Source: Takakia lepidozioides
Lineage: Eukaryota > Plantae > Bryophyta
Direction: 5' to 3'
DNA: 64,000 bases
Assembly: GCA_030704615.1 (NCBI GenBank)
Contig: CM060734.1
Coordinates: 63,426,001 to 63,490,000, forward strand
Part shown: positions 1 through 64,000 of the stretch, one piece after another
Layout of the letters: each line of letters begins with the position of its first letter
How positions within the stretch are numbered: the stretch's first letter is position 1
The notes under the pieces: model-generated
The model's database searches: none
Seen by the model: only the letters and a program-made list of their open reading frames with translations
What the model was told of the DNA's origin: nothing
Made by a program: the position numbers and the translations under genes

Positions 1-1744
1 GAGAGTACCGGTACCCGTCCCTGGACAACCGTTTAGGCGATAATTAATTCGAAATGAAAGTGCCTAACGCGTTTTGGGAAGTTTTCAGATTTTGGCCTAA
101 TTGCTCACAAACGATGGGACCAAAGTGCCTAAGTAATGCCTACAATTCCAACAAAAAACTTTCAAGCCTCTTCCGATCGTGTTGTTTGTAATAAGATGAA
201 AATTTCATTGAACAAAAATCAATACAAATATATGCGTGCGGAAATAACTTTTTACAAATCCCAATCTATTTGCGAGAGCTCCATGTAACATTGTTCACAC
301 CCAGAAGGTGAAGGTACAACACCTAATGGAATATGGACTCGTGAGGCGGGGCGGCTAGGTGCAAGCTTGGAGGAGATTTGAGCAGGGCCTGTTGGCATCG
401 GATAAGGGGCCCATGGGCATTGGGTTTTTATTTTGTATTTTATTCTTAAGAAAATAAATGTTTTCTCTTCTCATGTGCCTAATTCAATAAACTTTGAGGC
501 AGCTCTTAGGATCTGTCTTCTTACTTAGATGCTACTGGCTTAGTGGCTCCCTTAGTCCTTGTTGCAGGCTTCTATCTCTGCTGCCAGTTTCTGCGGTGTC
601 TTGGACACTTCCTCTTTCCTGTATAGTTTCAGCATCTGATGTAAGCTTATTACAAGCTTAGTGTTTGCTTGCTGCCCTCTTAGTCTTCTTCCTTGCTCTC
701 TCTCTTCTTGTTCTTAGGCGGAGTGGAACCTCATTACTCAGCCTTCATGGCTAAAATGTATGGTTCATTACCAATCCTTTTATTAAATAAAGTTTTCAGG
801 GCTACCTCCCCTTTCTCTCTCTTTTTTCTTAAAGAAAAAACTTATAGCATGAAGATGCCTAATTTGAAGAAATGGTTTGAGAAACGTGCCTATTTGTTTT
901 TCAATAATTGTTAGGCACAAAAATGCCTGAACGGTTGTCCAGGTACTAGGAAGAATGTAACAAGTTAATGCACGTGTGCAATCTCTGACAGGATGATACG
1001 CCTGTTCTGGCATGTCAAATCTTTCCCCCACCTCCCTTGAGAGTTCAAAGGAATGTAACTCCAATTGGGGTGACACTAGATTCATACAACGGAATGTAGG
1101 TGCCAGGTTCCATAGGCACTCCCAAACGCACCCCAAAGCAACTGCCCCCAAGAAAGAATCGCCCCTTAAAATCGCTAGGGGTGGTTCCATGCAGACCATC
1201 CCCTCCTTCCCCTTTAATGCATGGCACTTGGTGCCATGTGGGCCCGTGACATACCAAATGACAAGTAATTCAGCTTTGGGATGAGATTATCAAAATTTCA
1301 TCCCATTTTTCCCCATCTTCAACTATTTCTCTTACACTGGACATTATCTTTTATAGTATGTGTATTTTTTATTTCTTTAACTGTAAACTAGTCTCGCAAG
1401 CTTATTTTCACGTCACGTAAGATTTTTCTATCTCTCTCTCTTTTTCTTCCCCTCGCATTGTGCTCTCTCACAACCTGATCATGGCCTTGTCAAAGACTTC
1501 AGATACATATCATTGTTTTATCAGTATGGATTTTATTTTATTTTATGAAGAACAGGGGATGGAAGCCTTGGGAACATATTAAAAAAACGGGGGGTACATG
1601 CAGTGGAAAAAATAACCAGTGAGGAGCCTTCAAGGCAAGAACCCACGGGGAAACTCCCGGGACCTTGGGGATCAAAGAGGGGAACAAAAAGAGGGGGTAC
1701 GATATCAAGACCTCAAAAATTGAAGAGAGACAAGAAATGGTAAT

Positions 1745-4700
1745 CAATATATGAATTAAGACGATTTGTTTGTTTTGTTTTGTTTTGTTTTGTTTTGTCT
1801 CAAGGCCCCAGCCCTCGTGCTTGGTACCGTTGGAAAGCCCTTGACGAGGAGGGGTGCACGGGCTTGGTCTCATGATTTTTGGACATGCGGTGTGGGAGAT
1901 GTCGAATTCCAAGTACTTTTGGTCGTTGGAAATTCACAAAAAATAGCAAAAATGGCAGAGTGGGCGTTCCTGGGACAATGGTTGGAGCCTTGACGGGAGA
2001 GATATCAAGGGAAAGGTCTCCGGTTCAAATCTGGTCGTAGTCTCTCTGACAAAAAAAAAAAAAAAACTGATTAGATATGGGATTGCACTTGGACTTAGAT
2101 GACACTGGACACTTGGGCCTCTACATGGGAGATGCACTTGGATACATGAATAGAAGATTGCACTTGGGCTTAGATTTCAATTCTTCACACATGGGCCAAC
2201 GGCATAGGCTACACTAGAGGACGCACTTGGGCCTCGACATAGGAGACCCACTTGGGTACATAAGAAATTGCACTTGGGCTTAGATTTCAATTCTTGACAC
2301 TGGGACCTTGACATAGGAGACGCTACTTGAATACATAGGGGATTGCACTTGGACTTAGATTTCAATTCTTAACACATGGGCCAATGGCATAGGCTACCCT
2401 AGGCCTGGATCTCCCAAACATGAGGGTCTCTAGATACATAGGGGATTGCACACTGGGCTCTAGGCTCTGTGGAAAAAATACATAGGAAATTTCTTAGATT
2501 TTCAATTCTTCACACATGGGCCAAATGTACATGCTATCCTAGAGGTCACACTTGGGCCTCGACATAGGAGACGCACTTGGATACATAGGAAATTGCACTG
2601 GGTACATAGGAGATTGGACTTGGATACATATGCCAACGGCACCATCTAGCTACCCTAGAGGTCGCACTTGGGCCTCGACATAGGAGACGCACTTGGATAC
2701 ATAGGAGATCTTGCACCTGGGTTAAATGACACTAGACACTTGGGCCAATGGCACATGCGACCTTGGAGGTCATACTTGGGCCTAGACACAGGAGACGCAC
2801 TTGAATGCATAGGAGATTGCACTTGGGCTTAGATGACAATGGACACTTGGGCCTTTACATGGAAGATGCACTTGGATACATAGAAGATTGCACTTGGGCT
2901 TAGATGACACTGGACACTTGGGCCAACGGCAGAGGCTATCCTAGGGCCTAGAGGTTGCACTTGGGCCTTGACATAGGAGACGCACTTGGATACATAGGAA
3001 ATTGCACTAGATACATAGGAGATTGGGATTGGACTTGGGCTTAGATGACAGTGGACAATTGGGGCTCTACATGGGATATGCACTTGGATATATGAAAAGA
3101 AGATTGCACTTGGATACACAGGAAATTACCAATGTTGGCCGGGTATGGCATCTGGACATGCATATCCGGCGGTTATTTGTCGGTTATGCACATATGCACA
3201 ACCAGAAAGTGTAGCCCTTGCAGGAACCGGCTATGGATAGGAACCGGCAAAAGCCATCGAGCTTGCTAGAGAACCGGCATCGTAATTGTAAGGATGTTAT
3301 ACCCCGGAGCAAGATCCGGAGCAAATGTGGATGTCGTAGAGGCGGTTCTAGATATAAATACAAGTCATGTAGGGGCTGGTGATGGTAGTTAAGAACATTA
3401 CAAATGGACAGATCTTGAGGGGAATGTTATGTCTTACTAGAATGTTATGTCTTACTAGTTACAATACATTTACAATGGTTAGGGAGAATGTCCGAGTAGA
3501 TAGGAAATTAATTAGTTGGGCATTTGGCTAAAATAATAGTTGTAAGCTGTAAGCTTAGGGTATTACAAGGGCAGAGCCCCCCGAGATAGATGACAGGAGT
3601 TGAACATTTGAAAATCAGATCCACAGGCCAACACACGAGTGGGCTTACCACCACCCTCTTGTGTAGTTTTACACACATACACAAAAAGTCAAATAATAGT
3701 GGATGAATCCCATAACCGGTACCATGGAACCGGCATTTTTTAAGATGACATAACCGGTAGATTGAGAACCAGACCAAAAAAAAATTCATGTGTTTAATGA
3801 GCACCTGTAACCGAGATGTTTTTTAAACCTATTGGTATACCCTACCCCGGCCATCCATTTTTTTCAAAGAGTAGGCTATAACCGGGATCGGAAGAGGGCT
3901 CAAAACATGGTACCCGGCCAACACTGGAAATTACACTTGGTCTTAGATTTCAATTCTTCACATATGGGGCAAATGGCATAGCCTACTCTAGAGGTCGCAC
4001 TTGGGCCTCGACATAGGAGACGCATTGGGATACATAGAAGATCTTACACTCGGGCTTCAATGACATTGGACATTTGGGCCAACGGCACAGCTACCCTAGA
4101 GGTCACATTTGGGCCTCGACATAGGAGACGCACTTGGATAATAGGGGATTGCACTCGGACTTAGATGACACTGGACACTTGGGCCAACGGCACAAGCTAC
4201 CCTAGTCAATATATGAAGCGAGACGTTTGTTTTGTTTTGTTTTTTTTGTTTTTTTTGTTTTGTAGATTTGAGATGTCCCAAACTGCGGGGCCCCACCGTG
4301 AGTGCTTAGTACCGTTGGAAAGCCCTGGATGAGGAGGGGTGCACGGGCTTGGTCTCACGATTTTTGGACCTGCGGTGTGGGAGATACGGAATTCCAAGTA
4401 CTTTTGGTCGCTGGAAATTCACAAAAAATAGCAAAGTGGGCATTCATGGACAATGGTTGGAGCCTCGAGAGGAGAGATATTAGGGAAAGGTCTCCGGTTC
4501 AAATCTGGTCGTAGGCTATGTAAAAAGAAAATGCATTTGGACTTAGATGACATTGGACACTTGGGCCAATGGCACAGGCTACCCTAGAGACGGGAGACAT
4601 ATCAATAATGACTGGATATTATTACTCGATAAATTCATGAAAAAATTAAATGGGGCCTTGACATGGGAGACGTACTTGAATACATAGGAGATTGCACATT

Positions 4701-5499
4701 GGGCTTAGATGGGCCTCAACATTGGAGGCGCACATGGGAGACGCCCTTGGATATATAGGAGACGCACTTGGATACATAGGATATCGCACTTGGGCTTAGA
4801 TGACAGTGGACACTTGAGCCTCTACATGGGAAATGCACTTGGATACATAGAAGATTGCACTTGGGCTTAGATGGGCCTCGACATAGGAGACGCACACGGA
4901 TACATAAGAAAATTGCATTTGGTCTTAGATTTCAATTTTTCACACATGGGCCAAAAGAAGAGACTACCCTAGAGGTCGCACTTGGGCCTGGACATTGGAG
5001 ACGTACTTCGATACATAGGATATTGCACTTGGACATAGCAAACGCACTTGGATACATAGGAGATTGCACTTGGGCCAACGGCACAGGCTACCCTAGTCAA
5101 TATATGAATCGAGACGTTTGTTTTGTTTTGTTTTGTTTTGTAGCGTCGTTGAGATCTCCCAAACCGCGGGGCCCCAGCGCGGGTGCTTGGTGGCATTGGA
5201 AAGCCCTGGATGAGGATGGGTGCACCGGCTTGGTCTCATGATTTTTGGACCAGCGGTGAGGGAGATGTGGAATTCCAAGTACTTTTGGAAATTCATAAAA
5301 AATAGCAAAAATGGCAAAGTGGGCATTCATGGAACAATGGTTGGAGCCTCGACGGGAGAGATATCAAGGGAAATGTCTCCGGCTCAAATCTGGTCATAGG
5401 CTCTGTGGGAAAAAACTTACTTAGATGACATTGGACACTTGGGCCAACGGCAAAGGCTACCCTAGAGGTTGCATTTGGGCCTCGACATAAGAAACGCAC
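1745..5499. repeat. Degenerate satellite of ~20-22 bp GCACTTGG(G/A)-core units with three interspersed copies of a ~300 bp module (~1745-2050, ~4205-4525, ~5095-5410)
   Basis: Dozens of GCACTTGGGC/GCACTTGGATACATAGGAGA motifs. The module (GTTTT)n-...CRTTGGAAAGCCC..GAGGAGGGGTGCAC...AATTCCAAGTACTTTTGG...TCAAATCTGGTC recurs three times. Confidence 0.85.
3130..3926. mobile_element. hAT-type non-autonomous element (MITE) inserted in the satellite
   Basis: TIRs CAATGTTGGCCGGGTA / TACCCGGCCAACACTG (1 mismatch); 8-bp TSD GAAATTAC at 3122-3129 and 3927-3934. Confidence 0.85.
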
Positions 5500-5780
5500 T
5501 ATCAAGTAAAGTTTACTAGTAGTGTGAAACTAGCCAATAAATAACTAGTTTTTTATATATGATACTTGGGCTTGATCCAAGTGTCAACCCAGGGGTCAAG
5601 ATATTTGTTGGCCCCTGGGCGTGGCTTATCTTCACGGCGAACGCGCGGTGAGGCTCATCTCTCTCGAGTTGAACCTCCTGCATCGGCTATGGCACGTGTA
5701 GTGCAAATTCCCCATAGCTTTTGGGGTGTGCTTGGCTTGACTCGTAATGTATGAGTGATGGTGTCTAGTTTTTATTATCA
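5500..5780 (+). mobile_element. Diverged 5' terminal repeat ('A') related to the repeat at 18331-18681
   Basis: Starts TATCAAG (cf. TGTCAAG) and ends TATCA. Shares CTTATCTTCACG, GGCTCATCTCTCTCGAGTTGA, CCCCATAGCTT..GGGG and GAGTGATGGTGT with 18331-18681. Followed directly by CTCGAGAGAGATG. Confidence 0.75.
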
Positions 5781-6012
5781 CTCGAGAGAGATGTTGTTTG
5801 GTCTTATAGTGCTAGGCTAGATAGACAATGTGTTGTTATCACTGTGTTGTTGAGGATTGAATTATGGAAAGCATAACTCATAAGGAGAAAGAGTGGTTTA
5901 TAGTGATAAGATAGTGGTTGTTGGTTTTGAAGTTACAGTATTTGCACAATGGTATGTACGAATTGATATCGTACAGGTATAATCTGATTTTGATTCCGAA
6001 GAGCAAGTTGCC

Positions 6013-6745
6013 TGTCGCGCACCTCACTTCGGTAAGCTCCCCTTCAAGTCATAGTTACTCGCTTTGATGCGCGCGCCTGACTCCCAACCTGGCCGCCGGG
6101 CCAACTCGGAGCTTCGGCTGCTCACCGGGACATAACGGTCCCCCCTTCGCTCTCCCGAAAGACCCTCCACCTATTTGGGCCTAGCGGAATTCCCTTTGGT
6201 AGATGGCAGTCCGGAACAGCTCCCCACTCTTTGGTCGCTTTCCGGCTCGCTTGCTTACTCACTAGTTTTTGGACACCAACGGGCTTGCACCGTTCTCGGG
6301 GTTACTACTCCCTATATATACTTCTGTAGCTGTCCGCGGGGGTTTCACAACCAGCCATGCCATTTTATGGCGAACCACCACGAAGACCCTCGACTCCCGG
6401 TGGTGAGTCGCGGTGAGTCTTGGCCCTCTCACCACGACCCCATTGGGCCGTGATGAGTCCCAAGACTCCCCACGACTCCCACCACGAGGTCTCCACCCTA
6501 TGGTGAGTCCTATGCCACCCCCACTAAGACCCGCTAAGCTACCACCACCCCTTGTGGAGCCACTCCCACCGCAACCCGGTGTGCAGGGCTCCACCTAGTG
6601 AGCGCCTCCACCTCCTTGAGTGCCTTGGACACTCAAGGGTGCTTCAGCCCCCCCATACCTATCGCTGCCGCTGCCCCCACCACAGGGGCAGCCCCTCATG
6701 TGTCCCGACCCCCCCCCCCCCCCCTCAAGGCAAAGGGCCGCGACA
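6013..6745 (-). repeat. 3' LTR of the chromovirus (733 bp)
   Basis: Near-identical to 12263-13001 (about 5 substitutions plus homopolymer length differences by hand count). Purine-rich tract adjacent at ~6746-6760. Confidence 0.95.
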
Positions 6746-7647
6746 CACACCCCTACCAACAGGGAGTCGATGTCCTCATCGACTTGTCCATTTTGTAGAA
6801 ACGAACATCCAAGTTGTGGCGTCCCACATCAAGGAGTTTGTTTCCGCACCATGGCGTCCCATGGCAAAGAACCAAACCCCACACTTGACTCTACTCTCCA
6901 CTAGCTAGTTCGGCCGGCTTCCTCCAAGTCCCGGCCAAGGGTGGAGCCTCTCAAGCTCCTCCCAGTGCACTCTTCTTGGCCTACTTTAAGGCCAAGGAAC
7001 GATCCTCCCGAGGATCGAATCGCCTTACTGCAACACATTGCTTGCGACCGCTCATGATGCCGCTTTTGGCATCATCTTGAGCAAGGGTTTCCTAGAACCC
7101 TCTTTGACTAGGAAGATAACCTTGAACCAACCGTGCGCCCCAATCACTACAATTGGGTCCGCCTTGGAATGCTGGCCTGAGGTACGGGAACACGCCGAAG
7201 CCGCACTACGACTTCGTCCCGAGGCTACACGATTATAGTACGTGAACGGAAGCACGTAGCTTCCGCGTTAGCCCGCACTACAAGGCAACCCCCTCGGTAG
7301 CGCAGTTATAGTACGCGCACGCACCAGGTGCGCACTAGCACGTGAACTCCCAAAGAAGGCGCAAGTTTCCTTGCCCCTTGGATGGGGGTCACCCGATTTC
7401 GGCACTACGCAAACACACGATTAACCCAATTTACCTCTCCCACTTTTATAAGCTAGCATGCATTCTACACACTAGCCAACCATACCATGCATCACCATTC
7501 CAAACAAAATAGGACGCACAACATTTGGAATCCATTTCATTTATAGCACGTTTTGTACAATACAAGTTTTTGCAATCGGATTCATAAGCTAGAAAAGCCG
7601 GGCTAAGCATGCATTTCCTCCCCCACGCTCCAAGGTTGATGTTCCCA

Positions 7648-10600
7648 TCAACGCTTCTTCCGCTTTTGAGGTCGCCCTTCGAAAGCTGCAACCGCCTCGG
7701 ATGCGTTTCCCATTTCTGAGGCACGCACCCAAGATGCCTCTACATGATGATAGCCCTTCCATTTGACGAGATACTCCGTTTCTCGGTTCCTGAACCTCCT
7801 CGACTTAAGTATTGCCTCCACCTCGTACTCAGGTTCATTTTCATGATCCAACAGCATAGGTGGCGGACGCAACACTTGATGCCGATTCGGATGCGCTTCA
7901 TCTTTGAAGTAAGGCTTCAAAAGAGAGACATGGAATATTGGGTGCACCTTGCTGTTTGCCGGCAGCTCCAATTCATACACATCCTCATTCATAACCTTCC
8001 GAATGCGAAAGGGTCCCGCATACGGAGGTACGAACTTCGGACTCACTTCCGGAGGTAGTCGGAAATTCTTGATGTTCAACCAGACCTCTGTGCCTGCCTC
8101 AAACTTCACTTCCCTCCGCTTCCGATTCGCCTGCCTTTCATACTGTTTCCTAGCTTTGGCAATATTGTACTTTGCGAGTTTCAACAAACGCTCGCGTTCT
8201 TCCAGTACCGCCGCTACTCCGGTTCCTCAACGTCCTGGACGGCCCAACTTGTCGGCACCAGAGGTGCTTTTCCATAGACCAGTACGAAAGGGGAAACTCC
8301 CGTTGCGGAGTGTTCTGTGTTATTATAACAGAACTCTGCCGCGTCTAAGTGTTCCATCCAGTCTGATTGGTCTGCCGACACGTAATTCCGCAAGAATTGC
8401 TTCACTACGGAATTCACTCTTTCCGTTTGGCCGTCCGTCATAGGTTGGAAGGCGGTGCTCATCTTCAGCCTCGTCCCCATCTTCTTCCAAAGTGCTCTCC
8501 AGAATTTACTCGTAAACTTTGGATCGCGGTCCGAGACAATATCCTTCGGGACTCCATGATGCTTTAAGACGTGGGCGAAGTAAAGTCGCCCTGTCTCCTG
8601 CGCCGTTGCCGTCTCCTTGGTGGGGATGAAATGGCCCATTTTACTGAACCTATCCACCACCACCATGATTGCATCGAATCCTTTTGACAGCGGCATAACA
8701 GTCATGAAATCCATCGAGACGCTTTCCCAAGTCCCCTCTGGAATCGGCAAGGGTCGTAACAGCCCCGCTGGCTTTTTGTACTCGCTCCGGTTTTGTTGGC
8801 ATGTGGTGCATGTCTTGACATACTCCTCTGCCTCCTCCCTCAGTTTGGGCCAGAAATACCCCTTCTTCAAGAGTGCCGCAGTGCGCTTGGCTCCGCCGTG
8901 GCCCGCAAGCGGGCTATCATGACATTCTCTTAAGAGGCTATCTCTGATCCCTCCCTTTGGCACGTAGAGACGTTTTTGCTTATACCGGAGCAGTCCATTT
9001 TGCAAGTGGAACTGCGATTTAACCCCCATCCTCAAGTCCTGCATCATGGACTTCGCCAGCTCATCCTTCCGGCAAGCCTTCCGGATCTTCCTTTGGAGTG
9101 CCGACTCGTCCTTGTACACCAACAAGAGCTGCTGCTTTCTACTTAAAGCATCGGCCACCACATTGTCCCGTCCCGGTTTGTACTGGATATCCACGTCGAA
9201 CACCGCCAAAGTATCTTGCCACCTAAGTTGTTTTGGGGACAACTTGGGCTGCGTGGCAAAATACTTCACTGTGACATTGTCCGTGAACACCTTCACTGGG
9301 TTGGAACCAACATAGTGGCGCCAAAGCTCAAGGCAATGCACCACCGCCTTCATCTCTTTTTTGTGCGTTGGCCACCGTCGCTCTACTTCATTCAGTTTCT
9401 TACTTTCGTAAGCCACTGGACGTCCATCTTGCATAAGTACAACCCCAATCGCGAAGTCCGACGCATCTGTATGAATCTCAAATGGACGATCGAACTCCGG
9501 GATTTTCAAGACTGGAGCTTCCGCCATCCGCTGCTTCAATTCAGCAAAAGCTTGGCCACAAAAGGTGTTCCATGCCAGACTTTAGATTTACACAGAAGGT
9601 CCGACAGCGGCCCCGCGATCTTGGCGAAATTTCTCACATACTTCCGGTAATAGGAGGCGAGTCCTAGGAAGGATCGCACTCCCGGGACCGAAGTCGGAGG
9701 TCCCAGTCCAAGATCGCCCTCACCTTTCTGTCATCCATTTTGATCCCATCCTGTGTAATCACATGCCCCAGGAACTCCACTTTTGTGACCCCGAATTCGC
9801 ACTTTGAAGCTTTGGCATACAGCTTCCCTTCTCGCAATTTTTGGAACACCCTTTTGAGGTGCTCCAGGTGCTCCTCCTTTGTTTTCGAGAACACCAAGAT
9901 GTCGTCGATGTACACGATCACAAAGTCATCCAACCACTCCTGGAAAAGGTTGTTCATCAGCGTGCTAAATGTCGCTGATGCATTGGTGAGCCCAAAAGGC
10001 ATCACCAAGAACTCATATGAACCATACCTTGTCCTGCACGCGGTCTTCTCCTCATCTCCTTCCGCCACCCGAATTTGATGATAGCCGGAGCGCAAGTCGA
10101 TCCGGCTGAAATACTTCGCTCCTGCCAACCGATCGAAGAGGTCGTCGATCCTTGGCAAAGGGTACCGGTTTTTGATAGTCACCTTATTCAGAGCCCTGTA
10201 ATCGACACACATCCGCAGCGTCCCATCCTTCTTGTCTGCGAATAGCACCGGGGCTCCGTAAGGTGACTTACTCGGCCGGATGTACCCCTTTGACATTAGA
10301 TCCTTGAGCTGAGTCTTCAGCTCGACCAACTCCCTGTGGCTCAACCGGTAGGGTGCCTTGGCAGGCGGTTCCGTTCCCGGTATCACCTCAATCTTGTGGT
10401 CAACTCCTCTTCGCGGTGGCAAGCCGCTTGGTAAATCCTCCGGCATCACATCCTGGTATTTCTCCAAAATCCCCTTGATCCAATCTGGGCTTGGCTCCCC
10501 ATCGCCTTCTCCCTTCACTTCTCTAATGTAAAGCAAAAACTGGGGTTCGTGTGTCTCCTCCACGGCCCACTCCCTTGCTGACAGAAGGTTTATTCGCCCT

Positions 10601-12207
10601 CCCACGGATTTGGTCGTTTCTGACACTCGTAAAACCTCGCCACCATTCCCACATGGCAGCGTGACTACTCTCTTGCGGCCATCTATGACCGCTCCGGATT
10701 TGCTCAAAAAGGTCATCCCCAAAATGAGATCCACTCCATCGATCTCGCAGATGGTGAAGTTTTCACGTCCCTCCCAACTCCCCAGTTGAAGAGGAACATC
10801 AATCGCCAACCTTGTCGCCAACTGTGGTTCTCCTTTGGCAGAACGCACCTCAATAGAGGCCCCAACGTCACTTGTCGGGAGTCCCAGCTTTTGTGCCGTT
10901 GCCGGTGTCATGAAGGAGTGCGACGCTCCTGTGTCCACCAACAACGACACATTAGTTCCGGATATTATCCCATCCACGAACAATAACTGACTCTCTTTTC
11001 GTAAGGCGCTAGTTTCCTGATACAACTCACAAGAAAATTTGCCTACCTTGCAAGTCCTGGCGACCACCGCTTCCACCAAGCGACTGATGGTATCTTCCGA
11101 CAGCTCCGTGGTTGCCCGAGTCATGTTCAATTGCCGGGGCTTCGTGCACTTCTTGGCCATGTGCCCAGGCTCCCCGCAATTGAAACACACTCCATCAAAG
11201 GTCGCCTTCTGTCCGCCATAAGCCGCTCCACCCGCTTTTCCTTTCGAAGCACCGGGTGCCGCCTTGACGTGTGAAGGCCCTCCCTTCGATTTCCACGTGC
11301 CATTTTCGCCGCGTGGCCTATCCCACTTCTTTTCCGGTCGGAAGGAGTCACCTTCCCACCGAATCTTCTTGTGGTTTAGCTCCGTACGGCCTTGTCTTTC
11401 ACCCCTAGGGACATCTGAGAAACATTCAGTCCTCTCAATAGCCTCGTTCAAAGTCTTGGGTGGTTTCTCCTCCAACTTCCGCCTGGCCCATAGGGCCAGT
11501 CCCGCCACAAAGTTGAAGACCATTTCTGGTTCTGCCATGTCCGCGACTTCGAGCAGCAGCACATTGAAAGCCTGGACATATCCTTGAATGTCATCTGTTT
11601 GCTTCAAATTCCTCATCTTGTCCCGGACGAGCCAGGACGCGTTGAGGGGCACAAACTGTCTCTTCATCAATTCCTTGAACCCACCCCAGTTCAAGGTTTC
11701 CGGGCTTGGACCTTGATCGTGAAGGCGTTTCTGCCACCATTGTTGAGCATAGCCCCTCAAATAGGTGGGAGCCACTTCCACCCGATCCTCGTCACTCAAC
11801 TTGGCCGCCCGGAAGTACTGCTCTAGCTCCAAGAGCCAGGTGTTGAGTGCCTTCCGATTTTGGACGCCCTCGAAGGTGTCAGGTTCCTTAGGCTTCACCT
11901 TAAACTTCGCCTTAGCGGAAGTGGCATTAGCCGCCTTCAACACGTCTTTCAACGTCCCGCCAAACTGCGCCAACAACCCTTCCCAAAAGGCTGCCGGCAT
12001 GGGAGGCATCTCTTGGTTTGTCGGAGCTCTCAAGGATTCCTCGGGCTCCGACTCCTCAGATTCCTCTCGCTCTTGCGCGGCCTCATTTTTAGAAGCATGC
12101 ATCGCTTCCTCAAACGGCCGCCTCGGTGACACGTCGCCCCCATCGGGCTCACCAGGGTCATCATCTTTTGGGCCGTTCCGCTTTCGCTTTGGCTTGCCCG
12201 ACCCCAT
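7648..12207 (-). pseudogene. Chromovirus gag-pol polyprotein with 2-3 frameshifts
   Basis: CCHC knuckle [14 protein letters not shown], protease LVDTGAS, RT YIDD, RNase H TDAS, integrase HHCC/DDE, GPY/F (YAGPF) and chromodomain (YEVEAIL...YLVKWKGY...SW), split over ORFs 9664-12261, 8214-9539 and 7648-8187. Confidence 0.92.
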
Positions 12208-12248
12208 GATGAGGCCAATCCCAAGGACGATCGCGTACTGAACTCTAA

Positions 12249-12260
12249 GCTCTGATACCA
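12249..12260 (-). promoter_or_regulatory. Primer-binding site complementary to initiator tRNA-Met
   Basis: Minus strand reads TGGTATCAGAGC 2 nt downstream of the 5' LTR. Confidence 0.95.
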
Positions 12261-12262
12261 AG

Positions 12263-13001
12263 TGTCGTGCACCTCACTTCGGTAAGCTCCCCTTCAAGTC
12301 ATAGTTACTCGCTTTGATGCGCGCGCCTGAATCCCAACCTGGCCGCCGGGCCAACTCGGAGCTTCGACTGCTCACCGGGACATAACGGTCCCCCTTCGCT
12401 CTCCCGAAAGACCCTCCACCTATTTGGGCCTAGTGGAATTCCCTTTGGTAGATGGCAGTCCGGAACAGCTCCCCACTCTTTGGTCGCTTTCCGGCTCGCT
12501 TGCTTACTCACTAGTTTTTGGACACCAACGGGCTTGCACCGTTCTCGGGGTTACTACTCCCTATATATACTTCTGTAGCTGTCCGCGGGGGTTTCACAAC
12601 CAGCCATGCCATTTTATGGCGAACCACCACGAAGACCCTCGACTCCCGGTGGTGAGTCGCGGTGAGTCTTGGCCCTCTCACCACGACCCCATTGGGCCGT
12701 GATGAGTCCCAAGACTCCCCACGACTCCCACCACGAGGTCTCCACCCTATGGTGAGTCCTATGCCACCCCCACTAAGACCCGCTAAGCTACCACCACCCC
12801 TTGTGGAGCCACTCCCACCGCAACCCGGTGTGCAGGGCTCCACCTAGTGAGCGCCTCCGCCTCCTTGAGTGCCTTGGACACTCAAGGGTGCTTCAGCCCC
12901 CCCATACCTATCGCTGCCGCTGCCCCCACCACAGGGGCAGCCCCTCATGTGTCCCGACCCCCCCCCCCCCCCCCCCCCCCTCAAGGCAAAGGGCCGCGAC
13001 A
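12263..13001 (-). repeat. 5' LTR of the chromovirus (739 bp)
   Basis: Direct repeat of 6013-6745, adjacent to the PBS. Confidence 0.95.
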
Positions 13002-13315
13002 TTGCCTCAACACAAGCATGCGCAGCCATTTGTTTGAAAGCTTGCAGAGCTGAGAAGAGAAACAAAAGCATTTGTTTGTAGCTAGCTTTGGTGGCGAATC
13101 ATGCAATTGGTCCTTTGAATACTCTGTGAATATGAGCTTTCTTTGGCTTTCCTAAAGTGGACGTCGTAGCTATGCTCAGACTATGAAAGCAAAGGTACTA
13201 TGGCAAGCAGGGTGTGGAAATTGAAGACAGTCAATGGCGTCCCTAAGAAGGTCATCTTTGACGGAGCATGGATGGACTGTTGTGAATGTAACACCTAGCT
13301 ATAGTACAAGCTTGT

Positions 13316-13525
13316 CATACAGGAGTTATGAGGGTCTGAAAATGGTTCCCTGTTGTGATTCACGGAAGAAGACCATGCATTTTTGACACAACAGAGGAGG
13401 CCGCAAGGGCCTATGCTTCGGCCGCAGGTGCCTTGAGAGGAGCTAAGGCGAAGACCAATTTTCGTCTTCTTGTGACAATCTGAGCATTAGTCAGAGTTCT
13501 ACCGTTGAGTCTTGGAACAGCCCCA
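13316..13525 (+). pseudogene. Degenerate AP2/ERF transcription-factor fragment (group VIII-like)
   Basis: Hand translation gives CDSRKKT (cf. RDPWKKT), FDTTEEAARAYASAAGALRGAKAKTNF and SQSSTVESW. Broken by deletions and frameshifts; absent from the ORF track. Confidence 0.85.
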
Positions 13526-14865
13526 CCCATCATATTCTACTGATCAAGGTTTTTAGACTCATCTATAAAAGTAAGCCGTTTTCTTCGAGCTCTTCTAGCG
13601 CTTGTCACCATGGTCCATATCTTCAAAAGTGCCTGAATATTAGTAGGGGCTCTTCTTTGCTAAAGAGAGGACAAGTGATACCAGGTGATACCTTCAGCAA
13701 GGACATGGTGGCATCGTCCAGAGCTTTAATGGTTGATGTGTGCCGTACATTAAAACTCGGATTGCGGAAGGCTGGCGGAACTGTGCTTACTTGAGATAAC
13801 ACACATGAATATGAGTTGATTTCAGAGCAGGTCATGGTGAAACTCGCGCCTAGTGGCTTGGTCACAGATGTGGCTCCCATTTCATAACCCCGTCTTTATT
13901 TTTTGTGTTTATGGACTGGTATGTGATCAACTACATGCCATGGCAGCTCTTTGCAGCTTTTGGTGAATTAAGTGGTCAAGCTAAGACCAGCAAGAAGCCA
14001 TCAAGCTGTGCGGTGTAGCTAGCAAAATCAGAGTTATCTGGAAGGTCTACGGCTCTGGAGCGAGAACAAGAGCTTTGTGCTTCCTTTTGTTATGGACCTC
14101 TAGTTGTCCCTCAGGAGGTGAGACATCAGACTCCAGAAATGTAAGCAAGTCATCACTAAGAGCTAGAGTACGGAGTTTAAACTTCCATATGCTCCAGTTG
14201 GACTGCCCAGCAAGTTTGCTGGAAGAGAGGTTTCTTGCCGCCGAGCTAGCCATTGGTTGCATGGGGCTGGAACAATTGCAATGTGAGGGCAATGCTGGCC
14301 GTAGACATGGTTGGTGGTATCAGGCACCTTGACCATTATCAGGGCTTCAGGGTTATAAGGACGAAACAAGTGAGCCTATCGTACCCGTGGAGTTGGAGTG
14401 TTGGAGTGTGCGTGAGGGCAGCGAACACTTTGGCAAAAACAAGACAGTAAAATTGCAGATCGTTAGGAGTAAGTGGACAAGGAGAAATTGGTCTGCATGG
14501 GATTGATTTTCCATCATATACCAAAGATCTTATAAGTCATTGTTCATGGTGGATCTGAAGCTCATGAAAAGCAGCCTGTGTGCTAGTGAAATAGGGAAGA
14601 CCATCATGCCGTTAGCTACATTTATTTTTTATCATGAACTAGCGTTGTGACGAATTGAACTAGATCATTGAACTGATCGACAGAAGGCTGCCATTGCTCG
14701 TGGTTGACAAGTAGCTTGATGCGGCCTTTGTATATTCAAGGCAATGGTCGCTGGAGACGATTGAACAATTAGATTAAAATTGTCATTGGTTCTAGTTGGT
14801 AGTCGTGAACTGTGAAATCGTAGAGAACACGGGGAGTTGCGAACTAGTGACCAGCTATTTTGGCA

Positions 14866-15475
14866 GCTTCTCATTGTTGAATAATTGGGAGTTTAAGGCT
14901 CGCATGTGAGCCAGGCAGCGGGCCCCATGCACGGACGTCAGGCGCCCCTGGGTGACCCCGCCACCCGGGTGGGTCTGCCGCCAGGTATGGTCTGCCGCGA
15001 GACTCAGCCCGGGTGGGTCTGCAGCGAGGTAGGGTGACCCTAGGCGGCATTGGGGCTGATTGCGGCTGTTTTCTAGGTTAAGACACAAAAAAAATGTTGG
15101 GGTAGTAGCAAGCAGTGGGTAGTGTGGTGGTTGGGCGCATTGAGTAGTACCTATGAGTTGTGGATTCAACTCTGGTTGCGCCAAATGTGCATTAATGATG
15201 GTTCCGGCTGGCGTTGCGTTTGTATTAATGACCCTCTTTTTTACGGGCGAGTTTTTCCGCAAAAAATCCTAAGTCCCGCGGGCGAGCTGCGGCGCGACGA
15301 GCAGACCATTCAGACCCGTGAGCAGACCCGACCTGCCAGCAGACCCTGAGCAAACTAGACCTGAGCAGACCCGGACCCGCCGGGTGGTCGCGGGGGCGCC
15401 CGACATCCGTGCATGGGGCCCGCTGCCTGGCTCACACGTGAGCCTTAAACTCCCAATTATTCAAAAATGAGAGCC
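14866..15475. mobile_element. Mutator-like MITE
   Basis: ~80 bp TIRs (..CTCATT.TTGAATAATTGGGAGTTTAAGGCTC...); 9-bp TSD ATTTTGGCA at 14857-14865 and 15476-15484; GC-rich internal CAGACCC repeats. Confidence 0.88.
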
Positions 15476-15589
15476 ATTTTGGCATTGGTGAAAAAAAATA
15501 AAAAAAATATAAAAAAAATATTGATCCAATAAATATACAAAACGTATATTTGGGTTTATTGCTGCTGTGATTGACTCCATTTTTGGTGG

Positions 15590-16135
15590 GAAAGCTGCAA
15601 TTTTAGTTTTTAGGACCCGACCAAAAATCTATGGATTTTTTTGAAAAATAAAGTGGTGTCGGTTCTAAAATTGGCCAAATGCAATCCTAGTACACTACTG
15701 GGGAGAATTGGCTTGTATGCATTTGGGAAGTTTTGTATGTCTGTGATGTATGGCTGGAAGAGATAAGGAGACGGTTAAAGGGCTCATTTCCTCGTTGAGT
15801 CTTCAAGTGTGTAGAGAAAAAGTTTATGTTTCCCAAAGCACACAGACTGAGCTAAGTGGAAGCCTATTGGATGACCTTGTGGCATACTGGGACTCAAGCA
15901 AAGGGCAGAGTGTTGTGGGAGAGAGCAGTTCTGCAGCTCTAGGTGAAATACCAAAGTGGATGGAAGCTTGGCTTGGAACACATCCAAAGATAGCCTCGGG
16001 GACCAAGGTGTTCAGCCACAAGGCCGTGGTGTACTGGAGCAGAGGAGCAGGAGCTGGACAAGTTTTTGCACTCCGACATGATTGCAGCTGGACACGCGCT
16101 GCACGAAGCAACCACGAGCGGGAGTTCATGCTCGA
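15590..16135 (+). repeat. Conserved leader block, copy 1 (paralog of ~21035-21610)
   Basis: Clear nucleotide similarity, including an identical GTGTTCAGCCACAAGGCCGTGGTGTACTGGAGCAGAGGAGCAGGAGCT core. Confidence 0.85.
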
Positions 16136-16139
16136 ACCG

Positions 16140-17950
16140 ACAGCCAAGGAGTCGCTGGTAGCACCCCACACATGAAAAAAAAAACAAAAAAAAAACACAT
16201 ATCGCTCCTTAGGGGGCGCTGTTAAACAGCGTCGGGTAATTAGCGTAGGGACATGTACCGACCCCCAGGCCGAGGCGCTGATAGCACCCCAAAAATATTT
16301 TGCAAAAATACTCACAGCGACCCCCCATGGGTCGCTGTTAAGCAGCGTCAGGGTAATGTTAGGAAGTTGAAGCGACCCCCAAGAAGGTGCTGATAACACC
16401 CCCCAAAATATGGACAAAAAAGTCTGACAACGACGGCCTAAGGGTCGCTATCAACAGCATCGGGTTATTGTTTAGGGACTTGACGCGACCTCAGGGAAGG
16501 TGCTGATAGTAGTAGCGACCCCCAGGGAGTCACTAATATAACCATTTCTGATTAAATAGAATTTTAATGATTTTTAAATAAATATTATGATTTAGAATAC
16601 CTAGGATTGCGGATTTGAGGGGCGTAATGATTTTATTTTTGGCTCTATTTTGTTCTTTGAATTCAGACTTTGGACTACTACACCCGTGCAAAATATTGGA
16701 CCCCAAAAAAATGTATATATATATTCTTGGGTCACTATTGCAGAACTCTCTATAAAGAGTGCATGAAGTTGAAGAGAACTTAATCTTGGAGTGCAAATGA
16801 GGGAAGAAAATATGGTTTTGGGTCCAAATGATTTTTTTTTGCTGCGAAATTTTGCACACACATTGCACACGCTGTCATTAAGCATATGGATAGAGAATGG
16901 AACTAAAAAAAAATCATGTGCAGGCGAAACACAGTTTTCCGTCTGTACGACACGTAGTTGCGTTCATCACTTGAATGAGTATGCTTGTTTGCTTCTCACC
17001 AACCCTGAATGCAATATTGACGGGTACCTTAAATGATCTGAATGGAAACCCCTACCTTGAGCATTATGCCTGATTTGTGGAGGGCTATCTCTGCCCCCCC
17101 AACAATCCCTGAAAATAGCAATAGCACCTTCATGACATTTGCGTTGGGTTGTCATAGCACTGAGAATTGAAATGCAATTGTGTATACAGAGAAGATATTC
17201 CCCAACGCTGCAAACTGTGCACTAGAATTGAAGTTTGCTTGCGGGTGATCCCTATCAAACCCCAAACATGTCTGATCATAGAGACATATTAAAATGATAC
17301 AATATTGGTTCAATGGACGACTTCTGATGGACAATAGGTGTGCTACCACAAATATAGGAATAAACTGCTTTATACACATGCAGTGGGTATCTGAAAATTT
17401 GGATGGCCTGACATGTACCTCAATCTCGTTCTCGGAAATGGGTGTAGGAATCTTGGGAGTTGTTCACACCAAATTCCACCTTCTGCACCATTTCATGACC
17501 CAGAACTCAGGGCACGTACATTGTAGACGCTGTCATTAAGCATATGGCTTGACAATGGAATTAAAAAAAAATCATGTGTAGTCGACCAGATCCGACACCC
17601 TACACATCGTTGCCAAACACCGTGGGGTTATCTTGAAACCCAAATAAAACTGGCAGCGACCGCCCGGGCGTCGATGGCACTACCCCAGGAAACATGGCGA
17701 AAGAAAAAAACACCTACGACCCCCTCGTGGTCATTGTTAAACACCCCCAATAAAATATTTGGGAACTACAACCGACGCTGGTAGCACCCCGCACAAATAT
17801 TGAAAAAATAAAAATAAAAACAAAACAACAACAGCAAGCGACTTCCAAGGGAACGCTGTTAAATAGCGTTGGGTTAGCGTAGGGACATGTACCGACCCCC
17901 AGGGAGGCATTGATAGCACCCCAAAAATATTTTACAAAAAAACTCACACC
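16140..17950. repeat. Repeat-rich DNA-transposon-like remnant with reiterated GCGACCCCC / GTCGCTGTTAA / TAGCACCCC motifs
   Basis: Motif clusters at ~16140-16530 and ~17640-17950; internal duplications (~16240-16320 vs ~17875-17950; ~16870-16920 vs ~17527-17578). Superfamily not assignable. Confidence 0.5.
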
Positions 17951-18330
17951 GAACGAGCATCAAGAAGAAATATTCACATCAATCGGATAATAAAATGTAT
18001 ACAAAGTGCATCATGAGAATATCTACAATGCCCTTCTACGCGATCCCGGTCTCAAAGCAACCCTAATTCTGTCACACACATCCTACTCATGCTGTATTTG
18101 GAGGTCCCAAGCATCTCGCGAGAACTCGTAGGATGCAAATAGCTCGGTGCCAGCCCTAATAGTCGTACTAGCACATGTCATCACAAACATGTGCATCCCC
18201 TCACAGTATGGGGATAAATGGAGGCTGGTGAAATTGGAGTGCAAGTACTTCAAAACCATATTGACTAACCCAAAAGACGTCTATCACTATGACATACAAC
18301 AATTTGCAACTGTTCTTGTCATATTGGCAA

Positions 18331-18681
18331 TGTCAAGTTAAATAAACACAGTGTAAAACTAACTAGAATAAAGCTAGTTATTTGTATTTAACACTTGGAT
18401 TTAGTTCAAGTGTTAAGTCAGGTGTCAAGTTTAGTTTGACACCTGAACCGTCTTATCTTCACGAGAGCGTCAGTCGTGCGGCTCATCTCTCTCGAGTTGA
18501 GCCTGCACGACCGAGCTCCTTCACCGTTCAGAATCTGAGTGTGCTTATGAAGGGAGGATAGGTTGTTGTGGGGTGGAGTCCCCATAGCTTGGGGTGCCCC
18601 TGGCTCGACTATTATGTTAAAGAGTGATGGTGTTGGTTTTCATGTTTCTTGTGTCAACAGTGTGTTCTTAGTTTCCTATCA
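18331..18681 (+). mobile_element. 5' terminal repeat 'A' (351 bp) of the putative DNMT/PHD Ty3/gypsy family
   Basis: TGTCAAG...CCTATCA; reverse complement of 40721-41071 with about 5 transitions. Confidence 0.9.
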
Positions 18682-18695
18682 CTCGAGAGAGATGA
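18681..18695 (+). promoter_or_regulatory. Putative self-primer binding site
   Basis: ACTCGAGAGAGATGA is the exact reverse complement of TCATCTCTCTCGAGT (18483-18497) inside the repeat. No TGG tRNA-type PBS is present. Confidence 0.75.
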
Positions 18696-21034
18696 CCTCT
18701 TACCTATGAGTGCAAGGTAGGAGTTGAGGGTTAGCACTTGTATGATTACATGTGTGTAAGTAATGCTTAGTTTGAGAAGCTTAAAAATAAAAATAAAAAA
18801 ATAAAACATGCAGGTTTCGATCATCGTTGGCTTCTGGGTATATAGATGGTCCATGGAGGCAGGCTGCATGGCAAGCAGGGGCAAAGAACTGGTCTCGTTC
18901 TACTGGTTGAGGATAGCGTTGGTTCTGGCATGAGGCCGCCGGGGCAGGATGGAGCTATACTGCGGGGAAGCAGCCTTCGTTTTGGTCAGTGAGGAGACAT
19001 CATGGTGTAGCAGCGATTGGCCGTTCAGAAACTGACCAAGTGCGAGACTTAAAGGGGTACCTATAATCGAGCAGATGAGTAGAACTTCCGTGCCTGGAGA
19101 TGGCCGGGCTGCTCGCCTTAGTTCGATGTGCACTGACCAGAAGCGGTCAGTGAGGTCGTGTGCAGGGTAACTGCAAGTGCCTCTTACCTTGTCATGCTCA
19201 TCGTCACACCCACACAAACGCAGGGAAGAAATGAGGTGGAAGCAGACGTGTATGTGTCAAACTTGGACTGCTTCCTGGGTTGGGGGATGTTGTCTGCGTT
19301 CGTGAGTTGTAGATAATGGGTTGCAAGGTAGAGCAATGTTGAGAGATTGGACAAGTCCGGTTCCCATGCTCTGAGTGTCGTGAGCAGTCCCGCACCTGCC
19401 CTGCCTCCTGGGTGCCAACACTTTTTGTTTTGTAAGATGAAGCTGACGAGTGGTGCAGGGTACAGAAAGACTTGGAGATTGAACATGTGACCGTAGCACT
19501 TCTCCGAGCCTCGGTGAGGCGCAGCAGCCGTGAAGGAAGAAATGGGAAAGAGTGACGTATTGTGCAGTCAGGAAAGGCAGCGGAAGAGCAGAATCTGATT
19601 GATTTTCTGAGGCTCCTCTGTAGGCAAAGCACATCTTTCCACTGAAGTTGGGCTGTAGCTTTTCTTGACGCATGTCGGCACATTGGCAGCTGTCACAGTG
19701 ACTATATCTTCTTTCTTAGCCTGATCAGAGTCTGGCAGTTTCTCTAGCATGTCTGGCTTTTGCTGCAATTGAACCGTACCAGGAGCAGGAACTCCAAGAG
19801 CTTCGAATGTGATTGGTAATGTTGAGGGGCTGTGGAATGAGCAAGAGATAGGAATACCAAGGACCTTGGTGTATTCTGCTGCCTGGTGGTGTCCTGCAGT
19901 GCAGCCATTCGTCCATTCATTGAATGCTGGAGGATGAGCAAACATGTGAAGTAGCTTTGTAACTTGTGAACCTGCCAGAGGAGGGAGCAAGGCCATCAAG
20001 AATTGAAGGGATGACTTGCGCTGACTAGAAGCTAGGGTTTGCAAGAGAGCAAACTGCTGCTGCGAAAGATGGACAGAGCAGAACTGTGAATAGGCTCGCT
20101 GGCGGATGGTTTGCTGAGGGGAGCGCCATAACTTAATGACTCTGGCTTCTGGAGAAGCGCCGGAAGAAGCAACATACGTGGTCTTGGGAAATGATCAATG
20201 CACTGGTCTGATCCAGAAATTTCCCTTCTTGCCTTATCGACATCAGTTCTGCCCAATAACCAAGCGAGTGTAGTTGTGGCACTTTGAGCGTCAATTGAAA
20301 GGCTTGTAAGCTGGAATCTGATGCGGCTTGAAGAATCTGACCGTGGAGGAATCAGATAAAAGGGAGCAGGGAAGGATGACAATTTAGGCATTAATGTGGT
20401 GTCATCTGAAACTGCCGGTCCCTTGAAGACAGAAGGGGCCCAGCTCACTACACGACCTGCTCGGTCTATGTGAACAATCCAGAACTTGAGGGCAGCGTGT
20501 GCCAACTCCATGTAAAGGGCTTACACAATCAGTGATAGCAGATCTGTTGCTGCCACCTTGAAAAATCAGCACGCATGAAGGGCTGTAAGCGTTCTTGATC
20601 AAAGCTAGTTAGCTCTGGTGCTTTCCGGGGTTGCATTGTAAGTGCTCTTGCTTTTGTTGGGAATATTGGTGCAAAGGATTAAGGCTCGGCATAGCTACGG
20701 ACCTCGACTGGAGGAGAGCAGGTCACTGGGAACCAAGAGCTGTGGGGGTGCATTTGTAAACACAACTGAAATCCTGGGAATTATAGGTCACGCTGCAAGG
20801 GAGTCTGTGGTGAGAACTACATGAACACGTTTGGAACCTCTTAGGATAACGTGGGAACAGCTTTCAATGGCGAGAACGTTTTGGTGTTTAAAATAATTAA
20901 AAACAAAACAAAAAACAAAAAACCCCTTTTGATCTAATTTAAATGATTTAGAGCCTAATTGGTCATATCTTTGTCATATGAGCTCCGTTTGACACAGTTT
21001 TTGAGGAGATAGCTGCAGAAAGGGGAAATCTACC

Positions 21035-21610
21035 TATGGTTTTAGTTTTTTGGACTCTGCTTAAAATCTATGGAATTTTTAGAGTGTGAGTGTGCCATGA
21101 AAGATCCACAATTCTGTTTCTAGAACCTGTTCTGGTCTATATGAGAGACAAATCTGTGGATGTCCTCCTTGTATGGCTGGGGGAAATGAGGATGTAATTG
21201 AAGGGCAGGTCTCTTCTCTTAGCCTGTGCACACAAGGGGACAAGATTTATGTTTCCCAAGGGGCTCAGATTGATTTGAATGGAGAGCAGTTGGGCGAGTT
21301 GATTGCATACTGGGAGTCAGGCATTAGCAGTAGACAACAAACTGCCGTAGTTGGCGTTGAGGGCCTCAATATCGCTTTGGACAGTCAGAACTCTGTTGGA
21401 GCCAGCAGTTCTGCAGCTGTAAGTGAAATACCAAAGTGGGTGAAAGCTAGGCTTGGAACACAGCCAAAGTCAGCCCCGGGGACCAATGTGTTCAGCCACA
21501 AGGCCGTGGTGTACTGGAGCAGAGGAGCAGGAGCTACACAAGTTTGTGCAATCAGACATGGTTGCAGCCGGACACGCTCTACACGAGGCAACCACGAGCG
21601 GGGGTTCATT
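21035..21610 (+). repeat. Conserved leader block, copy 2
   Basis: Paralog of ~15590-16135, at a similar distance from its own A repeat. Confidence 0.85.
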
Positions 21611-24600
21611 AGCAATGAAAAGTTTGTGCTGCTTGAAGGAGATGCAGTCATTCGCAATGAGGACACCCGCAACCGTCTCAAAGCTTTCGAGTTGAGAGAC
21701 TGTCAGACCCTACCTTTATTTTCTTTAGTGTTCAGTGAGCGGGAGATATGGGAGTATTACTTTGTCTCTACCTGGCAAAAAGAGGAGGAGGGTTGGTTAG
21801 AGCGAGCTACTGTAGTTTGGGACAAGGTTAGTGGCAGGTTTCTAGACATAGATATACCTCCTGGGTAGAAGCATGGTACGGGCCATCCAAAAGCGGCAAC
21901 TTGCAGTCCATAAAAAATGGACATATGAAGTAGAAAACGTAGCACGCGGGAACGAAGTCGGAAAAAGTTGAATTTATTGTAGCCGTTGATTGTTTTTGTA
22001 CATCAAGTTATTACCGTCGATTGGAGGTCGCCTTCATCGGGGGGTGGCTGGAAGATGGCTGGTCGTGTTGGGCTAGACTGAAGCGCGGGGACGACGAGCT
22101 GCCATGTATGACGCGCGATGCGCAACTAGAAGCTAGCTAGGACGTACGAGTTGATTGGGATTGGGAATGTGAAGAGATTGGGAAGAGATTGGGAATGTTT
22201 GATCACAAAAGTTTGCTTACCATTTTGTAAGATTTTTAGGGTTTAGCTTGTGATTGTTTCATCAACTCTACGCATGCGTGAAGTTCATTTCCATTTCTGT
22301 GTTTCTATGGGCGCGCTTGGGTGGTGGTAGCAGAGGAAGCGGGCGATGCGAGCAGAGCTCATAAAGTGCAACATTGTGTGTTGCTGCCATAGCAGCAGAG
22401 GCACGAGGGTAGAGGAGTAGAGGAGGAGCTTGGGCGGGGGTGCTCGGGTGTGCCATCGCTGGAAAAGCACTTCATTGTTGCCTGACTCTACCCTTGGTAA
22501 GTTTCGTTCAAGTTCGTGGCCAGTCGATTTGGTGTGCGGCATATCTGGAATTAGGTTCCTACAAGCATGAATGTTTCTGTCGTAGCGCCTGGAAAGAGAT
22601 GGCAGATTGCCATCCAAATGATGATCATGACTAGTAACTTTCCACTTGAACTCTACAAGTACGAGCCACCGCTGCGATCTTTCACGCCTGATTCTATACT
22701 TCTTGCATTGTGCATTTGAACACAGGTGGTTAATTGCCTTTCTTGAATCTTGACAGTGATGCCTGTTTTGTTTATCATTCTCTATGGTGTGTTCTTTGTT
22801 GGGTTGGTATTTCTCCATTTTTTTCCCTGCCCAGAGAAGGATATACTTACGTCTTGTTAGTGTCTAGTTGAGCTAATTTTTGGAGCTACATGCTAGCAAT
22901 TCATGTTGTAAAACCCTACAAATTTAGGCTGCACAGTCATTCATACATGACAGTTTGTATGTGACCATTACGGTGAGGGTACCTGCACGATGATTGATCA
23001 CAAAAGCCTGCTTACTATTACCTTTGTGAGGGGCTCACTCCAGTAGTTGGAGCTACCTTGATATAAACAATTGGTTGCATCAATCTGTTGTGTCTAAGCT
23101 ACCTAGCAATTAGACCCCAACAGGGCCAGGGCCTTAGGCTCAGAATCGATACTTTGAAAGTTAGTGAACAGAGGTGCAAGCACTATACGGTCCTGAAGAG
23201 GGTGGCTCTCTGATGAGAATACCCGGGACATTGTTTTAGAAAATGGGTATTGCCTTCAGCGCGCCCACACATCGAGCATTGACAATCTCCCTTTCCTGTC
23301 TGCATGTGTTATTTGTTCAAGAATTGACCCCCCGCCCTGGGGTTAAATTGTAGTTTAATGCTGAGGATAGGTAGGCCTTTCAGCCTAAGGTTCACCCATG
23401 TCACAAACTGGAAACAAGTTCAGGGATGTTTATTCCTAACTTGTTTTTGTTCAAGCATTATTCATGCTTCGGACGTGGCTTTAGACACTTCAGCCTCCAA
23501 GTGAGCTTCATCCAGCAGGGTCAGTTCTTCCTGCCCAAACTTCAGGTACTTGAAACATCTCCTCTACATTTTTCTGCCATGACTTCAAACTGTTTAACAG
23601 GACGGTCTTGCTTCCAAGAAATAGAGTCTTTCATCTTAGGGTATCTGGTATTAGGCACTGAAAGCTGAATGGATTTTAAAGTTTTAGGCATGGTGGGAGT
23701 TGCTCTCTCACACGGCAATGCCTACTCCAAGGTAGGCCAACATGGTCGTTGTAACTTCAGTATTAATCCGTCTGCAGTGGAAACATTTGAGTGAGAATAT
23801 CCAAAGTTTGTATTTAGTTGTTTGACCTGTTTTGTGTATGTTCATCATAGTTACAACTGGAGGAGAACTCCACAGCAAGATATGTGCTGGAAGGGAGCAC
23901 ACAATTGTGGCATTTAATGATCGTGGGGAGGGATGAGGGGATCTGGCCTAATCTGGCCTACCATGCAGACTTGTGAACTGTTGTTGCTGGCTGGTTTCAA
24001 GTGAGACTGCATGCCCTTTTTTGTCAAGTTGCATTTGTATATGGCTTGTACCAAATGTGGTCGTTGTTATAAAAGGGACGATATCAGCGAGGTAGGGGAA
24101 GAGTAGCAGATGTAGCATAGGTAGCTGAATGTAAAGTTTGTCACACTGGTAGTGGGTACCAAGTCCAGTCTATTCAAACAAGTGAACAGACCCCTGAGTT
24201 TGTGTCACTTATCTTTGTTGTTATGACTTCAAACTACTCTCCAACGAGCTACCCTTTTTGTGTTATAGTGAGGGGGGCAAGTGGATCCCATTTTTGGAGA
24301 CCTGGACAATAACCTATTTTCTAGTGTGCAGAAGAAGGGCCCAACAGTGTGATTGTTGATTGCCAAGGAATTTTGAGTGTCTGTGTTGAAAATGTTAGGT
24401 TTCTCTTGCTGCCATGTTAGTCCTTGAAGAATTTACATTTTACTATCCTCTGATTCCATCTGCTTGCCTGCATATGTTGTCACATTTGTGGGGCTACTAT
24501 TCAACAAGTTTCAGCTGTTTGTGCAGCTGATTTGCGGGATGGCAGGTGGCCTGCGGCTCTCCCTCACGCTACCTCCCACCACATCTTGCAAAAGCATTAC

Positions 24601-25181
24601 AGGTGTGGCACCCCCTTAGCTTTTGTGCAATCTGGTGTTCCCTACTCATATTTTCACTTTTATTGCGTACCTCATAGCCTATGTGGGGTAGAGGGGTAGC
24701 ACGTGACAACCCAGCTCATCCTTGCGTACCTAATTACCTAAACTGAACCATGACGCTAGATTGAAGGAACTTGTCCCTTCTGTCAATCATTGGTTGGGAT
24801 CGAAGAGGAATATGGCAATGCATATCATCAATATGTGAATGTTGATTCTCTGAAACTTCACCATGTGGGGGAATATAGAATTTGAAAACGTGTGGAAAGC
24901 AGGTTTGTCATCTATGTGGATCACTTGCACTTCTTGAAGGGGTAACTTGCGTTAACCAGAGACGATCCAGACTTGGCCTCTGATTGAAAAGGTAATTTCA
25001 TGTCAGAATTAGGTAGTATGGTTGTCATGAAGCTGGAAATGTCAGTAGGGTTTAGGGTTTGTTGGTTTGTTGGTTCTCATGAAGCTGGAAATGTCAGTAG
25101 GGTGTTGGTTTGTAGCTCCATCCTTGCCCCCTCATGTTGCTGTCTCCGTACATAACCAACCTGGAGTTGTAAAAAACTAGT

Positions 25182-28100
25182 TTGGGGTTGGGAGTATGTA
25201 GGGCACTCAAGAAGCGGTTCAAAACAATGGTGCAGTCGGGGAGTAAGTTACAAAATTCACCTACGAATGGGAAGAGTTCCAATGCAGCATCTGAAGATAC
25301 TATGGGCGAAAGAGGGGGGCACAAATCAGCAGATTACTTCAGGGATGTCCTCAAGCTGAATGCGACAGGCAAGAATCCCAAACAACTTCTCTTAGACAAA
25401 GACATCACCAAAGAACAATGTGCAAAGTTGTTTGGACAACCTGCAAACAAGAATGGCTACTTTTACATGGGTTGTACTGACAAGAGTATGATTCCCAAAA
25501 TCGAGGACCTATGGAGTAAGGTTCATGGGTATGATTGTAAGCCAACCGGTGGTATCATTGCAAACTTGATGGCAAGGGGCATTGTCTATGAAAAAAGGAC
25601 TGGACAAAAACTCAATTGGGCAGCATACGCGGCATGGACAGCTAAGCAACAAGAAAGAATGAAGGAGCATCGAGAAGCAAAGGACCCTGGCAGCACAGAC
25701 AGTAAGCCAAAGCTAGGAGTTTGTGAATTGAAAGACAGGCTACGCAAAACCCCAGGTAGAGGCAAAGAAGGACTGAAACAAACGCCTGAGCAAGTGATTG
25801 CAGAGATGGAAAGGAAAAAACATGAGCAAGAGTATGTGGCAACTGCTCTAGCGAGTCTTCAGGAACTACATGATTTGAAGTATGAGGAGATGTGTGGGGC
25901 AAAGGAAGAGTTGGAGAGGTTAAAGAAAGGGAAGTTGGACTTGATGGAGAAGACGCGGACTGTTCGGGTGCAAATGGAAGACAGACAATGGTGTCTTGCA
26001 GAGTGTCGGAACAAGATTGCAGACCTAGAGGCCAAACTCACCCACGAGGGTGCCACAATCCGAGCCGGGGAAGAGACCTTAATGCAAAAAGGGAAGAGAG
26101 TGTTGGGTTACTGAATTGTGGAAAGGGAAGACAGTCTGAGATGCAAAGGGAACTTGACCAGAAGAAATCAATTGAAGCAGAATTTTGGCTCAATGCTGAT
26201 AAGACCGAAAAAGAGTTCAATGCTTTGTGTGATGCAGGGGACCAGGAAGACAGGGACATTAGAGTGGCAGAGAATGTGGTCGATGTTGCTGACACAGAGA
26301 GGAGTCTTATCCAAGATCAGATTGAGGCCTTGACAAATGGGGACAAAGGACTCGTCATCTATCCTATGCCTATATGTCATCCTCAAGTGATCAAAGATAG
26401 TACGTCCATCAAGGATTTCCTGAAGGTCTCTCCTTGCCCTGTTTGCCACAAAGGTTTCCACTGTTGGGACATGGTGGTGGCATCTTGTAAGCACACTTAC
26501 CATCCTGCTTGTATGGCATCCCATATGAAGACGTCAAACAGGTGTAGGGACTTCAGCTGTTCAGAGATCATGCATCCTGATTGGTGTTCTAGTTTTGGGT
26601 TTAGGATTCTTGACCCAGAGGTGCAGGCACTTGCGGAAAAGCTGAGAGTGGTTGAGCTGCGCCAAAGGTGGATGTCAAAGCAACTTCACGAAGCCAGGGT
26701 TAGAAACACCCAAGTTCCAGGTAAGATTGATTGCAACATTTCCATGTTTTCTTCTTCAGAAAACTTGTGTGGTCCAAGGCTGTACCTCTTCATGTCCAAT
26801 CCTCAGGACTGTAGTCCCAAGATTGGACCTTCAACCCCTTAAACTGACTATGAGTCTGAATGTGGGACTGCAAATGTTATTATTTGTCCTTTTAGTGGAG
26901 TGAATCCTTACTGGGGAGTCCTTATTGAGGAGTGTCATTCTTAACTAGAATTCTGAGTCTTCAGTCATGTGGAGTGTGAGTCCAAGTGCTGACTCATGTG
27001 GAGTATGAGTCGATGTGTTTAGTCATGGGGAGTGTGAGTCCACTTGCTGACTAATTATTGGGAGTATGAGTCCTTAATGATTTCCACTGATTTCCAGTTT
27101 GGAATCAGAGTCCTGTGGAGGGTCAGTCCATGTGCTTAATCATGTGGAGTGTGAGTCCAACTGCAAAATAATGGATGTGGAATGCGAGTCCTTATTGAGG
27201 AGCTTGCTTCTCAACTTGGAATCTGAGTTATGGACCAGATGGAGTGTGAGTCCTAATTAGGGAGTGTGAATCTTGCTTGTAGTCCCACCATCAGCTGCAT
27301 AGAACTTGGAAGTCTAATATGGGGGACAAAAAGTCCATTATGATGGACTGTGCACTCCCCACATAATTATTGTAGTCCAACTGTTGGGACTTCGGCCAAT
27401 GGTAAGGACTACAATGACTTGTCTGGACTCAAATTACAGTTAATGTTGTATTGGTAGACAGTAGGCACCAAGTGATAATTCAGCCTTCTCAAACCAGTTG
27501 TAATGGTGTAGGTGTGATAGCAGATGATGGCTTCATTGATGCCAACAAACGAAGACCAGGACCTCCATCTCAGGCCACCACCAACTATAGCGCATTCACC
27601 ACCAACTACAGTGGAGGCCAAAGTGGATGGTGGTAGTGCTGTGAACCAAAACTTCCCTCGAACTCCAAGCTCGTCAACTCTTCAAATGTCACCTTTGGGG
27701 CTGTCGCGGCCGGGGATCGTTGCACCAATTGTTGGTGATCCGTTGAACCCTGAGGTTGATGTCACACCTGATACCATCATGCAAGAGGTTTCAGCTTCAG
27801 GAAAGGGTTATGTCAAGAAGTTCCTCATTCCTGGTTCTCCACCAAAAAAGATTCCTGGATCTCCACTGCAGGCTGCATTTGTTCCAGAGATTGTCACGAC
27901 ACATACGCTACAAAGTACACATGAAGATGTTGTGGACTTGACAATCCCATCCACTGTTGTTCCTCCTTATGTGGATGTGAAGGTTGAAAGAGATGGTGCC
28001 CAAAATACTGGACATGTGGCAACCCTCTCATCAGACTCAGAATTGGGGTCACAGGGATTTGAAACTGATGTTGGGGCCGACTCCCAGTCTGATTCTGATA

Positions 28101-28549
28101 CAGTTGTGTTGCACAGTACCATAGGTGGAGGCCCCTCACAAGTTTCAGATCCTATATTTCATGTCACTCCACCAGTTGCTACCTCCCTTGTTGCTCCGCC
28201 AATATCCATTCCCGCAATTCCAGCTCAATTGGATGGTGGTTCTCCATTACCTATGGTAGTATATGTACCTCATGCCTTAGCAACAACCCCTCCTGTTCTT
28301 GGACCAGTGTTGAACCCCCCAGCTGTAGCCCTTGTCAGTCCACATGTTCAAGCAACAGGGAAGCGTAAACGAGAACGAAAGAGATCTCGCAAGGCATTGA
28401 GTGCAGAGTATGCAAAGAAGCCCACCACTAGGGCGGATTCTAAGGTATCAATTGACAAGGATATGGACAAGTGCCCAGGTGAAAGTTACTCCTCATCAAA
28501 GAGAGTTGTCGTGCACAAGCCCTTGGATACGAATGAAGACCCCACCTAA
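25182..28549 (+). pseudogene. TE-associated coiled-coil + RING-H2 finger protein, frameshifted and probably spliced
   Basis: ORFs 25182-26114, 25892-26842 and 27524-28549; CPVC...CKHTYHPAC...CRDFSC fits C3H2C3; basic NLS-like KRKRERKRSRK. Confidence 0.6.
26840..27300. repeat. Degenerate minisatellite (GGAGTGTGAGTCC core), probably intronic
   Basis: About ten imperfect ATGTGGAGTGTGAGTCC-like units. Confidence 0.7.
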
Positions 28550-30399
28550 CTTGAAGATGGATGCAGGTTCTTCTGGTGCAGGCCCTAAGAAGAAGAAAAG
28601 AAAACATATCAACTAGGTACAAGCTGAGTACTGTACACTTATGAGGACTTTACCACTCGCAATGTCATTGTGGGGACAGGTCTCGTCTCTTCATCAGTAC
28701 TTGTTCATTTATGACATGGCCACTTTGGGAGGCAGGCACCAAGCAAAGGCTAGTCTTTCATCGATGGGGTAGAGGTTGGTGCCACGATATGTCAATGTTG
28801 AGCAGTTTAGAACTGGCAGAGGATGTGTTAGTTGTTACCATTAGGTGCCCAGCCAAGTCATGTGATGTGGATTTTCCCTTGTGGTTTCTCGAGTAGCTCA
28901 CAATGGACACATGACATGGATTGAGGGCATGCACATTACTGTTCTTTGTTCATTTTCTGCTGATAGGTATGCTGTTAAACTTGTGAGTAAGGCAGCAATA
29001 TCATGACAGTGGTTTTTGAAAACAATGCACTCTATTTTGCTATCTGTTTCTGATAGGAATTGCTAGAATACCTTTGTGCAGGCAGTCTACTGTTATTCAT
29101 TCTATGTGAGAAAGATGGCTTTGAAAGGCCCATTGTTTTTCCTGCCTGTGCTACAATTCTCCAACATGCGTGGGTTTAACAGAGTCTGCGCTTGAAATTT
29201 GACTAACTGGGTTGGGTTTATGGCCTGAAATTTGACTAACTGGTGGATGGTATGGCTCCATCCGGTTGCGTACCTCTATCCTCCTTTGCTTGACTCTGAT
29301 AGTTCATTTACAAAACTGCAATCGAACACCAACAATACAAGTCTCCATCTCTCAATGGTAATTAGTCTAGCTCCTTGGTGAAGATCCCTGGTATGGCGGA
29401 CCGAAGCCTGGACAACAGACAACATTCCCATCATTCCCCTCTCTACAGAGACAAGCTGGTTCTGTACCCCAAGTCAGGACACTAATCAACTCACTAAAAC
29501 AGAATATACCTCAGTAATGGCAGCTCTAAGCAATCTACCTTCGCTCAATTGAACACATAAATGTGATTTGTAGTGCTGCCTGCCTAATTCTTAGTATCTC
29601 TCAACTTCATCCCAAGCCCAAAATTACTTGTGTGTATGATTTAATGCAGCAGTTCAATATGCAAGGATGGCTTAACTTTGAAGAGGAATCAAGACAGTAT
29701 GATAGCAGGTCTGCTGCTGTTCCACTTGATTGTCCCACTGTGTTTGGAAGGCTGTTAGCAACTCAGACTAGAATGGCGCCCGGCTTCAGAGCGTTGAGGA
29801 TCATGTGCCTTGAGGAACATGTGCCTTATTTTACACATCTATCACTTTCTTATCCAAAACGAGGGTGTGGAACTTGAAAGGACCAAGAAGTATGACAAGT
29901 TGTAGGGTTTATGATGAGGTTTTGCCATATCTTCGTAGCCAGGCACCTTTGCCAACCAGTTGGTATGAGAAGGGGGAGGACAACAGATTGTGTGATCAGA
30001 GAGGAAGGCAGACACACTCCAAATAACAAGAAACCAATCACAGAAAGAAAACCAGACACATTAAATTGAAATTCCCCGCCTTGTGAAGTGATACACCACA
30101 GCACTAGTGCGGGAATTCTAGTCACCGGGCACATTCAATTGAACAGTAACAAATTTGGCCACAGCCACAGCCTCTTCAGCCATAGCTTGCAAGATAGATT
30201 ATAGATTATGAATTATAATTTGCGGCCAAATAACAAAGCTACATACATACAAATTCCGAAAACAATCTCTCAGCTCACAAGCAACTTGTAATTCACATTG
30301 CTACATATTTGAGTTACATAACCCAAGGGAGAATTGGACCCCATCCCGATAAGGGAAGTTGCCCGTCAACCATGGATTAGCCTGCAACATGCCATCTTA

Positions 30400-33300
30400 G
30401 CGATCTTCCATTGCTGCCAGAGCTTCATTGATGCCCTCCAATGCATCCGCAGACAAGGTGAAGACTGCATCCTTGCCTTTGACTCGGTATGTCGCTGGAG
30501 GCATAGCAAATTTGATAGCCCTCACCAAATGCGAATACAGAAATGCCAAAGGCTGGTCAGATATGAACTTGTAAGCCTTATCTCTTCTTCCACACAACTA
30601 TCTCCCTGCAACCACATGCTCGCCAGGGTCAAAAGTACTTCCCCACCCATCTGTGAATGTCTCCATAACAACGTGAACCGGCCTTTCACAACAGAGCAAG
30701 TAGAAGTCCACCCCTTCTCTGGTTTTCCAGCTTCAGCATTGCAGGCAAAATTGTCCCTTGCATCCAAGCAGGAGGCCAAGTCCTCCCCATCTCCCCCAAA
30801 CTCTTGTTCTTCATCCCCCTTCTTCTTCAATCTGCCTCCGGACAGCAGTTGTATTTGTAGGTTGCAGGGTTTGCAACTTCCATTTTTTGCATGAGCAATA
30901 CTGATGCAGTTGTCCCAATCAAGATCCAAACAATGCGGACAAAACATGCTAAGTCTCGAACCATAAGTTTGGTTGGATCTGACTTGTTCCTCCCAAGAAT
31001 GGAATGTAAGACCGAGTTCCAGGTACGGTCTTGCAATCCCACTCTTGTGTACGGTCAACATCTTCTGTACGAACAAGCCAAAAATGTCACACTGCTGTTC
31101 TAATCTTAGAGTACGAAGAAGGAGGTCGGGTGGACAGGTTCTTGCGCAAAAAAGCTACTGCCTCAGCAGCATTTTGCAGCTTCACACCATTTGAGTTTAA
31201 CTGCTCTGCTCTCGTAAAGCCCCTCTTGATCACAGCACCAGCCCCATCGTGCTCACCTTTCCCGTGCCCTGATCCAAAAAAGTTCCACCACATTGTGCAA
31301 CCCCCTGTGATGTGGGGGTACCTACTAACAAATACCAAGGACGAGCACCTTTAAACTGAGCAGCACAACCGTCACTCCATACCCAATGCGATTCAGGTCT
31401 GAACCCTGCTTCAGCAAGGTAATTCCAATGAAACCGAAAGCAATGTTGTACGACCAGCGTGTCATGCTTGTTGTCATCAGAAATGTAAAAGTGCATTCTT
31501 TCAAAACCTTGGAATCGGGATCATTCACATCAGGGTGTGGATTCCACCGGTAGGTAATTTGCACCAATATAGTGATCTGGAAACTGTGCCAGTGCATCTC
31601 TTGCACTTCATTCTGAACTGTAAAAGTGTAGTTTTTCAGCAAAGTCAACAACAGACAATATTGTATTCTCTGGCAAAGATTTCAAACTGGCTTTAAACTG
31701 AGCATCTTGCCATCGGGCTACAAAGTTATGACGAACAAAAGCCTGTAGCTTGGGTTTGAAGTACGACAAGAATTCAACAGAGGAAGTCGTTTGGTATTGG
31801 AGTTTCAGTCTCATTCTAGGGGCTCCATCTTTCTCCCCAACATTCTCTTTTGCATAGCATCTCCACTGCACTGTCAAATCACAACCATTTGCCTCCACGG
31901 GACAAATAGATAACTTACTTGAGCCACACCTCAAGCACTCTCCCATGAGACAGTCTCGCCGATGCCATTCATCCAATTCCCCTTTGGGACAAACAATTTC
32001 TTGCCAAAGCCAAGTCACTCCTTTGTAGGGGTGCTTGTTCGCTTGACAACCAGCTTCACCATCTAATACTGGTCCACGTCGACAATTACAGTCACAAGTA
32101 CATGATGATGGAGAGTGGACACCCCTCTCGGCAGTCTGCATGTTGTTGAACCCATCCTTCAACTCCGCCATCTCCGCCATCTCCACATGATATTTGCAGC
32201 AACAAACATTACGATCCTTCAGGCGTTTGACAAAGAATGGCCTCAACAACTCAAACAATCGTTGACCCACTTTGACATTGGGATGGGCTGATTTGAAGCG
32301 AAGAAAGAAAGCAGTCTGCATTGCCACCACAACATGCACAAAGAGAATCCCATTTAGTGCATGCACTAAGAATACCTACTACTAGACCTAGACCAGTCCT
32401 AGACCTAGTCTTAGTCATAGTCCTTTCTCATCAATCACATGTCAAATTGTACAAGTACTAATCAGTCCTAGTAGTCCTAGACCTAGTCCTTCCTAGTCAC
32501 ATATGAAGTGTACATGTACTAATCAGGTCCGAGTGTGAGTCCTTTCTAGTCACATATTAAGGAATGCATGTACTAGCCAGTCCTAGTCCTAGTCCTAGTC
32601 ACATACCAATGAATGCATGTCCTAATCAGTCCTAGTCCTACTTCTTTCTAGTCACATATCAAGGAATGCATGTCCAAATCGGTCCTAGTCCTAGTCATTG
32701 TCCTTTTCTAGTCACATTTCAAGGAGTGCATGTACTAATGGAGTACATGTACATCGACTTCTAGTCCCTCCAAATCAATTTACATGGAGTGCATGCTATT
32801 TTGTCCTATCTAGTCATAATATAAGGAGTGCATGCTAGTGAGTCGTACTTCTAGTCCATCCCAGGCCTGTTTACAATGAGTACCAGTCCATGAACAAGGG
32901 ACATCTTCAAGACACTCCAATTCAGGACATGAGCTGGACATAGTGTCCACAATTGAGTACAGTAATCTCAGTCCACTGGTAGGTTTACAGGTGACGATGT
33001 ACCTTGTCTAGGGAAAATGTACGAGGCAACCCAAACAACACAATGGCAGTTGACAAACTCAACATAGTCCAATACAGTTATGTACAGTAGTAAGTGTAGA
33101 AGGATTGTAAAGTACTGAGAGCCCACACAAACACTGTAAAGAGAGGGTTCGCTTACCTGAGTCTCAAGAAGATAGTGAGCAGGTGTTTGTAGACTTTCCT
33201 CGATACGCGCTGCCTCACGACATCTTTCTTGTTGGGTGACACTCGTGTCTCATTTACCCACCAAGCCAAAACGATCGCTCGGGTCGCATCTGGTACATGA

Positions 33301-33966
33301 TCAGACCTTTTCTTTCTCCCACCCAAAGCCCCTCACCTTCTGAATCAATGACTCTTCGTCGTACAATTGCACGACTAATATTGCTATGATGAATATTAAG
33401 AATACGTGCCGTTGCCCTCACAGCAGTGGTCTGGGTTCCACTAACAGACGTTGTTAAGAATGAGCGTTTACTCGCAAGCTTATCTAAAGACTGCACACCC
33501 TTAACAAGTTGCATGGAGCTCTGCTGGTTCTTCAACAATCTGCATGCGCCTTGGCCTCCTTAGGCGGCAAGTAATAGGCAGGTAAGCTGAGTTTAATGAG
33601 ATGGTGACCCAAAAATAACTCCATTACCTCTGTTTGTGAATGAAGTGTTGGGCATTCCCTCAACTGCTTGTAACAGAAGTCGGCCATTTTCGAAGCTATT
33701 CTCCTCTTGTCTCGTTCTCCAAACCCCACCCTGGCATCTTCCACAGAACCTTGCCCAGACGTTGTAGTAGCCGCATTAATCTCTGCCTCTTTTTGGGCTT
33801 GAAGTATATACATTCTTTTCTGGTCAGCGTGGGTTTGTTTGCGTGTATCCTCGGTGGGCCTGGCTGCAGCCAACAAAGCCAGTTTTGCCCTTTTTTGAGG
33901 GCCTGGTCTTACCTCTCCACTTACCCTATACTTGTTCTTCTTGTTCCCCATTGAAAACTGATGCAA
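30400..33966 (-). pseudogene. Sola2-like DDE transposase, frameshifted, with intron(s)
   Basis: Motifs VDFAE(N)YTF..QNEVQEMHW, WSDGCAAQFK, WNFFGSGHGKGEHDGAGAVIKR, Cys-rich CCCKYH and ACFCPHC, and an N-terminal HTH-like segment. The transposase call is solid; Sola2 is from motif recall. Confidence 0.75.
32380..32880. repeat. Degenerate minisatellite (CCTAGT / GCATGTACTAATC units) in a transposase intron
   Basis: Reiterated CTAGTC and ~45-55 bp higher-order units. Confidence 0.7.
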
Positions 33967-35236
33967 CTGTTAGCACAATATAGAGATCGGAAACCAGACA
34001 ACAGTTTGCTTAAGTGTACTCTCTGCGTCTCCTGCAACCCCTTTGCCCTTATGTGAATGTTACATTATTTTCTAGATTTTCCAAAATATACACCAATGTA
34101 ACTCTCTTCATGAAAAATCATCAAGCAGTTCATTCCTTCATAAAAACCTCCATATCATTGTAAAGTGCCTTAGGGAGTCTTGAAAGCTACACTTCTTATG
34201 AAAGGACCATAGCATGAAAATGAATGGAAGAAGGTCTAATGAATTAGGATGTTCCAAGATAAAATGATAGATTTTGAAAATTTCTCACATATCTCATAAA
34301 CTAATTCTTAGGGCTACATTGTGGTTTCCACGTATAACGGTGACCTTCCTACTGGACATTAAAATCCCTATGTGAATTGAAGTTTTCCACCACTCCAATT
34401 GATTCCATATAATCCACAACCTTACTTTGGACATCATACATACTTTTACGTTTGGACTTCATTCAATGCTCAAATCTCCATGGATTCCAAAAAGAAAACC
34501 ACCGTTGTTTTCAGCACAGAATAAGGATCAATGATTCATGTCTAAACTTTCAAAATGCACTTATATCCAACATCCATGTCAGTCCTTCTATGTGGCACTG
34601 CATTCGCAGAGAGCTTGGGACGTCCATTTTGGGTGGACCGTAGCATGCTTTGACCCTCCTACACCTTACCATCATGCAGAGCGAGGCACTTTGAGAGAAG
34701 TCTGGCAGTTGATAGCATAGATCAGGATTATATCTTGCTTGGTCGGGCCTCTATTCTTCCCCTCCCTCTTGTTACTATTTCCATTACTTTGTGCTTGTAG
34801 TTGCCAAAGCCTCTCTTGGTGGAGGCCAGTCAGTCCGGGGTTTTGGGCTGGGATATTTTGCAGGATCAACATTGCAGATGGATTTTGGTATGGGGTGTTT
34901 GATGTTTTGATTTCTTGTGTTTGGATCCCCCCCAACACCTGCATGCTTGATTGTGCGCCATGTTGGTTTTGTGTGGGCGCTTGCTTTCATAGGGATTAGG
35001 CCGGATTTGATCACCGGTCAATCCTAGAATATGCTGTCGGTGGTGAGGCTGGAGTGATGACCAGCAAGACCACCAGTGTTTCTTCTATGGTGAGACTGGG
35101 TTGATGACCAGCCAACCATAGGAGTTCTTGCGGTGGATGCAGGTGCAGGTGCCCTGAGCCACTGGGATATGACCCTTAAACTGCAACAGGTGCCCACCCA
35201 CCTATTAGAATTAGTACTAGAGCCTTATAGTGTCAC

Positions 35237-38200
35237 GTGGGGGAGGTGCACATTATGAGTGTCATCACGGAGTTACCCAAGGGTTTTGAGGGGAGTACGG
35301 CTACAGGCAGTAATAGTGAGAGTGGGTTCACAAGACGAGGTATTTGGTTCAGACCACCTTCACCTCCACCCTCAACTAGTGTAGAGTCAGACACAGATTC
35401 GGAGGCTTCATCAATAGGTGTGCAGTTTCATTCGCCATTGTTGTGGGACGACATGGAGGAGATGTATGGAGCTACCAAGGGGCCTCGTACGTACTCTGGA
35501 GCTGTGGGCACAATCAAGCTGGATGACTTTATCCAGGAGTTCGACAATTGGTGTGATTTGCAGCAGATGCGCAATCCATAGCTGTTCACCCCATTCATGG
35601 CGTGGAAGGGATTGTTCCAGCATTTGGAAGGCCCGCCTATGGACGATTACCACAAGTTCAGGCGAGGACATGAATCAGAAATTGAAGAGTGGAGGATGTA
35701 TTGGTCACCTGACTACGTCTCCATTACTCGAGGAACAACGCGACCAGTAGCTGCATCAACACCAATACCTCCCACGGCTAGCACTAGTAGTGGAACAAGT
35801 AGTGCCGGTACTTCTGCAGAAGGTCCTACTACTCATCCTCCCACGACTACAACACATGTGCCTAGATTCAGCCCGGTGGTGGAGTTCTTCCAGGAGTTGC
35901 GGAGGAACTACCAAGGTGTACGCACAGAGAAGCTGCGAAGTTTGCAAGACTTCCAGCGCAAACCCATTGAGAGCCTGCGAGAGGCGTACACTCATATGAG
36001 TCACTTGATAAGTGTGACCCAAGGGGTTACTGAAGCTCAGACAATCCAGTTTTGGTATGGAATTCTGGACAAGGAGCTCAGGAGAAGGGTGCGAGATGCA
36101 ACCCTGTTACAAGCAGCCCAACCCACATTAGCAGATGTGTTTCTGCTGGCTGAGCGGATTGAGCTCAACATGGTGGAGGAGCGAGTTGTTACCATTGGAT
36201 TTGGCAAGGACATGCCTACACGAGGCGTAGCTGCCAGTCCACAGGCACAAGGGACTGCCCAACAGCGTGGTCAGGGGGGCAAGGTTTCCCAACCCAAGTT
36301 CCATGGAGCTTATAGGGGACCTCAGGTGCAGAGGCCCGTGGCATCTGCAGGCCAACAGCAACCAGGGGTGATATGTTGGACATGTGGAGGACCCCCTGTC
36401 AAGAGAGATTGCCCAGAGAGTGGCAAAAGGCCGGCACAAGCACAGCCTGCACAGTTGCAGTGTGGGCATTGTGGCAAGTATGGGCATGGAGATGCCCAGT
36501 GTTATGACTTGCACACCCTGAGTTGCGCCCAGCCAGTTCCAAGGGAACAATGGTGGCTGGGGGCGAGGTGGACTAGCCCAGAGAGGACGAGGTGGCCGGG
36601 CATGAGGTGCAGGCCAAGGGCAAGCTCAACATGGCCAAGGACGCGGAGGTCAGGGTGTTGACCAAGGCATGGCCAACCGGCTTCAGCAGCTAGAGCAGAG
36701 GCTCGCTACCATGGCTACAGCTCAGGTGGTACCGGCTCCCAGGCGGGATGGTCCACCTCCTGCTCCTGAGGAAGGAGATATGGGAGGGATGGGATTCATG
36801 TGCAGACCAGCACTACCACTAGAGCAGGTGGAGTCTGCTGCAGCCGTGACTCGAGGAGCATCACGAGTTCCCGAGCCACGAGGTGCAAAGGTGGAATTGG
36901 ATCCACAGCGTGGGGAGGCAAGCCGTCAGGCGAGGCTTCCTCAGTCATTCACATTGGTGGAGACAGTGTTGACGCCATCCATGGCACCTAGTTCTCGCCC
37001 GACTGTTACCGAGGCGGAGGTTACTATGCCATTGGGGAGAGCTACACGTGCAGCACTGACACCTCCTGCCAAGGCTAGTGCAGCCGGTGTGTTGTTGGGA
37101 GTAGCCACCTCTGTGTGTCAAGCCCCACTGTTCTTGGCAACCATGATTGCGACGCCCGGGGTAAGACCAGCTGCAGTGTTCAGACTAGTAGCAACACTCT
37201 GTGAGAGTGGGGAGGTCACTTCATCTTCTGCGGAGTTAGTGGAAGGTGTAGTGGCAGAGCGATCCTCGGATTTGAGGGTCAAGACTGCCACGGCTGTGCC
37301 ATGGCAAGCTGCAGCTGCCAGGTTGACGGAGCTGCCAGCTAGGCCAGCCTTTGAGCGCGCCATGGTGACACCTGGAGTTGTCTTGTTAGACAACCAGGAT
37401 GACATTTTCTCTTTGAGTGGACCGGCAGGCAAGAAGTACCGGCCACTGCGGGTCTTGTTGGACTCGAAAGCTCAGCCACTGATGTTGGGCAGAGCTGCTA
37501 TTGCAGGTTTGGGCCTCATGGAGGCGGATATAGAGCCTTGTCCTTTCCAGACACAAACATCTCTGGGAGGATCAGAGCAGGCTCGGGGCATGACACGGCG
37601 TGAGTTGGCCATTAGACTACAGCCGGATCATCCTATAGATGGCTCAGTGATGCGAGCCAAGGCCATTGTGACAGACGCGGTCTCTTACGATGTCCTCGTT
37701 GATGGGGCAGTGTTATATCCCATGGGCTTCACCCTGGACTTTTGGGAGGAGTCAGCATCCTACAGGCCTGGATGGCAGTCAGGGGATGGTCGTCATGCAC
37801 AGCTCCCTGTGACATTCATTGGGGGTATTGCGGCTGCCAAGCGGGGCAAGATGCCAATACTAGCCGCCTTTACAGCTGCAGTTAGTTGGCCTGGAGAGTT
37901 GCTGGAAGGCAATGCCCATGCAGAGGATGTGCCACCTTCAGCAAAGCAGGATGACATGCATGGTACGGCGGAGTTGCCTGCCATGGTTGCTCACACTCCA
38001 TTGTGGGGTACGAGCAAGGATTTGCAGCAGGCTGCTGATGGACGGGTGCAACAAGCCTGGGTAGAGGCCTTCGTACCGTCAGGAGAAGAGGAGAGTGCGG
38101 TGATTGCACCAGAACCACCTCAGTTGTTGCCATTGGATACCACACCTCTTGTGTGGCAATGCCCGGATGAAGGCATATGCCTTCTGGACTTGTTTGGCGG

Positions 38201-40385
38201 GATCAGCACTGGATTGGCTGCAGTGTTGCAGGCAGGTGTAGGAGTTCGACGTTACCTGTATGTGGAGAGGGATGAGACTGCACAACGCGTCTCACCACGC
38301 CATGTTGCTTAGTTGGTACAGCAGTACCCTGATTTGTTGCCAGTGTCTGCAGTTCGTGGATACCAACAAGCCTTGCCAGCAAAAATTTCGTTGTTGGGGG
38401 CGCAGGATTTGGAGCAGGTTGGTTCCATTGATCTGGTAGTGGCAGGTTGGCCCTACCAAGGGCATTCATCAGCCATGCATGGCAATGGATTGCGAAACTC
38501 GAGAACGGGTCTGTTTTGGGAGATGGTGCGGGTTTTGCGCCACTTGCAGCTTCATCAAGCTGTATCTCCAGCATACATCTTGGAGAATGTGCCACTGATG
38601 GGTGATTCTCGGGCCAAGGTGATGGCCAGTGTGCATCAAGTCCGGTCGTGGCTTGGGTCAGCAGTGTTGCTGAATGCAGCTTCAGTGGGGTCACGGGCTC
38701 ATCGTCCACGGCTATGGTGGACTAACTGGATGCCACCCGCACTGCTGAAGCGTGCATTTTGATGGGGTGCAGCGGCCAGCACACCTCACAGTGGATAGCA
38801 TTTTGGACACAGGGAGGCAGTCTCAACGTGTGAGACACGATGACCGTTCGTCTTTGGCAGTGGTCAACAGGGTGGGTCAACCACGAGCAACATTACCTAC
38901 ACTGCTCAACTTCCCAGGATCCCATGCTTTTCGGGATGGTGGACCTGGCCTCTGTGGGATAGCCAGTTGCAACAATTAGTGGAGCCCAATGTTGACGAGC
39001 GCGAGCGGGCGATGGTTTTTACCACTGGTACCACGGCGGTGCCATCTCTTTCTAAGGCATCACATCGTCAGGTGTTGGGGCAAGCAATGGATCTCAATTG
39101 CTTGACCTGGATTATCAGCTTGGCTATGGCTGAGCAGCGCAGAGTACGGAGTATACTTCCCATCATGGTCTCCTTGCCTACCGAGACGGTACAGGCAGCG
39201 AGTGAGGGCGAGCAGGTGAGGACCACGAGGTGCAGGCCGCATCCATGGCACACGTGGGAGGTGCTCGAGGTTCAGAATGAGTTGGCAGCCAAGGCGGCGG
39301 TGATGGATCAGGTTGGGGATTTTTCTCGGGTTGAGGAGGTCCTCAAGGATGGGATGATGGGGCAGGGTGAGACATTGTCACTGATAGAGGAGGTAGTGGT
39401 CACTGCTCAAGAGGTTGCAGCATAGCAACCACGGGACTGGCTACTGACACGCCAATCTTTCGGAGACCCTATAGATACAGTGACATGGAGAGGTCCTTGA
39501 TTCAGATGAGAACTCAGAACCTTTGGGCGGCTGGTTTGGTGGAGCTAAATGGGGGAGAGTATGCTTCAGCCACAGTGATGCCAGCCAAGAAGGATGTCTA
39601 TGGCAATTGGACAGAGAGACGTATGTGCGGTGATTACCGGCCTGTAAATTGTCAGACCAAGTCCGATAGGTATGCTATGCCGACACCAAAGGAGATCTTT
39701 GATGGATCCGGATATCACCAGTTGCCGATCAAGGAGGCGGATAAGCAGAAGACGACATTCTGGGGGATCAATGAGCACGGGAAGGATTGCCTTTACCAGT
39801 GGCGGTTTTTACCATTTGGGCTTAAGAACGCTCCGGCAGAGTTTCAGAGAGTCATGGACAGGATTCTAGCAGGGGTGGAGTTTGCTTGGTGCTACATAGA
39901 TGACATCATCATCTTTAGTGCTACGGTGGAGGAGCATGAGAGACACCTTCAGGTGATATTTGAGCGCTTTGAGGGCGCACGGATTGAAGTTACATCCGGG
40001 GAAGTGCAAGTTTTTCCATAACCAGATTAAGTATCTGGGTCACATGATATATCCTGGAGGATTGGGGGTACAGCAGACTAAGGTAGAGTCCATTGCACAA
40101 ATTCCACGCCCCACGGATGTGAGCCGAGTTCGAGCTTTCATGGGGTTAGCAAATTATTATAGACAGTTTGTTAAGGGATTTAGTGCCATTGCAAAGGCTC
40201 TAACCAAGCTGTCCAAGGTGGACCAGGAGTGGCAGTGGGAAGATGAGCAAGAACAAACTTTTCAAGAGCTCAAGGCGAGGTTGACCTCGACGCCCATCTT
40301 GAGACGACATATCAGGGGGCGTCATTTTCAGCTGCATACGGATTGGAGCATGTTAGGGCTAGGAGCGGTGCTCACCTCTTATTGA
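35237..40385 (+). pseudogene. Ty3/gypsy polyprotein gag-PR-DNMT-RT-RNase H (truncated in RNase H)
   Basis: Gag knuckles CWTCGGPPVKRDC and CGHCGKYGHGDAQC; protease VLLDS(K)AQP; C5-MTase motifs; RT RMCGDYRPVN, LPFGLKNAPA, YIDD; RNase H start LHTDWS..GLGAVL. Several stops and frameshifts. Confidence 0.9.
38170..39120 (+). pseudogene. DNMT3-like C5-cytosine methyltransferase domain inside the retrotransposon polyprotein
   Basis: Motif I LDLFGGISTG, II YVERD, IV DLVVAGWP(Y)QGHS, VI YILENV, VIII AHRPRLWWTN, IX/X ERERAM.F..GTT...RQVLGQAM, in canonical order. Catalytic Cys codon is TAC at 38454-38456. Confidence 0.9.
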
Positions 40386-40634
40386 CCCTCCGGTCGTGCA
40401 AGAGCCATGTGAATATATAGATGATGATTCGGCTTCTGATCATGACTCTCCTGAGAGGGGTTTTGATGAGGACAATAGACAGGAGTTGGAGCTTGATGAG
40501 GAAGATGATGTCCCTCCCGATGACATGATGTAGTACCCACGTGGCACATTATTACAAGGCGAACAAGGCAACTACTTCGGAACCAAATTGATCAACCAAG
40601 ATGATGTCTCCCTCCACGACATACAACAATTTGT

Positions 40635-41157
40635 TGTCGTGCGCATATATATTGCTACACAACTACATCGCTGTCCAAACTACACCACACATATATGCAC
40701 AATAAAGTAGTCTGCCACAATGATAGGAAACTAAGAACACTGTGTTGACACAAGAAACATGAAAACCAACACCATCACTCTTTAATATAATAGTCAAGCC
40801 AGGGGCACCCCAAGCTATGGGGACTCTACCCCACAACAACCTATCCTCCCTTCATAAGCACACTCAGATTCTGAACGGTGAAGGAGCTCGGTCGTGCAGG
40901 CTCAACTCGAGAGAGATGAGTCGCACGACTGACGCTCTCGTGAAGATAAGACGGTTCAGGTGTCAAACTAAACTTGACACCTGACTTAACACTTGAACTA
41001 AATCCAAGTGTTAAATACAAATAACTAGCTTTATTCTAGTTAGTTTCACACTGTGTTTATTTAACTTGACAGCTGTTGTGCGCATACATATCGCTACACA
41101 ACACTACGCTGTCCAAACTACACCACACATATATGCACAATAAAGTAGTCTGCCACA
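40635..41157 (-). repeat. 3' terminal B-A-B repeat block (B1 41074-41157, A 40721-41071, B2 40635-40719), preceded by a PPT at ~41159-41170
   Basis: ~85 bp direct repeats flank a copy of the 351 bp A repeat. Minus strand reads CTAGGGGGGCGAT|TGTGGCAG. Confidence 0.85.
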
Positions 41158-41417
41158 ATCGCCCCCCTAGCTGGTGGATACGTCCCTCTAACTCCAGATA
41201 GCTACAAGATGTAATAGCCACAGCCGTACTAAGTCCTCTATCACTGTCTCTATTGTACTCAAACTCTATAGACCAAGAGGCCGGGTACAAGAGTAGCCCC
41301 ATCGTTAGTCGTCGTCTTGCAATCTGTGAAGTTGAGCCAGGATCTCGTGTATTTAAGGTCTCCTAGTAGCTTGGCCTTGTATTTCTTGTTAGTCTTCCAT
41401 GGTTGTATCCACTCCCA

Positions 41418-42587
41418 CTATCCAATGCAATGCGGACATAACCAATTCCCATCAGGAACCATCTCAAGAGGTGGAGTCAAGCATCCTATATGCCAACCTC
41501 CAGAGCATCGATCACACATCAGCATGGTGGTTGCCCCTCTAGCAGACCCACACAACATGCACCTCAAACTTGCAGGTACCACTGCCAGGTTTGGGTCAAT
41601 CCTGCCATCGACATTCGGAAGGTGACATGGCGCACAATTACGCACATGGTCCTTCCAAGTTATGCCATCCCGACCCTCCAGGATCAAGACGCCTGAGGGC
41701 AAGACCGAGCTCGAACCCTCAAAATAACACGTCCTGCAGTCACATCCAAGGTCGTAGGAGCAGTCTGCTGCAGATAGACATAGTCACCAGGGTTGAATCT
41801 CCAAACCCCAGGACGATAGCCCCCACCACGTATGGTAGCATACCTCAACGTATCACGATGTTGTGCAATGGCAAGGTTCTCGAAAGCCATGGGCATGACT
41901 TTCTTGAACAACTGCACACTGATCACATGCACGTGCCCACACGTCCGGATCGTCAAGGTTAAGAATTGTAGCAGCTTCTCTACGAATGGATGTAGGCAAA
42001 TCCGACTCTCGGCCAGAGAGAAGAAAGTATGGTGAGAAGGAGGCAAGTGATGCTTGCTTGCTGAACCTGTAGCCCATGGCTAACCAGGGTAACTGAAGGT
42101 CCCAATCTCCTAGGTGTCCCTTCTGCAAGCCATACTTGCGCAAACCCCTCTTTACTGTCTGAACAACTCTCTCTGCCAAGCCATCGGCCTCAGGATGATC
42201 CCGAGAAGTGGTGCGGTGGTCTATCAAGGCCTTGTCACACAAAGCCTGAAACTCCCACAAGAACTCTCTCCCTTGGTCCGTGAGTACCTCAGCTGGAGCA
42301 CCGAATCGGCTAAGTACACAATCCAAGAATGCATACGCGGCTCCCTCACTAGCCTTATCAGGCAATGGAACCAACTCGATCCACTTGGAGAAATGTTCCA
42401 CCATCACCAACACGTACTTGTTGTGGCGCATGGTCGGTGGCAACGGCCCTGCGAAGTCAAGACTCCACCTGTAGCCCAATCCCATGATCGGAAGAGGGTG
42501 CAATTGTGGAGTAGGGGCGTTGAATGAAGCACGCACCCTGTCACACACCATGCACCTAGCCACAAATTGTTGCACCTCTGTGTGCAT
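41418..42587 (-). pseudogene. Ty3/gypsy integrase core followed by a C-terminal PHD finger
   Basis: CMVC, WSLDFAGPLP, VLTDQGREF, HPEADGLAER; PHD CMLC...CDRC...WHIGCLTPPL..VPDGNWLCPHC (C4HC3). Frameshifted and 5'-truncated. Confidence 0.92.
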
Positions 42588-42824
42588 ATCTTTCTCCGAT
42601 TCGTCAACAAGTCCGCCAGAATGTCAGGTACCACGGGCATCCAACGAGATGCGCGGCATGCCATTGTTTCTCTTCCTCTTCTTGTACATCCTCATTGTCA
42701 TCGTCATCGTCATTGTCATCCTCGTCATTATCCTCATCGTCATCCTCGTCTTCGTCCTCCTTCTCCTCCGGCGCAATATTCGCATCAACCACTGATCTCA
42801 TCCAACATTGTTCAAGGCAGTGTC

Positions 42825-43375
42825 TGAAGTGACTTCCCTGATCACTAATAAATTCCAAGGGACAGCCAAATCGTGTAAGTATGTTCTCATACAGGAACCT
42901 TGCTGTGGACTTGGCTGTGTTGTCCCTCAAAGCTTTAGCTTCCACCCACTTCGTAGTATAATCAGTGGCTGTAATTATGTACTTGTTCTGTGTATTCTTG
43001 GCTGGTGGGTTAATTGGTCCAACAAAGTCTAGTCCCCATTTCTGAAATGGTTCAGTAGGCATCGTAGGATGCAAAGCCATTTTTCCAGATCTCTGCAAAG
43101 GTCCTAGCCTCTGACATTCATCACAACTCTGACAATACTTGTGTACATCCTTGAACAAAGTAGGCCACCAGTAACCTGCAAGTAGTATCTTCCTACTGGT
43201 AGTCTCTTCTCCAAAATGTCCTCCAGCCACTCCTTTATGAACTTCCTCCAAAACTTTATTTACTTCATGGTGGTACAAGCATCGTTTAAGTACTCCATCA
43301 GGTCCTAGCTTATACATTCTGCCTCCTACCATAGTATAAGGTAAAGCCTTGATAGCGATTCTCTTCCTCCGCTCC
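42825..43375 (-). pseudogene. Integrase fragment of a different non-chromovirus Ty3/gypsy family
   Basis: H..VAGGHF, GYWWPTLFKD, CQSCDECQR, KWGLDFVGP, ISDQGSHF. Confidence 0.88.
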
Positions 43376-43610
43376 TTACCATAACCAGGTGGGCACTGAC
43401 CATGAGTAAGGTAGTATCTGATTGGCCACGGGGGCTGCTATTTCATGAGCCATGAGCCATGAGCCATGAGCCATCAGCAGAGTCGTAAGTGTCGAAAAAA
43501 ACATGAGCAGGACTATTTTCCAGAAATGAGTGTCCGCGGGAATAGGGTTTAGGGTGTCACGGTCATAGGGGGAGAAGGACCTCCCGATGACCCGCATGAA
43601 GCCACACTCG

Positions 43611-45405
43611 TCAAGCAAGAGGGTTGCATTTGGACCTACAATGTGGGGTTGGAACCACGAATAGGGCGATGGTGATCATACTCGAGTTGCAAAATGGCAT
43701 CAAGCTCCCCAATATATTCAAGCTTGCTTCTCTCGAGTCGAATGTCCCTTGTGCTTGACACGGAGTCTTGCCAATATGTTGCACACAAACCGGAGTCAAA
43801 TGTGGTCTTCTGACGCATGTCAAGAGAACGAATGCGGAAATGACGTCCATGAATCCAAATTGAGGAGAATGAAATGGCATATTGAGATGGCCCTCTTGCA
43901 AGCTCTTGCACTAAAGGCGGCACCACCTCGCCCGCGGCCATCGCAGCCTCAACTCCACTTCGGAACCAATGGCGAAATGGTCTCAATGGCTGCATCTCTG
44001 TGGGCAAATCACGCCCCCCCGATGGGGCCGAGCTCGTGGATTCGCGCCGTCCTCGTGAGGCTCGCAATTCCCTCGCACGTGTGCGTCTCCAAAATTATAC
44101 TTGCTTCCAACTGCCGTGCATTCTCATCCACATGTCTTGCCTCCCACTCCATTATGCAAGGGGTGTTCTTCAATACAAAGTCATGTGCTTGCTCCACCTC
44201 GGTGTTCGATAGTTTCACCCTCCTTGATTTTTTAGGCAAAACCATGTCCTTGTTCCGCACATCATCCTCTTCCTTCCACATTGGAGGGGCCTCTTTGTCC
44301 ACCTTTCTCATGTACTCCGTACATAACACCATAGCCTCTTGCAATGTGTACCCCTCCGCCATGCTACCCTCGGGATGTACCTGTTGCTGCACGTGTGCCT
44401 TGACCTCCTTCATGTAACGCTCTAGAAAGTACATCCACCGAGCATGGACCGGTCCGGCAATCTCCGCCTCTTCCACCAAGTGCACTACCAAATGCACTTG
44501 GATGTCAAAGAAATTAGGGGGAAGATGCATCTCCAACATACACAAGACCGTGGCCGCCTCCTCCGTCATTCGTGGAAAATCCGCCTCGTCTATCTCTTTT
44601 GTGCAAAGCCAACGGAATAAATCAGCAAGTCGATAGACGGCTTTTCAAATGCCCTCATGGAGTGTCTCTCGTATTTCAATGGGAAGGATGTCTTGCAAAA
44701 TGTTGTGGTAGTCATGAGACTTCAAACCATGGATAGTGGTGGCATCCTCAAATTTGTTGCGTAGAGATGCGCCATACCCGGTCGGGGTCCGGATAGCTTG
44801 TATTGTGGTCCGCCTTTGCTTGTATTCCTCTTTTGTCCAAGTCCAAGTTGGCGCCCTATACTTCCACTTGGGAGCATTGTTCACGTCCACACCATCAGCT
44901 TTAGGCCATAGTCGTGGCATACGGTTTTGGGCTTGGAGCTCTTGCCTCACACCAAGGGAATCACCGTCGTGTTTCTTCTCCCCCCCGATTAAGTTTGCCA
45001 GTACACGAATAAGTGATGAGCACACATTCTTCTCAATATGCATGGGATCAAGGAGGTGCCGGATTTTCAGATCCTGCGCATCATGAAATTTCCATATAAT
45101 TTGTCATAAACCCTGGACTCGGTGCAATTTCATATGAATATGTCATGGCATTCAATGAATATGTATGGTCCAATGCATTTCGGACTTGTACCTCCCAATA
45201 AGGCAACTTGTAGAAGATTGAGAGCCGGGACATGCCACACCTCTTGAGCCGGCGTTTTTTATCCAACACCTCTTGCCCAAAATGACTCAGGGGGACGCAC
45301 GAGTGGAGGTCTCCTCTCCACGGTCCCATCAAATAATTTCTTGCCTCTCGTTCTCCATGGATGGTTGAGAGGAAGAAGTTTATGATAGTTGGGATAGATC
45401 ATTTT
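43611..45405 (-). pseudogene. CACTA/En-Spm transposase, C-terminal half
   Basis: SIFYKLPYWE, DPMHIEKNV, GLKSHDYH, PPNFFDIQVHLVVHL...GPVHARWMYFLERYM...PEGSMAEGY (DUF4218-type). Confidence 0.9.
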
Positions 45406-46073
45406 TGCGACGTTCTTCGAATGCTTTGCATCAAGGTTATCCGGCCCACAACATGATCAGGCCTAGCATTTGGCGTGCACTAGTGCCTCCGGTCCCCATT
45501 CCTCAAAGCCAATCATTTCAGTTTTGGGGTCGGCGATATTGTGTGAAAACCGCCACCAACCCTTCCATGGGTCGTGGGCTATTTGCAATGGAGGACATTG
45601 TGGTTCCTCCAGGGAGAGGGCTGACAGTGGACTTATTTCCCTACTTTGGCCCATACTACATGTGGTTCCACTGGACGCAAATGTGACGGGTAGCCCCTTG
45701 GGTGAGACCTTATGGTCTTTGTGTCAATGACCTCGATGTCTTCAATCGGGTGTTGGACCTTGGAACAAGGGTCATATGTGACGGAGATCCTGCTGTGTTC
45801 GGGAATGTTGCAGGATTCATCAATAGTTCAATTGGTAACCCTAAAATGACCAATGTACTGTGGGATGAGCGACATGACGGGGATGTTAGGCTAGCACAAT
45901 TGATATCAAATTTTGTTATGACATGTGCATGTACTACAATTCTCGCCGGTTCAGAGTTGTTTGCCTCTTATGAGTTCTCTGATAAGGCTTGGGATAAGAG
46001 AGTCCATCGGGAGTGGAGTGAGTTTGACAAACGTTACAAACGTCACTCCCGCGGCCGCCGAGGAAACTTGTAG
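45405..46073 (+). pseudogene. SET-domain coding fragment next to the CACTA transposase
   Basis: MGRGLFAMEDI ... YFG ... GNVAGFINSS ... ILAGSELFASY matches SET motifs GxG, (R)FINHS and ELxxDY. Interrupted by a stop near 45684. Confidence 0.7.
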
Positions 46074-46267
46074 TAGGGGATGGTGATGAGTCATGTACAC
46101 ATATCGTGGCCCCTATTGTGGCACCGGTTGGGATTGGTGATTAGGGTTTAGGTTTTAGGCTGAATGTGCCAATGTACATATATTTTTTGGATGCAAATGG
46201 AGCAATTCCCAACCATTGTATATTAAATGAATTGTGAATGTATTTATAGAGCCAAGTACAAGAGCAA

Positions 46268-47985
46268 ATGAGGTCAGCGAACCCTCCAAGGGGCACGCAG
46301 GCCGAGGTGGACAACAATACTGGTATTGGCCGCGGAAAACAAGGCCCAGACGACCATATTGCCCAAGACGGTGACGAGGTGGAAAATGAACACAATATGG
46401 ACACTGACGATGTGAGAGCCATGGAGGATTTGTTAATGAACCACTTGGGGGAGGGACAACAAATTGGGGAGGATATGGCTCGCCCGGCCACATTGGATGA
46501 AGATGCCGACCCAAATCCAATGGAAACCGAGGCAAAAACACCCTTGTATAAAGGAGCAAAAGTGAGTCGACTTTCCACTATATTGTTGTTGCTTAATTTG
46601 CAATCCCGGTTTGGCATAAGCAACATTGGCATGTCCGCAATCATGCGCACAATTGCGGACCACATCCTTGCCCCCCATTTGGAGCATAAAATGCCACGTT
46701 CTCCAAATGAGGCAAGACAGGTTCTAGACACAGTGGGGATGGGCTACAAAATTTTCCATGCATGTCCTTGTGATCACACCTTGTACTATGTAGAGGATGC
46801 GCATGCTACCACGTGTCCCAAGTGCAAAAAATCTAGATACGGAGATGATGTTCAAGGAAAGAAGATCCCATGAAAGGTATATTTCTCTTATATTCTCTTT
46901 CCTGCCATTTATATTTATATACATAAATACATGTGTCCACCAACTAATATATCATTTTAGGGTGTAGGGTTTAAGAGGTTGTATCATTCCGATATTATTA
47001 GCGTATGCATATAGGTTATATGAATCCTTCAGCTAAGTAGCCTTACCAAAACAAGTCTTGATCATCCTTCAAAAAATGCCATGTTCCGGTGTGTTTCCAT
47101 GCCGGCGATCGTGAGGGCCGATACAGCTTTGGGAGAGGTTAGAAAATCGCATTTCCAGTCTTCCCGCGTTGGCAAATGATCGGAGTCCGAATTGCCCAAC
47201 TTCATGAAGTGGCATGCGGAGCCCCTCTCGGAAAGCTGTGCGGGCCCTCACGATTCGCCGGCATGGAAACACACCGAGGAACAATGGCATTTTTTGAAGG
47301 ATGATCCAAGACATGTTCGGGTCGGCTTCTCCGCTGATGGTGTAAACCCACATTCAGTCCAGTCAAGTAGCCATTCAACATGGCCTGTGACTTTGGTTAA
47401 CTGTAACATCCCCTTATCTTACTATCAAAGAAGGGTCATATCATGTTGGCTGCCATTGTGCCAGATGGATAACATAATTCCTTTTTGTTGCTTTAGGATG
47501 TACGTGGTAGTACAATGTCAAATATATATGGAACTAAGAATATCATTTGTTCTGTTTGAATTTGAAACGATCTTATATATATTGCAAATAATTTGTGTTG
47601 TAGGGAAAAAACAAGTTGCGAATATGGATGTGTATATGCGTCCATTGGTTGACGAACTCAATATATTATGGAATGGAGTTCCAGCTTATGATGCATCGGC
47701 CCCCATCGGCCAACGTTCTTTTCTCTTGCGAGGGCTTTTGCTATGGACAATGCATGACTATCCAAGTACATTTTAAATTGATATTACCTATAATATATAT
47801 ATTCTACCGTATATCATGTGTTTGTATGTGCTTGTCAGGAGTTTCCTTTAGCAATTCATGTTTTTGCTCGGTTCATTGAAATTATACGAGGCGACGAATG
47901 TTAAATCCCAACTAAATTCATGGTTTTGTGCAGGGCTGTTAGTTTGGTCGGGACTAAGCACAAAGGGGTACGCACCTACACTTCC
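46268..47985 (+). pseudogene. CACTA/En-Spm transposase, N-terminal half (Transposase_21 type), with introns
   Basis: HACPCDH...CPKC...RY, MKWHA, DSPAWKH, DPRHVRVGFSADGVNP, STWPV, DVYMRPLVDEL..LWNGV, LLWTMHDYP, GLSTKGY. Confidence 0.9.
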
Positions 47986-48539
47986 TAGGGGTGCACATGA
48001 GACACCTATGGGGGCCTGGGATTGGGAAGGGGCAGCTGTCTGAATATGTTGGGGTGACTGGTGATGTGCACTAGGAGGTGGAGTGATATGTGACTGATCG
48101 GGTGACCAGCTGGGAGGTGATTGTGCACGGGGTTGACTCGAAAGCAGATGTGACTCGTGGGCTGCTGTACTAATGCAAACTGGATGTGATAGAGATGACC
48201 CATGGGCCAGTGCAGTACTAGTGAAAAGTGGAGGTGGTAGAGGTGACTCATGGATCGGTGGAGTGATGCAAAGTGGAGGCGGTGCAGGTGACTCTACATA
48301 GGCCGGTGTACTAGTGGAAACTGGACGAGGAGTAGATACAGATGGATGAGGTTCAGAAGGTGGAGGAGGTGGAGCTGGACTAGTACAACTAGAGCGTACT
48401 GGTGATGGACGTGGAATATCGACATCATGAGGAGGCGCTGGTGCAAGCGGTGGCCGGCTGCGCGCTCGGCGACCAAATAATCGAAGGGTGTAAGGTAAGC
48501 CCCTCGTCTCACAAACCCTATCTATGTCAACCTAAGGGA

Positions 48540-50560
48540 AAAACAAAATGACATCCGGCAATGGATGGTCCACCTCCAACTCATCACGTATATGTGATAT
48601 ACTGTTTTTGCGCGCTTGGAGAGCAACGACTCATGGCTGCACGTAATATATAAATCATACAATTAGTTTGTTGTTTACTCATATATTTAACCACAGTAAC
48701 TTCCATTACAATATCAACTACAAGTCATTTTTAAACATCCGAGTACTTACAACAAACGTACGTCCTTATATACTAGCACAAAAAATGTTACAACAATGGG
48801 TTATAGAAGGCTCACCCTTGCCGCATCGGCAATCCCCCATGTCTGATAGTGTTCATCCACAATATGATCCTGCCGCATCACGGGAACACCTCCAGGTGCC
48901 ACTCGTGCCCAACAGCGCGCGCACCAACACTCCACCCGAGGGGGTTTGTCCAAAGTGGCTCGATCAGGGCCTCATGGCTCTGGACTAAGAGGCCTAGGAC
49001 CTCGAGGTGGCAAGCTGGGATGTGGAACGGGATGCTTGAGGCCAGAGGACGGACTTGCACGCGAGTGTACAGGAGGGTACGTGGAAACTTACGTAATGGC
49101 GTTTATTTCGGCGTCGGCATCGTCCACAATGAAGCCATTGGGTCGCCAGTCCGACATTTCTGCAAGGAGAGAGTCCCGCAAGGCTGCCATCCACGACACC
49201 AGGTCTGTTTTCCGCTCACGCGCGCATATGATGTACGCAACTGGTATACCGTTAAGCCACTCGTCGAAGATCATCAACTTGTATAATGAGAACTGTTCAA
49301 ATGCAGAATGTCAGATGCTGCCAGTGTGCGTACATCCACTACTTCTGCAAGTGGATAAATTGTGAAAGGGATGAAGAGTACCTTGTGGTGATTTGTCCCG
49401 AAGGTTGCATCGCATGCAACGATACGGGCATGGCCTAATTGAAGCATTTGCTTCTTCTGCCACTCAGTCTGTATGCCGATTGTGAATGTTAAGTCGCCAT
49501 CGTAGTGCTTGAATGTTGGCGCCAATTTTTCCTCTTGATAGAAGAAGACCGATTTTGGGTTCTGGTCTTTCTACATGCGGACACTCTCTGCATCGTTGGC
49601 ATGTTTTTTGAACATTTGCCATGCACGTTTCTCGGCCAGGTTGCACACATCCTGCTCTAGTAAAAAATCGTCTCGTGCCTATGCATCTCCCAACCCGGTG
49701 TTGTTCATGATGTGCTCTTTATGTTCCATCTTGATTTGGGCGACTGACAGGCCTCGGCACAGACACTCCATGACCCATGCTTTCAATTCCTCGCTAATGT
49801 GTGGTGCATAGGCGTGGCGAGTGTTCCTGAACTCAACGGACTTCCCATGACAGACGTTCCCTTTCGCGTCTGTATGCTCCATATTGTTGTAGTACGTGAG
49901 GACACAAATGTCGGGGGCGATATAGCATTGCTGGACCTTGAAACAACACTGACAACCACGCTTGTAAGATCTCCATATTCCGTCTTCTTTCTCCTTGGGC
50001 CTTTATGAGGGTGAGATGTTCCAGCACCCAGAAGAGGTCCTCCACGTTTCAGTTTGGGATCCTCCACTATCGCATTGTTGGTGCGCTTGTCATCTGGACC
50101 ATAGCAGCATTGATATCTGGATATAAAAATCACAATGGATATCCATCGACTTCTGGAAGCATGAAATCACAGAACGTGGGTACGAAAAATGGCAACAGAC
50201 ATGCAATCAGACTACAAAAGGACGATGAGGATGGAGCACACATGATACTGTTCAGGGAACTGCTGGCTCTCGGCTCTTTTAGCATGCCGGGTTGCACTTT
50301 AGTATGGACATTCACCCAAAACTGAGTGGGGTAGTCCACCAAACTCTCCTCTCCAAGGAGAGTCATCAACTCTATCCCACGGTATGCAGGCCTTCAGAAC
50401 ATTATGTTTGGCACCCATATAACCATATTGCGTGTCTCTCTTCCATTGGAGGTCCTTCCCGTTGAAGGGTCCTGGTTTGGGTGTTTGCAAACTTTGTCGA
50501 AGAGGTCGTATAATCCAGCATCCCGTTTTTAGTATATCATCACCCTCTGCTTCCACGTCC
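48540..50560 (-). pseudogene. MULE/Mutator-type transposase (SWIM-family-like), degraded
   Basis: YQCCYGPDD, H.D..G.VCHG..APHISEEL, IGIQTEWQ...IVACDATFGTN, FDEWLNGIPVAYII, FIVDDADAEI. A candidate element end lies near 51274. Confidence 0.75.
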
Positions 50561-50729
50561 ATGCCCTGTACAGTACAGAGGACACGCTTCAGAACCTGCA
50601 AGAAACGCGCCGCAGTACACTGGACACGATGGACAACGTGCAAGGAGCATCAGTGCGCACGTTCGCGGCTGCTGGCAAGTGGCAGGCGGCAGGGATATAG
50701 TTTCAATTCATGCCCTAAAACTGGAGGGC

Positions 50730-51100
50730 TCAGATGGCATTTGCGAACGGACGGTCCAGATGCGGCATCATCAGTGGACTGGAGGAAAGCGGACTCATGG
50801 GCGGCGGACTGGCGGGCACACTGTTGGGTGGACTGGCCGGGACTGGCACAACGGACTGGCATGGATGGCGCGGATGGGTTTCTCAGAATGGACGATCCAG
50901 ATCCTTCGGCCGGCGCGGACTGGCAGACTGGGGGCAGCATACGGGCACAGCGGACTGTTGGGTGGACTTGCGGGGACTGGCACAACGGACTGGCGTGCAC
51001 AGCAGACTGGCCGGCAGACTGGCGGTTTGGCAGACTGAGGGGAACTGGACTCACGGGCAGCAGACTGGCGGGCGGACTGGGGGCGCGGTGCGGGCCGCGG
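50730..51100. repeat. GC-rich minisatellite (GGCGGACTGGC core)
   Basis: More than 15 imperfect GGACTGG units; explains the stacked low-complexity ORFs here. Confidence 0.75.
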
Positions 51101-52097
51101 CGGAGCACGGGCGGGGCTGCCACGGGCGCGGCTGCTGGGGCTGCGGCAGCAGGTGGGCGACTGCGTGCAGGGGGGTGTCCGTGCGCGGGGCCCACCAGTC
51201 AGCTCGCGCAGGCCCCGAAAAATGGGCCCCACATTCAAGGGTGGCAATTTTGAAGATATGGGGCAATTGCCTCTAAATTTTGCACTGTCTTGATTTGGTA
51301 GGTGAGCACATAATGTGCGGGGTCAAAATTTAAAATTTCCCATTTTTCCAGCTAGCTGTCTCGATTTTTCACTACAAGGGTATGTTGTATGTTGTTTTAC
51401 AAAAGTGAACCTCACCCTATGGGTTGCGGTGGAAGGTTTCATTGTATCTTTTCAAGCAAGTTTTGTCATTTCTGTGCGATCACTGGTGTGTGGTGGTACC
51501 ATCTCATTACTTGGTTTGTTGGCTCTCTTCTATAGGAGACAGACTATGCAACATGTTGAGAAAATGTGGTGAAAGGACCTTACACCGTGTCGAGGCTCCC
51601 ATTGGTTATTATTTTCACTTGCCCTTATGTGTTGCCAAAGCAAGAGAGCCCATTGTGGTTTGAGATTTGTTATAGCTTGTATATACAAGTAGTGGGTCTC
51701 AAGGCCCATAGATGTAGGTCTTCAAGTGCAGGGGCAGCGGCACGCTACAAGCGCATACATGAAATACGTTTGTTAGTGCACCACAGACTTAACTGTTTTG
51801 TTGCAGGGCAATAGAGCGGCTCATCGAATTTGAAGGACAAACCATTCACGCCACCATTCCTCACCCTTTCTCTTGTTATTCACAATTCCACTGCTTCCAA
51901 CACCTCTTCTTGGTCGCTTTAACAAACAAGATTCGCAAGTTCAAAATCTCTGCACTGATGCATAGTCTCTACCCTCTAGGATAGCGACAACCAACTACCA
52001 ACTAAGGAAAGGCTAGTGCGGGGCGTGACATTGGAGCGTTTGAAAGTGAGGGCAGGAAGGAGGGAGGGTGGCAAGGACGTGATCGAAGCCCCGGCCT

Positions 52098-54802
52098 ATG
52101 GACGCCCATCCTCACACTTACGCCCAGCTCCGAGAGGCCTTTGTGCTTTCTATCCATGGGGTCCTTACCTCCACTACTCGCGAGGTATGTGCTATTACTT
52201 CTCTTTTCTCTTGGAAGCTCAGTGTCCATTTATGAGTTATGTGGAACTCAATATGCGATTCCTTTTCAACGTTCGGCAGCACTATTGCATTTTTGTATTG
52301 CTGCTGATGTTGATTCACACGCTTACACACAACCAAGAACTCCAGATATGGAGCCAGAGAGTAAAGACCTGCTTAGGGCTTCATATTGAGGACTGCCTGG
52401 GTAACAGTGCAGTGCTGCCAACGGTTGCAGGAGTTTGTGAAATTCTTCCCCAAAATCACACCCAAGGAGCAGGACATGCTGTATTCCATTTTCACACAGG
52501 TAAGTTTTATCATCCCTATAAGTATTAAAATCCTGGCAGACCTACAATGTGTCAGTTCCCAATGCTGTCCTTTGATTTAATCTTTAGCTTTTTCTTCTTC
52601 AACCGTCTGTTCTGTCCAGATCAAGGCATTTTCTGCCTCTGCCTGGTCTTCACCGATTAGTTCTGGTTGCTCCATATGTTCTTTGTCTATATGTGTCAGG
52701 TACACATTTGATCACAAGGATTCAAAATGTGAAATATGAGACTTAGGAGGAGTGTGACCTTACAGATTGGATCTTAGATGGTACCAACGGAATGAGTGCA
52801 TATGAAGTGACAATTCCTTTATATCTGCAATGCATTTCTCAGTTGAGATGCCAATTCACAACAACAGACTTTTTCAGTCATCTGTCCAAGGCCTCCTGTG
52901 CTTAGGTCAAAAGTCCTACAGTATGGATGAGGTTCCTTTCAGGGCAGTGTAAAGATCTGCTTGAAGAGTTTCCTCATGCTCTAAGCAGTGCAGGGTTGGG
53001 TCTTCTATGTGGCAGGTGGTGGCACAAGTCCATGAAGATGCTTTGGTGGGTATTGTCTCCTACTCTCCCTACCCTAATATTCAGTGGCTGCAAGAGGGCG
53101 TCCCCTCCCACCTGGGTGCTATCTGTTCTTTTCTCCTGCTTCATTTTTGCAAAATATAAAATTTGAGGATTAGAAGTCGCAGTGCTCAGCCAGGGAGTAT
53201 AATACTGGGGCAGGCAAATTTCTGATCTTGTTTGTTACTGGTTTCAAATACCTTGTCAAGTCATCTATGAACCACAATGTGCAAAACTATGTGATGTTTA
53301 ACCTGTTTATTGGTAGGGCTCATATAAGCAGCCTTGTTCTGTTGTGGGTGTTATGCAGGCAGAATTCCAGCTCCAGTGTGACGCAGCTGAGGTTATTTCA
53401 GCTGTCTTATGAATTTTTTATGCAGTTATGTGCGGCTAGTTTGTAGAGTTTTGGTTCAGTTATCTTGAGTGTAGGACTTTCCTATAACTTTGTCGCACAA
53501 AGCTATCTACTAGCTGTCCAGACTTGTAGTCTTCTTGAGTGAGTCCTATTTTCCTCACTGGATCCTTTTGTTGCCTTGTTTGACATCTCGTCTTTATCAT
53601 CCTCCCTGCCTACTCTGTCCACTTGAGTCAAACCTTCTCAGTGATATGTGATGCCTCTGAACAGGTAATGGAGGCCCTGAGTGAGTTGGAGCAGTTTACT
53701 GAGCAGCATGTGCGGCAGTGTTCTATCAGCTCCAGGTAACTCGAATGAGAGTGATGGCAAGACCGCTATTTGTAATTGAGAAGCGTACTTCCATGGAAGG
53801 TAATTTCAACCCAAGTTTACTGCACTCAATTGGTTTATATGGATGATTCATTATCAATTGAAATTGACCCTAAAAAGTTTGGCAACATGTATCTCAATAT
53901 GTTTGTCTTCCTTCAGCTGCATTCCCCGTTTTCTACTTCTCACTTGCATCCTGCAACTTACCCTATGTTGTAAAGAGCTATCTCCACAACCATCCCACTG
54001 TCTTTGGTCCAGTAGTATACCTCCCCCAGAAGCTGTTCGAGAAAAGGCAATTGAACTGAAGATGGAGGAGGTCAAGAAATTGGAGGTCTTGGTGCCGCTG
54101 GTCAGCATCTTCCACATCTGAATGCATGACTTTGCTGGTGTTGAAGCATTGGACCCTAGACTTTCCTGAAATTGATTTTTCAAAGAATTGGAAGGATTCT
54201 TCCATGACATTGGCTTTTAATGGCACTTGTAATCACATTCAATCTTTATAGCGCTTATATAGTGCAAGGCTTAGTAATATTTGTTCCAAAAAACTTCCAG
54301 CAAAATGTTGAAGACATTTTCAACATGAAGTACGTATAATGGAGGCATGGCATTGACTGCAGTAGGATATGGAAGATTGATGATGAACTTGACCTTGTTC
54401 TGATCTAGTGCTCCAGGAAACTGACTCTTGTAATTCTGGATGGTATTGCCAGGAGGAGGAGAAAAACCAGCAGCTAAGCCAACGACTGGAGAGATTGCAC
54501 AGCCAGGCTCTAGCTGCTCGGGAGGCTGCCTCAGTGCCTGTGATCTTTGCGAAGGTGCGTGCTGTTCTCAACCATAATGTAGAGTGTCTCTGACCATGGT
54601 AGGTATTTTTGTTGGCAAGAGTGTTTTTGGTTGCCTGTTCACTGGAGCGTTCACATAAGGTTCTGTTTGGTCAATACCACACCAGTGTTCTAGCCTTCTT
54701 CCAGTCTCCTCCCAGTTCCACTTCCAGGTTACGTGTTTATTCTTGTGAGGTGGTGTGCAGGTGCAAGAAGCAATTGCAAAGTTGCAAGCTGATTCCTCTT
54801 GA
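52098..54802 (+). CDS. NNF1: NNF1/PMF1-like MIS12-complex kinetochore protein, 8 exons, 173 aa (52098-52184, 52431-52499, 53016-53045, 53359-53391, 53665-53735, 54013-54100, 54453-54554, 54761-54802)
   Basis: All introns are GT-AG and phase-consistent (522 nt total). Protein ...LREAFVLSIHGVLTSTTREEFVKFFPKITPKEQDMLYSIFTQVVAQVHEDALAEFQLQC...VMEALSELEQ... plus a C-terminal coiled coil resembles plant NNF1 by recall. Confidence 0.72.
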
Positions 54803-56328
54803 CTGAGTGCATATGTGTTGTAGTTGGCTGCTGTTTACTAAGGAGAATACATTCATGATATCTTAATTCCTTTTGATCTATGGCGCTGTTTTTCTAAGTT
54901 ATCATGTAGTATGTCTTGCCACTTCGTGGATTCTGTCTGCCGCAACTATTCTGAATGATGAAAAGTTGGTCCTTATAAGGAGCCTATTTATGACTGACTC
55001 GGGCGCTTCATGATACTACGGTACATGATGCACCAAATTTTACATTTCTTTTTTTGGGCTAATGGAACATTGTATCCGGAATACGTATTCTGACATTCTG
55101 GTAAGTTGCATCTGAGAGTGTCATTATAGTTGTCATTAGCTGGTCAGGTTTTCTTTGTTGCCCTTTCCTTGTGGCAGACCTACTCAAATCTTAAACAGTG
55201 TGTTGGTAGGTGCCTAAAGTTGGGCTGCAACTGCAGCATCGCATGTGGCTAGATTGAATGACTGACAGGTTGAACCTTGGCTTTCAACCTAAGAAAGACA
55301 CCATTGAACAGGCTCTGAGTTAACACCCCTGCCCTGCCTTGAAACATTAAAATCTGTTGGTCAAATGTTCCTAGCAAGAAGAGGAGGGAGAGGAATAGGC
55401 CTAAGCCAGTGTAAATTAGAGTCATCTCGCAGTTGGGAGGGTATTGCTCCATTGGGCTTTCAAGGAAATAACAAACAGTATTCATTCCCTTCCAAGAATA
55501 TATGTAAAGTAAATTGGGAACAAAGGCCCTTAAGATTCTTTGTGACAACTACAAATATAAGGAAGGGTTGTGGCCTCCAATATGGAAAAGTCTCAGGCCT
55601 TTTCACCTCACCCTTGTTTTTCCTTCTTCAGCCTTCCATTGTCTGTGGAAGCACACAGAAGACTAGCAAAATACAATCTTGGTAGCAACAGGACATCTAC
55701 AAACACTACAGAAGTAAAGAGCAAGAGCAATAGCAATACTACAAACACTAGAGAAGAAATGCCAATAGGGAGTTTCAAAAAATTATGCATGCATGTTCCA
55801 GTGCATAATGCCCTCCTAGTTGGACAGATATACATGTCTGAGACACAGTAAATGGCTGGGTAAGAGAAGTATAATTGATATCTTATGTGCAGACACCAGT
55901 CTACCTAGTTCTCATGTATTATTATCTTACTCATTTCCTCACACCTTATTCACAACAATAATCTATTTTATATGTAAAGCCCCTGCATTATTTTTGAATG
56001 GGGGAATTTCGGGAAATTTCGCCTTGTTGGTCCAGTTGAGGGAAGAGAGAAAGACACGTCTCTTTACATCCTTAAGCAAATATCTTTGACCATCATCATC
56101 TTGCAGAATCCGAATAGATGCTCTGCAAGCCTCAGGACTCTATCATTCTCTTTACATACAATGTAGTAACTTGACCACGACTGTACCAGCCCCCCCAGCT
56201 CGATATCCATTTTAGGTTCATCTATCTTATCCCAAAAAACAACAAACAACAGAAGTACTTAATTTGGGATGACAACTGACATCTGGAATCCACCTAATTC
56301 CCTAGCAATATATCCGACATAGAGTGTA

Positions 56329-57662
56329 TCATTTTTTGACAAATGCCTCGATGTTCTTAAGCCAGCGGCTGTACTCACGCTGCTCCTTGTCCTCCATAAG
56401 CTCCAAAAGAAAGTTGGCTAGGTCTGCATCTATCCCACGGACATCCAAGAACTTCTTGAACTGTTTTTGGAGATGCTCATCCAGTTGCCTACAACATCGA
56501 CAAGTGCGGATATACCGAAGTAGCCCAGTCAGTGCAACATGATCATTAAAGCAGCCGAACTCCACTTTGTTGACACTCTCCCCCTGCAAAAGCTCTCGAC
56601 CAAGGGAGATCCTAGCCTCCTCGCTCAACCGATTAAAGTATCGAACTTAGAACAAACGAGCTGCAAACCATATGAAGAGGCCCACACCAGAGAATTGACT
56701 TCACACAGCCTTTGCGACACCAACAATTAGGAAAGTCAGGGAAAAGACACTCACGAAAATTCTGGACCATCAAAAATGGGATCTTTTGATTCTTTGTTTT
56801 CGACATAGTGAACATGTCCAATAGTAACATCGCCCTTTTGACAAACGCAGCTGAACTCCAAGACTGGTTGATGTGCGCCCTTCGTTATAGAGACGGTAAG
56901 ATGTACGGCATTTCCTTCGGGCACATCGTCGCCATTATCGTACTCACCTTCTCCCTCCAACTCCTCTCCTTCCTCCATACCAGGCTGGTACATGGCTGTC
57001 AACTTGACATCTTCTTCACCATACTTCCTGTGCAAACTCACCTCCAATTTCCCTGGCTTGTCTTCCAGTGTAAAGGGCTGTGGTGGGCCCTTTGCCAATG
57101 TCTGCAGGAAACGATGGTACAATTTACACAAAACTCCATGTCAGTGAAATTAGCCAATTGTGCATTCAACATTGTATAAGTGTCTAGAAGAGCAGTTACC
57201 GTAGCAGTCATGAAGATTAGTACAATAACTCTGACAGAAGAATCCGTGAACGATTGAATGGCGTGCTGCAGAACACATATCTGAGCAACTTCACAACAGT
57301 CCCCTGCACTCCACTACTTTACAGTGCCCAAAATGCATCCCGAATGCTGACCATCCAGTACATATCCCGGCGGGGATGAGATCGGCAGGGAAGATTACCT
57401 TGGAAGGTTTATACACATCCGTCTCGTGCTCAATCTCAGATTTGAGAACGTGCATGAGGCTGTCATCCAGGGGTGGTTGGGATGCTGGTTCTCTAGCGAT
57501 ATTCACCCAGCGCACAGGAGCCCCGATCATCCCTGCTCTAGCGCAATGCGGGACCTCCTGCCCTGCTGATGCCACCGCGGCCATTGATGGCTGCTCTAAA
57601 AAGTGCAAGGCTCGTCTCATGAGGGGACCCGTGGCCCTCCTCATTAGCAAGGAAGTGGCCAT
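56329..57662 (-). CDS. Mitochondrial acidic matrix glycoprotein, MAM33/C1QBP family, 3 exons, 256 aa (57399-57662, 56755-57101, 56329-56488)
   Basis: Arg-rich transit-like N-terminus, LKSEIEHE, PFTLEDKPG, LEFSC, GPEFSQLDEHLQ...RGID..LANFL...MEDKEQREYSRWL; GT-AG introns in phase. Confidence 0.9.
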
Positions 57663-57782
57663 AGATATGCAGGACAAAGTAGAGGGAAGAAGAGAGTCCC
57701 CAAACTGGAGGGCAGCTTCAGCCGGGGATGGTGCGAGGGAGGCCACCAGGAGGAACGGGCGTGCATGTGAGCTTGCCCTCCT

Positions 57783-57791
57783 AAACCCTAA
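57783..57791 (+). promoter_or_regulatory. Telo-box (AAACCCTAA) upstream of the MAM33-like start codon
   Basis: Motif ~120 bp upstream of the ATG; a common plant cis-element. Function not shown. Confidence 0.4.
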
Positions 57792-57951
57792 CCTAAACCC
57801 CACCACCACCTTTGGGAACCTGCGAACCAGTGAGGGAACTGCCGACACTGGACGCTTTACATGTAACACTGGTTTACTCTCGTTGGCCTCTGGATGAATG
57901 TTGGCTTACCTACTAGGCCTACAGGCCTACTCTACTCAGACACTATCTGCG

Positions 57952-58283
57952 TAAGCATGTCATTGAAAGATTAAGTAAGTATCCAGTGTTAAGCATCTTA
58001 TTGTAAGACCAAGTCTTAAGTATCCAGTGTTTAAGCATGTCATTGAAAGACCAAGTCTTAAGTATCCAGTGTTTAAGCATCTCATTGAAAGACCAAGTGT
58101 TAAGTATCCAGTGTTTAAGCGTCTCATTGAAAGATTGAGTGTTAAGTATCCAGTGTTTAAGCATCTCATTGAAAGATTGAGTGTTAAGTATCCAGTGTTT
58201 AAGCATCTCATTGCAAGACCAAGTCTTAAGTATCCAGTGTTTAAGCATCTCATTGAAAGATTGAGTCTTAAGTATCCAGTGTT
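57952..58283. repeat. 42-bp tandem repeat, ~8 copies
   Basis: Unit TAAGCATCTCATTGAAAGACCAAGTCTTAAGTATCCAGTGTT, contiguous with no spacers. Confidence 0.92.
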
Positions 58284-58370
58284 GGGCGGGTACACAGGTG
58301 AAGATCCAGGAGTGTACAAGATATCGCTTGTTTTCTACAGCCCCAAGACCTAGCTGGGCTTGCTTGTGCC

Positions 58371-59825
58371 CGGGTATGAAATGCCGAAAGGGCCATACTT
58401 TCTAGCAACCCATGACCACTGGGAAGATGCCCATGTCCACTGGAAAGATGTGGGTTGCCATTGTTTACCCGTTGGGAGGATTGCGGTCTTGCGTGACCGT
58501 ACATTATACCAAGTATTTATATAAATAGCAAGTAAATTTATATGGGAATTCCATGCATTCCAAATTTTTCTGTAGAATGCCCGGTTCATCGCGCGGGCAG
58601 GGTTCGCTCGAGGGAGGGGAAAATAGGGTGTTTTTGGTGCAGTGTTTGATTTACACATTAGCTCGAGCAATTTAAATCAAGTGAACAAAACATATGCATA
58701 AATAGAAAAGAGATAACATTATAATGAATCATATAAATTTATAGTCAATATGCCACAATGCCACTGGTGTTGTAACATTGTATTGATGCCACGCCAGGGG
58801 TAAGTTAATGCTCTATATCTCCTTTCATAGTGAGCCCCTAAGAAATTAATCAATGAAAAAAAAAGGTCATAAAGAATAAAAACAAGGAGTGTGCCATTGA
58901 ACCAACACATCTACAAATTCCACGGGTTTAATGGTACCTGATAACACTTGCAATGCTCTTGCGATGTTCCGTCTGGGAGCCCTCACATTCAACCGTGTCA
59001 GGGCTGCTTTGACGTGCAAAATGCCCCAATTTGCACCATGCTCCCCAATTGGAAGAGTGGATTGAATTCTATCTGACAAACCCTCAATGGTGAAGCTACC
59101 GTATACCTTGAATTTGTAACCAAGGGCCTTTGTCAAAAGCCTCTTCAACTCTCTAAGGTCTTTAATACTTAGAGCTTCAACAACTTTTTTGAAAGTAACT
59201 CCTTGGTTGAGCATGGTCTGAACATAGGTCACTAGGTCTGCCATAGACTGAACACCCTCTTCAGCCATCACTCTTCTGAAAAAGTAGTTGTAATAATCAC
59301 TCTGCCATAGCTGCATCCAAAGAAACTAGGGTTAATTGAACTACCTAATGTTACTTCAGCTCATGATTTTCCTGAGAATTTGGAAAAAAAAGCTAAAACA
59401 ACCACAACTATACTCAATCAGTCAGTCTGTTAACCACTTCCTCTCTCCACCAGAGCGCCAAAAAGCTAACCACTCATTGAATCTTTGTCACAATCCGAGG
59501 CTGCAAACGACCCCAGCCAGAAGGAAGGTCGAGGTGCCTGGCGTCAAAGCTCCACAGTCCACATTCGCCGTGACCCATCAAACTGAACCCTCAATAAATC
59601 CTCCCAAAATTTGGAACATATGGAATTCCCATATAAATTTACTTGGTATTCATATAACTACTTGGTATAAAGTATGGTCACGCAAGACTGCGGTCCTCCC
59701 ATAGGTAACCAATGGTAGCCGGCATCTTTCCAGTGGCAACCGGGATCTTTCCAGTGGACATGGGCATCTTTCCACTGGTCATGGGTGCATAACAAGAGAG
59801 ATGCCCTTTTGGCATTCCATACCCG
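58371..59825. mobile_element. ~200 bp imperfect inverted repeats (58371-58568 / 59606-59825) enclosing a 149-aa ORF
   Basis: Arms align as reverse complements (e.g. GTAAATTTATATGGGAATTCCAT / ATGGAATTCCCATATAAATTTAC). No TSD resolved. Confidence 0.6.
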
Positions 59826-60023
59826 AAGGCCTGCACAGTGGATTAGGGCTTCAGGAGGCCCTCCAAAAGCCCTGCATAGTTGGACTAGAGGTAAGCGGGC
59901 CGGACTCGTGATGGATGAAGACATGGGATGGAAGATATCATCATTGAAGAAAATGAGGAACTCATTGGACTTTCTGAGACAGATTTTTAAGATGGACTCT
60001 ATGAGTACATCTGATTAGCTTAA

Positions 60024-60816
60024 CCCTTAAGTTCCCAAGCCCTTTTTTGACTTTTTACCAATTTTGGGTACCCAGCTGCAGTAAATTGCCCCTAGAAACC
60101 TACCAAAAGTCATCCGGAGATTCCAGCCTTATAGCAATGGGCCCAGCTCATTTATGCATGACATACCAAAAAATGAGCCAAGTCCACCGTGGAAATTGTG
60201 AGATTATAGCGTTGGCCCGGACCTCAAATATGAGGTCCCAAAGAAAAAATGAGAAAGAAATTGGTTTGACCAAATCAAAACCTAGCTTTATCCAATTTTG
60301 CTTGCCCCCAGACCCACCATTTTCAAATCAATAGTGGAGTGGCTATGACCCCACTAAATTGCAGGTCCAACTGATTTTTTCACCTATGCTTGCTATGCAT
60401 GCAATTACATAGGGGTTGAAATCTCAAAATTGACAAGAGAAAATGTGCCTCCAATTGAAGTAATTTTTTTTCTACAATTTTTTTAAAAGCCAATGGTGGA
60501 TGTGTGTATGTAATGCTCACACACCACAAGGTGAAGTGCTTTTTCTAAAATTGCTAATTTTCTGCCAAAAATGGCTTTTGGAGTGCAATCTGTTTTGGGC
60601 TTGTTTACCTGCCACGTCAGCGGTCAACAAGCCCTTTTCAGGCCCCAAAACGTAAATGATATTTTTTCTAGGTCGTAGCTTTTGTTTTTTGCATCTCAAG
60701 ACAAATCCCTTGTCATTAAAGCTTCAGGAGTGGGCCCCATCAGATTAGATCTGCAAAAATTAGGTCCAACTGCAAATTCAAAGTGACCCGATTCAGGTCG
60801 CTTGGGAACTTAAGGG
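60024..60816. mobile_element. piggyBac-like MITE 1
   Basis: Perfect 17-bp TIR CCCTTAAGTTCCCAAGC / GCTTGGGAACTTAAGGG with TTAA on both sides. Confidence 0.8.
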
Positions 60817-60829
60817 TTAACTCACTTAA

Positions 60830-61912
60830 CCTCTAAAGGACGAGAGGTGTTTTTGGGTTTTTGGACAATTCCGGGACCCACCCTCACACGTCAGCGGCTA
60901 CCTGCCCACCAACGTTCATCCATGTGGATGAACCGTACAAATTGCTTCCTACCTACAAGATGCACAAGCCCCCCAAATTTAGGGAGATTCCACCGTGTAG
61001 TTTGGGAGATTATAACATTTGAAGACGGTGCATTTTTTTGAAAATGGAAAAAACAAAGCAAAAGTTCATGTTTGACCAAGCAAATTATCCATGATCCCAA
61101 ATTTTCCTGGGAGAAAAAGTGCTATATTCCTGTGAAGTGCACAATCCCAAACCCTCACACCAAATTTCACCCCAATCTGCCAAAATGAAAGGGGGGGGGG
61201 GGGTGCTTTGTATGTGACTGGAATGGGGGTCCAAAATGAGAATTTGAAAAGAAAATGGTATAGGCCCCATTGGGACCTCAAATTCTCCTTCATTTGGGAA
61301 TTCTAACGGTTAGTCCCTCATAGGCCAAGAACTACACAAGTCTGCCCAAGAATTTCCCAAAAATTCCCTAAATTGCATTTGGGATGTGGGATTTTGTGAA
61401 ATTTCCGGCCTCCTCCAGGTCAGGCAATCGGTGGCCGGAATTTCGCCTGAATCCGGCGACGTTTTCCGGGCCATGTCGAGGTTTCCCATTATTTGCCAGG
61501 GCCAGCTCATTCGAGCCGTCCCTCGGCATTTTGAGCCGTCCCTCGGCATTTTGGGGAAGGGCCTCACAAGCCCCCACTCTGCGGGTGGGATTTTTTGCGG
61601 CAGGGGGCAATGCATGGGTTGGCCGCTGCCACCTGCCACGTCCACGGTCAACTGCCGTGCCCCCGCCCTCCACCCAAAAAAATTCCTGACAGCGGAGTTC
61701 TTCTCTGTTGGGGGCGCCATAAAGACCTGCGTGTGCAGCTCATTCCGCGCTACATTTTTCGTTCAAGCCGCTCGTACATCGGACTTCATCCGTGCATGCT
61801 ACGGATGGATGAAAATCAGTCCGACCCGACTCAGGTCAGACTTCATCCATGCATGCTACGGATGGATGAAAAATCAGGCCGACCCGACTCGAGTCAACTC
61901 GTCGTTTAGGGG
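60830..61912. mobile_element. piggyBac-like MITE 2
   Basis: TIR CCTCTAAAGGACGAG / CTCGTCGTTTAGGGG (13/15) with TTAA on both sides. Confidence 0.7.
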
Positions 61913-62860
61913 TTAAGTGTTATGAAATCTTCTTCTCGTAATGATATATTGTTAAATCTCTATGTTGTACATTTTAGGTACTCACCAGGGGTAGCACTTA
62001 TCTACTGTACAGAGACTGCAGGATATTCCCAGCTTGGCCATGGTATTGGGCATGTAGCCTGGTCGCCCTAGTAGCTGCAGACAGACTATACTCATACTCC
62101 CTGAGTGAAGGCTTGGTGCAGAAGGCCTAGTCTTCTGACTGCCCTCATATGTATGCAGACATTGGAAACCCATGGTTCCAAGAGCCAAGAGGAGGGGTTA
62201 GTTGTTAGTTCCACATATCATTCCTGGTAGCCATGAGTAGTGAGACCAGTGGTTGCAAAGACCAGAGAAAATCCTCTCGCACCTCAGGGCCCTTAAAAAG
62301 TTTTATACCTTAAGCATCTGAGGAAAATAACCCAGCCTGTAAATGGGAAGAAGACTAGCACTGTTCAAAGGATTGAAGTAAAATGTTCTCATCAGGGCAG
62401 TAGCCAACCGAAAGCTTAAGAGCATCAGAGGCAACACTCTTTTACAAGGAAGTAGCTCACCAATAGTGGTTCTGTGCCTAAACTTAATACAACCTTATAA
62501 CTTGCTCCAGAAATACAGTCCTCATGTGAGTCACTGGGAAATGGTAAGCTGAAATTGTAATTGGGCATTTGCTGAAAGACAGGCCAGCTTCAATCCAAGA
62601 AGCACATTCATATCAAAATTGATGAAGCCCTACCGAATGCAATTTAAAAGTGAAAATTGAAGAGGACATCGGCATAAGATCTAAAGATTGGCTTCAGCTG
62701 TGCAAAAGCAGCTCTTTCAGCTGCACCAGCCAGTACCATTGACAGTATCACCAGAAGGTTTATTAGCTTCGTCTCCTCGGTAGAAACAGGATCCCTTAGA
62801 CACCCCACCAGCTAAGTAGCCATCTACAGCATTTGACATTTTGACAAGCTGCAATCTTCA

Positions 62861-63866
62861 TCATCTGGCCATTGCGGAATCTCCACCATTTTCTTGAGAC
62901 CTTAAATTCTCCCACAAGTAGCGGCCGCTTGCCATGTCAACCAAAAGCCAAAAGCCTGAGGCAATCTTCGAGGATACCTGCAAAAGGGTAGAAAAAATAG
63001 CTTGTTGTGACCTTCTTTCATCAACTGCCCACATGTGCAGAATATAAACTATAGCGCTCAGAGTGCATTGTCCATGTATGTAGCTGTGGGATGAAACCAT
63101 GGAAATCCTGACCAACAGATACAGGGACAAAAACTTAAGCCCACCAGAAGATGGTACATCCTTCCTGCGTAGGGCAAGGGAAGAGAGAGAAGCAGGTTGT
63201 ACTGCTCCTTTGCAGATCTGCTAGATGGACACATCCCAACCTGGACGAAGATCTGACGCTCGTGAGAAAATATATCAAAAGCAGTAGAAAGTTCCTAAAC
63301 TGGCTACAAGATGATAACCGGTCTAGGCCTTCCAGGAGCTTGTCCGTGACCCACAGAAAGTCGCATGTTGGCATTAGGAAAACAGACACTAACGTGTGCA
63401 AAGTCGTAAGGAATGAGAGGGCACATGCTTGCAGTCTCAAGGGAAAACCTTACAAAACTCCCTTCACCAACTGAAGTGAAGGGGTAGATGGTATTACACA
63501 TGGCTACCAAGCAACAAGCGGTCTGTGATTAAGGACCAACTTGTTTGAAATGGGAAAGTTCATTCCAGAAAAATTTGCGAATATCGTTCCAGAGTCAACG
63601 GAAGATGAATTGCCGACTTGGTCTTTGAAAGGGAAGACCATTAAATGTATACGTGATCAAACACAGTTGGTTCAGTAGAGACCAACGAGAAGCTCTCGGC
63701 TCACCTTGCTCACACTGCTTCGTTTCTGTGAGGTAGCTGTAGACGCCTCATCCTTCAGTTCAGTAACATCCAGAATGCTAGTGCCCTTCGAACGCACGGT
63801 TTGAAATGCAAAGTACCCGGCCAAAAGGGCCGAGAGAAACACGAGGATCACACGTAATGGACACAT
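62861..63866 (-). CDS. Small conserved plant membrane protein (often labelled 'methyltransferase-related'), 2 exons, 92 aa (63705-63866, 62861-62977)
   Basis: MCPLRVILVFLSALLAGYFA N-terminus and LVDMASGRYLW C-terminal motif; phase-0 GT-AG intron. Confidence 0.85.
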
Positions 63867-64000
63867 GGCTCCTTGCTCCTTTCAAAACACAGCCCCGCCA
63901 AATGGGTCCGTCCACCCTAGATGTGAACAAAAAGTGAAGGGAACACAAACCCGGACGACTACTTCACAAGACACCAACCTTATTTCTTATCTGTCTCGAT

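Follow-up and report, generated by a model that had tools for sequence, protein, structure and literature searches.

Retrotransposons that carry a cytosine methyltransferase (MTase) have been described in algae and dinoflagellates (de Mendoza et al. 2018, PMC5890265), as the preliminary description of the present locus correctly stated for dinoflagellates and Klebsormidium; according to one paper, land plants such as tracheophytes lack them (PMC6338049). The closest described system, KnitGypsy-Dnmt3 of Klebsormidium nitens, combines Gypsy domains with an un-rearranged, intronless DNMT3-type domain, is under purifying selection and, according to the figure legend, has split repeats in the layout A-coding-B-A-B. 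Its enzyme produced no methylation in yeast, a test that the authors deem inconclusive (PMC5890265). SymbioDIRS-Dnmt3 of Symbiodinium likewise houses a DNMT3-type domain in a split-repeat retrotransposon, and its enzyme carried out de novo CG methylation in yeast; however, it is a DIRS element with a tyrosine recombinase, whereas the element described here has a DDE integrase and target duplications (PMC5890265). EpiLTRs and DAM-LTRs are LTR elements that also pair a methyltransferase with a chromatin reader, but they differ in having a DNMT sister to DNMT4, and DAM with a chromodomain; the accessible part of that preprint mentions 'streptophytes (Gypsy-DNMT3)' solely as earlier work (bioRxiv 10.64898/2026.05.21.726589). 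In a literature search with thin coverage of subscription papers, we found no land-plant report, no split repeats combined with an integrase and no element with both a PHD finger and an MTase.

The window, a stretch of 64,000 nucleotides from the moss Takakia lepidozioides, contains a dead Ty3/Gypsy retrotransposon of a moss and liverwort family. Its domains run Gag-PR-MTase-stop-RT-RNaseH-integrase-PHD, which includes the Ty3/Gypsy order Gag-PR-RT-RNaseH-integrase, and it has the DDE integrase, TG...CA ends, target duplication, polypurine tract and primer site of that group, the primer site being self-complementary. Two full direct LTRs are absent from the ends of the family's copies, which are B...A or B...A-B-A. 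On the forward strand lie the remaining 5′ leader (34655..35450; coverage by contigs increases at 34655, where loose ends are clustered), Gag with Cys/His knuckles (35237..36660; homology 35453-36511; one stop and one frameshift), the aspartic protease (37365..37820; LLDSKAQ, LLDSGAQ in relatives, of which P0147 and P0226 match Pfam Asp_protease_2), the MTase, and the RT (YIDD) with the first half of RNase H (39437..40385, from homology and Pfam, RT_RNaseH_2 E 5.8e-11), cut off at 40385. The element extends beyond 35237..40385, its 5′ end probably being at 18331 (18331-18695) and its 3′ end lying inverted at 40635-42690. The preliminary description had placed MTase motif I in the protease ORF and the RT soon after the MTase, and both statements hold: ORF 36606-38312 contains motif I together with LLDSKAQ, and RT homology begins at 39437, about 290 bases downstream of the MTase. 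Its single polyprotein needs refining, since a conserved stop splits the MTase from the RT. That the copy is dead is confirmed by a Tyr codon at the catalytic position (38454-38456), stops at 35579 and 38310, frameshifts near 36515-36530, 38757, 38950 and 39970, gaps near 39385-39440 and 39705, and the cut at 40385; the stop at 39423-39425, by contrast, is a feature of the family and no sign of decay.

The MTase domain (38169..39149, forward strand) is whole, without introns and in frame behind the protease, and is broken in this copy by Tyr for the catalytic Cys, one stop and two frameshifts. As first described, its motifs are in order (I-IV-VI-VIII-IX-X): LFGG of motif I at 38181-38204, GWPY of motif IV with Cys in place of Tyr in relatives, ENV of motif VI at 38583, AHRPRLWW of motif VIII at 38697, EPNVDERE of motif IX at 38982 and LGQAMD of motif X at 39075. 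This is the un-rearranged I to X order of DNMT3 with its PC and ENV, PC being lost in the window copy but kept in all covered sister loci, and not the DRM (rearranged plant DNMT3) order, in which motifs VI-X precede I-V. The proposed HMM search matched both DNA_methylase (E 1.2e-8, exceeding the curated Pfam cut-off) and RVT_1 (E 1.5e-17). The DNMT3-like wording of the motifs was also upheld. DNMT3A was the best of 33 PDB sequence matches (E 1.3e-12); the plant enzyme 4onj, which we take to be DRM2, matched over part of the domain (7.9e-7), and HaeIII had 1.5e-5. A predicted model of the intact relative L028 (pLDDT 95.7) aligned with DNMT3B at Z 29.3 (rmsd 2.5, 274 aligned), above M.MpeI (25.4), HhaI (23.3), the DNMT2-type RNA enzymes (20.6-22.6), DNMT1 (20.0), DNMT5 (18.6) and ZMET2 (18.5). 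Sequence ranking and modeled fold together support a position closer to DNMT3 than to DNMT1, DNMT2, DNMT5, CMT or bacterial enzymes.

The Gag-PR-MTase ORF ends in a family-conserved stop followed by CAA CCA (39423..39431, forward strand). A stop stands at this position in 47 of the 51 anchored rows, duplicates included (35 TAG, 12 TAA); two rows have TAC, one has GAG and one is mis-anchored. CAACCC comes next in 48 of the 51 rows, again with duplicates, and the stop is in frame with the RT in 18 of 27. ORF1 proteins of Marchantia, Calypogeia and metagenomes terminate 74-80 residues past the MTase. The family has an intronless DNMT3 within the Gypsy coding region, as in KnitGypsy-Dnmt3, but carries it on Gag-PR, a variant of the bryophyte branch, whereas the published element has the MTase in the Pol ORF with the RT (PMC5890265). 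The window's UAG CAA CCA fits the Type I readthrough motif of TMV, UAG-CAR-YYA, at which Tyr is inserted, and one sister insertion (L001, L071) has TAC, a codon for that residue, in place of the stop; the peat-moss-type copies differ in having CAA CCC, and readthrough here is a prediction from sequence (PMC2754532). These peat-moss-type loci depart from the consensus by a single base, and two codons on they have an ATG (CGG in the window copy), which would also allow re-initiation. Because the conserved stop separates Gag-PR-MTase from RT-RNaseH-integrase-PHD, the MTase is likely made at the capsid level, with the stop probably read through at a low rate.

The ends of the window copy are also unusual. 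The 5′ repeat B (18331..18681, forward strand), which starts with TGTC and ends with CA, is 98% identical to 40721-41071 and corresponds to B in 22 sister 5′ ends; it probably belongs to this insertion as its 5′ end, with some 16 kb now separating it from the coding part downstream. It is preceded by the 5′ copy of a 4-bp target duplication, GCAA (18327..18330, forward strand), assigned by the family's 4-bp rule; the 3′ copy (40631-40634) is ACAA in element sense. On the reverse strand follow flanking host DNA inverted along with the element's 3′ end (40385..40634; one arm of an inverted-repeat target, the other arm being 18241-18306), the second copy of repeat A, ending in GACA (40635..40720), the 3′ copy of B (40721..41071), the palindromic A|B junction ACA-GC-TGTC (41068..41077), at which integrated copies start and stop, the first copy of A (41074..41158), and, directly adjoining it, a polypurine tract conserved in sister loci (AGGGGGGCGA, 41159..41168). 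Also on this strand, and thus inverted relative to gag-pol, is the DDE integrase of the same family (41600..42690; Pfam rve 2.5e-14; about 70-72% DNA identity to sister loci), with a D-34-E spacing read from sequence. It ends not in the chromodomain of chromoviruses but in a PHD finger (41421..41570; Pfam PHD 1.7e-10), whose PDB matches are CHD4, KDM5B, KDM5A, PHF12, ATXR5 and PHF21A; the Trp two before His is absent in all but a few rows, Gly being there in 111 of 123.

Directly behind the 5′ B is a primer-binding site (18682..18695, forward strand) without a tRNA-like TGG start. All 14 of its bases pair with an exact complement inside B (18483..18496, forward strand), likely the RNA 5′ end. 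Even 13 pairs were reached by none of 5000 shuffles of B, and 18483..18496 is paired in the folded strand (z -2.55). Sister 5′ ends have 8-16 paired bases in 18 of 24 cases, with different letters at the same position before TTGAGCC, so that in two families the site pairs with the element's own 5′ repeat through different letters. Self-priming in place of a tRNA primer is therefore likely. It is shared with the Tf1/Sushi group and the moss Tcn1 clade, but these are chromoviruses with ordinary LTRs, as opposed to the PHD finger, split repeats and MTase found here (Neumann et al. 2019, PMC6317226); in the main text of that paper, as far as accessible, the words 'PHD', 'methyltransferase' and 'Marchantia' do not occur. 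Likewise, the accessible text on KnitGypsy-Dnmt3 contains no self-priming, palindromic junction, 4-bp duplications, one-repeat form or PHD finger (PMC5890265).

Across the family, elements end as B-coding-A or B-coding-A-B-A, cut at the GACA-GC-TGTC palindrome, with exact 4-bp duplications in seven of the eight loci that have both ends (three of four bases in the eighth). The split-repeat layout A-coding-B-A-B occurs in the window and in L027, L045 and L048, and A precedes B in none of 22 distinct 5′ ends. The palindrome is common to two families with non-alignable B repeats (z 1.5); for the window's 5′ leader and B, no alignment with sister loci was found (z at most 1.5), nor was the point located where the leader resumes after 18695. 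Judging from these ends, the element likely inserts after being cut at the palindrome inside it, not at the termini of a linear copy; they point to a DDE integrase acting on internally cut or circular DNA. The RNA would start within B, its 5′ end would pair with the primer site and prime reverse transcription as in Tf1-type elements, and the normal product would have A-B at both ends. The integrase would then ignore the outer ends and cut GACA-GC-TGTC within the repeat, leaving recessed 3′-CA ends. B-coding-A would result from a one-repeat circle or from cutting at both sites, and B-coding-A-B-A from a single cut in a two-repeat circle; of the two, only the second form would have RNA with the entire repeat and could go through a further round of copying. 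Foamy virus integrase similarly makes processed ends from the palindromic junction of two-LTR circles, but in that case the palindrome is formed where the two LTRs meet (Delelis et al. 2005, PMC1180852); here it lies within the repeat, and therefore integrated copies carry a permuted repeat.

One observation counts against circle cutting: random cuts of two-repeat circles predict B-A-B-coding-A as often as B-coding-A-B-A, yet A-B or A-B-A was found at the 3′ ends of five sister loci and B-A-B-coding-A at none of 22 5′ ends. The missing mirror form would be accounted for if B-coding-A-B-A were built directly by DIRS/Ngaro-like template switching, and the layout does equal A-coding-B-A-B, called typical of DIRS (PMC5890265). 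We nevertheless regard this route as improbable. A primer site, a polypurine tract and a DDE integrase are all present, and the insertions show TG...CA ends and 4-bp duplications, whereas DIRS/Ngaro elements have a tyrosine recombinase, none of which appeared in the domain maps of the scanned proteins, and lack target duplications. Moreover, the two expected cDNA ends meet bluntly at the B-A joint, which in one insertion (L039, L004) keeps primer-site letters, as circle junctions do.

What would the element gain from an MTase? In the reading that we favor, to which we give an even chance, the enzyme is packaged at the capsid level in this Gypsy family and methylates the element's own cDNA before insertion. 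Most ribosomes would halt after the MTase and a minority would read through, giving many MTases and few RTs and integrases per particle. The substrate of the MTase would be the cDNA or the circle, and its target probably CG, the site that related enzymes from dinoflagellates methylate in yeast. Insertion is likely guided by the PHD finger to nucleosomes whose H3K4 is unmethylated, so that a new copy would arrive marked like the silent chromatin at its landing site. Against this reading stand the negative yeast result of the Klebsormidium enzyme, which its authors deem inconclusive (PMC5890265), and a dN/dS among loci that is higher for the MTase (0.58) than for the RT (0.37). Nor does CpG depletion single out self-methylation, the observed/expected ratio of the element (0.47-0.58) equaling the window background (0.55).

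On the other hand, a stop before the RT implies more enzyme than one cDNA needs. Produced as abundantly as capsid and released through protease cleavage, the MTase might enter the nucleus and act in trans on chromatin, for example at the insertion site or on unintegrated circles, sister copies or rival elements, which would limit the family's own load; trans effects and self-limitation were raised by de Mendoza et al. (PMC5890265). We consider this unlikely: ORF1 gives the MTase no reader or targeting domain of its own, the PHD finger sitting on the integrase, and in the green-algal branch the MTase lies between RNase H and integrase, which points to a role on the cDNA complex. It is less probable still that, rather than methylating the whole cDNA, the domain is kept in the particle to bind nucleic acid or to methylate RNA, or that it marks the palindrome and thereby determines where the integrase cuts. 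MTase and unusual ends do co-occur in the window family and KnitGypsy-Dnmt3, whose enzyme was negative in yeast (PMC5890265), and a CG adjoins the junction (CACGACA); however, the catalytic residues and the fold are those of a DNA-specific DNMT3, the model scoring lower against DNMT2-type RNA enzymes than against DNMT3B. That the MTase is a recent passenger or host gene inserted in the window copy alone, for which the sole point is that this copy's domain is broken, we reject as very improbable in view of its shared position, purifying selection, congruence with the RT and lack of introns.

The evidence for that rejection is as follows. The MTase lies between protease and RT in all 38 loci spanning both, a count biased by a query that contained the MTase, and in Klebsormidium and Closterium proteins; sister copies without the domain, named at the outset as grounds for abandoning the idea, were thus not encountered, and the segment has neither the introns nor the boundaries of a separate host gene. 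Copies retaining PC, which the preliminary description had proposed to seek, proved to be the rule: the catalytic Cys is kept in all 51 covered distinct loci (two more of the 53 lack coverage) and, in a protein alignment of 244 rows of which 25 have a gap at this column, in 215 of the remaining 219. The proposed dN/dS among loci is 0.58 for the MTase, below the flanking linkers (0.72-0.78) and above the RT (0.37). Between the window and sister loci, pN is 0.28 for the MTase, similar to the protease (0.31), against a saturated pS of 0.74; the PHD row of this comparison (pS 0.19) is an alignment artefact and was excluded. The domain is under purifying selection. MTase and RT distances are concordant (Mantel rho 0.70, 89 proteins, 0 of 999 permutations).

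Relatives in Marchantia, Calypogeia and Sphagnum, with proteins at 45-73% identity, bear out the suspected land-plant family; they share the protease-MTase-RT order with relatives in Closterium and Klebsormidium, where P0311 (KFL_009030040) and P0147 (KFL_013780020) show the order PR-MTase(-RT) and group with the family by RT (FastTree 0.999, a quick tree with one outgroup and no AU test). In quick MTase trees, the family groups with the Klebsormidium elements (support 81), and all element MTases stand together against viral enzymes (support 99); these trees comprise element and viral-contig enzymes. Both domains appear to share descent with their Klebsormidium counterparts, and, given the shared protease-MTase-RT order, the window family is the land-plant branch of KnitGypsy-Dnmt3, differing in having a land plant as host (PMC5890265). 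In the viral-contig scan, 71 loci proved to encode distant C5 enzymes, which matched part of the domain at 22-46% identity; no close donor was among them. Tentatively, a green-plant Gypsy lineage from chlorophytes to mosses and liverworts might combine self-priming, a leaky-stop DNMT3, methylated circular cDNA, opening at a palindrome and PHD-guided placement in H3K4-unmethylated chromatin. If true, such a replication cycle would have no described parallel among DDE retroelements, and in it the MTase plus H3K4me0-reader design of animal DNMT3 would be rebuilt from two element proteins.

What is new here, beyond the abundance of such elements in bryophytes, is the conserved stop, the self-complementary primer site, the split palindromic ends with 4-bp duplications and the true ends of the window copy. 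Because of the split ends, LTR-finding programs would miss the family. In contigs from DNA runs, depth over the MTase is about that over protease, RT and integrase, depth not being copy number; contigs from a single run, presumed to be RNA, reach parts of the element but little of 38365-39820, which says nothing on expression. Since Marchantia polymorpha, with its genetics and methylomes, has intact element ORFs, the function of the element's enzyme, the question of the 2018 paper, is directly testable there. Gene models such as Mp_4g09160 and Mp_8g17980 represent ORFs of the element and not methyltransferases of the host.

The methyltransferase domain of the Takakia element (38169-39149) is real. 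As the preliminary description claimed, C5-methyltransferase motifs occur in order (six named motifs confirmed at 38181-39100), motif I and the protease occupy one ORF, and reverse transcriptase (RT), proposed to follow within about 400 bp, does so after about 290 bases; Pfam DNA_methylase matches the middle piece above the cut-off (E 1.2e-8). The copy is indeed dead, with the catalytic Cys changed to Tyr (PC to PY), stops, frameshifts, two gaps and a truncation, RNase H ending at 40385. The resemblance to DNMT3, first suggested by motif wording, is borne out by both PDB sequence matches and the predicted fold. With the domain of an intact relative as query, DNMT3A was the top of 33 PDB matches (E 1.3e-12), ahead of a partially matching plant enzyme, which we take to be DRM2 (E 7.9e-7), and of HaeIII. 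DNMT3A and DNMT3B also topped the Foldseek list for the modeled intact domain of sister locus L028 (pLDDT 95.7); the match to DNMT3B (Z 29.3, rmsd 2.5, 274 aligned) exceeded those to M.MpeI (Z 25.4), HhaI (23.3) and DNMT1 (20.0). Identity with DRM is ruled out because the motif order is un-rearranged. Separately, L075, L076 and L085 are small C5 methyltransferases from viral contigs whose motif wording resembles DNMT3 (LSLFDG, GGSPC, AHRxRxYWTN).

The proposed land-plant family was confirmed: 37 proteins matched with a read-through methyltransferase domain, with Marchantia polymorpha, Calypogeia fissa and two Sphagnum species as the named sources. The 80 best of 218 matches in a metagenome scan yielded 74 sister loci, with the order Gag, knuckles, protease, methyltransferase, RT, RNase H, integrase and PHD as far as the contigs reach. 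None of the 38 loci covering both protease and RT lacked the domain, which lies between the two in every case. Since this query had contained the methyltransferase, a second search used RT-RNase H alone and found 1088 proteins. Among the 120 listed, 16 have protease-methyltransferase-RT, 13 methyltransferase-RT, and 16 the methyltransferase behind RNase H; protease is joined directly to RT only in one Haematococcus protein, of the branch with the methyltransferase after RNase H, and the remainder consist of stand-alone RT ORFs or of animal elements that are unrelated. L018 and L019, which are one insertion, lack RT and RNase H and keep Gag, protease, methyltransferase, integrase, PHD and both ends.

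Klebsormidium nitens and Closterium are among the named members of the group with the methyltransferase before RT, and their elements form one RT clade with those of bryophytes (FastTree 0.999, one outgroup); the bryophyte group adjoins the Closterium-containing one with modest support (0.82). The window methyltransferase falls in a clade of seven with Marchantia, Calypogeia and a peat-moss type (support 99). These trees, which are quick ones, would fit inheritance within streptophytes. The relatives by themselves make a bryophyte the likely host of the window. A large branch that includes P0039, a protein of the green alga Scenedesmus, carries the same methyltransferase behind RNase H and ahead of integrase; it accounts for 65 of the 89 proteins that have both domains. 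With viral enzymes as the root, this arrangement forms one clade (98) nested among elements with the methyltransferase before RT, which suggests a single likely move of the domain within the element.

The methyltransferase is a long-standing, maintained component of the element. Selection was assessed on 53 of 65 loci with enough of the domain, double assemblies removed; the catalytic Cys is present in all 51 of these that cover the site. Compared with the window, the loci give pS 0.74 (saturated) and pN 0.28, near the protease value. Among the loci, which are mostly dead, dN/dS is 0.58 for the methyltransferase, 0.57 for protease, 0.37 for RT and 0.72-0.78 for linkers. Over 89 proteins, distances measured on the methyltransferase agree with those measured on RT (rho 0.70), as they do within the 24 having the methyltransferase before RT (rho 0.82).

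The preliminary description envisaged a single polyprotein with the methyltransferase between protease and RT; that order holds, but a conserved stop separates methyltransferase from RT. Decay was rejected as the origin of this TAG (39423), as 47 of 51 anchored sister rows (duplicates included) carry a stop at that codon; 18 of 27 rows have it in the RT frame, the others being shifted through decay. In relatives, the products of ORF1, the Gag-protease-methyltransferase frame, terminate 74-80 residues past the methyltransferase, and many RT-integrase-PHD products start just upstream of RT. Together with the stop, these end and start points argue that the methyltransferase travels with Gag and protease. 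The stop is probably read through: in the window it is followed by CAA CCA, matching the TMV-type signal CAR YYA described in PMC2754532. Re-initiation behind the stop would also fit the loci, given that sister copies read CAA CCC ATG, but it does not fit the window, where no ATG stands at this place.

The bases 3' of the 5' repeat B have no tRNA-site-like start. Instead, the window primer site pairs at 14 of 14 positions with 18483-18496 inside B (0 of 5000 shuffles reach 13). Sister loci have other letters here, yet these pair with the same B position, which lies 20-30 bases past a TATAAA box; of 24 5' ends, 18 show pairing over 8-16 bases, one a 6-base match and five none. Window and sister pairings each fold as a single long-range stem (z -2.55 and -3.50). 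The pairing has the geometry of self-priming, a mode known from the Tf1/Sushi and Tcn1 groups (PMC6317226).

Integrated copies start TGTC with repeat B and finish GACA with repeat A. Behind the polypurine tract stands A alone in eight loci (L018, L022, L023, L038, L046, L060, L063, L067) and A-B(-A) in five (L027, L031, L045, L048, L073) and the window; A precedes B in none of 22 distinct 5' ends. The target duplication is an exact 4 bp in seven of the eight loci having both ends. The A-B joint reads GACA-GC-TGTC in two families whose B repeats do not align, and a staggered cut after each CA yields exactly the observed ends. Because A followed by B spans polypurine tract to primer site, A-B appears to be the true LTR, with the integrase site internal to it. 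At the B-A joint of the long form, the two ends expected of the cDNA are fused directly, like those of a two-LTR circle; foamy virus integrase, cutting a palindromic circle junction, offers a precedent (PMC1180852). None of the loci showed the mirror form B-A-B-coding-A, which counts against a simple circle model, and a non-circular origin of the split ends is a rival. L039 (14228-15124), L004, L044 (6343-6575) and L064 contain internal inversions and a B-A joint retaining primer-site letters, as if the element had inserted into DNA of its own.

In the window, a repeat B that matches the 3' B at 98% identity lies with its primer site at 18331-18695, and integrase, PHD, tract and A-B-A at 42690-40635 on the minus strand. 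The flanks of the 5' B and of the inverted 3' part rebuild one inverted-repeat target with the duplication GCAA/ACAA. Most simply, a single insertion was later broken up, both by about 16 kb of other DNA and by an inversion that took along 250 bases of flank. The parts may instead belong to two separate copies, as the A repeats differ by about 7% and the B repeats by 2%. The intervening DNA (18700-34650) gave no Pfam match in nine ORFs scanned; around 26930-27170 and 32530-32700 it contains short tandem repeats.

What might the enzyme do? Our main reading, held at even odds, is that the methyltransferase, packaged in capsid amounts, would methylate the element's own cDNA. This reading draws on its position on Gag with a kept active site, on the algal branch that places it next to integrase, and on the CG activity of dinoflagellate relatives in yeast (PMC5890265). 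Rival possibilities are that it acts in trans, or that it serves at the cut site or acts on RNA. The closest solved relatives of the PHD are those of CHD4, KDM5A/B, PHF12, ATXR5 and PHF21A, mostly readers of unmodified H3 tails; since, in addition, the element PHD has no cage Trp, it may target insertion to H3K4-unmethylated chromatin.

KnitGypsy-Dnmt3 of Klebsormidium (PMC5890265) is an element of the same kind, already known. No land-plant report of a DNMT3-bearing Gypsy element was found in the literature text searched; figures and bioRxiv supplements may add to this. 'Marchantia' is absent from the searched text and supplements of PMC5890265, whose Fig. 4c (domain order) may say more; the accessible text of a survey from 2025 contributes no further bryophyte example, and PMC6338049 states that such elements are missing in land plants such as tracheophytes. 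Nor did the literature searched, in its accessible parts, contain a printed report on the self-priming, the stop, the junction or the PHD.

Other repeats lie elsewhere in the window. A nearly intact, separate chromovirus-type Gypsy element (6013-12689, minus strand) has direct repeats of about 427 bp (98-100% identical), Gag-protease-RT, RNase H-integrase and a chromodomain; its CpG observed/expected ratio is 0.83, above 0.55 in the window. The inverted part is followed at once by an acidic simple repeat and an integrase fragment of another Gypsy family (42800-43437, minus strand), and remnants of CACTA-type transposase (DUF4218, Transposase_21) occupy both strands at 44012-47773. Degenerate tandem-like arrays occur at 1700-5500 and 57947-58325, the latter with a 42-base period.
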